Sequence record: DRR723986_2999 | Strand: one strand, 5' to 3' | DNA length: 42,698 bases | Part shown: positions 1 to 42,698 of the stretch, one piece after another | Numbering within the stretch: position 1 is the stretch's first letter | Layout: each line of letters starts with the position of its first letter | The notes under the pieces: model-generated | Told to the model about the DNA's origin: nothing | The model's database searches: none | What the model saw: the letters and a program-made list of their open reading frames with translations, nothing else | Made by a program: the position numbers and the translations under genes

Positions 1-555
1 GTCGCCGCCCTGACCCGGAATACGCATCTTCAGACCCTTCAGGTCGTCAGCGGTTTCGATTTCCTTGTTGAACCAGCCGCCCATCTGGACACCGGTGTTG
101 CCCATGGCGAAGTTCTTCAGGCCGAATTCACCAGCCAGCTCATCCCACAGTTCCTGGCCGCCGCCGTACTTGATCCAGGCGTCCATTTCAGCCTGGGTCA
201 GACCGAACGGCACGGCAGTGAATGCTGCCCAGCCCGGATGCTTGCCTTTCCAGTAGTAATCGGCGCCGATATAGGCCTGCGCGTTACCGGAAGCGACTTC
301 GTCGAAGGAGTCAAAGGCACCAACGCGTTCGCCAGCGGCGAAATACTGAACGTTGAGGCGGCCTGCGGTCAGCTCTGCAATACGGGCTGCGAGGCGCTGT
401 GCCGGAATACCGAGACCCGGAAAGTCGCGCGGCCATGTGGACACGATGACCATTTCCTTGGTGCCCTGCGCAATTGCCGGAGCAGCCAGCAAGGATCCAG
501 CGGCAACACCGCCGGCACCAATACCAGCCTTTTTGATAAACGAACGACGATCCAT
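1..555 (-). CDS. TRAP transporter substrate-binding protein (DctP family), Tat-exported; 3' end runs off the window start
   Basis: Not in the ORF track. Manual minus-strand translation from ATG at 555: MDRRSFIKKAGIGAGGVAAGSLLAAPAIAQ (twin-arginine signal)...WPRDFPGLG...GNTGVQMGGWFNKEI...DLKGLKMRIPG. GGAGGA Shine-Dalgarno at 561-566 (minus strand). Confidence 0.92.
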   Translation of the reverse strand, partial: MDRRSFIKKAGIGAGGVAAGSLLAAPAIAQGTKEMVIVSTWPRDFPGLGIPAQRLAARIAELTAGRLNVQYFAAGERVGAFDSFDEVASGNAQAYIGADYYWKGKHPGWAAFTAVPFGLTQAEMDAWIKYGGGQELWDELAGEFGLKNFAMGNTGVQMGGWFNKEIETADDLKGLKMRIPGQGGD

Positions 556-744
556 TAGTTTCCTCCCTAATCGGACCCGATTTCGGACCGGGTACACACT
601 TGCACCGATCTCGAGGTATGTCTAGTTGACCGAGTGTCTGAAGCGCTATTCGTGGTTCTGCGCAGCTTCTCAGTAATACTACCGAGAACCACGCAAGAGA
701 GATAATCGTTTGCCGCATGTTCGCGCAACAAGAGAGCAAAATTC

Positions 745-2106
745 GTGACCTTCAAGACCAAATTGCTGCTCATCACGATCCTGCCATTGATCGCCGTCTC
801 CGTACTCATCGGCGCGGCCACGTACTATCAGTCTCGGGAACTGATCAACACGCAGACTCAGGCAGTGGAACAGCGCATCCTGTCCTCCAAGCGCCAGGAA
901 ATCCGGAACTACGTCAGTCTTGCTCTCACCTCGATCGAGCAGATCTACAAGGAAGAACCGGGAGGTCGCGAAGCAGCGCAGCAAAAGGTCAAGATGATCC
1001 TGCAGCATCTGACCTTCGACTACGACGGCTATTTCTTCGTTTACACGCTCGACGGTACCAACCTGGTCCATCCCAAGCTGCCGCACCTGGTGGGGGGAAA
1101 CTGGTGGCAGCTCCAGGATGACAACGGCGACTACGTCATCCGCAACCTGATCGAGGCGGCCCAGAACGGCGGCGGCTTCCACCAGTATGTCTGGCACAAG
1201 CCCTCGACAGGCACGGTCGAGGAAAAGCTCGGCTACGCAATCCTGCTCGACAAGTGGGGCTGGATGCTTGGCACCGGCCTTTACACCGATGACATCGCCC
1301 GCGAGGTCACCGCGATCCGCACCGACTTTGCCCGCTCCATCCGCCAGACACTGTTCGTCACCTTCATGATTACGCTTGCGGCCATCGTCATTGCGGGTTT
1401 CCTCATCGCCGGTGTGCGGTTCTCCGAACAGCGCTTTGCGGACACCAAGCTGAAGGAACTGACCAACAGGATCTTCCAGGTGCAGGAACAGGAGCGCAAA
1501 CGCGTTTCCACCGAACTGCATGACAGTATCTCCCAACTTCTGGTGTCCGTGCGCTATGGCGTTGAAATGATCCACAGCGAGGCCAACCGGGATCCGGATC
1601 TTCAGGTGCAGGCAGCCAAATGCCTCAAGACACTGGATGGAACCATTGCCGAGGTCCGGCGGATATCGCGAGATCTCAGACCCAGTGTCCTTGATGACAT
1701 GGGCCTTGCGGCGGCGCTCGGCAGTCTCGGCAAGGAGTTCCAGAACCAGTCGGGCATCACCGTCAACGTTCAGGCGGAGCAATGCCACGCCCGCTTGTCG
1801 GAAGGCGCCAAGACCGCCCTCTACCGTGTGGTTCAGGAATGCATGACCAATGTTGCGCGCCATTCCCACGCCAGCGAAGTCGCGATTTCCCTCAAGGTCG
1901 GCATGCAACAGCTTGTGCTCTCGGTAGAAGACAACGGCGTCGGCCTCCCCCGCCCGCTGCCGAAATCCGGCGGCCTCGGCTTCCGCAACATGCGCGAGCG
2001 GATCGAAACCTACGGCGGCCGGTTAACCCTGAGCAGACGTGCTTCCGGCGGAACCCGTATTAAAGTCCAGATGCCGCTCGACAATGCGGCGGCAAAAGCG
2101 GCATGA
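745..2106 (+). CDS. Cache-domain sensor histidine kinase (HisKA_3/NarX-like)
   Basis: Two TM helices flank a single Cache domain (GYFFVY...GTNLVHP...WGWMLGTGLY). H-box ERKRVSTELHDSISQLL, N-box QECMTNVARHS, G-boxes DNGVG and GLGFRNMRER. Confidence 0.92.
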   Translation: MTFKTKLLLITILPLIAVSVLIGAATYYQSRELINTQTQAVEQRILSSKRQEIRNYVSLALTSIEQIYKEEPGGREAAQQKVKMILQHLTFDYDGYFFVYTLDGTNLVHPKLPHLVGGNWWQLQDDNGDYVIRNLIEAAQNGGGFHQYVWHKPSTGTVEEKLGYAILLDKWGWMLGTGLYTDDIAREVTAIRTDFARSIRQTLFVTFMITLAAIVIAGFLIAGVRFSEQRFADTKLKELTNRIFQVQEQERKRVSTELHDSISQLLVSVRYGVEMIHSEANRDPDLQVQAAKCLKTLDGTIAEVRRISRDLRPSVLDDMGLAAALGSLGKEFQNQSGITVNVQAEQCHARLSEGAKTALYRVVQECMTNVARHSHASEVAISLKVGMQQLVLSVEDNGVGLPRPLPKSGGLGFRNMRERIETYGGRLTLSRRASGGTRIKVQMPLDNAAAKAA

Positions 2107-2113
2107 TGCAAAG

Positions 2114-2782
2114 ATGACAGTGCATTCACCTTCACCCCGGTCATTTACCAGGCCCATCCGCGTTCTTCTGGCAGACGACCATGAGCTGGTTCGGGACGGT
2201 ATCCGGGCCCGACTGCAAAAGGTGGCCGACCTGGAAGTGGTCGGTGAAGCGACAAACGGCCGCGATGCTCTGACACTCGCCCGAGACCTGCGCCCCGACG
2301 TTCTTCTGATGGATGTCTCCATGCCGGTCATGAACGGGCTGGAAGCGGCGACCCAGATGCGCAAGACGCTGCCTGAAATCGCTGTACTGATCCTGTCGGT
2401 CTACGACAACCCGGAGTATGTGCGCGGCGTCGTCCAGGCAGGTGCCCGCGGCTACATCCTGAAGGATATCTCCGCAGCCGAGATGATTACTGCGATCACC
2501 AGTGTTGCCAATGGGGGATACTATTTCTCCTCCGCGGTCGGCCCGACGCTGGTTGGTGCCGGCACATCCGCACCGGTGGAAGACCCATACGGGCTGACCG
2601 ATCGGGAGCGCCAGGTGCTGACAGCCATTGCCAAAGGCCAGCCCAACAAGGAAGTCGCCAAGGAACTGGGCATCAGCGTACGCACTGTCGAATCCCACCG
2701 CCTGAACCTGCGGGAAAAGGTCGGCAACAAGAATGCCGCTCAGCTCTACAAGGTCGCGCAGGATCTGGGATTGCTGGACTGA
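2114..2782 (+). CDS. NarL/FixJ-family response regulator (receiver + LuxR HTH)
   Basis: LADDH, LMDVSMP (phospho-Asp), GYILKD, C-terminal LTDRERQVL...NKEVA..LGISVRTVESHR. ATG at 2114 lies just after the kinase stop. Confidence 0.93.
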   Translation: MTVHSPSPRSFTRPIRVLLADDHELVRDGIRARLQKVADLEVVGEATNGRDALTLARDLRPDVLLMDVSMPVMNGLEAATQMRKTLPEIAVLILSVYDNPEYVRGVVQAGARGYILKDISAAEMITAITSVANGGYYFSSAVGPTLVGAGTSAPVEDPYGLTDRERQVLTAIAKGQPNKEVAKELGISVRTVESHRLNLREKVGNKNAAQLYKVAQDLGLLD

Positions 2783-2864
2783 TCCGGCTCGGCTAAATCT
2801 GCTTGGGTCCACACCCTGGCCATACACTTTCGGAGACATGGGTCTCCCATCTGACAGGCATGAA

Positions 2865-3623
2865 ATGACCAAACCACTTGTCCTGGTAACCGCCGATGTG
2901 AAAACCATCGAGGGCTACAACTGGCACGCCGCGACCTCAACCTATCTGCAGGCCGTGCTGAAAGGCTCCGATGCCATCCCGATGATCCTGCCGTCCCTCG
3001 GGGCAGATCTGGATCTGGATGCGGCTCTGGACCAGGTCGACGGCGTTTTGGCGACCGGTTCCCGGTCCAACGTCAATCCGGAACTTTATGGCGAAGTACC
3101 GACGGAAGAGAACGGTCCATACGATCCGTCCCGCGATTCCACGACACTGCCGCTGCTCAAGCGCGCCGTCGAACGCGGCATTCCCGTCTTTGCCATCTGC
3201 CGCGGCATGCAGGAATTGAATGTTGCCCTTGGCGGTACGCTGCTGACCGAGATCCAGTCCCTTGAAGGTCGCGCCGATCACCGCGCGCCGACATCGGAAC
3301 GGCAGGACGAACGTTTCCGGATTGCCCATCCGGTGGAAGTCGCCGAAGGCAGCTGTCTGGCAACGGTTGTCGGCAGCGAGCCTTTCGAGGTGAATTCGCT
3401 CCACCGCCAGGCTGTCGGCAGGCTGGGCAATGGCATGATCACGGAAGCGGAAGCCGAAGACGGGACCATCGAAGCGGCCTCCGTCAAGGATAGTGCCGGC
3501 TACGTCCTCGCGACACAGTGGCACCCGGAATACTGGGTGTCGACGGACGGCCCGTCGAAGAAGCTGTTTGCCGCTTTCGGTGATGCCGTCCGGGCCTATC
3601 GCGTCAAACGCCTGGGTTTGTAA
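2865..3623 (+). CDS. Gamma-glutamyl-gamma-aminobutyrate hydrolase family (peptidase C26, PuuD-like)
   Basis: Class I glutamine amidotransferase motifs AICRGMQELNV, VNSLHRQ and QWHPE. Alternative start at 2838. Confidence 0.9.
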   Translation: MTKPLVLVTADVKTIEGYNWHAATSTYLQAVLKGSDAIPMILPSLGADLDLDAALDQVDGVLATGSRSNVNPELYGEVPTEENGPYDPSRDSTTLPLLKRAVERGIPVFAICRGMQELNVALGGTLLTEIQSLEGRADHRAPTSERQDERFRIAHPVEVAEGSCLATVVGSEPFEVNSLHRQAVGRLGNGMITEAEAEDGTIEAASVKDSAGYVLATQWHPEYWVSTDGPSKKLFAAFGDAVRAYRVKRLGL

Positions 3624-5555
3624 TCAGCCCCAGCCGAGCGTTGCGATCAGCAACGTGAGACCCAGCAGGAAGACGATGGCTGCCCCGACGATTTCGATCG
3701 TCCGGTGAACCTTTACCGCCATCGGACTGCCTTCGCCGAAAAGCCGCACGGCAAGTTCCTTGGCCCCGACTGCCATGCCTGCAAGCAGCGAGACGGTTAT
3801 GCCGGTGCCAACCGCCATCGCCAGGGTGGAAGCGATGCCGGCTGCGATCATGCCTTGCGAAAGAGCAAAGACCAGCACCACCAGCGCACCGGTACAGGGT
3901 CGAAGACCAACTGCAAAAATGATCGACACGGCCCGGGCAAGGGTGATCTTGCCCTGAAGCATGTCCGGCGTCGGGGCATGGGCATGACCGCATGTGGTGC
4001 ACACGCCATCTGCACCGATCTCGTGATGATGATGGTCATGGTGGTGATGATCGTGACCATGATGATGGTGGCCATCGTGACCGTGGCCATGACCGTGATG
4101 ACCGGCCGCCGAAGCGCCCGCGAGCGCGAGTTGCGAGCCTGACAGACGGGACGCCACATTCATGGCCAGCGGACGAAGGGCTTTCTGCCACAACAGCCAG
4201 CCGCCCAGACCGGTGATCAGCACATAGGATCCGATCTCGAACCACCGCGCCGTATCCTGTATCGCGATGCTGGTGAGATTGAAAACGACGGCCAGACCTC
4301 CAACCAGAAGGATCGCGGTCACCGCCTGTGCGAACGCCGAGGCAAAGGAGAGATAAATACCCTTGCGAAGGGTCTCGTTGTTGGCAACCACATAGGACGT
4401 GATGATGGCCTTGCCATGCCCAGGCCCTGCGGCATGAAAAATGCCATACGCGAAGGAAAGCCCCATCAGCAGCCAGGCCGCATGCGGATTGTTGCGGAAG
4501 GCCCTGAGACTGGCGACCAGCGCCTGGTAGAATTCCTTCTGCTTGACTGCAATTGTCCCGAAAACCGTATCGAGGAAACCCGCCTTCGGCGCGGCAACCG
4601 CTTCTTCTGAGGCCTTCGCCGTATCGAGTGCAGCCGTAATTGCGGCGGCAGCATCGGCGGGCGAGCTGGCAGCAGTGTCCGTGGACGTGGAAGCGGACGT
4701 GGTTTCGGGCGTTGCGGCTTCCGAAGTTCCGGACGAGGAGCTCGCGGCGGCCATTGCATCACCACAGGCAACCAGCATCTGATTGACCTGCGAGGCGGCA
4801 GCGGACTGAAGCTCGGGCGGCAGGTCACGCTGGTCTGCACCGATCTGTGCAAGCGCATAGGCTTCGGCATCATCCAGCGGCGGCGGTTCCTTGCGGCTCA
4901 CACGGCAAGTGCCCGATGCGTTTTCCGTTCCCAGCGCATCGTCCCCCGCACCAAAGCGGAAATCGACGTAATAGGTCGGATCGTAAACGTCGAGCGTGAT
5001 CAGGCTCTCGGTATCGCTGGGCTGTTTGAACGGCAACGTGAAATGCAGTTCCAGCAGGTTCACATCCTCCGGCATGGAGCCGCCATTCATGCGGACATCT
5101 TCCTCCATGGCATCAAAGTCCTCGGGCTTCATCACCCAGTAGTCCTTGAGGGGAACCTTGACCACTTCCAGCCAGTAATCCGTCGGGTCATCGAAATCGA
5201 ATTCGACCCGGCTATTGTCACCGAACGTGAAATAGCCGTAATCGGCCATGCTTTCCACGTTGACCTTCGCCAGTTCACTCAGCTCTTCACGGGAATAGTG
5301 ACCGTCGCCATCCTTGTCGAAACCCTGGATGGCGAAAGCGGAAAACGCATCATCGAAACGAAACACGTGCTGAAGCGCAATCGCCTGTCCAGCATCGTCG
5401 AAAACCAGCTTGCTTCGTGCCTCGACAAAGACATGCGGGTGCGCACTGGCTCCGGCAAGAGCAGCCAACAGAAGACCCAAACCCAACAGGAAACGGCGAG
5501 AGGCCGCAGGAAGAACCTTGGCTCGAAAGGTGGAAAGCAAGCGCAACGGGATCAC
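3624..5555 (-). CDS. Fusion of DUF1007 periplasmic metal-binding domain and NiCoT/RcnA-type His-rich membrane transporter (ZevA-ZevB-like)
   Basis: Signal peptide then HPHVF and YDPTYY (DUF1007), an Ala/Ser/Thr linker, then YGIFHAAGPGHGK, a His-rich loop, CGHAH and GLRPCTGA (NicO family). The start is uncertain: GTG 5555 or slightly downstream. Confidence 0.85.
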   Translation of the reverse strand: MIPLRLLSTFRAKVLPAASRRFLLGLGLLLAALAGASAHPHVFVEARSKLVFDDAGQAIALQHVFRFDDAFSAFAIQGFDKDGDGHYSREELSELAKVNVESMADYGYFTFGDNSRVEFDFDDPTDYWLEVVKVPLKDYWVMKPEDFDAMEEDVRMNGGSMPEDVNLLELHFTLPFKQPSDTESLITLDVYDPTYYVDFRFGAGDDALGTENASGTCRVSRKEPPPLDDAEAYALAQIGADQRDLPPELQSAAASQVNQMLVACGDAMAAASSSSGTSEAATPETTSASTSTDTAASSPADAAAAITAALDTAKASEEAVAAPKAGFLDTVFGTIAVKQKEFYQALVASLRAFRNNPHAAWLLMGLSFAYGIFHAAGPGHGKAIITSYVVANNETLRKGIYLSFASAFAQAVTAILLVGGLAVVFNLTSIAIQDTARWFEIGSYVLITGLGGWLLWQKALRPLAMNVASRLSGSQLALAGASAAGHHGHGHGHDGHHHHGHDHHHHDHHHHEIGADGVCTTCGHAHAPTPDMLQGKITLARAVSIIFAVGLRPCTGALVVLVFALSQGMIAAGIASTLAMAVGTGITVSLLAGMAVGAKELAVRLFGEGSPMAVKVHRTIEIVGAAIVFLLGLTLLIATLGWG

Positions 5556-5566
5556 CCACTGATCAG

Positions 5567-5583
5567 ATGTAATATGTTTACAT
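5567..5583. promoter_or_regulatory. Putative Zur box
   Basis: Palindrome ATGTAA-N5-TTACAT; core TGTAAT-ATG-TTTACA resembles the Zur consensus TGTTAT-N3-ATAACA. It sits directly upstream of the metal transporter fusion. Confidence 0.6.
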
Positions 5584-5795
5584 GACACGCAGTGCGTTGT
5601 TTGACCAGAGAAGACGGCAGGAAGATGACCGCGACAATTTCGCGGCGCAAAACGCCCAAGGAACAATTTTCGCACTTGGTGATCAAATAAGGAATGTTTC
5701 AACTCATCCGACGACCAAAATTAGGAGAAAAAAGACAATATTCCCGGGATGCAGCCTAAAATATTCACAACAATAACCACTGCACCGAGCCAGCC

Positions 5796-6869
5796 ATGAA
5801 CGCCTTGCATAAATCAGTTCACCACAGTGCCGTTTTCGATCATCCGGAGATGGGCGATCACGAAGACATCGTTTTCGTCCAGGACAAGGCCACCGGCCTG
5901 AAGGCAATCATTGCCGTCCACGACACCACGCTCGGCCCGGCACTTGGCGGCTGCCGCGTCTGGCCTTACGAGAACCCGGCGGATGCGCTGACGGATGCCC
6001 TGCGCCTGTCCCGTGGCATGACCTACAAGAACTCTCTGGCAGGCCTTGATCTCGGCGGCGGCAAGGCCGTCATCATTGCCGACCCCCGCAAGGACAAGTC
6101 CGAAGCCCTGATGGAAGCGTTCGGCCGCCATGTGGAGCGCCTGTCCGGCACCTACATCACCGCAGAAGACGTCGGCGTATCGCCAGACGATATGGAAGCC
6201 GTTGCCCGCCAGACCGCCCATGTGCGCGGCACCAAGGCAACCGGCCTCGGCGACCCGTCGCCCTATACGGCTCTCGGTGTCTTCGAAGGTATCAAGGCGT
6301 CCGCAAAATTTGTCTATGGCAGCAGCGACCTTTCCGGAAAGACTGTCTCCGTTCAGGGGCTGGGCCACGTGGGACATGACGTTGTCCGCCAGCTTCACGA
6401 AGCCGGTGCAAGGCTCATTGTTTCCGACATTCATGCACCGGCTGTGCTGCGTGCCATCGATGCGTTCGGAGCCACAGCGGTTGATCCGGCCGAAGCTCAT
6501 ATGGTGGAGGCGGATATCTTCGTTCCCTGCGCTCTCGGGGCAGGCCTCAATGCTCGCACCGTTCCGCAAATCCAGGCGAAGATCGTTGCAGGGGCCGCCA
6601 ACAACCAGCTGCAGACGCCGGCGGACGGCGAAGCCCTGAAGAAACGCGGCATCCTCTACGCTCCCGACTACGCGATCAATGCCGGCGGCGTGATCTCCAT
6701 TGCCCTGGCAACAGCGGACAGCGGCGACAAGCTCGTGCGTGAAAAGACGATCGCCATCGGCGAAACGCTGGCAACGATTTTCGAGCGGGCCGCCCGCGAA
6801 GGCAGCACCCCGGAACGCGTGGCCGACACAATGGCGGAAGAGCGTCTGGCAAAAGCGAAATCGGCCTGA
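5796..6869 (+). CDS. Glu/Leu/Phe/Val dehydrogenase (leucine dehydrogenase-like)
   Basis: GPALGGCR, LSRGMTYKN, LGGGKAV, TAEDVG, Rossmann VQGLGHVG, GAANNQL, NAGG. Confidence 0.93.
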   Translation: MNALHKSVHHSAVFDHPEMGDHEDIVFVQDKATGLKAIIAVHDTTLGPALGGCRVWPYENPADALTDALRLSRGMTYKNSLAGLDLGGGKAVIIADPRKDKSEALMEAFGRHVERLSGTYITAEDVGVSPDDMEAVARQTAHVRGTKATGLGDPSPYTALGVFEGIKASAKFVYGSSDLSGKTVSVQGLGHVGHDVVRQLHEAGARLIVSDIHAPAVLRAIDAFGATAVDPAEAHMVEADIFVPCALGAGLNARTVPQIQAKIVAGAANNQLQTPADGEALKKRGILYAPDYAINAGGVISIALATADSGDKLVREKTIAIGETLATIFERAAREGSTPERVADTMAEERLAKAKSA

Positions 6870-6895
6870 TTAAAGAGCTTTCACGTCAAACGGAA

Positions 6896-6922
6896 GCGGC
6901 GGCCTTGAGCTGCCGTTTTTTT
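6896..6922 (+). terminator. Rho-independent terminator
   Basis: GCGGCGGC-cttga-GCTGCCGT stem followed by a T7 run, just after the dehydrogenase stop. Confidence 0.75.
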
Positions 6923-7005
6923 GCTTTGCCTGTTTCCGGTTGTCGAGCCTGCATACGGTCGGCAGAAGAAAGCACTGCAACAGTGCGCCTGATTTAATGC
7001 TCAGG

Positions 7006-7545
7006 TCAGGAAAGCTGGCTTTCGTTGGCTGCCTTGAACATCTGTCTCACGAGGTTCTTCGCGTCCTCAACGGCTCTTTCCCCCATTTCCGCATAACAGG
7101 CGGTGACACCTTCATGCAGGAGGTAAAGACGCGAGGCGAAGCTTTCCTGCCCGCTCAATTCGCCGAAGAAACGCAGAAGCTCGCCTTTGTGGCGCTTGAC
7201 CATCGCCGCTATTTCGGTGCTGCCGGGATTTGCTGCAAGCGCCTGGCGAAACAGGCACTCCTTGCCCGCCGTCATGCGCATCCAGCCACCCAGCTTGTCA
7301 AAAAGCTGAACGGCGGCCTCAAGCCCTGGCGACGTCACGCCTTCGCGAACATAGGAGAGATAGCGCCGATGCCGGTATTCAAGGGCGCCCAGAACCATCG
7401 CTTCGCGTGAGGGAAAATGACGGTAAAGCGTGCGCATGCTGACACCCGCACCGGCCCTGAGCTCGGGAACGCTCGGCTCGGCAAACCCCCGGCTCCAGAA
7501 AACCTCTTCCAGACGAGCTGCAATATGTTCCTGCGCGTTTTCCAT
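7006..7545 (-). CDS. TetR/AcrR family transcriptional regulator
   Basis: N-terminal HTH FWSRGF..PSVPELRAGAGVSMRTLYRHFPSRE and GKECLF motif. Likely start MENAQ at 7545. Confidence 0.88.
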   Translation of the reverse strand: MENAQEHIAARLEEVFWSRGFAEPSVPELRAGAGVSMRTLYRHFPSREAMVLGALEYRHRRYLSYVREGVTSPGLEAAVQLFDKLGGWMRMTAGKECLFRQALAANPGSTEIAAMVKRHKGELLRFFGELSGQESFASRLYLLHEGVTACYAEMGERAVEDAKNLVRQMFKAANESQLS

Positions 7546-7741
7546 GAGTAAACCTTGGGATTTATACATCGGTTTTTCAAGGAAAACCTTCATCGAAACT
7601 TATTGTAAGTAATTTCCCTTAAATAACCTTAGATAGAAATTTCCAGATTACAGTTACACAAACAAGAAAAACGAACCGGAGAATAAACTCCGGAAATGTA
7701 TTCTCAAAGGAATGAGAAATAGCTGAACCAGCTAAAAAAAA

Positions 7742-8641
7742 TCAGCAGTCATTTTGACCTGACGAATACCACTCGACCAGAAAATCAACAAAGGCGCGCA
7801 CCTTGGCACTCAGGTGCCGGCGATGCGGATAAACTGCATGAATACCGCGCATCGGCTCTTCAAAGTCCTCCAGCAGCGTGACCAGTTTGCCGTCGCGAAT
7901 ATCTTTGGACACAAAAAACAGGGGAGTTCGAAGAAAACCGAGGTTGCATAACGCCGCTTCGCGCGCCGCGGCAGCGCTGTTGACTTCCAGCGGGCCCTTC
8001 ACAGCCACCGACGAACGTTCTCCATTCGTGTAGAAGGCCCAGTTCTGCTTGTAGCGGTAGTTCGTATCGATGATGCAAGGCCGTGTGGAAAGATCGGCGG
8101 GCACATTCGGCGCCCCATAGGTCTCGATCGTTTCAGGCGTGGCACACACCACGGTGCGAAAGGGAGCAATCTTGCGGGCGATCAGGCTGGAATCTTCCAG
8201 CTGGGTGACACGGACCGCAAGATCGAAACCCTCTTCCACGAGATCGACGAAGCGGTCTTCCAGCCTGAGGTCCAGATTGATTTCCGGATACTTCACCAGA
8301 AAATGCATCATGGCCTGGTTCAGCAGGTCGTCGCCCATCGAACGGGGAGCCGAAACACGCAAACGCCCACGGACTTCCTGGTGCGAGGACTGAACCGAGG
8401 CTTGCAGATCATCGATCCGCTGCAGGATTTCGGCGGCTTCCTTGTAATAGGCTTCGCCGACTTCGGTGAGCGACACCTGACGGGTGGTCCGGTTCAACAG
8501 GCGCACACCAAGTTCGTCTTCCAGCTCGCCGACATATTTCGAGACCAGCGCCTTGGACCGCCCCATTTCACGGGCCGCTGCGGAAAATCCGTTTGAATCG
8601 ACAACTTGAATGAAGCAGCGCATCCGCGTGATTGCGTCCAT
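7742..8641 (-). CDS. LysR family regulator (CrgA/DmlR-like)
   Basis: FSAAAREMG...LEDELGVRLLNRTTR, DLVEEGFDLAVR, SAKVRAFVDFL. Confidence 0.94.
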   Translation of the reverse strand: MDAITRMRCFIQVVDSNGFSAAAREMGRSKALVSKYVGELEDELGVRLLNRTTRQVSLTEVGEAYYKEAAEILQRIDDLQASVQSSHQEVRGRLRVSAPRSMGDDLLNQAMMHFLVKYPEINLDLRLEDRFVDLVEEGFDLAVRVTQLEDSSLIARKIAPFRTVVCATPETIETYGAPNVPADLSTRPCIIDTNYRYKQNWAFYTNGERSSVAVKGPLEVNSAAAAREAALCNLGFLRTPLFFVSKDIRDGKLVTLLEDFEEPMRGIHAVYPHRRHLSAKVRAFVDFLVEWYSSGQNDC

Positions 8642-8739
8642 CCGGCATCCTTCCCGTTGGGGCCATTCCAGAAACCCTGCTTATCGTATTTTCCGGCGGC
8701 CGGTCAAAGGCTTCGCCAAAGACCGGCCTTGCGGGGCGT

Positions 8740-9240
8740 TTAGTGCCGGGCAGGTCTGGTGCGGCGCCCAAGGCGCGCTGCGCCGATCAGCAGGCGCATG
8801 ACAAGGAGCCCGCCAAGCGCACCGACACCTGCACTGGCAAAGCCGGCCGGCGTAACCGGAACGGCTGGCTCGTAGTCTTCGGCCGTTGCCTGCGCCAGGG
8901 TTGGGTCGAAGCCGCGCGCAAAGATGATCATGCGATCCAGCGGCCCGGCCGTTTCAAGCTCTTCCCGCTGCAGTTTCAGCCTGCTCAAGCGGATTTCGGC
9001 GTTCAGCATGCTGTCGCCGCGTGCTCTGATAAAGGGATCTTCGGAGGATTTCTGACGCGCTATGGCTTCTGCTGACGTCAGCCCGTAACGAGCGGCGTCA
9101 CGATTGAAATCGGCCAGAATTTCCTCCAGAGCGTCGATGGCCCCACCAAGTCGCTGGCGATATTGCTGCGTGAACTCCGGCAACTGGGACGTCGCGGTTC
9201 CACTCAGCAACATGACAATCAGCATCATGATACGTGCCAT
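8740..9240 (-). CDS. DUF2937-family membrane protein
   Basis: SQLPEFTQQYRQRLGGAIDAL motif, N- and C-terminal hydrophobic segments, YEPAVPVT. Confidence 0.75.
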   Translation of the reverse strand: MARIMMLIVMLLSGTATSQLPEFTQQYRQRLGGAIDALEEILADFNRDAARYGLTSAEAIARQKSSEDPFIRARGDSMLNAEIRLSRLKLQREELETAGPLDRMIIFARGFDPTLAQATAEDYEPAVPVTPAGFASAGVGALGGLLVMRLLIGAARLGRRTRPARH

Positions 9241-9276
9241 CTCGTGTCAGGATCTCCCTTTCCAGGTTACGGCCCG

Positions 9277-10254
9277 TCAGTCCTGCAGACTGATGATCCC
9301 GGCTTCCGCGGTTTCCGTTCCGAAGACCAGCCGAACACCATCGGCGTCCCAGGCCATCGTAGACACCGGACCCAGGCCCGGGCGCCGCAACAGCACCTCG
9401 GCATTGTCCTCGAACCGGCACATCAGGATCATGCCGTCCTGGTAGCCGACAGCAACGACATCCTCCTTCGGATGGCAGGCAACGGCACTGACCAGGTTGT
9501 CACCCCTTGTGCCCAACTGCAGCGGTGTCTGCCCCATCGGCCCGGTTTTGCCGAAGAACGGCCAGAGGATGGCGGCATTGGCACCGGAAGTCGCCAGATA
9601 TCGCCCCTTGACCGACCAGCTGAACGACTTGACCTTGGCCGGGTAGCCCGTCATGCGCATGTCCTGGCTGTCCGACAGGCGCCAGCCGTGCAAGGCGTTT
9701 TCCTGCATGGCGGTAACAACATACTTGCCGTCGGGCGAAAAGCTCACGCCCAGATGCGCACCATTCCAGCTGAGCTCGACCGGTGCGCCGTCCGTGCCGG
9801 CCCACCAAAGCGTCGCTCCGTCGTAGCGCCCGACTGCCAGCCGCATGCCCTTGGGCGCGAAGGCAAGACCGCCGACGGCCCGTTCATGCGCGAATTCCTT
9901 TTCGCGCCCGTCCGCGAACCGCACCCAGGCGGTGCGGCCGCTGGCAAAGGCAAGCGCACCGGACGGTCCGGCAGCGATCAGGTCGATCCACTTGCGCGGC
10001 CGTTCGGCAACGCATTCGCTCGATCCGTCCGCCGCACTCAAGAAGATGCAGCCGTCGTCACCCGATGTGATCAGCCCCTTGCCGTCGATTGTCGGCTCCG
10101 CAGCCAGAAGCCCGGCCTTGTGCGGCTTCAGTTTCGTTTCACCCTGTCCGGACAGGACGATGTCGCCTTCTCCGGACGCAAAAAAGGCCGTGTCTTTCAG
10201 ATAGCCGGCGCGGACGACGAAGCCGTCCACCTCCACGGGAGCAACTGTCGGCAA
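9277..10254 (-). CDS. WD40-repeat beta-propeller protein
   Basis: Repeated strand motifs (TSGDDG, LAFAPKG, VSFSPDGK, FSWSVKG, MAWDADG). Immediately downstream of the COG0523 gene, a common alphaproteobacterial pairing. Confidence 0.85.
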   Translation of the reverse strand: MPTVAPVEVDGFVVRAGYLKDTAFFASGEGDIVLSGQGETKLKPHKAGLLAAEPTIDGKGLITSGDDGCIFLSAADGSSECVAERPRKWIDLIAAGPSGALAFASGRTAWVRFADGREKEFAHERAVGGLAFAPKGMRLAVGRYDGATLWWAGTDGAPVELSWNGAHLGVSFSPDGKYVVTAMQENALHGWRLSDSQDMRMTGYPAKVKSFSWSVKGRYLATSGANAAILWPFFGKTGPMGQTPLQLGTRGDNLVSAVACHPKEDVVAVGYQDGMILMCRFEDNAEVLLRRPGLGPVSTMAWDADGVRLVFGTETAEAGIISLQD

Positions 10255-10266
10255 GTCTCTTCTTCC

Positions 10267-11349
10267 TTATTGCGCGGCGCAGGCCTGGAAACTGTCTCTC
10301 AGGACATCCCAGTTGAGATCGCGGCCGATGAAGACCAGGCGGCTTTCTCGCGGTTCATCCTCTTTCCAGTCACGCTGATGATCGCCTTCAACGATCATGT
10401 GCACCCCCTGGATGACATAGCGCTGCGGATCCCCCTTGAAGGCAATGATGCCCTTCAGGCGCAGAATGTTTGGGCCTTGAACCTGCGTGACCTGGTTGAT
10501 CCAGGGAAAGAACATGTTGGGATCAAGGTCGCCTGCCTTCAGGGAAATGCTCTTGACCGAATGGGGATCCTCATCGTGGTGATGATGGTGATGCCCATGT
10601 CCATGTCCATGCCCATGATCATGGCCGTGGCCGTGATGATGGTGGTCATGGTCGCAGTCCGGACCGCATTCGTCGGCATGATGACCATGCTCGAGGAAAT
10701 GCGGATCGAGCGACAGGATCCTGTCGAGATCGAACGCACCCCGATCCAGCACCTTGGCGATCTCGATGCCGCAACGCTCGCTCCGGTGGAGCACGGCATA
10801 CGGATTGATCGAACGGATACGCGCTTCGACGGTGGCAAGCTCTTCGCCCGAGACGAGATCGGTCTTGTTGATCAGGATGACGTCGGCAAAGGCGATCTGA
10901 TCTTCGGCCTCTTCGGTGTCTTCCAGACGCTGCAGCACGTGGCGGGCATCGACAACGGCGACGACCGCGTCGAGTTTCGCGGCAGCACGCACATCGTCGT
11001 CCATGAAGAAGGTCTGTGCGACCGGAGCCGGATCGGCAACACCGGTGGTTTCGACGATGATCGCGTCAAAGGCATTCTTGCGCTTCATCAGGTTCTGCAC
11101 AGTGCGGATCAGGTCACCGCGCACGGTGCAGCAGATGCAGCCGTTGTTCATTTCGAAGATTTCTTCGTCGGATTCCACAAGCAGATCGTTATCGATACCG
11201 ACTTCGCCGAACTCGTTGACGATGACCGCATAACGCTGACCGTGGTTTTCGGTCAGGATCCGGTTGAGAAGTGTGGTCTTGCCGGCACCCAGATACCCCG
11301 TCAAAACGGTAACGGGGATCTGTGCCTGGCTGTCCTGGGTCGCAGTCAT
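10267..11349 (-). CDS. COG0523/CobW-family G3E GTPase metallochaperone
   Basis: [10 protein letters not shown] Walker [15 protein letters not shown] (CxCC), [12 protein letters not shown], His-rich tract and CobW_C domain. Start MTATQD at 11349. Confidence 0.94.
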
Positions 11350-11567
11350 TGCGCGCTTTCCTGGCAGAAGATAAAGGGTCGCCCGCCGATCGGCGGGCCG
11401 CTTGGGCGCGAATATAAGCATTTCACCGCCGTATTGGGAGGGCGGTACGGAAATTTCCCTTTTCCCGGCATACCTGTGGACACTCGCCCGAACGCTTTGA
11501 CCGTTCTTCAGCCTTTTCAAATCCTTGTCCACCGCATTAACGTCGGCTCGAGGAAGCGCGCAAAGGC

Positions 11568-12761
11568 ATGGAGACCAAAATGCTGCACACGATTGGCGGA
11601 TTTGACCGGATTGGCGAGGAAAACGCATTCGCCGTGCTGGCGCGGGCAACGGAACTTGCCGCACAAGGCCGCGACATCATCAACCTGGGCATCGGTCAGC
11701 CGGACTTCAAAACGCCGGATCACATCGTTGAAGCGGCCATCAAGGCCCTGCGCGACGGTCAGCACGGTTACACGCCCGCAACCGGCATTGCCCCGTTGCG
11801 CGAAGCAGTCTCCGCCGACCTTCTGAAACGTCACGGAGTGGAGACTGACCCGGGCAACGTTCTGATTGTTCCCGGTGGCAAGGTCACCATGTTCATGGCC
11901 ATCTTGATGTTCGGCGAACCGGGAAGTGAAATTCTCTATCCCGATCCGGGCTTCCCGATCTACCGCTCGATGATCGAGTTCACCGGCGCCCGGCCCGTGC
12001 CGGTTCCGATCCGCGAGGAAAACGACTTTGCCTTTTCTGCCGAAGAGACGCTGTCGCTGATTACCGACAAGACCCGTCTGCTGATCCTGAATTCGCCGGC
12101 GAACCCCACCGGCGGCGTCACCCCACGTGCTGAAATAGAAAAGCTTGTCGCCGGGCTGGAACGCTTTCCTGATGTAGCCGTCATGTCCGACGAAATCTAT
12201 TCGCAGATGACCTATGACGGCATGGAACACGTCTCCCTGCTGGGGTTCCCGTCGCTGCGCGACAGGCTCATCCTGCTCGACGGCTGGTCGAAGACCTATG
12301 CCATGACCGGCTGGCGGATGGGTTTTTCCCTCTGGCCCGAAGGCCTGATCGACAAGGCGCGCAAACTCGCGGTCAACGCGTGGTCCTGTGTCAACGCCCC
12401 CGCCCAGTTCGGCGCTCTTGCAGCGCTTACCGGACCGCAAACCGCAGTGGCGGACATGGTTCGGGAATTCGACGGCCGGCGCAAGGTGACCGTTGACGGC
12501 CTGAACGCCATCGAGGGCATTTCCTGCCGCGTTCCGCTTGGTGCCTTTTACGCCTTTCCGAATATCAAGCAGACCGGCTGGAAGGCAAAGGCACTTGCAT
12601 CCGCCCTCTTGGAAGAGACCGGCGTTGCGACCATCGGCGGCCCCGACTTTGGTGTATTGGGCGAAGGCTACATCAGATTGTCTTACGCGAATTCCACGGA
12701 CAACATACGCGATGCCCTGGGACGGATAGAAAAATTCCTGAACGAAAACCGCAAGAACTGA
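11568..12761 (+). CDS. PLP-dependent class I/II aminotransferase (aspartate aminotransferase-like)
   Basis: [35 protein letters not shown] (PLP lysine), GAFYAF. Confidence 0.93.
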
Positions 12762-12900
12762 GCACTTGGCATAAATACTGATCGCTAGACCTGACCAAGG
12801 TTAACATGCGTATTTTCTTCAAGGAGTCTTCCGTTACGTATCCCTTTTATTAAACTTTTATTGTCTTGAATGACACCGCGGCCCGCACAAAGGTCGGACA

Positions 12901-15084
12901 ATGGGGACGGAAATGACCAAGAACATCACTTTGGATCTTGAACAGACGTTCGGCGATTTGAACGAATGTGTCCTCGTGACCAACCCCGAACGCACCATCG
13001 TTTTCATAAACCAGGCTATGTCCAACCTGCTGAAGGTGGATCGCAAAAAGGTCGTCGGCACGACGACAAAACGGTTCTTCGCCGATCCGAACCAGTTCGC
13101 CCAGATGGCGGAACTCTACCAATCGCCAACGGATCACCGGAACCGCAAGGCCTATTCAATCGATCTGGCGCTCGAAGACGGGTCGACCGTATCCGTAGAG
13201 GTTGTCAGCGCACCGCTGTTCGATACAGATCACACATTGACCGGCATCCTGTTTATCGCGCGGGATCAGGCGGAACGAAAGGCGCTGGAAAGCAAACTGA
13301 GCGACATCGCCTTGACGCTTGAAGATGCCCTGGACGCGATTTCGGAAGGCTTCGCACTCTACGACAAGGATGACCGGCTGGTTATCTGCAACGACAATTA
13401 TCGCGAGATCTATGCCCATTCGGCACCGGCCATGTTCCCCGGCAATCGTTTCGAGGACATCCTGCGGTTCGGCCTGAACCGCAAGCAATACGAAACGGGC
13501 GGCAAGACGGACGACGAATGGTTGGCGGAGCGCCTCGATCGGCATCAGGCCGGCGATGGCTCGGTCCTGGAGCAAAACCTCAGTGACGGCCGCTGGCTGC
13601 GCATTTCGGAAACCCGCACCCGCGCCGGCGGCATCGCCGGCATCCGGTTCGACATCACGGAACTCAAACACGCTCAGGCCAAGGCGGAAAACGCTTACAA
13701 GAACCTTTCGCTCATGGCCGACAACATTGTCGCCAGCGTCACCGAGGTCGATCTGGAGGGCAGATGCGTCTTCATCAACAAGACCGCGTGTGACTGGTTC
13801 AACGAAAAACCGGAAACTCTCATCGGCACCCGGCTTCGTGACCGCTTGCCCTGGAAGGAACGCGAAGCCGTTCGCACGATCTTCGAGGAAGCAATGAGCG
13901 GTGAGAAGGTTTCATCGGAAGTCAGCTTCCATTTTCCCGACGGCATTTTGCGCGAATGCCTGATGAGCTGTAACCCGCGCTTCGGCGATGATGGTGCCGT
14001 TGAAGCTATCGTGGTGCTGATTTCCGATATAACCGACCGGAAGAAAACGGAACGTACGCTGGCCGAGCTTTACGCCATCACCTCGACCCGCGAGCTCGGC
14101 CACGAAGACAAGATTGCCGAAATCCTGCGCCTGGGGACCGAACATTTCGAGGTTCCCTTCGGCATTATCAGTCACGTGATTGACGACCACTACACGATCA
14201 CACACGCCCAGAGCCCGGAAGGAGAACTCGTTCCGGGCACTTCGTTCCCGTTGCAGGACACCTATTGTCTGTTGACGCTGAAGTCCGAAGAGCCGATCGC
14301 GACCGCAAACGCCGCAAGCTCGGAGTTCGCCAGGCATCCCTGCCACGAGATCTTCAAGTTGGAGACGTATATCGGCGCCCCGATTCTCGTGGATGGTGAA
14401 GTTCATGGGACAATCAACTTCACCGCCCCGGACGTGCGCAAAAGGGCATTTTCCCCGTCGGATCTTCAGATCGTGCGTCAGTTCGCGGACTGGGTCGGAC
14501 ATGAGATCGCCCGCCAGCGCGATCACCAGGCCCTGATGAACGCCAAGATCAACCTGGAGCGGGTCGCCAGCATCGACGACCTGACCCAGATCCTGAACCG
14601 CCGCGCTTTCCTGGAACGGGCCAATACAGAAGTGCAACGCTTCCGCCGCACCAAGCGCCCCTTCACGGCTGTGATGATGGATATCGACAAGTTCAAGCAG
14701 ATCAACGATCTGTACGGCCATGCCACCGGCGACGAGGTTTTGAAAAAATTTTCCGATACCGTCAGCAGCGCCCTGCGTGCCGTCGACATCTTCGGCCGGG
14801 TCGGCGGCGAAGAGTTCTGCATGATCCTGCACAACGCCGAAATCGAAGATGCCATGCTGGTGTGTGAACGCCTGCGGGTGAAGATTATCGAGGAATGCCA
14901 GCTCGACATCGTCAATCAGACGGTCACTTGCAGCATGGGCCTTGCCACCGTCGCCCGCGAAGATCTGGAATTTTCGACCCTCATGCAAAAGGCCGACACG
15001 GCGCTTTATGAGGCAAAGGCGACGGGCCGCAACAAATGCGTTGCCCACAAGAGTTCGTATCCGGAACACGCTCCGGCCCTCTGA
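12901..15084 (+). CDS. Cytoplasmic diguanylate cyclase (three PAS domains, GAF, GGDEF)
   Basis: Three PAS-like segments, GAF (ETYIGAPI...GTINF), DDLTQILNRR, DIDKFKQIND.YGH..GD, I-site RAVD and active site GGEEF. Confidence 0.92.
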   Translation: MGTEMTKNITLDLEQTFGDLNECVLVTNPERTIVFINQAMSNLLKVDRKKVVGTTTKRFFADPNQFAQMAELYQSPTDHRNRKAYSIDLALEDGSTVSVEVVSAPLFDTDHTLTGILFIARDQAERKALESKLSDIALTLEDALDAISEGFALYDKDDRLVICNDNYREIYAHSAPAMFPGNRFEDILRFGLNRKQYETGGKTDDEWLAERLDRHQAGDGSVLEQNLSDGRWLRISETRTRAGGIAGIRFDITELKHAQAKAENAYKNLSLMADNIVASVTEVDLEGRCVFINKTACDWFNEKPETLIGTRLRDRLPWKEREAVRTIFEEAMSGEKVSSEVSFHFPDGILRECLMSCNPRFGDDGAVEAIVVLISDITDRKKTERTLAELYAITSTRELGHEDKIAEILRLGTEHFEVPFGIISHVIDDHYTITHAQSPEGELVPGTSFPLQDTYCLLTLKSEEPIATANAASSEFARHPCHEIFKLETYIGAPILVDGEVHGTINFTAPDVRKRAFSPSDLQIVRQFADWVGHEIARQRDHQALMNAKINLERVASIDDLTQILNRRAFLERANTEVQRFRRTKRPFTAVMMDIDKFKQINDLYGHATGDEVLKKFSDTVSSALRAVDIFGRVGGEEFCMILHNAEIEDAMLVCERLRVKIIEECQLDIVNQTVTCSMGLATVAREDLEFSTLMQKADTALYEAKATGRNKCVAHKSSYPEHAPAL

Positions 15085-15254
15085 CCGGCCCAGACCGTCT
15101 GGCCTGCTCGCGGCCACGTTCGACACGCGATGCCGTAGCGTTTTCCCGGCTTCCCGCGCAAAATTGCGCGCTAATTCGAACCCAACGCGCCAATATGTCG
15201 CATCGGGACGTATTCTTGCCGTTCTTTTGACGCCGTCCTCCGTATATGCAACAG

Positions 15255-15296
15255 TAGTGTAATCGTAGCGGAGCGGGACAAGACGACATTACACTA
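15255..15296. other. Inverted repeat / stem-loop in the leader of the usp-BCCT unit
   Basis: TAGTGTAAT (15255-15263) and ATTACACTA (15288-15296) are perfect reverse complements; inner CGT/ACG can extend the stem. Confidence 0.55.
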
Positions 15297-15385
15297 GAAT
15301 GCAATACTGAAGCGGACCCTCCGCGCAAGGACCTCTACGGCTTGAATCTTGTATATTCTTGCCTGAACAGATCTTGGAGGGACAT

Positions 15386-15799
15386 TTGTTCACAAAAATA
15401 CTAGTTCCGATTGACCTCAGTCATGCGGATAAACTTGAAAAAGCCATCGCAACGGGTGCTTATATAGCAAAAACCAATAGTATTCCCGTGGTATTTGCGG
15501 CGGTAACTTCAAACACCCCAAGCGCCCTTGCCCACACTCCGGACGAGTTTCGGGAAAAGCTGGCTGCCTACGCTGCAGCAGAAGGGCAGAAACACGGGAT
15601 CACCGCTTCCGGTCATGCCGTTTTCTCTCACGATCCGGCTGTCGACCTGGAAAACGCGATTCTGAAGGCTGTTCACGATACCGGCGCGGATCTCGTGGTC
15701 ATGGCAACGCACATCCCGCACGTGCCGGATCACTTCTGGCCGTCGAACGGTGGTCGCGTCGCGAGCCATGCAGATGTTTCCGTCTTCCTCGTGAGATAA
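15386..15799 (+). CDS. Universal stress protein (UspA/UspF-like)
   Basis: KILVPIDL, ADLVVMATH, SNGGRVASHADVSVFLVR. TTG start at 15386 follows a GGAGGG Shine-Dalgarno. Confidence 0.88.
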   Translation: MFTKILVPIDLSHADKLEKAIATGAYIAKTNSIPVVFAAVTSNTPSALAHTPDEFREKLAAYAAAEGQKHGITASGHAVFSHDPAVDLENAILKAVHDTGADLVVMATHIPHVPDHFWPSNGGRVASHADVSVFLVR

Positions 15800-15828
15800 C
15801 CCGTTTCCCGAACAAAAGGAGCGCTCCC

Positions 15829-17457
15829 ATGAGCGACAATCAAGGCATTCCGGATCCGGAAGGCGCCGCCAATCTCATCGACACCGAATACGAGATTGGC
15901 CAGGACAACATCGAAACTTCTGTCGGCCCTTTCAGCCTCGACATCCACAATCCGGTTTTCCTGGTCTCTGGCCTGACCATCGTTGCCTTCGTCTTTCTGA
16001 CCCTTGCCTTTCAGACCGAAGTCGGCCCGATGTTCGATCACCTGCGCAAGTGGCTGACATCGAACCTCGACTGGTTCTTCATCATCTCCGGCAACGTCTT
16101 CGTCCTCGTCTGCCTGGCGCTGATCGTCACCCCCCTCGGCAACGTCCGCATCGGTGGCAAGGACGCCGAGCCCGACTATACCTACTTCGGCTGGTTCGCC
16201 ATGCTGTTCGCCGCCGGCATGGGCATTGGCCTGATGTTCTTCGGCGTTCTGGAACCGGTCTATCACATGGCCTTTTCCGAGCCGATCGGTGTGCCAAAGC
16301 CCTTCGACGCCGACGGCAATATCATTCCGGAAAATGTCGCGGCCGCGAAGGCCATGGGCATGGCCGCAACCATCTTCCACTGGGGCCTGCACCCCTGGGC
16401 GATCTACGCCGTGGTTGCACTCGCTCTTGCGATCTTCTCCTTCAACAAGGGTCTGCCGCTGACCATGCGCTCGGTGTTCTATCCGATTTTCGGTGAGCGC
16501 ACCTGGGGCTGGCCGGGCCATGTCATCGATATCCTGGCCGTGTTCGCGACCCTTTTCGGTCTCGCGACCTCACTTGGCTTTGGCGCCCAGCAGGCAAATG
16601 CAGGTCTCGATTTTGTCTTCGGCATTCCTGTCAGCACCACGGCACAGGTCGTGTTGATCATCGGCATCACCGGCGTTGCGCTTGTCTCGGTTCTGCGTGG
16701 TCTCGACGGCGGCGTGAAAGTTCTGTCGGAAATCAACATGCTGATTGCGGCTCTGCTGCTGGTGTTCGTGATTGCCGCTGGTCCGACCGCAACGCTGGTC
16801 TCCGACTTCTTCTCCAACATTATTGCCTACGGCAGGGAAATCGTACCGCTGTCGATGCCGTTCGGCCGCGAGGACGACAGCTTCCGCCAGGGTTGGACAT
16901 CGTTCTACTGGGCCTGGTGGATTTCCTGGTCGCCGTTTGTCGGCATGTTCATTGCACGCGTCAGCCGTGGCCGCACTGTTCGGGAGTTCATCGTCTGCGT
17001 CCTGATCATTCCGACCATCGTGTCCGTAATCTGGATGACTGCGTTCGGCGGCACCGCCATCGAACAGGTCCTGGCCAGCAACGACAGCCAGGTGCATGAA
17101 TATGTGATCGCAAGCTACAGCCCCGAACTGTCGCTGTTCGGCATGCTTGCCGATCTGCCGATGGCATCGATCACCTCGTTCATCGCCATCATTCTGGTCA
17201 TCGTGTTCTTCGTCACCTCCTCGGACTCCGGCTCTCTGGTGATCGACACGATCACGGCAGGCGGCAAGGTCGATGCGCCGGTGCCGCAGCGCGTGTTCTG
17301 GTGCACCTTCGAAGGTCTGGTCGCCATCGCGCTTCTGCTTGGCGGGGGCCTGGGAGCTCTGCAGGCAATGGCGGTCTCGACAGGGTTCCCCTTCACGATC
17401 GTGCTGTTGCTGGCCTGCTACGCCATCTTCAAGGGTCTGGCGGACGAGCCGCGCTGA
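15829..17457 (+). CDS. BCCT family (betaine/choline/carnitine) transporter
   Basis: WFAMLFAAGMGIGLMFFG, FHWGLHPWAIY, signature WTSFYWAWWISWSPFVGMFIARVSRGRT, FFVTSSDSG. The tryptophan box is intact. Confidence 0.95.
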   Translation: MSDNQGIPDPEGAANLIDTEYEIGQDNIETSVGPFSLDIHNPVFLVSGLTIVAFVFLTLAFQTEVGPMFDHLRKWLTSNLDWFFIISGNVFVLVCLALIVTPLGNVRIGGKDAEPDYTYFGWFAMLFAAGMGIGLMFFGVLEPVYHMAFSEPIGVPKPFDADGNIIPENVAAAKAMGMAATIFHWGLHPWAIYAVVALALAIFSFNKGLPLTMRSVFYPIFGERTWGWPGHVIDILAVFATLFGLATSLGFGAQQANAGLDFVFGIPVSTTAQVVLIIGITGVALVSVLRGLDGGVKVLSEINMLIAALLLVFVIAAGPTATLVSDFFSNIIAYGREIVPLSMPFGREDDSFRQGWTSFYWAWWISWSPFVGMFIARVSRGRTVREFIVCVLIIPTIVSVIWMTAFGGTAIEQVLASNDSQVHEYVIASYSPELSLFGMLADLPMASITSFIAIILVIVFFVTSSDSGSLVIDTITAGGKVDAPVPQRVFWCTFEGLVAIALLLGGGLGALQAMAVSTGFPFTIVLLLACYAIFKGLADEPR

Positions 17458-17480
17458 CCTGAAACAGCAGGAACATCTGG

Positions 17481-17507
17481 AACGGGCGGCTCTGGCCGCC
17501 CGTTTTT
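17481..17507 (+). terminator. Rho-independent terminator
   Basis: AACGGGCGGC-tctg-GCCGCCCGTT followed by TTT after the BCCT stop. Confidence 0.8.
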
Positions 17508-17682
17508 GGATCCGAACATGACGAGCCACGTTGCAGTCATCGCGGACAGGCGAAGCGCGAGCCGGATTCAGGGAACCGCCGCCTCGAAATTTTTTGGATT
17601 GTTCCAGACCCGCGCGAGGCGAGGGTCGACCGGATGATCCGACGGCCTCTTAAAAGCAGGCTGCGACCGCCAGCCGACTTGT

Positions 17683-18774
17683 CTAGTCGGCCAGCTTGGG
17701 GGCCAGTCGCACGCCGGGAGGCGGCGAGCTTTCACGGATCCGCACATCGGGTTCGATCACGATGGGCGTATTGGGCACGCGGTCACCCGCGATCTGGCGC
17801 AGCAGGGTCAGTGCTGCCAACCGTCCGATCTTGTCCGGCTGGGCTGACACCGTCGTCAGCGCGGGCGTACGCGCATCGGCGCCGTCGATATCGTCGTAAC
17901 CGGTAATCGCCATGTCCGGCCCCGGCTCGATCCCCGCTCGCCGGAACGTGGTCATCATTCCAAGGGCGACGAGATCGTTGAAGCCGACGATGGCTGTGGG
18001 GCGATGTTCGGCTTCCAGGATCTTCGGCACTGCGGCCCGGCCATCGGCCTGAGTCATCAGCTCGGGCAGGTCAAGCTGGCTTGCGGGATCGATCCCCGCT
18101 TCTTCCAGCGCCTTGCGCCAGCCGGCATTGCGATAGCGGCCGGTCGAGCTGCCACGGCGACCGCCAACCATGGCGATGTCCTTGTGCCCCTGTTTGATCA
18201 GGTGCTTGGTGATCTGATAGGTGCCGGCAAGATCGTCGCCGCGTACGCACGGTGCCCATACCCCCGGAACCTCGCGCGCCACCAGCGTCACGGGTATCCC
18301 CTGGTCCACCAGCCTGTTGATCTCTTCGGCCGAAGTTCCGACCGAAGGACACAGGATCAATCCGTCCGCGCGGTGCTGAAGCAGCGTGTTGACGAACGCA
18401 CGCTGGCGTTTGACGTCGTCGCGGTGGTTGCAGATGAAGATCATCTGCCCCTGCTCTTCCAGAACGTCCTCGAGCGCAGAAAAGACTTCGGCGAAGTAGG
18501 GGTTCAGGATGTCATGAACGGCAACGCCCACAATCTGGCTGCGGGCGGTTCTGAGAGAAGCCGCCGACCGGTTGTAGATATATCCGATCTCCTCCGCGGT
18601 CTGCTTGACCTTCGCCCTGGTTTCCTCGGCAACAAGCGGACTGTCCCGAAGCGCCAGCGACACGGTTGCCGTGGAAATACCGAGCTGGTCGGCAATGTGC
18701 CCAAGAGTGAGCCTTTTACCAGGCTTTTGCGGAAATTCCGGCTGGGAGGGAGGGGAACCGTTGTCTTCAGACAT
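17683..18774 (-). CDS. LacI family transcriptional regulator
   Basis: TLGHIADQLGISTATVSLAL, GYIYNRSAASLR, NPYF, FNDLVALG, TGYDD, PALTTV. Confidence 0.94.
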   Translation of the reverse strand: MSEDNGSPPSQPEFPQKPGKRLTLGHIADQLGISTATVSLALRDSPLVAEETRAKVKQTAEEIGYIYNRSAASLRTARSQIVGVAVHDILNPYFAEVFSALEDVLEEQGQMIFICNHRDDVKRQRAFVNTLLQHRADGLILCPSVGTSAEEINRLVDQGIPVTLVAREVPGVWAPCVRGDDLAGTYQITKHLIKQGHKDIAMVGGRRGSSTGRYRNAGWRKALEEAGIDPASQLDLPELMTQADGRAAVPKILEAEHRPTAIVGFNDLVALGMMTTFRRAGIEPGPDMAITGYDDIDGADARTPALTTVSAQPDKIGRLAALTLLRQIAGDRVPNTPIVIEPDVRIRESSPPPGVRLAPKLAD

Positions 18775-18889
18775 TCCTATTTCTCAATAACCGCAGCGGC
18801 GTTGGGAGAGACCGTTATAGCCCTCTCCCCTCTGGGTAAACAGGTTTTTCTGTTTTTCCGAAGTTTGGGATCGAAGCCCCTCACAAAGT

Positions 18890-19426
18890 TCAGCGCCGTC
18901 CAGCGGGAGCGGAATCGTCGAATTCCTCACGTAGATTGACGACAACCCTGCGGTTCTGAGACTGACAGGTGACCTTGTCGCAATCCGTTACCGGACGCTC
19001 CACGCCATACCCCTTCACCCACATGCGCTTGGGATTGACCCCCAGCTTGACCAGTTCGGCCATGACCGCGTTCGCCCGTTGGGTCGACAATGTCTTCTGC
19101 GCAGCCTCGCTGCCAGGATCGTCGGCGTGCCCCTGGATCTTGACCAGCCACTTCTTGTTCGACTTCAGCCACTTGGCCTGATTTTCGATTGTGATGCGGG
19201 CCTCATCAGTAACCACAGCCGAGCCCTGGTCGAAATAGACCCGGCGACCGACATTGATGATGAATTCCTCTTCCGAACCCGACGAAATATTTCCGAAACC
19301 GGCGGCCGGTGCGTTGGTCACATCGGGTGACGACAATCCACCGGCGCTGTTGCAACCGGCGACTCCAAATGCGATCATGAGCGCAAAAACTGCGCCCCGG
19401 CCGATCCGGCCAAATGTATTTTCCAA
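18890..19426 (-). CDS. OmpA/Pal-like peptidoglycan-binding lipoprotein
   Basis: Lipobox VAGC, VGRRVYFD, IQGHADD, LSTQRANAV, GYGVERP, QNRRVV. Start uncertain (TTG at 19426 chosen). Confidence 0.85.
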   Translation of the reverse strand: MENTFGRIGRGAVFALMIAFGVAGCNSAGGLSSPDVTNAPAAGFGNISSGSEEEFIINVGRRVYFDQGSAVVTDEARITIENQAKWLKSNKKWLVKIQGHADDPGSEAAQKTLSTQRANAVMAELVKLGVNPKRMWVKGYGVERPVTDCDKVTCQSQNRRVVVNLREEFDDSAPAGRR

Positions 19427-19530
19427 GGAAGCCCCCAAACCCTCTTTCAGTTTCCCCCTCGCCCGGCAGCCCACAGCCCCTTCGACTGCAGCTCCGCCGG
19501 TCGATTGCAAATTGCTCCGGATGAACGGGC

Positions 19531-20175
19531 TCAGCCCGCTTTCTCTCCAAGATGCTCCAGCACCAGAACGCCGGTCCCCTTGGGGCAGCGCTGGTAAAGG
19601 TCGACAATGTCTTCCGGGAACATGCGCACGCAGCCACTCGACACATCATGGCCGATGCTCCAGGGCTCCAGCGTGCCGTGCAGCCGGTACCCGAGGTCGC
19701 TTCCATCCCGATAGAGATACAAGGCCCGTGGCCCGAGTGGATTGTTGGCAGCTCCGCCTTCGACCATTCTTGGAAGATCCGGTTGCCGCTTCAGCATCTC
19801 CGGTGGCGGCACCCACCGCGGCCAAAGGGCCTTGCGGTCAATCCGGGCGCGGCCGAACCACTGGAAGCCTTCACGCCCGACGCCAACGCCATAACGAAGC
19901 GCGGTGTTGTTTTCCCATACCCAGTACAGGAAGTGATTGTTGGTATCGACCACCACGGTGCCGGGTGGCTCGTCACTGAAATACTTCACCATCTGCCGAT
20001 GCCAGACGGGATCGATCTTCTTGAAGTTGGTTCTTCTGTATTGAAATCCGCTATCTTCCTGATAGCCACTGAAATAAGCGTTTGCAGCTGCATTGGCGTG
20101 CGCCACCTGCGGCAAGGCCAATGTGCCTGCCGTGGCTGCTGCCCCTGTCAAGAACCTGCGGCGGTTCAGCTCCAT
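19531..20175 (-). CDS. L,D-transpeptidase (YkuD/ErfK family), Tat-exported
   Basis: NRRRFL Tat motif, RYGVGVGR, NPLGPRALYL, catalytic HGT...SSGCVRM. Confidence 0.93.
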   Translation of the reverse strand: MELNRRRFLTGAAATAGTLALPQVAHANAAANAYFSGYQEDSGFQYRRTNFKKIDPVWHRQMVKYFSDEPPGTVVVDTNNHFLYWVWENNTALRYGVGVGREGFQWFGRARIDRKALWPRWVPPPEMLKRQPDLPRMVEGGAANNPLGPRALYLYRDGSDLGYRLHGTLEPWSIGHDVSSGCVRMFPEDIVDLYQRCPKGTGVLVLEHLGEKAG

Positions 20176-20305
20176 CCCACACCTCCCTTAAAGGCTGGCG
20201 ATCCTTCCTGACCGGCGGTTGTTTTAACCCCGGCGGGTATTAAGACGGGAACTATCCAATCCCGTCAACCGCCTAAGGCCAGCGTACGGGCAGATGCAGC
20301 CTTGA

Positions 20306-21211
20306 TCAGATCCCCTTCACGCGTTCCCGGTAGAGGATGTAGAGGCCGGATGCGACAACGATGGCTGCCCCGAGGATGGTCGTATACGTGGGCACGTCGT
20401 CGAAGATCAGGAAGCCAAGCGCGATCATCCAGACAATCTGCGTATAGATGAAGGGCGCCAGCACCGGTGCAGGCGCGATCCTGTGCGCCATGATGAACAG
20501 GAAATGCCCACCCGCACCAAAAGCGCCGGTCGCGAACAGCAGAACCCATGTCCACAGGTCCGGAGGCGTGACCCAGACCGAGATACCAGCCGGCGCCATG
20601 GCAATGGCTGCGACAATACCTGAAATGATCAGCATTCCGGCAGAGCTGTCCGTTGCCGTGAGCTGGCGTGTCAGCAGCGCATAGACCGCATAAAAGGACA
20701 TGGCCGCAACCGAATAGATCGCCGCCCAGTGCATACCGCCAAGTCCTGGACGGGTGACCACCAGAACCCCGATGAAGCCGACAATGATCGCAATCCAGCG
20801 GCGTAATCCGGCCCATTCCCCAAGCAGCGGCCCGGCAAGGGCCGTAATGACGAACGGCGCGGCGAACATGATCGACATGGTTTCAGCCAGCTGCAGGTAA
20901 CGAACCGCCAGGAAGTTGAAAATGGTGGTGCCGAGTAGACAGAACGACCGCACGATCTGCAGAACCGGCCGGTTCGTCTTCAGGAGCGAAGGTTTCTTCC
21001 AGACCTGGAACAGGACCAGCGACAGGATCACATGACTGACGAACCGCATCCAGACGATCTGCAGCGTCGGCAGGCTGGCCGACATGTATTTGGCCGTTGC
21101 ATCCAGAACGGAAAAACTGAGGCAAGCCAGCACGATGAGACCGATCCCGGCGAGCGGCGCCGTGGCAGCGGCGGCATTGCCGGTCGAACGGTGCTGACTG
21201 TCATGCGCCAT
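20306..21211 (-). CDS. DMT/EamA family transporter
   Basis: About ten TM helices, LLGEW.G.RRW...VGFIGVLVVTRPG, LAPFIY. Confidence 0.9.
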   Translation of the reverse strand: MAHDSQHRSTGNAAAATAPLAGIGLIVLACLSFSVLDATAKYMSASLPTLQIVWMRFVSHVILSLVLFQVWKKPSLLKTNRPVLQIVRSFCLLGTTIFNFLAVRYLQLAETMSIMFAAPFVITALAGPLLGEWAGLRRWIAIIVGFIGVLVVTRPGLGGMHWAAIYSVAAMSFYAVYALLTRQLTATDSSAGMLIISGIVAAIAMAPAGISVWVTPPDLWTWVLLFATGAFGAGGHFLFIMAHRIAPAPVLAPFIYTQIVWMIALGFLIFDDVPTYTTILGAAIVVASGLYILYRERVKGI

Positions 21212-21343
21212 CGGTGGCGGCCCTTTTCAAACGATCATCCGCAGATGACAAAGAGAGTAGCGGACATGTCCCGGCAGGAACGGTCCGGTTGAGATAATTG
21301 CACCAACCCACTACCTAACCTTAAAAGACAAGCGGGGACGGTT

Positions 21344-21799
21344 ATGCCGGTTGCAGAAATTGAAACATGGCTGGGACGCCTTTCCATTACGGAAGTTGAC
21401 GGCGCATTCACCCAATTACACTGGAACGGGCCCTCTGGCAAAGAAGAAACACCGTTGCTCAAGGAAGCGGCACGCCAGGTACAGGCCTATCTCGCGGGTG
21501 ATCTGAAAACCTTCGACCTGCCGCTCGCCCCGAAAGGCGGCGAGCTGCACCAGGCGGTGTTCAAGGCGATGCTCGCAATCCCCTATGGCGGAACCCGCAC
21601 CTATGGCGACCTTGCCAGGGAACTGGACACATACGGGCAGCCGATCGGCCAGGCCTGCGGCGCCAACCCGATACCGATCATCATCCCCTGCCACCGGATC
21701 CTGTCGGCGAACGGCCTTGGCGGATATTCCGGCTCGGGCGGTACGGAAACAAAGATCGCCCTTCTGAAACTGGAGGGTGGCTACCCGTTCCTGGTCTAG
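21344..21799 (+). CDS. ogt: Methylated-DNA--protein-cysteine methyltransferase
   Basis: IPYGGTRTYG and NPIPIIIPCHR (PCHR active-site motif). Confidence 0.93.
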   Translation: MPVAEIETWLGRLSITEVDGAFTQLHWNGPSGKEETPLLKEAARQVQAYLAGDLKTFDLPLAPKGGELHQAVFKAMLAIPYGGTRTYGDLARELDTYGQPIGQACGANPIPIIIPCHRILSANGLGGYSGSGGTETKIALLKLEGGYPFLV

Positions 21800-21940
21800 C
21801 GCAACTCAAGTCGTCGATATCAAACACCTGCCACTCCGGCCCTGTCGATAAAGGCAAAGACCGGAGCAACGGCAGGGACCCGCCGAGACGCATGCTCTGA
21901 CCGATTAGTCATATCACGCGCACGGCAGGCTCACATTTTC

Positions 21941-23914
21941 TCACAGGACCAGAGAATCTGCTCCCGTGATCTCGACAAACTGCGGTCGGCTGTCGGGCAG
22001 CTCAAGCTCGTCTGCAAGCGCCGCCAGCGGGTCTGCATCCCTCAACGGTCCGAAATCGAAGCCCGACAGTTCTTCCAGAAAGGCAACGGACACCTGGAAC
22101 GTCTTGTATTCACCAAAGGCGAACCCTTCGACAGCTTCCGACTCGCGGCGGTCCTGCAGGTATTTCTGAATGGCCTGTCCCTGGCTTAACAGATAGGCGG
22201 TCGCGTGCAGGCGAAGACTGCCGTCGTCCTGCAAGGCATCCATCACCACCACTTTCCAGTACTGCAGGGGCAGATTGATGCCGACCCCATCGAGGAACGG
22301 ATCCTCGTCGTCGTCGAAAAGGGGGCCGGTAAAGACCGTTGCCCGGAAGGCATGGGTCTTTGTGCTGTCGAGGATATGGTTTTCCAGACCTTGCCAGGTG
22401 GACCGGTTCTGGTTGAGGGAGGAATGCTGCGGCGAGGCGTTCGTGTAGTGGAACGTATCGTCGTTTGCCAGTTGCGCCACCGGGCGGTCATCGCCCCAGT
22501 TCGGGTCCTCGCGCCGAACCATGTGTCCCCGGTCCAGATCTCCCGGGAAGTCGCCCTTGCCGAGCTGCGCTTCCACCGGAATGCGCCGATCGAAAAACCA
22601 CTTGTCCGGTTTCTTGCGTTTGATCTTGATTGCCTTTTCGCCGTCGATGTTGACGACAGTGACCACGGGGCTTCTGCGATCGACATCATAGAGAAGCCCG
22701 AAGTGGGTATAGCGCAGCTCATGCGGACGGCCGGCGAGCGCATCCGTCGGGCTGGCCAGATTGAACATGCCGTCCGGCAACTTCGGAAAGTCGACCTTTT
22801 TCGACAGGAAGTTGGGATCGTAGCCGTTCCGGCCGATAAAATGGTTCGGGTCGTGGAATCCGTCGGCCACCTCCTGTTCAAGGCTAGCCTCGACCAGGAC
22901 CTGCGTGGGCCGGTTGCCTGACAGAAGGTCCCGCAGCGTGCTCGCCCTGACAGCGCTGTTGGCAATTCCATAGGCTCCGGCGAAGTGCAACCCCACCACC
23001 TTGTTGCGATCAAGGCTCAGGATCGGCGAGCCGGAGTTTCCACCGAGCGTGGTGCAGTCGTGGCTGAGTACGGCTCCCGGCGCAACCGGCATCATCTTGC
23101 CCGGAGCAAACCGCTTCACATCGTAGAGACCCTTGAAATACTTCTCCATTTCGGTGCGATCGTTTCGGCTGTCGAAGGCCGGATAGCCGATCACCGCGAC
23201 GATCTCGTCCGTTTCCGCGTCCGTATCCACCAGAGGCAAGGGCGCAACGGCGAAGCCGGCAGGTTTTTCGATCCGCCCGATCGCGACGTCGGCGCTGGCA
23301 TCATCTGCAAGATAGGTGAAGCGAAGGATCTCGGCCGGGCGCTCGTCTGACGGCAACGCGCCAACCTCTTCGTTGAAATCCACGCGCGCACCGTAACGGA
23401 CCATCGTGAAGGGCGAGCGCATGAAGACGCCCTCTCCCCTGGCGTTTCGGCGTGCGACAATCTTGGCGACGTGCCGGTTGGTCACGACAAGAAGATGCCG
23501 GCCATCGGCTTCTTCTCCAACCACCCAGGCGGTTCCGCCCCAGGTCATCGAGTGGTTGATGAATTCAACCCGCCCGACCGAGCCGATCCAGTGTTCGTTC
23601 CGCTTGATCTTGATGTCTATGTCGGCACCGAACTCATCCGGCAGCGGGATCAGCGAGACCGCGCCGTTTTCAACGACCATCGGCGGCCGGGTAACCAGTC
23701 GCACGATGGCTTCCAGTTGCGTCAACGGCGTGCCGGCGGCTTCAAGCTGGCCGAGGGACATATCCAGCGCATCAAGCGTATCCGGTATGTCCAGTCTAAG
23801 TTGCTCGACAAAGGGGTGTCCTGCCTCGATGGCGCGTTTCGCAGCCTCAAGCCGTCCGCCCGATTTCAATGCTTCGAGCCGTCCCTGACTTTCCAATAAT
23901 GCTCGCGTGTTCAT
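21941..23914 (-). CDS. Trypsin-like serine protease fused to DNA/RNA non-specific endonuclease (EndoG/NucA family)
   Basis: Triad H148 (TNRHV), D209 (ADVAI), S294 (TTLGGNSGS). The nuclease has DRGH (H464) and TFHYTNASPQ...LNQ..W.GLEN. Strong GGAGGA Shine-Dalgarno upstream. Confidence 0.92.
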   Translation of the reverse strand: MNTRALLESQGRLEALKSGGRLEAAKRAIEAGHPFVEQLRLDIPDTLDALDMSLGQLEAAGTPLTQLEAIVRLVTRPPMVVENGAVSLIPLPDEFGADIDIKIKRNEHWIGSVGRVEFINHSMTWGGTAWVVGEEADGRHLLVVTNRHVAKIVARRNARGEGVFMRSPFTMVRYGARVDFNEEVGALPSDERPAEILRFTYLADDASADVAIGRIEKPAGFAVAPLPLVDTDAETDEIVAVIGYPAFDSRNDRTEMEKYFKGLYDVKRFAPGKMMPVAPGAVLSHDCTTLGGNSGSPILSLDRNKVVGLHFAGAYGIANSAVRASTLRDLLSGNRPTQVLVEASLEQEVADGFHDPNHFIGRNGYDPNFLSKKVDFPKLPDGMFNLASPTDALAGRPHELRYTHFGLLYDVDRRSPVVTVVNIDGEKAIKIKRKKPDKWFFDRRIPVEAQLGKGDFPGDLDRGHMVRREDPNWGDDRPVAQLANDDTFHYTNASPQHSSLNQNRSTWQGLENHILDSTKTHAFRATVFTGPLFDDDEDPFLDGVGINLPLQYWKVVVMDALQDDGSLRLHATAYLLSQGQAIQKYLQDRRESEAVEGFAFGEYKTFQVSVAFLEELSGFDFGPLRDADPLAALADELELPDSRPQFVEITGADSLVL

Positions 23915-24070
23915 GGAAATTCCTCCAATATCAATGTCTGTATTATTGTCCGGTATTCCCCATAGGTTCGGGCATCGACGAGGCTTGCGGCCTTGCCGGA
24001 AACACGGAACCTGAACAGTGCCCGGTTCTCTCCTTTCTTTCGTGTTTGACGAACCTGCAAACGCACGCGA

Positions 24071-27000
24071 CTAGAACAATGTCGACGCGTCGACCGGTTC
24101 GTTTCTTTTCGCAGCATCAGCCCCGATCACGGCCAACGCCGCTGTCAGGGCTGGCCCCATGAGCCTGGGTGCAAGGGCAGCTGCAATGTCCTGGGCAGAG
24201 CCCGCGGTCATCGCCATTGCCAGCGGCCGCATCAGCCGTCGCTCGAAAACACTCCGGGCACGCCGGGCCCCTTCTTCCGTGTCGGGATAGTCGGCCGCAT
24301 AGGCCAATCGCCGCAACAGCGCCCGGGCGGTTGCTGGCGGATCCTTCCGCGAAAGCAGACTGGTGACCCGCGCCATCAGCAAGACATCGCTCTCGCCGTT
24401 GCCCCAGTAAGACGGCGGCGTACCCGGGTAGGACCAGATACCGCCACTGAAGCGACGCCACCGTTCGGCCGCCCGCGCAACCGTCGGCGCATCCGGAACA
24501 GCATTGAACACTGCAAATGCCCCTACCCAGTCGCAGGTAAGGCCCAGTGCCCCCAGAATTTCCGGTCCTTCGATCTCGATGTCGCTGGAATAGCGTTCGA
24601 AACTGTCGAAGAGATCAGGCGTTCCCAGCATCTCCAGCGTTTCATGCAACCCCTCGTAAAAGCCGCGCAGATATTGCGCCATGCGCGGACTGTGCTGAAT
24701 GCGTGCAAGAACGCTCAAGGGCGCGATCGCAGGGTTCATTCGGGCAATGGTGTGCTGATCCGTGTCGGGATGCTGCTGTCCGGTCATGATCGCAAACCGC
24801 TCGGCGCGGTTGGCACCCTGCCGGATTGCATCTGCCGGGTACTCCGAAACCCTCTCGCCGAACCTGAAGACGGACATGGCAACCGGATCCAGGATCTCCA
24901 CATACTCCGGCCGCCCTTCCTGGCTGGCCATGAGAGCGAATTCCAGCGCCCCTTTCAGGGCAATCCTGGAACCCTCGGAACGCGCCTGCCAGGCTGTTGC
25001 CGCCAGTTTTTCATCACCACGCAACCGGGCGACAAGTCCGTCGAAATCCGCTTCCGCCTCGATTTCCAGCAGGACCAGCCCGTAGAGGCCCGGGTCTTCC
25101 CGGCTCAATCGTTCCAGCAGGGATTTCGGCAGCTTCCGCCAAAGGGACATGGCCCGCGCCCACTGGCCGGAGAGCCAGAAATACGCAAGCGTGGCAGCAG
25201 CTTCGGGACGGGAAGGTAACGGATTTCGCGGAAAGGCGTTGTTGAGGGTGAAGATATGATCGGCCTCGAACACATCGCCCCGCCGAAGGGTCAGTTCGAG
25301 TTCGCGGATCAGTTCCGGCTCGACCTCCTCCGCTTTCGAAGTCGGAACCGGTTCGGATGTTCCCTGCTCGCTGCTGGTGTAGCGCGCGCGGCGCGAGCGT
25401 TCCCCGCGCTCCTGCAGAATGGCATTCGTCGCCGGAAGAGGAAGTTCGTCCAGTTCATCTTCGCTGAGGCCCGCAACGTCGGCTGCGGTGAATTCGGGCA
25501 TCGGGTCTCCGGCACGCGTCACCTGGAAGGCATGATAGAGCGCGGTCTCACGGTCAAACCCGGCAAACCAGTTTGCTGCCGCCCGGTCTATTCTTGCGGC
25601 CAGCTCCGGCTTTTCGACGTAGAGCATGGGCAGGATTTCCCGCCGCAGGTCGCTGCGGTGTTTCAGCCAGTCCTGACCGTCAACGGCCACCAGCCAATGG
25701 TGGCTGCTGAGTTCCTGCCAAAGTCGCCTGGACGCAGCTTCGTCGATATGCTCACCGAGCCCGAGCGCCGGCGCCAGAACGAACTGGATTGCCTCGGCGC
25801 TGATCCGGCGCAGGACAAGACCAGGGTGTGCCAGCTTCGCCAGCAGCGGGTCGTCAATGCGCGAAAGGATAGCCCGGTAAAGATAGGCTTCCGTGATGCT
25901 GCCTGCTTCGCCGTATTCCAGTTCGCCCGGATCGAAGTCCTCCGCCTGCGTTACCTTGGCTGAAAGCCGCAGCATCAGCGGGTTGCCACGCGAAAGTTCG
26001 AAGATCCTGTCATGCAAATCCGGCGGAGCCCCCAACTTGTCCAGAAGATTGCGGGATTCCGTCTCGCTCAGACCTTCCAGCTCCAGAGGCGGTCCCTCGA
26101 TGCGTTTGCGGACGGAATCGAGCGCATCTCCCCGTCCGGCCGCAATGATCGAGATCGGCGACAGCCCGGCCCGCACCAGATTGTCCAGAACCTCGAACAG
26201 CAGAATGGGCCGGGTTTCGCCATGACCGCGCAACACTTCAAGCGTATCCAGCACCAGGACCACCTGCCCGCCATGCGAGCGCACCGCAGCGCCCATGGCA
26301 TCGACCAGCTCGGTCGGCAAAAGGGTACTGCTCACCGTCGTGCCGGTCGTTTCCGCATTGCCGGAATACTTGAGCCTCAGGTCGCGCAGTCTGGGGGCTT
26401 CGTCTGTCAGGATGTCACCCAGCTGGCGGGAGAGCTCATGCACCAGCTTGTCGGGATCTTCCAGGTTCAGCCCGCGCCGGTCGAAGTCCAGGCGCAGAAC
26501 GATTGGCGCCTTTTGAACAGACCTGTGTTCCGCCATTGCCCGGTCAATCAGAAAGGATTTGCCGATGCCCGGCAGGCCGGTGATGAACAAGGCGCTGACA
26601 GGTGTTTTTTCCTGAGGCCGCGCGCACCAGTCGAGCAAGCGGGCCAGTTCCTTCTCCCGGCCAAAAAACTCTCGGCTCAGCATGGCATTGGCCCGCCTTG
26701 CTGCATCCACGCGGTTCATGACACCGCGCAGGCGCACCAGCAACGGATAGGCAGGCGCACTCGGTCCGGCCCTGTCGAGGTCATCGGATATCTCCTCGAT
26801 CCGTTTGAGCTGATCCTGCTCGGGCAGATCCGGAGTCTCCGCAATCAGTCGTTCGATGGTCTCCTGCGAGAACGGTTCGTCACCACGCAGGGCTCTGGCA
26901 ACAGGTGTGTCTTCCTCCGGTGTTTCGATGGTCTTGAGCACACCATGGCGAGGCCCGTTGCGAAGAGACCAGACCGGCTCGGAGGATATTTCCAGGACGA

Positions 27001-27169
27001 CCTTGTTGAGCTCTGTCAGCAGCCGGGCAATCGTCAATGGCGTCAGCTTGTCCTGCAAGACCTTGGACGCCGCCTCCACCGCATCACGCGGCGTGAAGGT
27101 TTTGCGCGTTGCGGCAAACCGCATGGCCGCCTTCAGGCCTTCCGCGAGCTGATCAGCGTCCTTGCTCAT
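24071..27169 (-). CDS. STAND-class (NLR-like) P-loop NTPase with C-terminal helical/TPR-like region
   Basis: FFGRE, Walker A GLPGIGKS (K204), Walker B VVLVLD (D308), sensor IIAAGR, LEGLS, GxP motif RGNPL, winged-helix end KHRSDLRR, ALYH, then about 450 aa of helical sequence. Confidence 0.85.
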   Translation of the reverse strand: MSKDADQLAEGLKAAMRFAATRKTFTPRDAVEAASKVLQDKLTPLTIARLLTELNKVVLEISSEPVWSLRNGPRHGVLKTIETPEEDTPVARALRGDEPFSQETIERLIAETPDLPEQDQLKRIEEISDDLDRAGPSAPAYPLLVRLRGVMNRVDAARRANAMLSREFFGREKELARLLDWCARPQEKTPVSALFITGLPGIGKSFLIDRAMAEHRSVQKAPIVLRLDFDRRGLNLEDPDKLVHELSRQLGDILTDEAPRLRDLRLKYSGNAETTGTTVSSTLLPTELVDAMGAAVRSHGGQVVLVLDTLEVLRGHGETRPILLFEVLDNLVRAGLSPISIIAAGRGDALDSVRKRIEGPPLELEGLSETESRNLLDKLGAPPDLHDRIFELSRGNPLMLRLSAKVTQAEDFDPGELEYGEAGSITEAYLYRAILSRIDDPLLAKLAHPGLVLRRISAEAIQFVLAPALGLGEHIDEAASRRLWQELSSHHWLVAVDGQDWLKHRSDLRREILPMLYVEKPELAARIDRAAANWFAGFDRETALYHAFQVTRAGDPMPEFTAADVAGLSEDELDELPLPATNAILQERGERSRRARYTSSEQGTSEPVPTSKAEEVEPELIRELELTLRRGDVFEADHIFTLNNAFPRNPLPSRPEAAATLAYFWLSGQWARAMSLWRKLPKSLLERLSREDPGLYGLVLLEIEAEADFDGLVARLRGDEKLAATAWQARSEGSRIALKGALEFALMASQEGRPEYVEILDPVAMSVFRFGERVSEYPADAIRQGANRAERFAIMTGQQHPDTDQHTIARMNPAIAPLSVLARIQHSPRMAQYLRGFYEGLHETLEMLGTPDLFDSFERYSSDIEIEGPEILGALGLTCDWVGAFAVFNAVPDAPTVARAAERWRRFSGGIWSYPGTPPSYWGNGESDVLLMARVTSLLSRKDPPATARALLRRLAYAADYPDTEEGARRARSVFERRLMRPLAMAMTAGSAQDIAAALAPRLMGPALTAALAVIGADAAKRNEPVDASTLF

Positions 27170-28908
27170 GGCGATGATGCTCCTTCGGCCGGAAGCAACG
27201 GTGCGAGAGACCTTTGCAGATTTTCCGAGACGGTTTTCACTTCCGCACTGCGATAGACCGTTCCCTGGGCTTGCACGCCGTGAAGGGCCTGCATCAGAAC
27301 GAAATCGACCACATGCGTCGGCAGGCCAAGCCCCAGCGATCGGTTGATCGCCTCAAGCGTATGACGCACATCCTCGCGGTCGAACTGGCCGATGTAATCC
27401 ACCATCACCCCCGGCCCGGTCAGCGCACTGGCATTTTCCGCCTTTGGCCCCGGAACGCTGTATGTCTCTCCACCGGCCATGACAAATCGAAGGCGCGTAT
27501 CGCTCAGGATCATTGCCAGAAGCAGTTCCAGTTGCTGTTGTGCCGCCTTGCGCAAGCCTCCGCGCGGATTGTCGAAATAAATCCAGCTCGGCTTGTCCGC
27601 GGTTGCGCCGGTCGTCTTGGCCAGGAGGTCCACCAGTTGTCTGGCGCGGTCCTTGTCGCTTGCCCCTTCACTGGTTTCGTCGTCCGCAGCCCCCGGCCGT
27701 GCCAGCAGCGGCGTTCCGCCGTGCAATCTCTCGTTCAGCGTTTCCAGCAGGTCTTCCATTCCCAGAGACAGTTCAACCCTGAACACCTGCGCCGCTTGAC
27801 CGTTCTGCGCCAGAACCTGACACAAGAGATCGTAGGAAAATTCAAGACCGGTCGTCTGGTCGATTTCCATCCGCTTGATCCAGATCCCGCGCAAGTGACG
27901 GGCGGCTCCCCGCACCACGTCATGGATGGCATGACAATAGCGCTGCCGTCCGATAATCAGATGACCATCGACACGCCCTGTCAGCGAATAGATGTAAGGC
28001 GGTGCCCGGTCCTCCGCAATTGCCTGGGTAAATTCCTCTATGCCAGCGAAGGTGGCGTAAGGAACGATCTCGGAAACGCCGTTCAGCTGTCCCTGATGGA
28101 AGCCTGCGAATGCAAGATCCGTGTCGAAAACCGACCCGCCTGACGACCCGGGTTTGGTGACGCCGTCCTCCCATTCCAGTTGGATACGAGGAGGATCATC
28201 GATCGTCGCCCGACCGGTAACGAAGGTGACGCCCCTGCCGTTGTCGTCCTGTCTGTGGCTCAGGCAAAGCTTTCTCCGCCCGGTGATCCACGCCGGAGGT
28301 TTCGCCGGCAATTCGTAATACGTTGTCATCGGTTGCTCGATGGCGAGCAAGGCGACATCCGGGTTGGCACGCAGGATATCCCCGTCCTGCAGGCCGACAT
28401 CCCATTGATCGTCATGGCAAGGCATCTCGAAACGCACACCAAGCACGCGCAGCGACTTGCTCCCTTCTTGCGTGCGAACCGTGAGGCCGGACCGGCGCTC
28501 CTTCCGCTTGTCCTTGACCGTCACATGCCAGGCGGTCAGCGCGAGCCGGTGAGACACGAGTGTCGCGATACCGCAAAATCCTATTTCATCGAAAACATAC
28601 AGCTTGAAGCCCAGCATCTTGTGCGCGAAATCACCGAGATCCTCGAGGTCGAAATTGGCGGCGTTGATCGGCTCGATTGGTTGGGTGAGGTGGAACATGA
28701 ACTCCCAGCCGAGATTTTCCTCGTTCAGAAAATCAGCCAGCAGTTCTTCAAGAGGCTGCCCGGTGATGCCCGCCGTGCTGCGCAAGGCATCCAGCGTCAT
28801 CAGGGAATCCGTGAACCCCTGAACCCGGCGCAACACCCTGTCGACAGCCGCTTCATTCTGCTCCAGATGCTGCTTCAGCTCTGCACTGGTTACCGGCATG
28901 ACCAACAC
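27166..28908 (-). CDS. Trypsin-like serine protease fused to a degenerate STAND-like P-loop domain
   Basis: Triad H128 (TAWHV), D184 (PDVALL), S256 (TKPGSSGG). The C-terminal half has IIGRQ, a degenerate Walker A (DQTTGLEFS), Walker B-like WIYFDN and LRFVMAG. Stop overlaps the next start (ATGA at 27166-27169). Confidence 0.8.
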   Translation of the reverse strand: MLVMPVTSAELKQHLEQNEAAVDRVLRRVQGFTDSLMTLDALRSTAGITGQPLEELLADFLNEENLGWEFMFHLTQPIEPINAANFDLEDLGDFAHKMLGFKLYVFDEIGFCGIATLVSHRLALTAWHVTVKDKRKERRSGLTVRTQEGSKSLRVLGVRFEMPCHDDQWDVGLQDGDILRANPDVALLAIEQPMTTYYELPAKPPAWITGRRKLCLSHRQDDNGRGVTFVTGRATIDDPPRIQLEWEDGVTKPGSSGGSVFDTDLAFAGFHQGQLNGVSEIVPYATFAGIEEFTQAIAEDRAPPYIYSLTGRVDGHLIIGRQRYCHAIHDVVRGAARHLRGIWIKRMEIDQTTGLEFSYDLLCQVLAQNGQAAQVFRVELSLGMEDLLETLNERLHGGTPLLARPGAADDETSEGASDKDRARQLVDLLAKTTGATADKPSWIYFDNPRGGLRKAAQQQLELLLAMILSDTRLRFVMAGGETYSVPGPKAENASALTGPGVMVDYIGQFDREDVRHTLEAINRSLGLGLPTHVVDFVLMQALHGVQAQGTVYRSAEVKTVSENLQRSLAPLLPAEGASSP

Positions 28909-29197
28909 CGTATCGAGAATCGTTAAAACAATGGAGCCTGTCTCTTCGAGCCGGCACGTCAGTCAACCGCCGACGGTCGGATGAGAATATGCGTCTTGTC
29001 GGTCAAAATACGGCCAACCGCACGTTCTCCCAGGCTTCGGAACCTAAGGACACAATTATAGCGTCATTCAAGCTGAAAATAAACGCACAAGTATACGCCG
29101 ACTGATGCGGCCGCAGACGCTGAAAAGGACGGTCCTGTGCTCGCAGCAAAGCAACAGGTATCGTCCTCATTCCACTCGTCCTGACGCCGAAACCCGT

Positions 29198-29536
29198 TTA
29201 CCGAACGAATTCGACGGTCACGAAAACAAGTTCCGCTTCACCCGTGTTGGTGAGATCGTGCACGAAGGCCGTATCCGGCGACAGATCCGACATATGCCGG
29301 GTATCACCCGCCCTGTAGGTCACGTCCAGAATGCGGCCATCCGCCTGACGAGAAGTCGCCTTGCCATCGGTCAGGACGCTCCAGAAATAAGGCCGCTCGT
29401 GCCGGTGGGCGGGCAGTGTCTCTCCCGGCGCCAGTCGAAGATGCCAGACTTTCACGCCGTTTACTTCCGACACCAGATGCGTCCCGACCCTGTCGGTCGC
29501 CATTGCGATCTCTGCCTTGCTCATTGGGTTGGTCAT
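29198..29536 (-). CDS. Cupin domain protein
   Basis: LAPGE.LPAHRH and HDLTNTG...LVFVTVEF. ATGA overlap with the OYE stop. Confidence 0.85.
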   Translation of the reverse strand: MTNPMSKAEIAMATDRVGTHLVSEVNGVKVWHLRLAPGETLPAHRHERPYFWSVLTDGKATSRQADGRILDVTYRAGDTRHMSDLSPDTAFVHDLTNTGEAELVFVTVEFVR

Positions 29537-30624
29537 GCTGCCACCGGATAGCTTGTGTAACCTGCGGCATCGCCACCGAAGAGCGTCGACCCGTCGAAAT
29601 CGGCAAGCGGCAATCCATCCGCCAGGCGGCGCGGAAAGTCCGGGTTCGCGATGAAAGGACGACCGAAGGCAACGAGGTCCGCATATCCATCTGCAAGGAT
29701 CCGGTCTGCCTTCACCTTGGTATAGCCACCGGCAACAATGACGGTACCGGAGTAGACCTCTCGCAAGGCAGCCCGGAAGCTTTCGGGCGTTTCAGGCGCG
29801 TCGTCCCAATCGGCCTCGGCAAGATGAACATAGGCAAGACCGATCTTGTCCAGTTCCCCGGCGAGCTTCAGGATCGTCTCAGGTGCTGCCGGATCGTCCA
29901 TGCCGCGCTGGGTGATGAAGGGTGAAAAGCGAATGCCGGTCCGCTCCGCCCCCATGACTTTTGAAACGGCATCGGCCACTTCCCGCGCAAACCGGATGCG
30001 GTTTTCCTGACTGCCGCCATAAGCATCCGTCCGCCGATTGGAGGTCGATCGCAGGAATTCGTCGATCAGATACCCATTGGCGGCATGGATCTCGACACCG
30101 TCAAACCCGGCTGCCCTGGCGTTGGCTGCAGCTGTCTGGTAGTCCTCGACGATGGCAGAAATCTCTTCAGCCGTGAGTGCTCGCGGAACGGGACATTCGA
30201 TCATGCCACCCTGCCCGGTCTCCGGATCAACCGCCCAGATGGACGCACCCGGGGCGATGGCCGAAGGAGCGACCGGCTGGCCTCCACCCTGGAACTGGGC
30301 ATGGCTCATGCGGCCGACATGCCAGAGCTGCAACACCATGCGTCCGCCTTTTTGGTGAACGGCGTCCGTCACCTTGCGCCAGCCATCGACCTGTTCCGCC
30401 GAATGGATACCGGGAGTGAGGCTGTAACCCTGGCCCTGCGGTGAGATCTGCGTGGCCTCGCTGACAATCATCCCGGCGCTTGCCCGTTGGGCGTAATAGT
30501 CCGCCATCATGTCATTGGGCACATTGCCCGGCTGCGTACTGCGCGAGCGCGTCATGGGAGCCATCACGATGCGCGACGGCAGGGCAAGCGGACCGAGGTC
30601 ATATCGGTCGAACAGGCTGGTCAT
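29533..30624 (-). CDS. Old Yellow Enzyme family alkene reductase (NemA-like)
   Basis: MAPMTRSR, YYAQRAS, QLWHVGR, EIHAANGYL (HxxN and Tyr), FGRPFIANPD. Start MTSLF at 30624. Confidence 0.94.
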   Translation of the reverse strand: MTSLFDRYDLGPLALPSRIVMAPMTRSRSTQPGNVPNDMMADYYAQRASAGMIVSEATQISPQGQGYSLTPGIHSAEQVDGWRKVTDAVHQKGGRMVLQLWHVGRMSHAQFQGGGQPVAPSAIAPGASIWAVDPETGQGGMIECPVPRALTAEEISAIVEDYQTAAANARAAGFDGVEIHAANGYLIDEFLRSTSNRRTDAYGGSQENRIRFAREVADAVSKVMGAERTGIRFSPFITQRGMDDPAAPETILKLAGELDKIGLAYVHLAEADWDDAPETPESFRAALREVYSGTVIVAGGYTKVKADRILADGYADLVAFGRPFIANPDFPRRLADGLPLADFDGSTLFGGDAAGYTSYPVAA

Positions 30625-30644
30625 GGAAAGTCCTTTCACAAACG

Positions 30645-31316
30645 TCAGTTGATCAGGGCGCCGCCGTCGACATCGATCACGGCACCGGTCATGGAAGGGT
30701 TGTCGATCAGGAGGAGATAGGCCGCCGCCACATCCGCCGGCTTTGCGAAACGCCCGGCGGGAAGGGTCTCAGCAGCCTTGTTCAGCATGGCTGTCCGGGC
30801 AGCTGGATCCATTGCGGCGTAAGCGGATGTATCGGTAAGGCCCGGGCTGACGACATTGACCCGGACGGGAGCAAGCTCCTTCGCCAGCACCTTGGCACCT
30901 GCCTCCAGCGCCGCATTCATTGTGGTTTTCACAAAGGTTCCGGGAACCGTTCGCCGCGCTAGAAAACCGCTGGTGAATGTTATGGTACCGCCCGGTCGAA
31001 CATGCTTGGCCGCAGCTTGCGCCACTGCGACCGCACCCCAGAATTTCGTATCGAAAGCGGTTTTGGCTGCCTTGAGATCAAGACCGGACACAGGTCCACC
31101 CGGTGCCTGGCTGCCAGCCGTGAAAACCACATGGTCAACCGGACCGATCGCGGCGAAATAGACAGCAACCTTTTTCGGGTCTTCAACGTCCAGTCCATTG
31201 GCGCGCCCTGCGCGCAAGACCTCTCCCGGCCGGCTTTCCAGCGCGTCGGCCACGGCACTTCCGATGCCGGATGTACCGCCAATGACCACGGTTCTTGTTT
31301 CCTGGGTAAATGCCAT
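30645..31316 (-). CDS. Short-chain dehydrogenase/reductase, atypical active site
   Basis: VIGGTSGIG, VRVNVVSPG, MTGAVIDVDGG; no YxxxK at the expected position (FVKTTMNAALE). Confidence 0.88.
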   Translation of the reverse strand: MAFTQETRTVVIGGTSGIGSAVADALESRPGEVLRAGRANGLDVEDPKKVAVYFAAIGPVDHVVFTAGSQAPGGPVSGLDLKAAKTAFDTKFWGAVAVAQAAAKHVRPGGTITFTSGFLARRTVPGTFVKTTMNAALEAGAKVLAKELAPVRVNVVSPGLTDTSAYAAMDPAARTAMLNKAAETLPAGRFAKPADVAAAYLLLIDNPSMTGAVIDVDGGALIN

Positions 31317-31317
31317 C

Positions 31318-31707
31318 TCACGCACTCCTTTGGTCGGTTTCCCGGAAGACGGTTTCAATCAGCTGACCGGTGGGCGTGCGAAAGAACAGACGACGCTCGC
31401 CCAGTTCCGGCAGCTCCATGGGGGAATAGGCAATGCCAAGCCGTTCCAGCTTTGCCCGGAAGGCCTCGTAACCTTCGAGGCGGAAACCGATGTGGTCCCA
31501 GCCGTCGGCCTGCCGATCCTCTTCTGCGTGTGGAGGAATTCCGATCAGATGAATGAGAGGTTCATTGCCGTAGTAGAGCCAGTGCCCCGGAATTTGGCGG
31601 ATGCGGCGAGGACGCGGACGCTCCTCCAGACCGTCGAAGACCCGAAGGAAGAAGGCACGTGTCGTCACCAGATCGTGGGTTCTAATGGTGATATGATCGA
31701 GCAGCAT
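31318..31707 (-). CDS. VOC/glyoxalase family protein
   Basis: LDHITIRT, IHLI, WDHIGF, LFFRTPTGQLIE. Confidence 0.88.
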   Translation of the reverse strand: MLLDHITIRTHDLVTTRAFFLRVFDGLEERPRPRRIRQIPGHWLYYGNEPLIHLIGIPPHAEEDRQADGWDHIGFRLEGYEAFRAKLERLGIAYSPMELPELGERRLFFRTPTGQLIETVFRETDQRSA

Positions 31708-31824
31708 CCCGTTTCCTTTCCGGCAGCAATCATCTGACTGCCGTTGTTGCCCACGAACCTAATGCTTGCGACAGAGCCAGATAATTGAGACAATTCCGAA
31801 ACCAAAATTCGGAATTTTCGAATA

Positions 31825-32703
31825 ATGATGGACAATCTCGCACTGTTCGTGCGCATTGCAGAAACGGGAGGCATTGCCTCCGCGGGCAGGGAGATGGGCT
31901 ATTCCCCCGCTACGACGTCCGAGCGGCTGGCAGCACTTGAGGCTCACTATGGCGTCAGGTTACTGACACGGAGCACGCGCGCCCTCAGTCTGACCGAGGA
32001 AGGGCGCTTGATGCTGGACGGCGCCCGTCGCCTGCTCGCCGAGGCCGAAGAGCTGGATGCCCGTATCCGGTTAGGCGCGGAAAGACTGGCCGGACCCATT
32101 CGCCTGTCAGCACCGCTTGACCTCGGCAGAACACGCCTTCGGGCAGTGCTGGATCGGTTTCTGGAAGCTCATCCGGACGTGACGATCGATCTTCACCTGA
32201 GCGACGGTTTCGTGGACGTTGCCTCGCAGGGGTACGACCTTGCGATCCGGTATGGTGAGTTGAAGGATTCAACACTTATCGTCCGCAAGCTTGCGGCCAG
32301 CGCCCGGATTGTCTGTGCGGCTCCGTCTTACGTGGAACGCCATGGCCGTCCGCACCATCCCCGGGACCTTGCCCGGCACGATTGCCTGCTGATGCGTTTT
32401 GGCTCCGAGCCCGACAATGCCTGGCAGTTCCTGATCGACGGGAAGATAGTGCGCTGTCCGGTCAGTGGGCGGCGCACGGCAAATGACGGCGGGCTGGTGC
32501 GCGACTGGTGTCTCGCCGGGTTCGGGATTGCCCGCAAGTCCCAGTGGGATGTTGCTGAAGACCTGGCAGCGGGCAAACTCGTGCCATTGCTGCGGGAATT
32601 CGAGCTGCCCCCCGCCGGGCTACAGGCTGTTTATCCAAAAGGCCGGTCAGGGGTGCGGCGGATCAAGGCCTTGCTGGAGGAACTGGAAACTGCATTCAAA
32701 TAA
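31825..32703 (+). CDS. LysR family regulator divergent from the VOC-SDR-OYE-cupin operon
   Basis: LEAHYGVRLLTRSTR.LSLTEEG and GYDLAIR; CrgA-like substrate domain. Confidence 0.93.
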   Translation: MMDNLALFVRIAETGGIASAGREMGYSPATTSERLAALEAHYGVRLLTRSTRALSLTEEGRLMLDGARRLLAEAEELDARIRLGAERLAGPIRLSAPLDLGRTRLRAVLDRFLEAHPDVTIDLHLSDGFVDVASQGYDLAIRYGELKDSTLIVRKLAASARIVCAAPSYVERHGRPHHPRDLARHDCLLMRFGSEPDNAWQFLIDGKIVRCPVSGRRTANDGGLVRDWCLAGFGIARKSQWDVAEDLAAGKLVPLLREFELPPAGLQAVYPKGRSGVRRIKALLEELETAFK

Positions 32704-32728
32704 ACGCAGTCCAGCCGACAGCGATTGG

Positions 32729-33709
32729 TCAGTCGTATTCGGGCCAGACTGCGCCCCCTGCCCCGTCCGGCCGGTACTCCAGCCGTCCCTTTTGAATCTG
32801 CCATTCGATGTAATATTCGCCCGTACTCTCGACGACGGGTTCAGCGCCCCGGACCACCGGGTCGAACAGGGTCAGACGCTGTGAATGTGCGCCCTTGTGG
32901 CAAACCGCGACAAAAAGCGGACGTTCCGGGTCTTCGCGCATGGTGTAGATACCGTCCTGCTCGCAATTGTCCGCATCACCCGAACAAAACGAGCAGCCAG
33001 AGATATCGAGTGGAACGACCTCTCCGGACACACTGTCCGACACGACGATCCGGGCGTCTGGCGTGGGCTCGAATGTCCACGACAGGGAGCTGCCCACAAT
33101 CTCGACTGCTTCGCCCGGCACCGGCTCGCCCTTCCGGCTTGCGTCTTCGACCAGTTCGTAGGAAGGGCACCACGGATTGGCAAAATCCTCCAGTAAAGCC
33201 AGCGCCTCGCTTTGCTGAAGTGCCAGCGTCATCTCGCAGGACGCCATGTTGATATAGGACGCGGTATTTCCCGGGAGCTTGCCAAGCAATCCGCATTCGC
33301 TCTGGCGCAGCGCTTCCCAGGTTTTTCCACCTTCAAACAGCTGTTTCGTATGCGCGGGATTGCAGAGCCGTTCAGCGAGTTTTTCGCGTCTGCGGTCCAG
33401 TTCCGCCCGCCGTTCCGCTGCCCGGTCCTCCAGGCACTCGCCAATCGCGGCGCCGCCGATCCGGTTCGCTGGATCCGCCTTGCAAGACGCAATCTCGGCT
33501 TCAAGACCCGCCGGCAATTTCGGTTCGGGATCGGGCGTCTGCGCGGTTGCCGCTGAACCTGTTCCGGCAAGGAGAACAATGAATGCCAGGAAAGGCCGTA
33601 GGGTTTTGCCGTGATCCAGCGTCGCAGAGGGCCGGGCAGCTTTGCCGCGCCTGACGGCTGTGGATTGCCCTAACCAATTCTTTCTCCCGCCAGTCACCGT
33701 GGCACTCAT
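32729..33709 (-). CDS. Exported protein with an LprI/DUF1311-like helical domain and a Cys-containing C-terminal domain
   Basis: Hydrophobic signal ending AATA. LprI-like pattern C...IGECL...W.ALRQSEC...MASCEM. C-terminal GCSFC...NC...CHKGAHS. Start uncertain. Confidence 0.6.
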   Translation of the reverse strand: MSATVTGGRKNWLGQSTAVRRGKAARPSATLDHGKTLRPFLAFIVLLAGTGSAATAQTPDPEPKLPAGLEAEIASCKADPANRIGGAAIGECLEDRAAERRAELDRRREKLAERLCNPAHTKQLFEGGKTWEALRQSECGLLGKLPGNTASYINMASCEMTLALQQSEALALLEDFANPWCPSYELVEDASRKGEPVPGEAVEIVGSSLSWTFEPTPDARIVVSDSVSGEVVPLDISGCSFCSGDADNCEQDGIYTMREDPERPLFVAVCHKGAHSQRLTLFDPVVRGAEPVVESTGEYYIEWQIQKGRLEYRPDGAGGAVWPEYD

Positions 33710-33860
33710 GGCATTCCCCCAGTTGCTGTTGACGACAGCGGTTGCTTGCGACGTCCTCGACAATCTTCATAAGCCGGATCAACCGTTTGTGAAACGCGAA
33801 TGCTCTAGCGCCGGAGACCTGGGCCTTGCATCCCCCAGATGGGCCATGGCCGGTAGACAC

Positions 33861-33893
33861 AAAAAAGCGGCGAACGGTCCAGCCGTTCGCCGC
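33861..33893 (-). terminator. Rho-independent terminator (minus strand)
   Basis: GCGGCGAACGG-tccag-CCGTTCGCCGC perfect 11-bp stem with an A6 run on its left, read as U6 on the minus strand. Confidence 0.8.
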
Positions 33894-33965
33894 GTGTTCA
33901 TCTCGTGCCGGTGCCGCTTTGTCCGAAGCGTCACCGGTCGGTTTCAGCCAGGATGGCAGCGATGT

Positions 33966-34205
33966 CTAGAGCATCATCAATCCGATGAAGACCATCACCA
34001 CCGCCAGCACACTCCAGGCCATGAGCTCCTGAAATTGAGACTGACGGGATTTGACCTCGCTCCAGGTGCGGGCTTGCGCACCGTGTCTCAAACCGAATTG
34101 CGGGTGGTTGATGGAAGCATCCGACACGTGCCGGAACCGGTCTCGCAGCTCTGCTGCCCGGCGGGCACCGCGGTCCTCGTTTATCGTCCGATACCTCAGT
34201 TGCAT
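33966..34205 (-). CDS. Small hypothetical protein with a C-terminal membrane anchor (79 aa)
   Basis: GGAGGA Shine-Dalgarno 7 nt before ATG 34205, C-terminal WSVLAVVMVFIGLMML, followed by a terminator. Confidence 0.6.
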   Translation of the reverse strand: MQLRYRTINEDRGARRAAELRDRFRHVSDASINHPQFGLRHGAQARTWSEVKSRQSQFQELMAWSVLAVVMVFIGLMML

Positions 34206-34354
34206 GTGTGCATCCTCCGTATGTGCCAGTCTGGCTGCGACGGAGGTAAGAAGCACAAAGCCCCTTTTCAAATGACGGATTTGTAATCTTTCCCGGCCGC
34301 CCTGCACATGGTGCCATCTGGCGGCTGACGGGAGTTTCGGCAGCCAGACGCGGA

Positions 34355-34897
34355 TCAGGCCACTGAAAGTTCCTTCGCCTTGGCCTTGTCTTTTTCCTTG
34401 GCTTCGGCTTCCGCGACTTCATCGCCGTCTGTGTCGAAATCGGCCTCGTGTTCCGGGTCGTCGTCGACGGAAATCGACAGGTTCTTCTCGACCTGCCGCA
34501 GCAGCTTCCGCAGTTTCTTACGGTCCTTGTCCTCCAGACCGGACATCGCTTCCCGTTCCAGACGCTTCCAGGCCTTGTCCACCGACAGCACCAGTTCACG
34601 GCCGACATCGGTCAGATAAACGCGGGCAAGTCGGCCGTCCGTGTCGGAAACCTGGCGGCGAACATATCCCTGACTGGAAAGCCGGGTCACCATCTTGGTG
34701 ACGGTGGGCGGCTGCACACCAAGCGCGAGAGCCAGCTGGCTCATTGTGCGCCCGTCCGTATCTGCCAGAACCTTCAGCACCAGTTCCTGGCCGGGGTGCA
34801 GCCCGATTCGCATGAGATGCCCCCCGGACCGGGCCCGCTGCGCCTTCGCCGCCTGAACCAGCCGAAACGTTATGCTTTTCTTGTAATTAAAAGCCAT
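34355..34897 (-). CDS. MarR family transcriptional regulator with an acidic C-terminal tail
   Basis: GLHPGQELVL, LGVQPPTVTKMVTRL, DGRLARVYLT. Confidence 0.9.
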   Translation of the reverse strand: MAFNYKKSITFRLVQAAKAQRARSGGHLMRIGLHPGQELVLKVLADTDGRTMSQLALALGVQPPTVTKMVTRLSSQGYVRRQVSDTDGRLARVYLTDVGRELVLSVDKAWKRLEREAMSGLEDKDRKKLRKLLRQVEKNLSISVDDDPEHEADFDTDGDEVAEAEAKEKDKAKAKELSVA

Positions 34898-35123
34898 CGC
34901 AGCAACCCCGTCTTCCAATCAACTCGAATCACGTTCATCTATGATGCGGCGGAACCCTAGCGGGAGTATTTAACCGTCAAATGACACTCGCCCGGGAAAA
35001 GTCGATTTTACTGAGACTGCGCAGACTTGGCGCCTGTTATCCAGCTAACTTTTGATGCACCGACCACTGACGTTCCTCTGTCGAACGGTGATACAGACCA
35101 TTACCACGGACATCCGGCGCCTT

Positions 35124-35912
35124 TCAAAGCGCGTCAGCCGGCTCCAGTGCACCATGCAGCGCATCGGAAACCTCACGGCAATATTGACTGTATTCGGTGG
35201 AAGTCCGGAAACTGTTGTCTCGCGGGTAAGGCGCGTCGATTTCCATCTCGCGCATCACCCGGCCTGGCCGGGCGGCCATCACCACGATACGACTGGAGAG
35301 ATAGACGGATTCGAATACCGAATGCGTCACGAAAAGCACGGTCCAGCCGAAGGTCTTCTGCAGGTGCAGCAGGTCGTTGTTAAGCTTGAACCGGGTGATT
35401 TCGTCAAGCGCGGCAAAGGGTTCGTCCATCAGAAGAACTTTTGGCCGGGTGACAAGCGCCCGGGCAATCGAGACCCGCATCTTCATGCCGCCGGACAACT
35501 GACGGGGAAAGTCTTCGGCAAAATCGGCCAGTCCGACGGTCGCAAGTGCTTCCATCACCCTGTCCCGGGCAGCCTGGCGAGATACGCCCTTTAACCGCAG
35601 TGGCAACCAGACATTGGCAAAAACCGTTGCCCACGGCATCAGGGTCGGCTCCTGGAACACGAACCCGAGCTCATGTTCCTCCTGCCCGCTTCGCTCCGCC
35701 GGCCAGGAAACTGTGCCCGTACTGGGATCGGACAATCCGGCGATGATCCTGAGCGCACTCGACTTGCCGCACCCGGATGGCCCAAGCAGGGACACGAATT
35801 CGCCCTCGCGTACATCCAGCGAGAAATCGTCGAGCGCGGTCGTGCCGTTTTCGAATACCTTGCCGATACCGTTCAGGGATACGACGACGGGGGCCTTCTT
35901 GTGTGACGTCAT
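35124..35912 (-). CDS. NitT/TauT-family ABC transporter ATP-binding subunit
   Basis: GPSGCGKS, VFQEPTLMPW, LSGGMKMRVSIARAL, LMDEPFAALD, VTHS. Confidence 0.94.
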   Translation of the reverse strand: MTSHKKAPVVVSLNGIGKVFENGTTALDDFSLDVREGEFVSLLGPSGCGKSSALRIIAGLSDPSTGTVSWPAERSGQEEHELGFVFQEPTLMPWATVFANVWLPLRLKGVSRQAARDRVMEALATVGLADFAEDFPRQLSGGMKMRVSIARALVTRPKVLLMDEPFAALDEITRFKLNNDLLHLQKTFGWTVLFVTHSVFESVYLSSRIVVMAARPGRVMREMEIDAPYPRDNSFRTSTEYSQYCREVSDALHGALEPADAL

Positions 35913-35961
35913 GTGATCGCTTCCAGCGTTCCCGTTATGTGAACCGTCTCCACAGTATCCG

Positions 35962-37122
35962 TCAGTCCTTGACCTTGAGTGCCCCTGCAAGCAGTGGAAT
36001 GGCAACCGTCAGCACCGCAACGGTGACGAACGACGCTCTCAGCGAGAGATAGTCGCCAACAAAGCCCAGCAGCGGCGGACCGAACAGAAAAGCTCCATAG
36101 CCAAGTGTCGCAACGGCCGCAAGGGCAGCCCCTTTCGACATGTGCGGATCACTGGCTGCCCGCGACATGGCAAGCGGAAACAGCACCGCATATCCAAGGC
36201 CCATCACGAAACAACCGGCCCACACAGACCACAGACCTGCGCCGGAGACCAGCAGGATGCACCCGAGCAGCGCGACGATACCACTGACCCGCGCGGTCGG
36301 CACCGGCCCGAAGCGGGCGATCACCTTGTCACCGGACAGGCGCATGATCACCATGGCGATAGAGAAAATCGTGAAAGCGGCGGGCGCGATCGACTCGGCA
36401 ATGCCAAGATCCTCAATCTGATAGAGCGCGGCCCAGTCCGTTACTGCGCCCTCGCCCAGCGCTGCCACCAGCGCCATCAGCCCGACCAGCACCAGAGCCC
36501 CCTTGGGCAGCGCGAAAAGCGGTGCCTTGCTGCCATCTTCGTTTTCCGTCTTGGTCTGCGGCCAGGATTGGCGCCAATACCAGACAAGGAATGGCGCCGC
36601 GACGATGCCCCACAGGACAAAATGCGACAGCACGCTGAGATCCGCCATGATCGCAAGCCCGCCGGCCAGGGCAGCAACACCCGCACCCAGGCTGTACAGC
36701 CCGTGATAGGAGGACATGATCGGACGCTCCAGCGCCTTTTCCACTTCAGCACCCCAGCCGTTCATGGAAATATCCAGCGCACCAATGCTCAGCCCTGCCA
36801 GGAACAATGCCGCTGTCAGCAAGGCCACGTTGGGCGAAAGACCGATCAGAACGAAACTGATGATGTTGGCGACCGCCAGCAACTTTGTCATGGGGGCCGC
36901 GCCCAGGCGGTCGATCAGCATTCCGGTTATGGGAAAGGCGACAAACGCACCGCAAGCCATGACAAGCAGAAGAATGCCGAAGCCACTTTCATCGAGACCG
37001 GTTGCAGACTTGATATTGGGAATTCGCGATGCCCACGTACCGATACTGGTTCCGCACATGAAGAAGATCGCCGAAACGACACGACGCGCGGCAATGGCTT
37101 GGCGCTGAATTGAAACTGACAT
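35962..37122 (-). CDS. MFS transporter
   Basis: About twelve TM helices, WASRIP, IDRLG, DISMN, IMSSYHG, EGAVTDW, GPPLLG. Confidence 0.9.
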   Translation of the reverse strand: MSVSIQRQAIAARRVVSAIFFMCGTSIGTWASRIPNIKSATGLDESGFGILLLVMACGAFVAFPITGMLIDRLGAAPMTKLLAVANIISFVLIGLSPNVALLTAALFLAGLSIGALDISMNGWGAEVEKALERPIMSSYHGLYSLGAGVAALAGGLAIMADLSVLSHFVLWGIVAAPFLVWYWRQSWPQTKTENEDGSKAPLFALPKGALVLVGLMALVAALGEGAVTDWAALYQIEDLGIAESIAPAAFTIFSIAMVIMRLSGDKVIARFGPVPTARVSGIVALLGCILLVSGAGLWSVWAGCFVMGLGYAVLFPLAMSRAASDPHMSKGAALAAVATLGYGAFLFGPPLLGFVGDYLSLRASFVTVAVLTVAIPLLAGALKVKD

Positions 37123-37300
37123 GGAGCTAACATTTTCTGGGAGGGCGAGCGCCCGAAAGGGAGCCGTCTTTCTGTCACGCAAGTGCCAGCCTGACAAGCA
37201 TCATTCCGGGTGAAATGAGCAGCGCCTTAAACCAGCTTCCGCGATAGGAAAAAATGCCTGCAGCCAGGTCTCGATTCTACGCGGGACCAGGATTGCCGGC

Positions 37301-38296
37301 TCAAGTGGCCAGCCCGGACAGACGGGACTGGATTTCATTGGTCCGCTCCACTGCGGACTGATAGGCGGAAATGGCTGCAGCGGTTTCCGCCCGGGCCCTG
37401 TCCCCGCTCGTTCCGCCAGCATTCTCGTCACTATCCGAGCCGCCAGAATTGTTCCGGCCGGTCGTGCTGTCCGCGCCGACAGTTTCAGGATCGGGACCGG
37501 AGGCGGAATTGACATTCCCGTCGTCATCATCCCCGGACAGTTCTTCCGACTTCTTCTGCCGGACTTCTGCCTGCGCTTCGGAAATCTGGGCCCTTGCCTG
37601 CTGCGCCACCTTCAGATCCTGAGAAGACGGATCGGCAGGTGCGGTCGCAGCGCGAATGACGACCTGCATCTTGCGGATCGTGGCTTCCGGTGTGCGTTCC
37701 CTGGAGGTATCGATCTGGACCTCGCCCCCTATGGCATACCGCTTGCCGTCCGGTCCCTGCTGAAAGGTGTAGCTGGGCGCCCCGGCATAAGCACCGCCAA
37801 CACGGGCATGTGCCTGCTCATGGGCACGGACTTCCTGGTCCCGCTGTTTCAATTTGTCGACCTGCTTTTCCTCGGCCTGGTCAAGGCCGTCGCCATCAGG
37901 ATCTTCGTCCTTTGCAGCATCATCCTGTGCCTGGCCAGCTCCACCGCTGGCGGCTTCGGTCTCCGCATCAGCACTGTCGCCAGCAGGCGCCGCATTTGCG
38001 GGCGTTCCGGTCTCGGTCTCTTCGCTTTCGGGATTTCCAGGTGCAGTCACCTGGCGGGATCTACCTGGCGCATCGGCAGACCCGTCGGCTTCCTGCAGGG
38101 CGATCACGGCTTGTGCGGTCAGGATCGGCGTATTGCCGGCACGGGCAGAGATTGCCTGGGCACTTGCCTGGCTTGCACGCGCAGAAGCCTGGTCCCGGCC
38201 CTGGGTATTTTCCCCAGAACCAGGATCGCGTTCAGCCGCGACACCGCTTCCTCTCAGGATCGTTGCCGGCGTATTTGACAGGATTGCGCCGATCAT
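37301..38296 (-). CDS. SprA-related / putative metalloprotease (HExxH) family protein
   Basis: Core KLKQRDQEVRAHEQAH...YTFQQGPDGKRYAIGGEVQID...AATAPADPSSQDLKVA, with low-complexity acidic flanks. Confidence 0.85.
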   Translation of the reverse strand: MIGAILSNTPATILRGSGVAAERDPGSGENTQGRDQASARASQASAQAISARAGNTPILTAQAVIALQEADGSADAPGRSRQVTAPGNPESEETETGTPANAAPAGDSADAETEAASGGAGQAQDDAAKDEDPDGDGLDQAEEKQVDKLKQRDQEVRAHEQAHARVGGAYAGAPSYTFQQGPDGKRYAIGGEVQIDTSRERTPEATIRKMQVVIRAATAPADPSSQDLKVAQQARAQISEAQAEVRQKKSEELSGDDDDGNVNSASGPDPETVGADSTTGRNNSGGSDSDENAGGTSGDRARAETAAAISAYQSAVERTNEIQSRLSGLAT

Positions 38297-38330
38297 GGGG
38301 CGGATTGTCCCAAAAAGGCGTCAGCAAATT

Positions 38331-38350
38331 CTAAACACCGGTTAAGAATC
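38331..38350 (-). promoter_or_regulatory. Putative CtrA box with an adjacent CcrM GANTC site
   Basis: The minus strand reads TTAA-CCGGTGT-TTAG (38345-38331), one mismatch from TTAA-N7-TTAA. GAATC lies at 38346-38350. About 35 bp upstream of the SprA-related start. Confidence 0.5.
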
Positions 38351-38468
38351 CGGCATCATAAGTTCGTGAAGACCCTCTCGCTCAATGGCCGTTCTGCTAC
38401 CGCCTCTTGCCTGCCCGGACACGCTATGCAAAGGAGAAAGTGACCTATCTTCAAAGCGGAACGGATCC

Positions 38469-39272
38469 ATGCTGCCCAAGCCGTATTGGCAAGACATGAC
38501 AACCCTCGACTTTCAGTCGCAAGGAGTTGAAGACTGGATCGCGGTTCTTCCCGTTGCGGCCATCGAACAGCACGGCCCGCATTTGCCACTGTCGACGGAC
38601 ACGACGATCGCAGAAGGTCAGGTCAAGCGGGTACTCGAGCTTCTGCCCACTGGTCTGCCTGTGACTTTCCTACCCGTACAGGCCGTCGGCAAATCGGACG
38701 AACACATCTCTTCACCCGGCACATTGACCTTGGCCTGGGACACGGTCACGCGCGCCTGGCTAGAGCTGGGCGAAAGCGTCGCTCGTGCCGGAATTCGCAA
38801 ACTTGTGCTGATCAACTCCCACGGCGGCAACGTTCCTGTTCTGGATATCGTGGCGCGGGAGCTACGCGTGAAACACGACATGTTCGTCACCGCCACCAAC
38901 TGGCTGCGGTTCGGTCAGCCCGACGGGCTGTATGCCGACGCGGAATTCACCTACGGCATTCATGGCGGCGACATCGAAACATCACTGATGTTACATCTGC
39001 GTCCGGATCTTGTCCGCATGGAGCTTGCCACCGATTTTCCCTCGGAACAGCAAACCTACCTGCAGGAATTCAAGCATCTGCGTGGCCACGGCAAAGCCCA
39101 ATACGGCTGGAAGGCGCAGGACCTAAACGTAACGGGCGCGCTCGGCAACGCCTCGCTGGCCACGGCTGAAAAGGGTCGGCAATCGCTCGATCACGCGGCA
39201 CGCGGCTTTATCGAGCTGCTTGAGGACGTCAACAACTTCGATCTTGCAAGGCTCTGGTCACCGGCACCTTGA
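38469..39272 (+). CDS. Creatininase family amidohydrolase
   Basis: EQHGPHLPLSTD, SDEH, NSHGGN, HGGDIETS, GALGNA. Confidence 0.93.
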   Translation: MLPKPYWQDMTTLDFQSQGVEDWIAVLPVAAIEQHGPHLPLSTDTTIAEGQVKRVLELLPTGLPVTFLPVQAVGKSDEHISSPGTLTLAWDTVTRAWLELGESVARAGIRKLVLINSHGGNVPVLDIVARELRVKHDMFVTATNWLRFGQPDGLYADAEFTYGIHGGDIETSLMLHLRPDLVRMELATDFPSEQQTYLQEFKHLRGHGKAQYGWKAQDLNVTGALGNASLATAEKGRQSLDHAARGFIELLEDVNNFDLARLWSPAP

Positions 39273-39340
39273 GACCAGCCGGAAATCGTCCCAAGCTTGC
39301 CGGGACGGCTTGAGCTTACGCGAAGGGAAGCATTCAATTT

Positions 39341-39360
39341 CGTAATATAGCAATATTACG
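39341..39360. promoter_or_regulatory. Perfect AT-rich palindrome, candidate operator
   Basis: CGTAATAT-agca-ATATTACG in the AT-rich spacer upstream of the LysR gene. Confidence 0.55.
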
Positions 39361-39500
39361 GAATTAAAGCAGGTATTATTCGCGTTTATTCAGCTAAACC
39401 CACAAGAATACACAACAATTCTCTGTATGTGTTGACCTGCACCTGTTTAGGCGACACATTAATAAAGGTGGAGATTTGAGAGGGCGGTTCTCGCAGAACC

Positions 39501-40439
39501 ATGAATCTTTCTATTCGGCAACTGGCGACCTTTCGAGAGGTCATGCGAAGTGGCTCGATTTCTGAAGCCGCGCGTACGCTTGGCCGGACGCAACCTGCAG
39601 TCAGCTCCACAATCGCGGGTCTTGAAACCGAACTGGAATTGAAACTGTTCGTTCGCGAGCAAGGCCGTCTGGTTCCGACACCGGAAGCGGAATTCTTCCT
39701 GGAAGAAGCGGAAGCCATTCTCAAGCGGCTGGAAATTTCCAAGCGCACCCTGCGCGGTCTCGCCAACCGGGAACACGGCCAACTGCGGGTCGCTGGCATA
39801 CCGGAAGCGACGGCCGATTTCCTGCCCAACAGCCTGTCGAAGTTCATTGCCGACAAGCCAAGCGTCAAGGTTGCCCTGGCCAGCAGAACGTCAGCCGAAA
39901 TCGAGGAACTGATCGCCGCGCAGCAATTCGATATCGGATTTGCCGAAACACCGAGAGCTCGAAATTCCTTCGACCAGATCGACTTTGACCTGGAATGCAT
40001 GTGCGCGATCCCCGCGACCGATCCCCTGGCCTCGAAGGAAGTCATTACCCCGACTGAACTGGATGGATATCCGTTGGCGTTGCTTCATTCAGAACATCGC
40101 AGCCACCGGCAGACACTCGCCCGATTTCGCGATGCCGGTGTCCGTTTCAACCAGCGCTTCGAACTTCAGACGGCCTGGCTTGGGCTCCGCTTCGTCGAAG
40201 CAGGCCTCTGCGCCCTGATGTGCGACATGATCACGGCCTACAACGCGCAGGAAAAAGGTCGGCTCGGCATGGGCCCACCCATGATCGTCTTTCGTCCGTT
40301 CCGGCCGCGCATACAGAACAGCCTGTCGATACTCACACCGACCCACCGGCCGATTTCCATTGTCGCCAAGGACTTTTGCGACTTCCTTGCCGCGGAAGTG
40401 GAAAGCATCCGCACATCCATGATCAAGCGGACAGCCTGA
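39501..40439 (+). CDS. LysR family transcriptional regulator
   Basis: IRQLATF, GSISEAARTLGRTQPAVS, LFVREQGRLVPT.EA, QFDIGF. Confidence 0.93.
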   Translation: MNLSIRQLATFREVMRSGSISEAARTLGRTQPAVSSTIAGLETELELKLFVREQGRLVPTPEAEFFLEEAEAILKRLEISKRTLRGLANREHGQLRVAGIPEATADFLPNSLSKFIADKPSVKVALASRTSAEIEELIAAQQFDIGFAETPRARNSFDQIDFDLECMCAIPATDPLASKEVITPTELDGYPLALLHSEHRSHRQTLARFRDAGVRFNQRFELQTAWLGLRFVEAGLCALMCDMITAYNAQEKGRLGMGPPMIVFRPFRPRIQNSLSILTPTHRPISIVAKDFCDFLAAEVESIRTSMIKRTA

Positions 40440-40514
40440 TACTTTGCCGGAAACGTCCAGCCCGTATGTTCAGTGGTGTCGGGAAGCAGGTTTTCGACGA
40501 CCAAATGCAAGCGA

Positions 40515-40562
40515 CTGACGGCGGTCTCGCCGTCAGACAGGCTGCGGTTCGCATTTTTTTTT
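40515..40562 (+). terminator. Probable terminator (hairpins plus T run)
   Basis: CTGACGGCG-gtct-CGCCGTCAG perfect stem, then TGCG-gtt-CGCA and T9, between convergent genes. Confidence 0.55.
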
Positions 40563-40717
40563 CGCGATATTCCGCAGTCGATGGGGCTTGCACAATCTGT
40601 CAGACGCACGCCTGATCAAAAAAAGTCGAGCTGGCTGCACCGGTATTTCAGTTTGCCCCACCTCCGGACACCCACAGGTTTCTGGCAGGATGTCCGGAAG
40701 GCTGGTCTGTCACCAGA

Positions 40718-41023
40718 TCAGGCGGCTGCGTTCTGGAAAATCGCGCTGTTGGCAGCGACGATGGCAACCGCATTGGTGCGATTTTTCGCCCCGAGACGGG
40801 TGATGGCATTGCGGATATGCGCTTTGACGGTCGCAATCGACACGTCCAGCTCATAGGCAATCTGCTTGTTCACCTTGCCTTCGCACAGCTTCACCATGAT
40901 TTCCAGCTGGCGCGGCGTCACCAGGTCGGTGAGGTTGATCGGCCAACGGATACCTGCGGCGAACGGGCCGGCGCTACCATTGACTGCGGAACTTGTCGGC
41001 AAGGCGAAATGAGCGGTCATCAC
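40718..41023 (-). CDS. Stand-alone LuxR-type HTH regulator
   Basis: VTPRQLEIM...GKVNKQIAYELDVSIATVKAHIRN...LGAKNRT; no receiver or ligand-binding domain. Confidence 0.85.
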   Translation of the reverse strand: MMTAHFALPTSSAVNGSAGPFAAGIRWPINLTDLVTPRQLEIMVKLCEGKVNKQIAYELDVSIATVKAHIRNAITRLGAKNRTNAVAIVAANSAIFQNAAA

Positions 41024-41142
41024 TATGTTCCTTGGGTTTGTATTCCTCCGTGGTGGCAGGACTTTTCATGATTATCCGGCTATTGTAAAATGTTAAAATG
41101 CATACTGCATAATGTTAAAGTTTTGCAATTTGATCCTGAAGG

Positions 41143-42591
41143 ATGCCAAGCGTGAGCAAAAAACTCTATTCCGGCCACACGTTGAGGCAAATCCGCTCGG
41201 ATTTCGGCCTTTCCCAAGTGGAGTTTGCAAAGAAAATCGGCCTGTCCACCGCCTATGTGAACCAGATCGAAAACAACAACCGCCCGGTCACCGCCTCGGT
41301 GTTGCTAACGATTAACAGGATCTTTGGCGTCGATCTGTCGGCTTTCGAGCAGAACGACCTCGACCGGGTGGTGCAGGATCTTCAGGAAATTTTCGCCGAC
41401 ACCCAGTTTCTGACAGCCTCCGTCGGCCGGCAAGAAGTGCATGAGCTGGTCACTCGGGCACCAGGCGTCACCAAGGCGATCATGGATCTTTACGGCGCGC
41501 TGCGGACCTATCACGACCGGGAAGCGAACGAGGACGATCTGGTCCAGCTCGGCGGTAGTCCGGAAAGCGGTCCCGGACCTCGGAAATCCGCTTATGAAGA
41601 GGTCCGCGACTATTTCCACTACATGGACAATTACGTCGACAGCATCGACCGGGCCGCAGAGAAGCTCTCTCTGGAGATCGGACTTTCGAAAGCCCCTTCG
41701 AAGTTCACCGCCCTGACCACCTGGCTTCAGGAACGCTTCGGTATATCGGTCACGGAATTTCCGGACTATCGAGGCACGTTGATCCGTCAGGACGATTTCG
41801 CCCGCACCATCGCGCTCTACAGTGCCATTCCGCAATCGACCAAGAGCTTCCTGCTTGGGTCAGTCGTCGCCGAACTGTGTGTGCGGGACCTCATTTCGGA
41901 AGAGGTCACCAGGGCAAGGTTCAAGACCAAGTCGGCGGAAAGCATCGCGCGGCTGGCCTTGCGGAACTATTTCGCGGGCGCCTTGATTCTGGCCTATGAC
42001 GACTTCCTGAAAACCGCTGCGGAAACCCGGCACGACATCCAGCTTCTGTCCAACCGGTTGGACGCAAGTATCGAGACCGTCTGCCACCGTCTATCGACCC
42101 TGCAACGCCCCGGCGCCAAAGGTCTGCCGTTCTACTTCGTGAAGATCGACCGGGCCGGCAACGTCGTCAAACGCCACAGCGCAACCCGGTTTCAGTTCGC
42201 CCGCTTCGGCGGCTCCTGCCCGCGCTGGAACGTCCATCAGGCCTTTGAACAGAACTCCAACAAGTTCACCTCGCAGGTCGCCCAGATGCCTGACGGAGTA
42301 CGCTATCTTTGCGTGGCGACCAGCATCACCAAACACCAGCCGGACTACCGCAGCGGCGAGCGCCGCTACGCGCTTGGTATCGGCTGCGAGGTGCAATATG
42401 CCGATGCGGTGGTCTATGCCGACGGGCTTGCGGTCGACGAGATCTCCTCGCCCGAGCCCATTGGCGTCAACTGCCGCATCTGCCCTAGGGACAATTGCGA
42501 CCAGCGCGCCTTCCCGGCCGTCGACAAGGAACCTTTCATCGATTCTGGCCAGCGCGGTATCGTTCCGTATCGGGTGAAAGCGGCGGATTAG
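41143..42591 (+). CDS. Short-chain fatty acyl-CoA regulator (ScfR family; RamB/PccR/PrpR-like)
   Basis: XRE HTH (LSQVEFA..IGLS.AYVNQIENNNRP), ETVCHRLSTLQRPG, DRAGNV.KR.SA, GGSCPRW, C-terminal CRICPRDNCDQRAFP. GTG at 41152 is an alternative start. Confidence 0.93.
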   Translation: MPSVSKKLYSGHTLRQIRSDFGLSQVEFAKKIGLSTAYVNQIENNNRPVTASVLLTINRIFGVDLSAFEQNDLDRVVQDLQEIFADTQFLTASVGRQEVHELVTRAPGVTKAIMDLYGALRTYHDREANEDDLVQLGGSPESGPGPRKSAYEEVRDYFHYMDNYVDSIDRAAEKLSLEIGLSKAPSKFTALTTWLQERFGISVTEFPDYRGTLIRQDDFARTIALYSAIPQSTKSFLLGSVVAELCVRDLISEEVTRARFKTKSAESIARLALRNYFAGALILAYDDFLKTAAETRHDIQLLSNRLDASIETVCHRLSTLQRPGAKGLPFYFVKIDRAGNVVKRHSATRFQFARFGGSCPRWNVHQAFEQNSNKFTSQVAQMPDGVRYLCVATSITKHQPDYRSGERRYALGIGCEVQYADAVVYADGLAVDEISSPEPIGVNCRICPRDNCDQRAFPAVDKEPFIDSGQRGIVPYRVKAAD

Positions 42592-42698
42592 GCCCGCTGT
42601 TTCAGGCATTTGCTGCATAACAACAAGAAACGCCACCACACATCTTTCCTCATCCTGAGGAGGACCAACAGGTCCGTCTCGAAGGATGGGCCGCTTGT

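Follow-up and report, generated by a model that had tools for sequence, protein, structure and literature searches.

A LypABC-type three-gene CARD-NLR locus with a trypsin-nuclease effector in a Roseibium/Stappia-group bacterium

The window, a stretch of 42,698 nucleotides from sequence record DRR723986_2999, carries three adjacent minus-strand genes (A, B, and C). With very little doubt they make up an ortholog of Caulobacter LypABC and belong to the three-gene CARD-NLR systems whose effector is of the trypsin-NucA type. The two systems agree in gene number, order, and domain architecture: the first gene specifies a CARD, a trypsin, and a divergent ATPase (putative in A) in one protein, the second an ATPase of NLR-like type, and the third a trypsin fused to an endonuclease. 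The analysis establishes gene anatomy, orthology, conserved synteny, and conserved catalytic residues, together with the prediction of a death fold in A. The architecture is not new, having previously been described three times (Kaur 2020, Wein 2023, Banks 2026), and the locus is an ordinary member of a described bacterial CARD-NLR immune-like system. The first-pass annotation had not recognized the locus as a named, experimentally characterized system; that view has to be given up, as the locus is orthologous to LypABC and fits the systems of Wein et al. 2023 and Kaur et al. 2020.

Orthology and anatomy of the three genes

A locus in Caulobacter vibrioides (L042) has LypA S262, T356, S360, and F361, LypB K230 and D335, and LypC S296, H471, and N505 at the exact published positions, and we therefore equate it with lypABC, which DefenseFinder calls a CARD-NLR system (Banks et al. 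2026, PMC13236601). In BLASTP comparisons with this locus, A matches LypA at 28.5% identity (E 1.6e-41), B matches LypB at 34% identity (E 3.6e-84), and C matches LypC at about 52-55% identity (E 0). All but one of the residues mutated in LypABC are conserved in the window, the exception being LypA S360, which is a Glu (E356) in A. The locus also differs from LypABC in its host, a Roseibium/Stappia-group bacterium whose nearest genome is without the GTA markers tested.

The three co-oriented open reading frames lie exactly where they were first called, on the minus strand at 27166..28908 (gene A; 580 aa from a GTG), 24071..27169 (gene B; 1032 aa), and 21941..23914 (gene C; 657 aa), and the ATGA stop/start overlap said to couple A and B is present in the sequence. 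Their neighbors are housekeeping genes, and the window is not a defense island; the previously named ogt and OYE (Oxidored_FMN) genes were confirmed, but the supposed cupin gene, ORF 29105-29551, has no Pfam hit. Upstream of gene A, the noncoding region 28909..29100 may mark the 5′ limit of the transcription unit: A, B, and C are covered in full by contigs from RNA-labeled libraries of four studies, and these contigs stop at 29035-29090, a weak hint only at such a boundary. A scan of 28909..29100 for the sigma-70 consensus found no promoter, and the sequence block common to the window and genome G004 stops at about 29100.

Gene A encodes a LypA homolog composed of a CARD-like domain, a protease of trypsin-like type, and a putative divergent ATPase-like domain. 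Its true start is more probably the ATG at 28899, three codons inside the GTG call, because database records start there (residue 4) and homologs align from that Met. Residues 1 to about 85 (28654..28908, minus strand) are predicted to form a six-helix death-fold (CARD-like) domain. The AlphaFold2 model of this N terminus is a six-helix bundle (pLDDT 78.8), whose best structural match among 48,161 PDB chains searched with VIA-align is an Azospirillum bacterial death-like domain (8ss1_A; rmsd 4.3, 76 aligned, and Z 7.0, a value in the middling range), and CARD, PYD, or DD entries make up 35 of the 50 best rows. As a control, the AlphaFold2 model of the helical N terminus of C (aa 1-125) drew death-fold entries in 0 of its 50 best structural rows. 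Foldseek with the A model returned nothing at E ≤ 0.001, and Pfam bDLD models matched none of the locus proteins. The first-pass annotation did not include this domain in its description of A.

Residues of about 100-290 of A (28039..28611, minus strand) constitute an S1 serine protease of V8/glutamyl-endopeptidase-like type, whose triad of H128, D184, and S256 is intact, as had been claimed, and invariant in 31/31 homologs; S256 aligns with LypA S262. The Pfam match of A to Trypsin_2 is weak (E 1.5e-4, under the curated cutoff); the same family is detected in all 31 homologs, and PDB glutamyl endopeptidases match the profile built from them at E 1e-10. The remainder of the protein, residues of about 300-580 (27169..28011, minus strand), is a conserved domain. 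Earlier read as degenerate and STAND-like, it shows homology to LypA's divergent ATPase domain, which lacks Walker A/B motifs (T352 = T356, F357 = F361); hhalign against the NTPase of B was not significant (probability 1.8%, E 0.027). Pfam iSTAND matches neither A nor its homologs, and ESM Atlas feature matches of this region to iSTAND clusters (0.91-0.92) are a lead only. The A family is small: of 1.84 billion representative clusters, 122 match it at E ≤ 1e-3.

Gene B, the LypB homolog, opens with a helical N-terminal domain (about aa 1-165), continues with a STAND/NLR-like NTPase (about aa 167-400), and ends in a C-terminal region that is long and helical; its Pfam matches are to AAA_16 (2e-11), NPHP3_N, and, weakly, NACHT. 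The NTPase motifs were rightly described as intact: G198, G201, G203, K204, S205, D308, R346, and P397 are invariant in 23/23 homologs, and K204 of Walker A (GxxGxGKS) and D308 of Walker B align with LypB K230 and D335. B did not match Avs/AVAST models, hitting 0 PADLOC families (PADLOC-DB v2.0.0, E ≤ 0.1), and it fell short of the threshold for bNACHT, with a Pfam NACHT score of 18.7 bits against a cutoff of 26.7. Gene A likewise matched no model of PADLOC-DB v2.0.0 at E ≤ 0.1, and the sole PADLOC "nacht" match falls in the protease region of C, not in B. The LypB clade is placed apart from bNACHT in the Fig. 4c legend of Banks et al. 2026 (PMC13236601).

Gene C, the LypC homolog, begins with a helical N-terminal region (aa 1-78), followed by a trypsin-like protease (about aa 110-335), a variable linker, and an Endonuclease_NS (DRGH) nuclease (about aa 350-630); Trypsin_2 (4e-14) and Endonuclease_NS (6e-45) match within the single ORF. 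Both catalytic sites are intact, that of the protease in agreement with the initial reading: H148, D209, S294, D461-R462-G463-H464, and N501 are invariant in 35/35 homologs, as is N472, across several phyla, and the invariant columns among these homologs number 106. S294, H464, and N501 correspond to S296, H471, and N505 of LypC.

Distribution and described relatives

The co-occurrence of the three genes, on which the first-pass annotation had staked its reading, extends to other genomes. Among 45 related loci sampled from Alpha-, Beta-, and Gammaproteobacteria, Actinomycetota, and Chloroflexia (mostly from Alphaproteobacteria), the order A-B-C is present in 40; the A C-terminal domain lies upstream of B in 43 and C downstream of B in 40, with three of the five exceptions cut by contig ends. 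The genes are also found fused, as B-C (L019, P0012, and P0048), A-B (P0174, P0182, and P0186), or A-B-C (P0195), and the N-terminal region of C is kept even in the B-C and A-B-C fusions. The effector varies, in that L037 has an LCAT-like hydrolase gene instead of C and L005 has C plus a DUF900 hydrolase. The locus is accessory and patchy in distribution, a pattern typical of conflict systems: a strong full-length match to B occurs in 3 of 25 same-genus genomes, and in three same-genus genomes the left flank is preserved as far as ogt, but A, B, and C are missing. The B protein is 99% identical in genome G001 and 91% identical in G004. The genes are under clear purifying selection, with all catalytic motifs intact.

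Bacterial CARD-NLR systems occur in about 0.35% of genomes, according to the accessible text of Banks et al. 2026 (Nat Microbiol, PMC13236601). The NucA-peptidase "System 3" with bDLD2 (Kaur, Burroughs, Iyer, and Aravind, eLife 2020, PMC7159879) pairs a NucA/Endonuclease_NS-trypsin fusion with a second, paralogous trypsin bearing a Death-like domain and a STAND module, an architecture found in C and A of the window. In the accessible portion of that paper, the system is found mostly in Alphaproteobacteria, is linked to a multicellular or colonial habit (Table 1), and is already proposed to deploy its nuclease through a proteolytic cascade; its description is purely computational, and STAND is an accessory there, whereas it is a constant core gene in the window and in LypABC. 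Three-gene operons of CARD-protease, ATPase, and trypsin-fused effector are enriched beside defense systems in the accessible text of Wein et al. 2023 (PMC10312443, later Nature 2025), and the three-gene CARD operons of the Azospirillum sp. TSO35-2 type resemble the locus in that the A N-terminal model is closest to the Azospirillum domain 8SS1, but sequence similarity between the two is not detectable. The same source reports that related four-gene systems protect against phage, with Lysobacter and Pedobacter tested. Like the locus, the CARD/gasdermin system of Lysobacter enzymogenes has an NLR-like STAND ATPase and two trypsin-like proteases, one with an N-terminal CARD-like domain, and its death effector is switched on in a protease-dependent manner, as is proposed for the locus; there, however, the operon has four genes and the effector is a gasdermin with a gene of its own, whereas in the locus the second protease is itself fused to the effector nuclease. 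Protease-activated pro-nucleases are reported from Hachiman, AVAST, and the canu system in the accessible text of Tuck et al. (Science 2025, PMC12799240), where a trypsin-like or caspase protease turns a latent nuclease into an indiscriminate DNase in defense, but these use a separate MBL-type nuclease gene, are without a CARD-like domain, and are not homologous to the locus in the window.

Proposed role and competing explanations

We consider it probable, though well short of certain, that the locus is a LypABC-type CARD-NLR system that kills its own cell in abortive infection. B would act as an NLR-like STAND ATPase, autoinhibited until a phage- or stress-derived cue is sensed via its helical C-terminal region. 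ATP-dependent activation would then allow the N-terminal domain of B to engage the CARD-like domain of A and gather A protease molecules, and the active proteases of A and C would trigger cell death ahead of the completion of the phage cycle, by way of C's invariant DRGH nuclease, by proteolytic attack on targets in the host, or by both routes. We infer the trigger, cleavage of C by A, and a defense role in the organism of the window, as we still do the order in which B would activate A, A would cleave C, and the nuclease would be released. The idea of a protease cascade belongs to the earlier papers and is still a hypothesis.

By analogy with homologs, the protease and ATPase sites would be required, and the CARD-like domain of A would bind the N-terminal domain (NTD) of B. 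According to the accessible text of Banks et al. 2026 (PMC13236601), LypA S262A, LypB K230A, LypB D335A, removal of the LypB NTD, and LypC S296A each abolish lysis, LypC H471A and N505A leave lysis unaffected, and deletion of the LypC nuclease domain destabilizes the protein. In two-hybrid assays reported there, the LypA CARD binds the LypB NTD and LypC bound neither LypA nor LypB; overexpression is toxic, and an unknown downstream lytic effector is proposed. The Caulobacter phenotype is given as GTA release, not phage defense, and what was scored was lysis to ghost cells rather than degradation of DNA or defense against phage. This is the sole genetics on an ortholog in the literature text accessible, and it points to GTA-mediated lysis with dispensable nuclease residues; the same body of text reports no anti-phage phenotype for the three-gene NucA subtype.

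The system and its activation might be as described, but with something other than the nuclease doing the killing: as proposed for LypABC, the proteases of A and C would hit host targets to bring about lysis, and the NucA domain would be structural or secondary. We judge this unlikely, even though the contrast between S296A and the silent H471A and N505A, the destabilization upon nuclease deletion, and the proposed downstream effector (Banks et al. 2026, PMC13236601) are all in its favor, as is the occurrence of the hydrolases of L037 and L005. The invariance of the DRGH motif, N472, and N501 throughout the 35 homologs argues that nuclease activity is under selection, and a readout of ghost-cell lysis does not report on DNA degradation or phage defense. 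It is very unlikely that the locus is a module for cell death or regulation, triggered by stress or development and having nothing to do with mobile elements, or else a silent inert remnant: the housekeeping chromosomal context would suit this reading, as would the tie of the NucA system to a multicellular or colonial habit (Kaur et al. 2020, PMC7159879), but the intact catalytic motifs, the clear purifying selection, the presence of the whole locus in RNA-labeled library contigs, and the patchy distribution all point elsewhere.

Service in the release of GTAs or other phage-like particles, as for lypABC of Caulobacter crescentus, in place of defense strikes us as highly improbable, orthology to LypABC notwithstanding. 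The majority of related loci are alphaproteobacterial, and Alphaproteobacteria are the class known for RcGTA-type agents. The marker GTA_TIM is present in the Caulobacter genome. Searches of G001, which is the nearest genome and 99% complete, and of G004 found neither GTA_TIM nor DUF2460; these two genomes are near relatives of the window's genome and stand in for its own assembly. Nor did GTA_TIM turn up in the genomes of L002 (Roseibium aggregatum), L020, L027, and L031, a set of carriers that includes Pseudomonas, Burkholderia, and Kribbella. Two same-genus genomes (G005 and G006) do have both marker families, which lends the GTA explanation some support, but in both the A-B-C locus is absent. 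Because the nearest genome is without the two marker families, a cell-suicide defense role is favored over GTA release.

Glutamate-directed activation and comparative value

For hosts that have no GTAs, apparently including that of the window, a more specific form of activation would be a zymogen cascade that runs in two steps and is directed at Glu, a doubtful, rather unlikely proposition. The proteases of A and C both resemble V8-type glutamyl endopeptidases, and each retains the Thr/Ser and the His that bind P1 glutamate in that family (T/S251 in 22/31 and H271 in 31/31 homologs of A; T/S289 and H310 each in 35/35 homologs of C). Conserved Glu-Ala/Ser pairs are present in the helical N-terminal region of C (L57-E58 in 33/35 homologs and E68-A69 in 35/35) and directly after the variable linker, where E348-A349 (30/35) opens the nuclease domain. 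A, or C itself, might cut C at such a pair, thereby removing a pro-domain or releasing the nuclease; since the N-terminal region of C is kept in fusions, a pro-domain fits it better than a docking module. If true, Glu-pair cleavage would provide CARD-NLR systems with their first defined site of activation, and a Glu-directed cascade would reconcile an invariant nuclease with its dispensability in Caulobacter lysis.

The locus is not new as a discovery; its value is comparative and modest, in that it adds one to the chromosomal examples of bacterial CARD-NLR systems, which form a rare family. The nuclease site that is dispensable in Caulobacter is retained in C of the window. With all catalytic residues kept, in a lineage whose nearest genome is without the tested GTA markers, the locus is therefore a reasonable system for the role of the nuclease and the activation of the second protease.

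Gene identity and family membership

Genes A (27166 to 28908), B (24071 to 27169), and C (21941 to 23914) all lie on the minus strand as open reading frames (ORFs) of 580 aa (from a GTG start), 1,032 aa, and 657 aa, respectively, at exactly the coordinates assigned in the first-pass annotation, and in the window sequence the A stop and B start codons overlap in ATGA. As a small correction, we propose that A starts at the ATG at 28899 rather than at the GTG: database records open there, three codons downstream, and A homologues align from the Met at this position. Pfam matches are weak for A (Trypsin_2, E 1.5e-4, under the curated cut-off) and comprise AAA_16 (2e-11), NPHP3_N, and sub-threshold NACHT for B, and Trypsin_2 (4e-14, aa 127 to 309) and Endonuclease_NS (6e-45, aa 389 to 623) for C; an NCBIfam scan gave nothing useful. 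The active-site and nucleotide-binding residues picked out earlier by eye are invariant among homologues: the H128, D184, and S256 triad of A (31/31), Walker A residues G198, G201, G203, K204, and S205 of B as well as its Walker B D308, R346, and P397 (all 23/23), and H148, D209, S294, and the D461-R462-G463-H464 motif of C (35/35), to which N501 of C can be added (also 35/35). A degenerate STAND-like domain had also been suspected in A, but the hhalign comparison of A with B was not significant; paralogy of A and C was undetectable by BLASTP. The PADLOC screen proposed in the first-pass annotation (PADLOC-DB v2) returned no match for A or B and, for C, matches to “nacht,” LmuA, and two PDC models at the protease level only.

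We assign the locus to the CARD-NLR/LypABC/NucA-peptidase family, of which it is a typical member. Its initial reading as a novel NLR-like protease-cascade defense system was partly right as to kind and wrong as to novelty, since the system has already been described under these names. A mostly alphaproteobacterial system with a fusion of NucA (Endonuclease NS) and trypsin was described computationally by Kaur et al. (2020, PMC7159879). The lypABC operon of Caulobacter crescentus, which emerged from a Tn-seq screen for lysis mediated by gene transfer agents (GTAs), is called CARD-NLR by DefenseFinder; as Banks et al. (2026, PMC13236601) describe it, LypA consists of a CARD (aa 1 to 80), a trypsin-like peptidase, and an ATPase domain that is divergent and has no Walker motifs, LypB of an N-terminal domain, an AAA+ ATPase, and TPR-like repeats, and LypC of a trypsin-like peptidase and an endonuclease. 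According to Wein et al. (2023, PMC10312443), the gasdermin operon of Lysobacter encodes a STAND ATPase together with two trypsin-like proteases, of which the essential one has an N-terminal CARD-like domain, and three-gene CARD operons are enriched beside defense systems.

We identify one locus, from Caulobacter vibrioides DSM 9893, as lypABC because its residues (S262, T356, S360, and F361 in the first ORF, K230 and D335 in the second, and S296, H471, and N505 in the third) are exactly those mutated by Banks et al. (PMC13236601); its ORFs, taken from ATG starts, are 592, 1,027, and 662 aa long. Identity to these proteins is 28.5% for A (BLASTP E 1.6e-41; S256 = S262, T352 = T356, F357 = F361), 34% for B (E 3.6e-84; K204 = K230, D308 = D335), and 55% for C (E 0; S294 = S296, H464 = H471, N501 = N505), and the sole mismatch among the residues compared is S360 of LypA, which is E356 in the window's A.

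N-terminal domains of A and C

Residues 1 to 105 of A, folded with an alignment of 30 homologues, gave a model of six helices (pLDDT 78.8). Its top VIA-align match among 48,161 PDB chains was 8ss1_A (Z 7.0, rmsd 4.3, 76 residues), titled “bacterial death-like domain from Azospirillum sp.”; PDB 8SS1 is the crystal structure of the Azospirillum N-terminal domain in Wein et al. (PMC10312443). The next matches were the CARD 9frr (Z 5.9), the NLRP14 PYD (5.5), the ARC CARD (5.3), and the NOD1 CARD (5.2), and 35 of the 50 best rows were CARD, PYD, or death-domain entries, as counted by title. Since the Z-scores are only middling, the weight of this comparison rests on the identity of the top match and on the enrichment of the list. 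Foldseek returned no match to the same model at E ≤0.001, with the RIPK1 death domain ranked 13th (E 5.2), a second structural comparison over Foldseek's 68 chains added nothing for this region, and no CARD entry emerged when the PDB was searched with A as a single sequence or with profiles built on the full-length protein and on its N terminus; a match to 7rdr from the PDB sequence search was dismissed as a repeat artifact. The similarly small model of the helical N terminus of C (pLDDT 73.7) served as an internal control: its best match, at Z 5.2, was to an unrelated protein and no death-fold rows appeared in its top 50, and we therefore refrain from calling this region a CARD, without reading the result as evidence against one.

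Conservation, fusions, and genomic setting

Among 8000 candidates scored, 287 relatives of B were found, including forms of 1,741 and 1,759 aa with trypsin, AAA_16, and Endonuclease_NS. A profile of 23 B homologues yielded 45 loci from species genomes, including Roseibium aggregatum and Stappia (89 to 91% identity) and many Rhodobacteraceae and Paracoccaceae; further alphaproteobacterial hosts belong to the Rhizobiales, Acetobacteraceae, Sphingomonadales, and Caulobacter, and the others are four Pseudomonas, two Burkholderia, Kribbella, one Actinomycetota MAG, and two Chloroflexia MAGs. The co-occurrence of the three genes, which the first-pass annotation had proposed to survey around B homologues, is borne out by tblastn: the C-terminal domain of A immediately precedes B in 43 of the 45 loci (the exceptions being one truncated by a contig end and L025, which has a weak trypsin-like ORF only), the N-terminal half of A can be found in 39, and B is immediately followed by both halves of C in 40. 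Three of the five loci without C end just past B; in the remaining two, L037 (Sphingobium) and L039 (Sphingomonas), flanks are complete and C is truly absent, and these sphingomonad variants share one layout by tblastn. Conservation is highest in C (~50% identity), with B at ~33% and A, over its N-terminal half, at ~27%.

Fusions of the B-C, A-B, and A-B-C types further tie the three genes together, frameshift artifacts being possible in these metagenomic gene calls. A single 1,729-aa ORF (L019:9728-14917) joins AAA_16, Trypsin_2, and Endonuclease_NS; P0012 and P0048 are B-C fusions that keep C from its first residues, P0174, P0182, and P0186 join A to B, and P0195 (2,277 aa) has A-like, B-like, and C-like regions in that order. 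All three B-C forms retain the helical N-terminal region of C. Gene content also varies around and within individual loci: in L037, A is immediately preceded by a gene for an LCAT/DUF676-like alpha/beta-hydrolase (6810 to 8183, 457 aa), and B is followed by Metallophos and SMC_N (SbcCD-like) genes, an arrangement that looks like an effector swap, and the C homologue of a Roseibium MAG (L005:13287-16355, 1,022 aa) carries an extra C-terminal DUF900 alpha/beta-hydrolase domain past the nuclease.

On one side, the locus is flanked by genes for a LacI-type regulator, an OmpA-family protein, a YkuD transpeptidase, an EamA transporter, and ogt, and on the other by an OYE-type flavin oxidoreductase, an SDR, and a LysR regulator; ogt and the OYE-type gene are the housekeeping neighbors recognized at the outset, and the rest of the window also holds housekeeping genes. 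An ORF divergent from A (29105 to 29551, plus strand, 148 aa) has no Pfam match. Of 25 same-genus genomes, three match B strongly along its full length (G001, 99%; G004, 91%; G021, 48%), a fourth has a partial and weaker match (STAND), and 16 genomes from other families of the order gave no strong match. With a 16.2-kb query, the whole region is present in G001 at 98% identity, G004 shares only the left flank and window positions 21941 to ~29100, and another three genomes have the left flank as far as the end of ogt and lack the three genes. From this distribution and these flanks, the locus is a discrete, patchy module in housekeeping DNA, not in a defense island. The A family is small: 122 representative clusters among 1.84 billion match at E ≤1e-3, of which 64 reach E ≤1e-30.

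Another genome of the genus encodes, at G016:C6:63503-64564, a STAND NTPase that differs from B and is distantly related to it (31% identity across residues 193 to 531 of B, E 3.9e-21). Two strong AT-skew excursions in the window, -0.27 at 16001 to 17000 and +0.32 at 36001 to 37000, coincide with a BCCT transporter gene (15829 to 17457, plus strand) and an MFS transporter gene (35962 to 37197, minus strand), respectively, and are ordinary membrane-protein composition. A regulator gene with HTH_3, Peptidase_M78 (IrrE-like), and ScfRs at the right end (41143 to 42591, plus strand) is unrelated to the locus.

In 14 RNA-labelled runs from five studies, 58 to 74% of the locus's sampled words are present; contigs of four of those studies span A-B-C completely at 95 to 99% identity, and each of the four has one contig ending at 29035 to 29090, 130 to 180 nt upstream of A. 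Because contigs from RNA libraries record presence, neither strand nor level, and may derive from DNA carry-over, they hint only weakly at transcription and at a 5′ boundary upstream of A. A scan for consensus promoters and terminators found nothing over shuffled controls. In the strain of run X8, 53 nt are deleted from the spacer between ogt and C (window 21869 to 21923).

Mechanism and biological role

In the account of Banks et al. (PMC13236601), lysis needs the peptidase serines of both LypA and LypC as well as the Walker A/B residues and N-terminal domain of LypB, the latter being bound by the CARD of LypA, and overexpression kills cells. The literature consulted on homologues reports no trigger, no cleavage of C by A, and no role for the nuclease. 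An apoptosome-like protease cascade, as the first-pass annotation had envisaged, is reasonable but unproven, and a proteolytic-cascade model was first put forward in 2020 (Kaur et al., PMC7159879). The proteases of A and C both match V8-type glutamyl endopeptidases, and both keep the Thr/Ser and His positions with which the V8-type enzymes recognize a P1 glutamate. Conserved Glu-Ala/Ser pairs occur in C at E58 (33 of 35 homologues), at E68-A69 (35 of 35), and at E348-A349 (30 of 35), the last at the start of the nuclease domain, directly past the variable interdomain linker; more speculatively, these pairs are candidate processing sites.

Two roles can be weighed for such a system: release of GTAs, as in Caulobacter, and a more general role in cell suicide or defense. 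The GTA marker GTA_TIM, a tail-cluster family, is present in the Caulobacter genome (1.4e-142) and in two same-genus genomes without the locus (G005 and G006), but was not found in the carriers G001, G004, and G021 or in the genomes of the related loci from R. aggregatum (L002), Pseudomonas (L020), Burkholderia (L027), and Kribbella (L031). For the second marker, DUF2460, G001 and G004 gave no match, and it is present in G021, G005, and G006. G005 and G006 thus hold both markers, with two copies of each in G005, and G021 holds DUF2460 only. As judged by these two queries in relatives' genomes, most carriers tested have no RcGTA-type cluster. The absence of markers, together with the invariant nuclease site, favors a general cell-suicide or defense role, as put forward by Wein et al. 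(PMC10312443), over GTA release of the Caulobacter type.

Follow-up and report, generated by a model that had tools for sequence, protein, structure and literature searches.

The window, by which we mean the whole 42,698-nucleotide stretch of sequence record DRR723986_2999 that was analysed, carries on its minus strand a cassette of three genes, A, B and C, which judged by its sequence is a member of the CARD-NLR / LypABC family. The three proteins are likely to form a cell-death system of the CARD-NLR type, with B's N-terminal domain as an adaptor that tethers A via its CARD-like domain. A preliminary description of this DNA had assigned the first part of B to another role. It proposed a winged helix that completes a dead NTPase of A in trans, A and B being halves of a split tandem STAND protein, and that docks the protease onto the sensor. 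The positions 27169..26930 given for it on the minus strand do encode the first 80 residues of B, among them the quoted AMRFAATRKTFTPRDA...RNGPRHGVL, and the overlap of A's stop with B's start was found as described (Table 1).

Table 1. Features of the A-B-C cassette, with positions in the window.
Feature	Position	Strand	Basis
Gene A, LypA-like CARD-protease, 580 aa from GTG 28908	27166..28908	-	ORF list, translation, tblastn
A residues 1-100, putative N-terminal CARD-like domain	28609..28908	-	family alignment
A residues 108-300, trypsin-like (S1B, glutamyl-endopeptidase-like) serine protease	28009..28587	-	Pfam, PDB profile, invariants
A residues 310-580, AAA+/STAND-like nucleotide-binding-fold domain and helical lid	27169..27981	-	AF2, Foldseek, alignment invariants, hhalign
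A/B junction, ATGA (A's TGA stop and B's ATG)	27166..27169	-	read directly
Gene B, LypB-like STAND/NLR-like ATPase, 1032 aa	24071..27169	-	Pfam, homologues, L031 residues
B residues 1-80, predicted winged-helix core	26930..27169	-	AF2, Foldseek, alignments
B residues 81-165, remainder of the N-terminal domain with four helices	26675..26929	-	model pTM 0.84, conservation
B residues 166-560, active NOD with internal winged helix	25490..26674	-	motifs, invariants
B Walker A GLPGIGKS	26555-26578	-	motif
B Walker B LVLDTLE	26237-26257	-	motif
B GxP motif GNPL, aa 395-398	25976-25987	-	motif
B internal winged helix KHRSD	25649-25663	-	motif
B residues 561-1032, helical C-terminal region, presumed sensor	24074..25489	-	conservation
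Gene C, LypC-like trypsin-like protease and NucA / Endonuclease_NS nuclease, 657 aa	21941..23914	-	Pfam, homologues
C protease motif GGNSGSP	23024-23044	-	motif
C nuclease motif DRGH	22523-22534	-	motif

Conservation of the cassette and its relation to known systems

The closest relatives are Roseibium, Labrenzia and Stappia. Related loci (n = 33) were found in Alpha-, Beta- and Gammaproteobacteria, Actinobacteria and Chloroflexia. An A-like gene lies directly upstream of B in 32 of them (tblastn), while the contig of the 33rd has no room for A. A C-like gene, 45-55% identical, follows B in 28/33 loci (tblastn), and the order A-B-C is kept in 28/33. In two sphingomonad loci, C is replaced by a lipase-like α/β hydrolase adjoining A, an effector swapping which is shared with the CARD-NLR anti-phage systems as described in PMC10312443. 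The A-B pair forms the constant core of the cassette and the third gene can be exchanged. Between A and B, stop and start share 4 nt in 22/32 and 1 nt in 4/32 related loci with A, counts that depend on the analyst's choice of start codon, the start being unsettled in the remaining 6/32. Since each of the 32 related loci with room for A encodes A and B as two distinct genes, the split is not a sequencing frameshift, which the preliminary description had asked to exclude.

PADLOC-DB 2.0.0 (2023) gave zero matches at E ≤ 1, PADLOC and NCBIfam have no family for A or B, and no recognised defence genes were found among the scanned neighbours of the cassette; none are near lypABC either, as it is described in PMC13236601. 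A 148-aa ORF at 29105-29551, divergent from A, was treated as spurious because it matches no Pfam family and is Arg-rich with an odd composition.

LypABC of Caulobacter crescentus (Banks et al., Nat Microbiol 2026, PMC13236601) shares its gene order and domains with the window's A, B and C as far as the available text describes them. LypA and A both comprise a CARD-like, a trypsin-like and a Walker-less ATPase-like domain, LypB and B an N-terminal domain, a STAND ATPase and helical repeats, and LypC and C a trypsin-like and an endonuclease domain. A related locus of Caulobacter vibrioides DSM 9893 (L031) encodes proteins of 592, 1027 and 662 aa and bears all nine published mutated residues, namely LypA S262, T356, S360 and F361, LypB K230 and D335, and LypC S296, H471 and N505. 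It was taken to be the Caulobacter lypABC because these residues and the protein lengths match. Against this locus, tblastn gave E-values of 2e-38 for A, 3e-80 for B and 0 for C. The homology runs along all three proteins and the stop of A overlaps the start of B in both systems. However, A and B share only about 30% identity with their counterparts, C shares 52%, and the host is different. Phenotypes of CARD-NLR / LypABC-type systems are phage defence by abortive infection or lysis for GTA release; no sign of a link to gene transfer agents was seen for the window cassette.

The CARD-NLR anti-phage systems (Wein et al., 2023 preprint, PMC10312443) possess a conserved N-terminal domain of ~150 aa in the NLR-like protein, as does B. 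Their Lysobacter prototype is a four-gene system whose effector is a gasdermin and whose NLR-like protein ends in a CARD-like domain; gasdermin is absent from the window cassette. The NucA-trypsin 'System 3' (Kaur, Burroughs, Iyer and Aravind, eLife 2020, PMC7159879) is mostly alphaproteobacterial and is described there by computation only. Like the window, it has trypsin-like peptidases and NucA / Endonuclease_NS, sometimes fused, and some of its STAND components with an N-terminal Death-like domain (bDLD2) and trypsin match the layout of A. The section on this system in PMC7159879 speaks neither of an additional, active STAND that has an N-terminal domain of its own nor of an inactivity of the trypsin-fused STAND module. 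The iSTAND and iSTAND2 modules of MoxR-vWA ternary systems, as outlined in Kaur et al. (2020, 2021), are Walker-less and STAND-like similar to the A tail and are preceded in the same protein, as in A, by a trypsin-like peptidase together with an adaptor of the Death-like or EAD kind. In contrast, these systems have a MoxR-vWA pair, whereas the window contains no MoxR or vWA genes and the partner is an active STAND. Pfam yielded no iSTAND-type match for the A tail at E ≤ 0.1. A 2026 STAND survey preprint (10.64898/2026.01.04.697583) holds, in its available text, nothing specific on the A/B family.

Domain architecture of A, B and C

Gene A has an alternative start (ATG at 28899) that leads to 577 aa. 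Its N-terminal region can be aligned with the N-termini of the Caulobacter homologues, and tblastn aligns A with the C. radicis and C. zeae loci from residue 6 onwards. Within the cassette, conservation is lowest in this N-terminal domain (mean p-distance 0.75). Its putative CARD fold rests on the family alignment and on a family profile with MDA5 tandem CARD 7dni_A as best match in the PDB, at a non-significant E of 0.059; ESM Atlas returned nothing usable for A(1-105). The protease domain was matched by Pfam Trypsin_2 with E 1.5e-4, under the curated cut-off, and its family profile matched PDB glutamyl endopeptidases with E 1.8e-9. By its motifs the protease is catalytically intact: the triad is H128, D184 and S256, and 31 sequences show no variation at H128, D184 and G254-S255-S256-G257.

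The AF2 model of A(300-580) (pLDDT 86.3, pTM 0.84) displays an α/β core and three helices that close the protein, which finishes, as had been proposed, with a short helical stretch and no winged helix. Foldseek's PDB matches at E ≤ 0.001 number 235, and every one listed is an AAA+ ATPase. The place of the P-loop is taken by TTGLEFS (27835-27855), which lacks the Walker A lysine, while R321, R346, D386 and E481 are invariant. Model, Foldseek and alignment agree in giving the C-terminal 270 aa of A an AAA+/STAND-like fold without a Walker A lysine, which supports this part of the preliminary description. With regard to a STAND NOD, the P-loop-type α/β core and the helical lid are present in the model of A(310-580), and Walker A GxxxxGK[ST] and the winged helix after HD1 are both missing. 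The same two elements are lacking in LypA according to its authors; mutations in the pocket of its ATPase-like domain nevertheless abolish function, the authors suggest that this domain binds ATP, and the protein was unstable when the domain was deleted (PMC13236601). The term 'dead' NTPase may therefore be too strong.

Gene B was matched in Pfam by AAA_16 (E 2e-11), NPHP3_N and, weakly, NACHT, and it has 287 homologues at E ≤ 0.001. Its Walker A and B motifs are intact, with GxxGxGKS and D308 invariant in 38 sequences; the NOD invariants in this set are G198, G201, G203, K204, S205, D308, T309 and E311. The stretch quoted earlier as internal winged helix corresponds to B 445-513 and does follow GNPL. 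Conserved columns of the C-terminal region include W665, G668, W670, W904, R905, G910 and W912; Pfam has no family for B(561-1032), and the respective region of LypB is described as TPR-like repeats (PMC13236601). Gene C was matched by Trypsin_2 (E 4.3e-14) and Endonuclease_NS (E 6.2e-45). LypABC requires both protease serines and the Walker residues of LypB for function, while the LypC nuclease is dispensable for lysis in Caulobacter (PMC13236601).

The B N-terminal domain was modelled with AF2 from a 33-row alignment. B(1-165) forms one compact domain in this model (mean pLDDT 94.7, pTM 0.84) with the elements H3-20, E25, H27-37, H44-55, E58-60, E67-69 and H71-78 followed by four helices. 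Residues 1-78 are predicted to follow the winged-helix order (helix-strand-helix-helix-hairpin). Foldseek gave 0 PDB matches at E ≤ 0.001, but the top of its list, with E 0.058 at best, consists nearly entirely of winged-helix proteins (PadR, MarR, MukF, ScpB), and cullin WHB domain 3tdz_D superposes with a TM of 0.74 normalised to the target and an rmsd of 2.7 over 75 columns. Model and matches agree with the earlier suggestion that B starts with a winged helix. The word 'winged' is absent from the description of LypABC in the available text of PMC13236601. Invariant in 33 sequences are A20, F25, W67, R70, R74 and G135, the last of them in the 81-165 part, and the LDRAGP motif is conserved. 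Alignments and model indicate that B has the conserved N-terminal domain of ~150-190 aa of the NLR-like protein, which according to the preprint of Wein et al. (PMC10312443) has no similarity to known domains. A profile of the domain found 228 proteins at E ≤ 0.001; those listed either resemble B in length or are fragments or fusions. B(1-165) has no Pfam match, ESM Atlas gave scores of ≤0.80 only with a WHD_MalT lead (0.75) under the usable range, and PDB sequence searches with profiles of the B family and the B N-domain yielded no informative relatives. A homotypic, EAD-type adaptor was also considered and rejected: profile comparisons of the A, B and C N-termini gave E 0.098-0.14 with probabilities <1%. 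BLASTP among A, B and C found nothing.

The partner of the B N-terminal domain

In a two-hybrid matrix of LypA and LypB domains (PMC13236601), the contact found among all domain pairs was the one between LypA's CARD and LypB's N-terminal domain, for which AlphaFold3 gave an ipTM of 0.85. The ATPase-like domain of LypA made no contact to LypB domains in the matrix as reported. LypB without residues 1-180 was stable and inactive, which the authors ascribed to the lost A-B contact. The idea that the B N-terminal domain docks the protease on the sensor thus agrees with the experiments on the homologous LypB, but the partner proposed for it, the A tail, is not supported; by homology, B probably docks A through the N-terminal domain of A. 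We infer from the Caulobacter data that the same contact is made in the window's organism. It was measured in Caulobacter, and A and B of the window are only ~30% identical to LypA and LypB.

Much about the cassette would also suit a tandem STAND in which the winged helix of B complements the Walker-less NBD-HD1 of A as a pseudo-NOD and so docks the protease. A ends at an AAA+-like core with lid and B opens with a winged helix followed by helices, one family member (P0013) has two tandem NODs, and the inactive LypA pocket mutants show that this domain matters. The A tail and the B NOD were aligned collinearly by hhalign over 132 columns with E 0.0046; this match is weak, with a probability of only 7.6%. 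Besides the published two-hybrid matrix, in which no such contact appears, the sequence of the winged helix itself argues against this explanation. The parallel between the N-terminus of B and its internal post-GxP winged helix, previously judged by eye, does not exceed chance: a BLASTP comparison of B(1-165) with the remainder of B did not find it, and with locus-based profiles B43-78 against B476-513 was the best local alignment at E 0.17 and a probability of 0.4%, while with 38-row profiles a different alignment won (E 0.094, probability <1%). Homology to a STAND winged-helix domain was undetectable by BLASTP and profiles, and no such domain was among the Foldseek matches listed.

Natural A-B fusions, which had been suggested as a check, exist: four of the 150 profile matches listed begin with an A-like protease and have the B N-domain after it, near residue 600-650. 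They are the A-B fusions P0170, P0183 and P0201 and the A-B-C fusion P0232 (2277 aa, WP_395665571.1, Methylocella sp.), each a single-member cluster from one contig. B-C fusions are P0012, P0048, P0169, P0229 and P0234. A word-indexed search for longer A-containing proteins had found none, a false negative as the exhaustive profile search later recovered the fusions. The fusions hold both modules adjacent in the order that a tandem STAND demands. However, the linkers between the A and B modules are roughly 15-50 residues long, some Pro/Ala-rich, and therefore unlike the short HD1-WHD link of a NOD, and the split form is commoner (32/32 loci).

A mirror-tree distance-correlation test was carried out on 23 complete cassettes, after ten loci that were cut, frameshifted, lacking C or near-duplicate had been dropped. 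With Kimura distances (24/253 pairs lost), the residual correlation of the B N-terminal domain was 0.27 with the A ATPase-like domain and -0.02 with the CARD. The partial correlations obtained from p-distances were 0.22 and 0.20, respectively, and for the winged-helix core alone 0.02 (p 0.38) and 0.14 (p 0.017). The CARD was not singled out as partner in these 23 cassettes, and the equally high p-distance correlation with the ATPase-like domain would speak for the tandem STAND, but the result shifts with the distance measure and was therefore rejected as evidence either way. ESMFold2 prediction of a complex between A(300-580) and B(1-165), made without our own alignments and without controls, scored 0.00 in both runs and carries no weight either way. 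Altogether, the split tandem STAND is unproven and we regard it as improbable.

Two-hybrid negatives for isolated domains leave room for a second weak or nucleotide-dependent contact. The winged-helix core of B might, besides the CARD, make such a contact with the ATPase-like domain of A, giving a composite pseudo-NOD beside the active NOD, and the A-B pair might stem from a tandem STAND. This combination would explain both the inactive LypA pocket mutants and the adjacent modules in the A-B and A-B-C fusions, and we give it little credence. If it were true, the first module of an ancestral tandem STAND would have become a protease-carrying regulatory subunit.

Similarly unlikely is a hetero-oligomer in which the ATPase-like domain of A joins the NOD ring of B via NBD-NBD contacts and the B N-terminal domain serves mainly in autoinhibition or self-association instead of docking. 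Paired active and inactive STANDs have been predicted as toroidal hetero-multimers with the effectors on the inactive one (Kaur et al. 2021, PMC8195603), LypB's N-terminal domain showed weak self-interaction (PMC13236601), and the four invariants of the A ATPase-like domain would fit. Against this stand the absent contact of that domain with LypB domains, the reported contact of CARD and N-terminal domain and the inactivity of LypB without the latter with the explanation given by its authors, as far as PMC13236601 describes them. A nucleic-acid-binding module that senses or positions the system on DNA is very unlikely: the top Foldseek matches are DNA-binding wHTH regulators such as PadR, MarR and IclR and the invariant R70 and R74 lie on the wing, but given that no match reaches E ≤ 0.001 and the full-length rmsd is ~15 Å, the generic fold alone is shared, winged helices that do not bind DNA match equally or better (cullin WHB, see above), and the homologous LypB domain has a protein partner (PMC13236601).

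Proposed mode of action and significance

Under the preferred reading, the tethering of A through its CARD-like domain, the cassette is related to both Caulobacter LypABC and the Azospirillum-type CARD-NLR anti-phage operons. B would be a STAND switch that depends on ATP and carries a helical sensor at its C-terminus, and B(1-165) a compact adaptor composed of the winged-helix core 1-78 and four further helices. By homology to LypB, this adaptor would bind the N-terminal CARD-like helical domain of A and so tether the protease to the sensor. For the time after activation we infer the following order of events: triggering and oligomerisation of B would bring the tethered A proteases together and activate them, and the active proteases may then work together with the protease-nuclease C, attack it or attack other targets, and lead to cell death or lysis.

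The analysis places an uncharacterised Roseibium/Labrenzia-like cassette in the CARD-NLR / LypABC family, and a plausible-looking mechanism was corrected by published domain-interaction data. The general picture of how these systems work is unchanged; what the analysis adds is that a winged-helix core, with W67, R70 and R74 invariant, is predicted in the N-terminal domain of B. The single-chain A-B, B-C and A-B-C versions could ease structural work on the assembled complex.

The A-B-C cassette and its relatives

Genes A, B and C lie next to each other on one strand, and the TGA stop of gene A shares bases with the ATG of gene B in the sequence ATGA. Pfam placed a STAND NTPase at residues 167-377 of B (AAA_16, NPHP3_N and a weak NACHT-type match), a weak Trypsin_2 match at residues 116-264 of A, and both Trypsin_2 and Endonuclease_NS on C. 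Residues 1-165 of B and the last 280 residues of A were empty in Pfam, and A and B had no match in PADLOC (2023) or NCBIfam.

Coordinates of the cassette genes, of segments within them and of two neighbouring genes
Feature	Position	Strand	Length or residues	Basis or remark
Gene A	27166..28908	-	580 aa	ORF
Gene B	24071..27169	-	1032 aa	ORF
N-terminal segment of B	27169..26930	-	B residues 1-80	translation
Hairpin segment of B	26948-26974		B residues 66-74
Gene C	21941..23914	-	657 aa	156 bases after B
Conserved motif of C	23681-23716		C residues 67-78
Ogt-type gene	21344-21799	+		just downstream of gene C, convergent
HTH_3 regulator gene	41143-42591	+		near the window end

The layout is exactly that of LypABC from Caulobacter crescentus as described by Banks et al. 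2026 (PMC13236601). Locus L031 of Caulobacter vibrioides DSM 9893 has three ORFs of 592, 1027 and 662 aa, carries nine out of nine published mutated residues (S262, T356, S360, F361; K230, D335; S296, H471, N505) and is lypABC. A, B and C of the window matched it with E-values of 2e-38, 3e-80 and 0, respectively, which places the cassette in the LypABC / CARD-NLR family as a diverged member. A 'NucA-trypsin' conflict system, mostly from Alphaproteobacteria, had been defined by Kaur et al. 2020 (PMC7159879); in some of its operons the STAND is described as fused to a Death-like bDLD2 and a trypsin, which is the layout of gene A. CARD-like domains at the protease N-terminus were needed for phage defence according to the preprint of Wein et al. 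(PMC10312443). Systems of this kind have already been published, as have the conserved N-terminal domain and its role in docking. The term 'winged' and A-B fusions are both absent from the passages searched in Banks et al. and in the Wein preprint, so that the predicted winged-helix core and the single-chain proteins described below are small additions.

The word-indexed search returned 287 homologues of B at E ≤ 0.001; the closest were ~90% identical, one of them named Labrenzia sp. A scan with one genome per species yielded 33 loci from Roseibium and Stappia, Rhodobacterales, Rhizobiales, Caulobacter, sphingomonads, Pseudomonas, Burkholderia, Kribbella and Chloroflexia. An A-like gene stood immediately upstream of B in 32 of them, and in the last one B lies 215 bases from the start of the contig. 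In 28 of the 33, B was followed by a C-like gene; three of the other five loci end with the contig, and two sphingomonad loci had no C within ~5.6 kb. These two, L022 (Sphingobium terrigena, 2810-4183) and the equivalent place in L023 (Sphingomonas sp. Leaf67), contain instead a gene for a 457-aa lipase-like alpha/beta hydrolase (LCAT / DUF676 / PGAP1-like) that ends four bases before A and is apparently an exchanged effector. Downstream of B, these loci have an SbcCD-like pair of Metallophos and SMC_N.

The stop of A and the start of B overlapped by 4 nt in 22 of 32 loci and by 1 nt in four, with six unsettled, these counts depending on the start codons chosen in this analysis. A and B shared one reading frame in none of the related loci, which excludes a sequencing frameshift, considered in the preliminary description, as the origin of the A-B split in the window.

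Family-matched neighbours in the window were housekeeping genes for transporters, regulators, an Ogt methyltransferase and oxidoreductases, and the family scan recognised no defence or phage genes among them. The genomic setting of lypABC reported by Banks et al. resembles this neighbourhood. The Ogt-type gene, encoding a 6-O-methylguanine-DNA methyltransferase, has no evident functional link to the cassette. A regulator gene with HTH_3, Peptidase_M78 (IrrE-like) and ScfRs domains is unrelated to A-B-C.

The N-terminal domain of B

B(1-165) was modelled by AlphaFold2 from 33 aligned sequences as a single domain with very high confidence (pLDDT 94.7, pTM 0.84). Residues 1-78 run in the model as helix, short strand, helix, helix, beta-hairpin and helix, which is the order of a winged helix, and four helices come after. 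Foldseek against the PDB gave no matches at E ≤ 0.001. The best matches were nearly all winged-helix domains, namely PadR, MarR, IclR, MukF, ScpB, the N-terminal domains of O-methyltransferases and the cullin WHB, the latter with a TM of 0.74 by target and an rmsd of 2.7 over 75 columns. Element order and Foldseek matches thus support, as a prediction, the winged helix that had been suggested by eye for the B N-terminus. The invariant residues W67, R70 and R74 are located on the hairpin and the next turn of the predicted fold.

The suggested parallel between this domain and the winged helix that follows the GxP motif within B did not rise above chance. BLASTP found no likeness between the two, and an initial profile comparison gave only a trivial overlap of both alignments. 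With locus-based profiles, hhalign returned exactly the proposed register as the best local alignment (E 0.17, probability 0.4%); a different alignment ranked first when deeper profiles were used.

Gene A and its probable contact with B

The protease of A is intact, as H128, D184 and the G-S-S256-G motif are invariant in 31 sequences, and its family profile matches glutamyl endopeptidases with an E-value of 1.8e-9. The best PDB profile match of the N-terminal domain of A was the MDA5 tandem CARD, not significant at E 0.059. Gene C shows a nearly invariant LEAIVR..GRPP motif upstream of its trypsin domain, with E68, A69, I70, R76 and P77 invariant in an alignment of 27 sequences; the motif could mark where the pro-enzyme is processed, or belong to a segment that inhibits or tethers it.

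A(300-580) was modelled as a five-stranded alpha/beta core with three terminal helices (pLDDT 86.3, pTM 0.84). Its Foldseek matches in the PDB numbered 235 at E ≤ 0.001; those listed were without exception AAA+ ATPases, among them RFC subunits, FtsH, RuvBL, proteasomal Rpt, p97 and the archaeal Walker-type ATPase 2qen. The P-loop position is occupied by TTGLEFS, which is without lysine, and the protein stops after the lid. In hhalign, the tail was collinear with the nucleotide-binding module (NOD) of B over 132 columns with E 0.0046 and a probability of only 7.6%, pairing IIGR with FFGRE, the degenerate loop with GLPGIGKS and WIYFDNP with LVLDTLE. The description of the tail as ATPase-like, Walker-less and devoid of a winged helix is borne out by these data.

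According to Banks et al. (PMC13236601), lysis by LypABC requires the serine of LypA, the serine of LypC and the Walker A and Walker B residues of LypB, each, while the nuclease residues of LypC are dispensable. The ATPase-like domain of LypA is likewise without Walker motifs, and a triple mutant of its pocket was inactive. At full length, LypA binds LypB and neither binds LypC; LypB without residues 1-180 was stable and inactive. These reports agree with the earlier proposal that protease and sensor are docked through this domain. For the CARD, LypA's N-terminal domain, and LypB's N-terminal domain, AlphaFold3 gave an ipTM of 0.85.

The preliminary description had further suggested that the winged helix of B could complete the dead NTPase of A in trans. 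No positive evidence for this was obtained, and it is contradicted by the domain-by-domain two-hybrid matrix published for LypABC, in which LypA's CARD is the part that contacts LypB's N-terminal domain. Isolated domains in a two-hybrid assay may overlook weak or nucleotide-dependent contacts, and a distance-correlation test did not discriminate between the two candidate partners of the B N-domain in A; these points leave some room for completion in trans, which is nevertheless quite improbable. Carried over to the window, the LypABC data would most likely make residues 1-80 of B the winged-helix core of an adaptor by which protease A is tethered to sensor B, with the N-terminal helical domain as its most likely partner on A. 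After activation, a proteolytic relay may lead from A to C or other targets.

Single-chain forms and their use

A first search revealed no longer A-containing proteins. Fusions surfaced later, when a profile of the B N-domain was searched exhaustively against 1.84 billion representatives and gave 228 proteins at E ≤ 0.001. At least four of them, found among the best 150 listed, carry this domain internally at ~residue 600-650: P0170, P0183, P0201 and P0232 have an N-terminal Trypsin_2, then the B N-domain and AAA_16 and are natural A-B fusions as envisaged before. Residues 16-606 of P0183 cover the whole of A in the alignment (E 2e-43). All A-B fusions are single-member clusters, each from one contig only, so that an occasional assembly error is possible; the linker between the end of A and the first helix of B varies among them from roughly 15 to 50 residues, which argues that they are real.

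P0232 (WP_395665571.1, Methylocella sp., 2277 aa) has a second trypsin and Endonuclease_NS after the B part. Its layout of trypsin, Walker-less ATPase-like domain, N-domain, NOD, helical region, trypsin and Endonuclease_NS makes it an A-B-C triple fusion in one polypeptide. At least five more proteins (P0012, P0048, P0169, P0229 and P0234) are B-C fusions. The B family also includes a case of tandem NOD duplication: P0013 (1508 aa, MAG Ruegeria sp.) has the N-terminal domain followed by two complete NODs, with AAA_16 / NPHP3_N matches at about 182-322 and 606-771.

That A, B and C work together is shown by the fusions, which speak to this joint action rather than to the touching surfaces. W67, R70 and R74 of B are obvious mutation targets for mapping the interface with protease A, and P0232 is a possible one-chain target for structural work.

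Follow-up and report, generated by a model that had tools for sequence, protein, structure and literature searches.

A predicted degenerate AAA+/STAND-type domain at the C-terminus of a LypA-like protease encoded in a three-gene operon of the Roseibium/Stappia group

LypABC of Caulobacter crescentus is a three-gene system whose protease, LypA, is composed of a CARD-like domain (1-80), a trypsin domain (85-305) and an ATPase domain (324-592) that is devoid of the Walker A/B residues (PMC13236601, Nat Microbiol 2026). According to this report, deletion of the ATPase domain destabilises LypA, while the triple mutant of its pocket, T356A/S360A/F361A, is a stable protein with its function abolished; AlphaFold3 provides a confident model of LypA with ATP-Mg (PMC13236601). 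LypB is a 1027-aa STAND protein with an N-terminal domain and repeats, for which K230A/D335A mutants have been reported, and LypC is composed of a trypsin domain and an endonuclease. LypA's CARD-like domain docks to LypB's N-terminal domain in a two-hybrid assay, and the operon is located outside defence islands (PMC13236601).

CARD-NLR anti-phage systems have been described from Lysobacter enzymogenes, Pedobacter and Azospirillum (Wein et al., PMC10312443; PDB 8SRZ, 8SS1). The ATPase-like domain of LypA is also present on the Lysobacter protease, as stated in an extended-data legend of the LypABC paper (PMC13236601); the term 'Walker' has 0 occurrences in the text of Wein et al. (PMC10312443). 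The NucA-peptidase 'System 3' is found mostly in alphaproteobacteria and has as its core trypsin-like peptidases and a NucA endonuclease, which are sometimes fused (Kaur, Burroughs, Iyer, Aravind 2020, PMC7159879).

Eroded STAND modules are described in two further contexts. In the iSTAND/iSTAND2 module (PF19995) the NTP motifs are eroded and the STAND is inactive; a trypsin-like peptidase or a Death-like/EAD adaptor often precedes it at the N-terminus, and it is the third component, and predicted sensor, of MoxR-vWA ternary systems (Kaur et al. 2020, 2021). In the GT4/HEPN paired STANDs one partner keeps the NTP motifs and the other loses them, and hetero-oligomers have been proposed (Kaur et al. 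2021); a hetero-toroid of an active and an eroded STAND was predicted by these authors for a system other than the one considered here (PMC8195603).

The window, a stretch of 42,698 nucleotides from sequence record DRR723986_2999, stems from a host of the Roseibium/Stappia group and carries a three-gene operon, A-B-C, made up as follows:

27166..28908, minus strand: gene A, LypA-like, 580 codons from GTG (ORF list and translation)
24071..27169, minus strand: gene B, LypB-like, 1032 aa, comprising an N-terminal domain (1-165), an active STAND NTPase and a long helical C-terminal part
21941..23914, minus strand: gene C, LypC-like, 657 aa, comprising a trypsin-like protease and a NucA-type endonuclease

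The three genes of A-B-C follow one another as in LypABC and encode the same parts, the products here being 580, 1032 and 657 aa long, and both hosts are alphaproteobacteria. The proposed homology draws on architecture, sizes and motif numbering, together with a member of the A family from the Caulobacteraceae (Brevundimonas P0270, BLASTP 2e-31 over the full length). The operon runs from a protease through a STAND ATPase to an effector joined to another trypsin-like protease. It also matches the three-gene CARD-NLR operons described by Wein et al., whereas the Lysobacter system differs in having four genes and a gasdermin effector. The 13 flanking ORFs that were scanned belong to housekeeping families and place A-B-C outside any defence island. 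The GTA_TIM marker is absent from the nearest genome searched (0/1), and the role of LypABC in GTA release may therefore not carry over to this locus.

The start codon of B overlaps the stop codon of A in the tetranucleotide ATGA (27166-27169). B is recognised by Pfam as AAA_16 (2e-11), with further matches to NPHP3_N and NACHT-like families, and its GxxGxGK[ST] motif with K204 is kept along with D308 and R346 in 21/21 sequences, which leaves the partner STAND with an intact Walker A and Walker B. C matches Endonuclease_NS (6.2e-45) and Trypsin_2 (4.3e-14), and its DRGH motif (461-464) is kept in 19/19 sequences. A search for further copies of the operon found 22 loci, 4 of which are cut by contig ends, and the order and strand of the three genes are the same in all 18 loci with enough downstream DNA. 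Natural fusions of the types A+B, A+B+C and B+C exist, such that every neighbouring gene pair occurs fused. Some operons of 'System 3' include a STAND NTPase fused to Death-like and trypsin domains, which matches the A+B fusions; the region between trypsin and STAND was read there as the Death-like domain bDLD2, and section 32, where this is described, makes no mention of a degenerate NTPase domain (PMC7159879).

Protein A comprises, from N- to C-terminus, a CARD-like domain, a trypsin-like protease and a degenerate ATPase domain, the last of which is referred to here as domain X:

28609..28899, minus strand: N-terminal six-helix domain (residues ~4-100), Death-fold/CARD-like
28009..28593, minus strand: trypsin-like serine protease domain (residues ~106-300) with the triad H128, D184, S256
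27169..28008, minus strand: domain X (residues 301-580), in which a three-helix lid (511-571) follows a nucleotide-binding domain (318-510) of degenerate AAA+/STAND type

The recorded homologues of A start at the position of M4 and are 577 aa long. A shared-word search for homologues of A returned seven close relatives, and a repeat with a profile returned six. The N-terminal domain is modelled by AF2 with moderate confidence (pLDDT 67.9) as six helices. In a wide VIA search the first rank out of 48,161 chains was taken by 8ss1_A (Z 6.8, rmsd 4.2, 76 aligned), which is the death-like domain of a bacterial protease from Azospirillum; CARD and PYD entries came next, and the domain is thus predicted to adopt a CARD/Death fold, a match which with Z < 8 is weak in absolute terms. 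Foldseek yielded zero matches for this model at E <= 0.001, and a profile search of the PDB sequences, which returned trypsin or noise, gave the domain no match at sequence level. Adaptor domains shared between partners according to the 'EAD principle' were looked for by comparing the N-terminal profiles of A, B and C with hhalign, and no similarity was detectable. The protease domain of A matches Pfam Trypsin_2 with an E-value of 1.5e-4, a match that falls short of the cut-off for A itself, and 56/60 homologues match the family. The triad H128/D184/S256 is kept in 23/23 sequences (the stretch here and 22 loci), and by its residues the protease is predicted to be catalytically intact.

Domain X is covered by no family in Pfam, PADLOC or NCBIfam, profiles of A and of X retrieve trypsin matches or noise from the PDB sequences, and the ESM Atlas has no structure entry for A or for P0086. 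The first-pass annotation had expected a P-loop/STAND fold at the C-terminus of A, and this expectation was borne out by the structural model. AF2 predicts, with high confidence (pLDDT 94.4, pTM 0.91), five strands interleaved with helices, to which the three-helix lid is added at the end. Foldseek returned 57 matches in the PDB at E <= 0.001 which, among the matches listed, are all AAA+ ATPases. The best VIA match is the STAND-TPR protein 6mfv_A (Z 10.6), with lower scores for MalT (9.1-9.9), Apaf-1 (8.4-9.6), CED-4 (8.9-9.4) and Avs3 (8.9), with the provision that these Z scores leave STAND and other AAA+ clades unseparated and that rows no more than 1 Z unit apart are tied; all of the best 50 rows of both lists are AAA+/STAND ATPases by title. 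The model thus supports the assignment of the C-terminal 280 residues of A to a P-loop alpha/beta fold of the AAA+/STAND type.

A full STAND (NOD) module is defined by a winged-helix domain and C-terminal sensor repeats in addition to the nucleotide-binding domain. X possesses a P-loop alpha/beta core, and the hhGR motif precedes its P-loop. It is devoid of the Walker A lysine and the catalytic Walker B pair, and the three lid helices are the last elements of the chain, which stops at residue 580 with neither a winged helix nor sensor repeats behind the lid. X is under purifying selection. Among 18 distant loci no part of A is better conserved than residues 301-450, whose identity of 36% compares with 31% in the protease and 22% in the N-terminal domain, and a profile search with X in 401 genomes of the class has the nearest genome as its sole match.

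Like X, iSTAND is a module with eroded motifs that often follows a trypsin-like peptidase; unlike X, iSTAND is a predicted sensor of MoxR-vWA systems, and neither a MoxR nor a vWA gene is present in A-B-C or among the 13 flanking ORFs scanned. X was considered as a member of this Pfam family and rejected: PF19995 gave no match to A (E <= 1) and matched 0/60 homologues (E <= 0.01). The family is absent from 41 related genomes (0/41), and its one match in 401 genomes of the phylum is the N-terminal part of a P-loop protein with the motif GPPGTGKT, which makes it useless as an iSTAND seed. By their language-model features, X and its 28% identical homologue A3 lie nearest to clusters that carry PF19995/iSTAND, an observation to be taken as a lead only.

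The resemblance of X to its neighbour can be followed motif by motif, and the first-pass annotation had proposed that A repeats the motif order of the NTPase of B:

27943..27957, minus strand: IIGRQ (A 318-322), equivalent of the 'hhGR' motif that precedes the P-loop, paired with FFGRE of B (168-172)
27835..27894, minus strand: strand 1 and degenerate P-loop LRGIWIKR MEIDQTTG LEFS (A L339-S358), with F357 at the place of the Walker A Lys
27565..27588, minus strand: Walker B-like strand 3, SWIYFDNP (A 441-448), in which WIYFDN (442-447, 27568-27585) is paired with VLVLDT of B (304-309)
27463..27492, minus strand: strand 4, LRFVMAGGET (A 473-482), a sensor-1 position without Arg, in which LRFVMAG (473-479) is paired with IIAAGR of B (341-346)

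In the P-loop region, GIWIKRMEIDQTTGLEFS of A (341-358, 27835-27888) is paired with LFITGLPGIGKSF of B (194-206), and the fifth pair consists of IGQFDRED in A (506-513) and LEGLSETE in B (364-371). All five pairs occur in the translations at the places where they had been read. The hhGR motif is reportedly typical of, or even defining for, STAND NTPases, a view said to go back to Leipe et al. 2004. In X its glycine, G320, is present in 90/96 sequences and R321 in 93/96, and the two are aligned to G170 and R171 of B.

BLASTP finds no match between A and B, the best alignment having an E-value of 0.65 and a different register, and likewise none between A and C. The families were compared as profiles, with hhalign aligning X (96 rows) to B 150-430 (41 rows) with a score of 35.9 (P 2.3e-4) over 125 columns. 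In this alignment residues 318-450 of X cover B 168-312, and motifs 1-3 stand in the register that had been proposed, such that F357 falls on K204 and S358 on S205 of B, and strand 441-445 of the model, on which the third motif lies, on VLVLD; strand 1 is modelled at 339-346 and the helix that follows the P-loop begins at 355. Reversed profiles scored 12-13, while the maxima of 60 column shuffles and 60 block shuffles were 22.6 and 23.4, respectively, and the observed score, about 8 sd above the shuffles, was reached in 0/120 of them. The second half behaves differently: X 451-580 against B 313-470 scored 12.2 as compared to 13.2 +/- 1.5 for shuffles. The proposed parallel thus holds at the profile level for motifs 1-3, while motifs 4 and 5 lack such support, although AF2 places motif 4 on strand 4 (473-478) and motif 5 on strand 5 and the first lid helix (500-506, 511-524), the strand and lid places expected for the fold. 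Overall, the profile comparison supports the relationship of X to the NTPase of its neighbour B.

The residues required for catalysis are replaced in X throughout the family. None of the 96 sequences has a Lys or Arg at any of the positions 354-358, in agreement with the earlier proposal that the Walker A lysine is consistently lost among homologues, and position 357 is occupied by F83, Y7, L2, A2 and Q1 with one gap (n=96). The surroundings of the loop are well kept, with R346 in 95/96, G354 in 92/96, Arg or Lys at position 340 in 92/96 and Ser or Thr at position 358 in 87/96. On the Walker B-like strand W442 is found in 94/96 and position 446 is acidic in 89/96 (D56/E33). At position 447 Asn or His prevails (N41/H27/D8), so most sequences lack the second Walker B acid, and E-D and D-D pairs together amount to 6/96. 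On strand 4, R474 (89/96), G479 (93/96) and E481 (95/96) surround position 480, the place of the sensor-1 Arg, which is mostly Phe, Tyr, Leu or Gly (F47 Y20 L11 G5), so that the reported absence of this Arg from the LRFVMAG site also proved correct. Taken together, the alignment supports a consistent erosion of the catalytic signature, as judged by the Walker A Lys, the second Walker B acid and the sensor-1 Arg.

A is probably a protease of the LypA type that belongs to a CARD-NLR-like cell-death system of three genes, with the degenerate ATPase tail serving as a regulatory module. A C-terminal domain of ATPase fold that lacks the Walker A/B catalytic residues is found on the protease in A as in LypA. 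With an offset of 4, the LypA pocket residues T356/S360/F361 would correspond to T352, E356 and F357 of the T-x-G-L-x-F-S motif in X. To call this domain 'catalytically dead', as the first-pass annotation did, is too strong, since the pocket of its probable homologue LypA is essential and has been modelled with ATP-Mg (PMC13236601); for the same reason X may bind nucleotide.

By comparison with its family and with the K230A/D335A mutants of LypB, the intact STAND B would detect a trigger, presumably through its long helical sensor region, and oligomerise with ATP. A is likely to be docked to B via its CARD-like domain and B's N-terminal domain, as are LypA and LypB, and clustering would switch on the protease of A. 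Either directly or via the protease of C, A may then release the output, which could be C's NucA nuclease, other targets or both; the nuclease activity of LypABC was dispensable (PMC13236601), which makes this output step tentative. X itself is most likely a non-hydrolysing module, perhaps still nucleotide-binding, which keeps the protease regulated or aids oligomerisation, and would be needed for the stability and activity of A as in LypA.

The first-pass annotation had gone further and suggested that the pseudo-NTPase of A co-assembles with the active STAND ring, thereby gathering proteases or holding them inactive; the domain would then fit into B's ring, or lie stacked upon it, as a hetero-oligomer. 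This is possible but unlikely. Between the hhGR motif and Walker B, X shows a specific resemblance to the NTPase of B itself, its fold is of the type that forms such rings, and in the A+B fusions (P0063, P0067, P0072 and P0071) a single chain carries X directly before the N-terminal domain and NTPase of B; the hetero-toroid predicted for another system also speaks for a mixed ring (Kaur et al. 2021). Against it stands the absence of a winged-helix domain from X. In STAND rings the winged helix contributes to the contacts between subunits. The GT4/HEPN partners are full STAND proteins, whereas X is only a nucleotide-binding domain and lid on a protease. Sensor/helper NLR pairs of plants, to which A and B had been likened, are full NLRs, one with and one without NTP motifs; this comparison does not hold in full, as X is not a full paired NLR because it lacks the winged-helix and sensor parts. 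A contact that arises only upon activation could be missed by an assay of the resting state. In a more specific form, X would be a 'pseudo-protomer' that inserts into or caps the activated B oligomer, with the ring acting besides the CARD tether to position and switch on the protease, and this form too is doubtful. If true, the system would amount to a bacterial hetero-oligomeric inflammasome with one active and one inactive NBD, and it would exist as a single chain in the A+B and A+B+C fusions.

It is considerably less likely still that X is a working NTPase with substitute residues, the candidates being R346, with which strand 1 ends, or the basic residue at position 340 (R340 in A). The near-invariance of R346, the Arg or Lys at 340, the Ser/Thr at 358, the acidic residue at 446 and the essential pocket of LypA modelled with ATP-Mg (PMC13236601) would all fit such an enzyme, but they have to be weighed against the complete lack of Lys or Arg at 354-358, the small number of sequences with a second Walker B acid and the mostly aromatic residue at the sensor-1 Arg position. 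That the motif parallels are due to chance and X is an unrelated alpha/beta domain resembling the P-loop fold, as could be argued from the empty BLASTP comparison of A with B, from the lack of a Pfam family and of a PDB sequence match and from the second half of X with its missing profile signal, is close to refuted by the hhalign score, by a confident model for which, among the matches listed, all are AAA+/STAND ATPases, and by the position of the motifs on the expected strands.

The regulatory reading of the LypA-type protease therefore remains the preferred one, and it connects a domain without a Pfam, PADLOC or NCBIfam match, and a three-gene operon of the Roseibium/Stappia type, to CARD-NLR/LypABC regulated cell death. 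Since a protease with a pseudo-ATPase tail was published in 2026 for LypABC/CARD-NLR cell death, domain X is an example of something known, and A is a further example of this layout. What the comparison adds is that X is specifically related to the STAND NTPase of its partner, that the change from Lys to Phe extends across 96 diverse members, that X is the best conserved part of protease A and that all neighbouring gene pairs occur as fusions. The role of a non-catalytic NBD on an inflammasome-like protease is a testable question, and one that has already been raised in print.

The three minus-strand genes A, B and C lie head to tail, with the TGA of A shared with the ATG of B in an ATGA overlap:

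27166-28908, minus strand, gene A (580 codons), CARD-like domain, protease and the degenerate C-terminal domain X (residues 301-580)
24071-27169, minus strand, gene B (1032 codons), STAND NTPase
21941-23914, minus strand, gene C (657 codons), trypsin and NucA domains

Pfam assigns to A only a weak Trypsin_2 match (residues 116-264), to B a STAND-type AAA_16/NACHT-like NTPase (residues 167-314, E 2e-11) and to C a Trypsin_2 domain as well as Endonuclease_NS, the latter with an E value of 6e-45. Conservation is complete for the protease triad of A (23/23 sequences), for K204, D308 and R346 of B (21/21) and for the DRGH motif of C (19/19). Residues 300-580 of A match no family in Pfam, PADLOC or NCBIfam; the span 27166-27965, read in the first-pass annotation as a pseudo-NTPase, corresponds to residues 315-580.

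The AlphaFold2 model of A residues 301-580, built from a 96-row alignment, has a mean pLDDT of 94.4 and a pTM of 0.91 and predicts the following elements (residues of A):

322-332, helix
339-346, strand, followed by a loop and a helix at 355-368
375-378, strand, followed by two helices
441-445, strand, and 454-468, helix
473-478, strand
500-506, strand
511-524, 531-541 and 554-571, three lid helices

Foldseek returned 57 PDB matches at E <= 0.001 (best 8fs4_B, E 4.8e-5, TM 0.41), and among the matches listed all are AAA+ ATPases, namely RFC, RuvBL, ORC/Cdc6, DnaA, Rpt, FtsH and p97. The top VIA-align match among 48,161 representative chains is the STAND-TPR protein 6mfv_A (Z 10.6, rmsd 5.4, 189 aligned), followed at Z 8.2-9.6 by BrxC, Mpa, Cdc6/Orc1, ZAR1, MalT, NRC2, CED-4, Avs3, Apaf-1 and Avs5; 66 chains reach Z >= 8, rows no more than 1 Z unit apart counting as tied. 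VIA-align of Foldseek's top 993 chains was concordant (6mfv 10.6, MalT 9.9, Apaf-1 9.6). The predicted P-loop/STAND-type fold is thereby borne out, and on the model X is of AAA+/STAND type, a fold that does not by itself assign X to a clade. A STAND origin is pointed to by its hhGR-like motif, reportedly STAND-specific, together with a specific profile match to the STAND domain of B. X is without a winged-helix domain or sensor part because the chain stops after the lid.

That profile match bears on five motif parallels between X and the NTPase of B that the first-pass annotation had drawn, all of which are present in the translations where it placed them. Plain BLASTP of A against B shows no similarity. 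Full-library phmmer with A residues 301-580 gave 111 cluster representatives at E <= 0.001, 86 of them at E <= 1e-10, nearly all proteins of 560-650 aa in which the matched part is likewise C-terminal; the weak matches P0113 (fn3/fibrinogen) and P0119 (TPR/CHAT) were rejected as spurious by their Pfam content. Alignment A2 comprises the window domain and 95 homologues (92 phmmer rows and three close relatives from another homologue search), leaving aside the window's own record, four long fusions, fifteen short fragments and the two spurious matches. When A2 trimmed to X was compared by hhalign with A4, an alignment of 41 B homologues trimmed to B residues 150-430, X 318-450 aligned on B 168-312 over 125 columns with a score of 35.9 (P 2.3e-4), against 12-13 for reversed-profile controls and a maximum of 23.4 in 120 column/block shuffles; a smaller comparison, A3 with A4, gave the identical register (E 0.013). 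The alignment pairs IIGR with FFGR, VFRVEL with IVLRLDF and WIYFD with VLVLD, and since GLEFS of X is aligned on GIGKS, F357 stands opposite the Walker A K204 of B. Past Walker B, the X and B profiles score no better than shuffles (12.2 versus 13.2 +/- 1.5), so the first three parallels are statistically supported and the last two are not.

The proposed loss of the Walker A lysine is consistent family-wide, as none of 96 sequences has Lys or Arg at positions 354-358 of A. Position 357 is F in 83, Y in 7, L in 2, A in 2, Q in 1 and a gap in 1, and position 358 is S in 69 and T in 18. Only 2/96 X domains contain a classical Walker A pattern, both times outside the P-loop position. At Walker B position 446 D (56) and E (33) prevail and are followed by N (41) or H (27), with D in only 8; position 480, which an alignment of the AG pairs would set against the sensor-1 Arg of B, is F in 47, Y in 20, L in 11 and G in 5. 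Other residues are newly conserved, among them W442 (94/96), R474 (89/96) and E481 (95/96). R346 of A (window 27871-27873), at the end of strand 1 and directly before the degenerate P-loop, is kept in 95/96, and position 340 (window 27889-27891) is Arg or Lys in 92/96 (R84, K8). To our knowledge, classical P-loops have no such residues at these places, and R346 and R340 might make phosphate contacts that replace the lost lysine. Across 18 distant loci residues 301-450 are the best conserved part of A (36% identity; the protease has 31% and the N-terminal domain 22%), and judged by this conservation X is not decaying. In distant loci (L005-L023) C is about 50% identical, A about 31% and B about 32%, a pattern that would fit a constrained effector beside fast-evolving sensor and adaptor parts.

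By language-model features X lies nearest to clusters carrying PF19995 (iSTAND), with scores of 0.91-0.95, as does P0086, a homologue 28% identical to X (11/30 matches in such sets). The best single feature match of both (0.94 and 0.96, respectively) is a Campylobacterota DUF2972 cluster, which ranks above the iSTAND clusters. The PF19995 model has no match in A at E <= 1, in 60 homologues at E <= 0.01 or in 41 related genomes. Unlike iSTAND systems, which are defined by MoxR-vWA partners, the A-B-C operon and the scanned flanking ORFs contain none. With PF19995 unmatched and no MoxR-vWA genes among the ORFs scanned, X counts as inactive and STAND-like in a broad sense but falls outside the iSTAND family as defined. 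One of 401 genomes of the phylum has a PF19995 match (locus L024, G445:C13, ORF 1441-3357, 30.5 bits). It lies within the first 140 residues of a protein that looks McrB-like to the eye and has a GPPGTGKT P-loop further on; the match is probably weak or off-target.

When one genome of each species was scanned, relatives of A were found at 22 loci, all in alphaproteobacteria (the Roseibium/Stappia group, several Rhodobacteraceae, Ectorhizobium and Aquibium). Order and strand of A-B-C are kept in 18/18 loci with enough downstream sequence, the other four ending at contig ends. The X profile matches 1/401 sampled genomes of the class, and the system is rare. Each neighbouring gene pair and all three genes are known as single fused proteins in unchanged order: A+B in P0063, P0067 and P0072, B+C in P0129, P0223, P0236 and P0238, and A+B+C in P0071, a 2277 aa Methylocella RefSeq protein. 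Some fusions on metagenome contigs could be frameshift artefacts, since the window has A and B in separate reading frames. In Candidatus Dormibacteraeota (contigs up to 52 kb), a 302-aa protein without protease, P0095 with its cluster P0272-P0275, begins with 86 residues of a different kind, after which it resembles X residues 369-565 (E about 1e-18); it could be a stand-alone X-type domain outside proteobacteria. The 13 flanking ORFs scanned (window 12000-21900 and 29100-33800) are metabolic and regulatory housekeeping genes (Oxidored_FMN, SDR, LysR, EamA, YkuD, LacI, a PAS-GAF-GGDEF protein and an MGMT-like protein) with no defence island or mobile-element genes among them, and no tRNA genes were found in the whole window. 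A similar placement among ordinary genes is described for the lypABC operon (PMC13236601).

LypABC of Caulobacter crescentus has, by its published description, exactly the A-B-C architecture (2026, PMC13236601), and the degenerate ATPase domain is already in print for this probably homologous system. ATP-Mg was docked into this domain of LypA by AlphaFold3 (ipTM 0.96), its deletion destabilised LypA and the triple mutant T356A/S360A/F361A was inactive though stable; LypB K230A, LypB D335A and LypC S296A were inactive as well, and the LypC nuclease mutants are described there as not inactive (PMC13236601). From the numbering, offset by four, these LypA pocket residues would correspond to T352, E356 and F357, which belong to the conserved T-x-G-L-x-F-S motif of X. 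Caulobacteraceae contain a member of the A family, P0270 of Brevundimonas diminuta (27% identity over the full length, E 2e-31). A NucA-peptidase system is described as mostly alphaproteobacterial, and some of its operons fuse the STAND NTPase to Death-like and trypsin domains (Kaur et al. 2020, PMC7159879). The structure of an Azospirillum CARD-like domain has been reported (8SS1; PMC10312443), and 8ss1_A is the first of 48,161 chains matched by the model of the N-terminal 102 residues of A (six helices, pLDDT 67.9; Z 6.8), followed by CARD and PYD domains. Foldseek found nothing for this model and the Z is low, so that the match is supportive rather than strong.

The best-supported reading of A-B-C is the LypABC/CARD-NLR scheme, in which B would oligomerise on sensing a trigger, A would be tethered via its CARD-like domain, the proteases of A and C would act serially and killing would be done by C or other targets. 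X would serve as a non-hydrolysing module, possibly still nucleotide-binding, on which the stability and activity of A depend. Beside the anatomy and conservation observed here, we infer binding, nucleotide handling and proteolysis from the probably homologous LypABC. It is possible that X instead joins the STAND ring of B, as first proposed, an idea favoured by the natural gene fusions, the common ancestry of X and the B NTPase and the ring-forming fold of X, although the sole direct data, from LypAB, place the A-B contact elsewhere; the mechanism originally proposed is only partly supported. Returning to the LypABC/CARD-NLR scheme, the GTA-release role in Caulobacter may not apply to A-B-C, because GTA_TIM (PF13547), which we take to be a marker of RcGTA-type gene transfer agents, was absent from the nearest genome (G001, 99% complete; 0/1) and matched in the control Caulobacter vibrioides, a thin comparison of one marker in one genome. 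For A-B-C, abortive infection or another kind of regulated death is as likely a role as GTA release.
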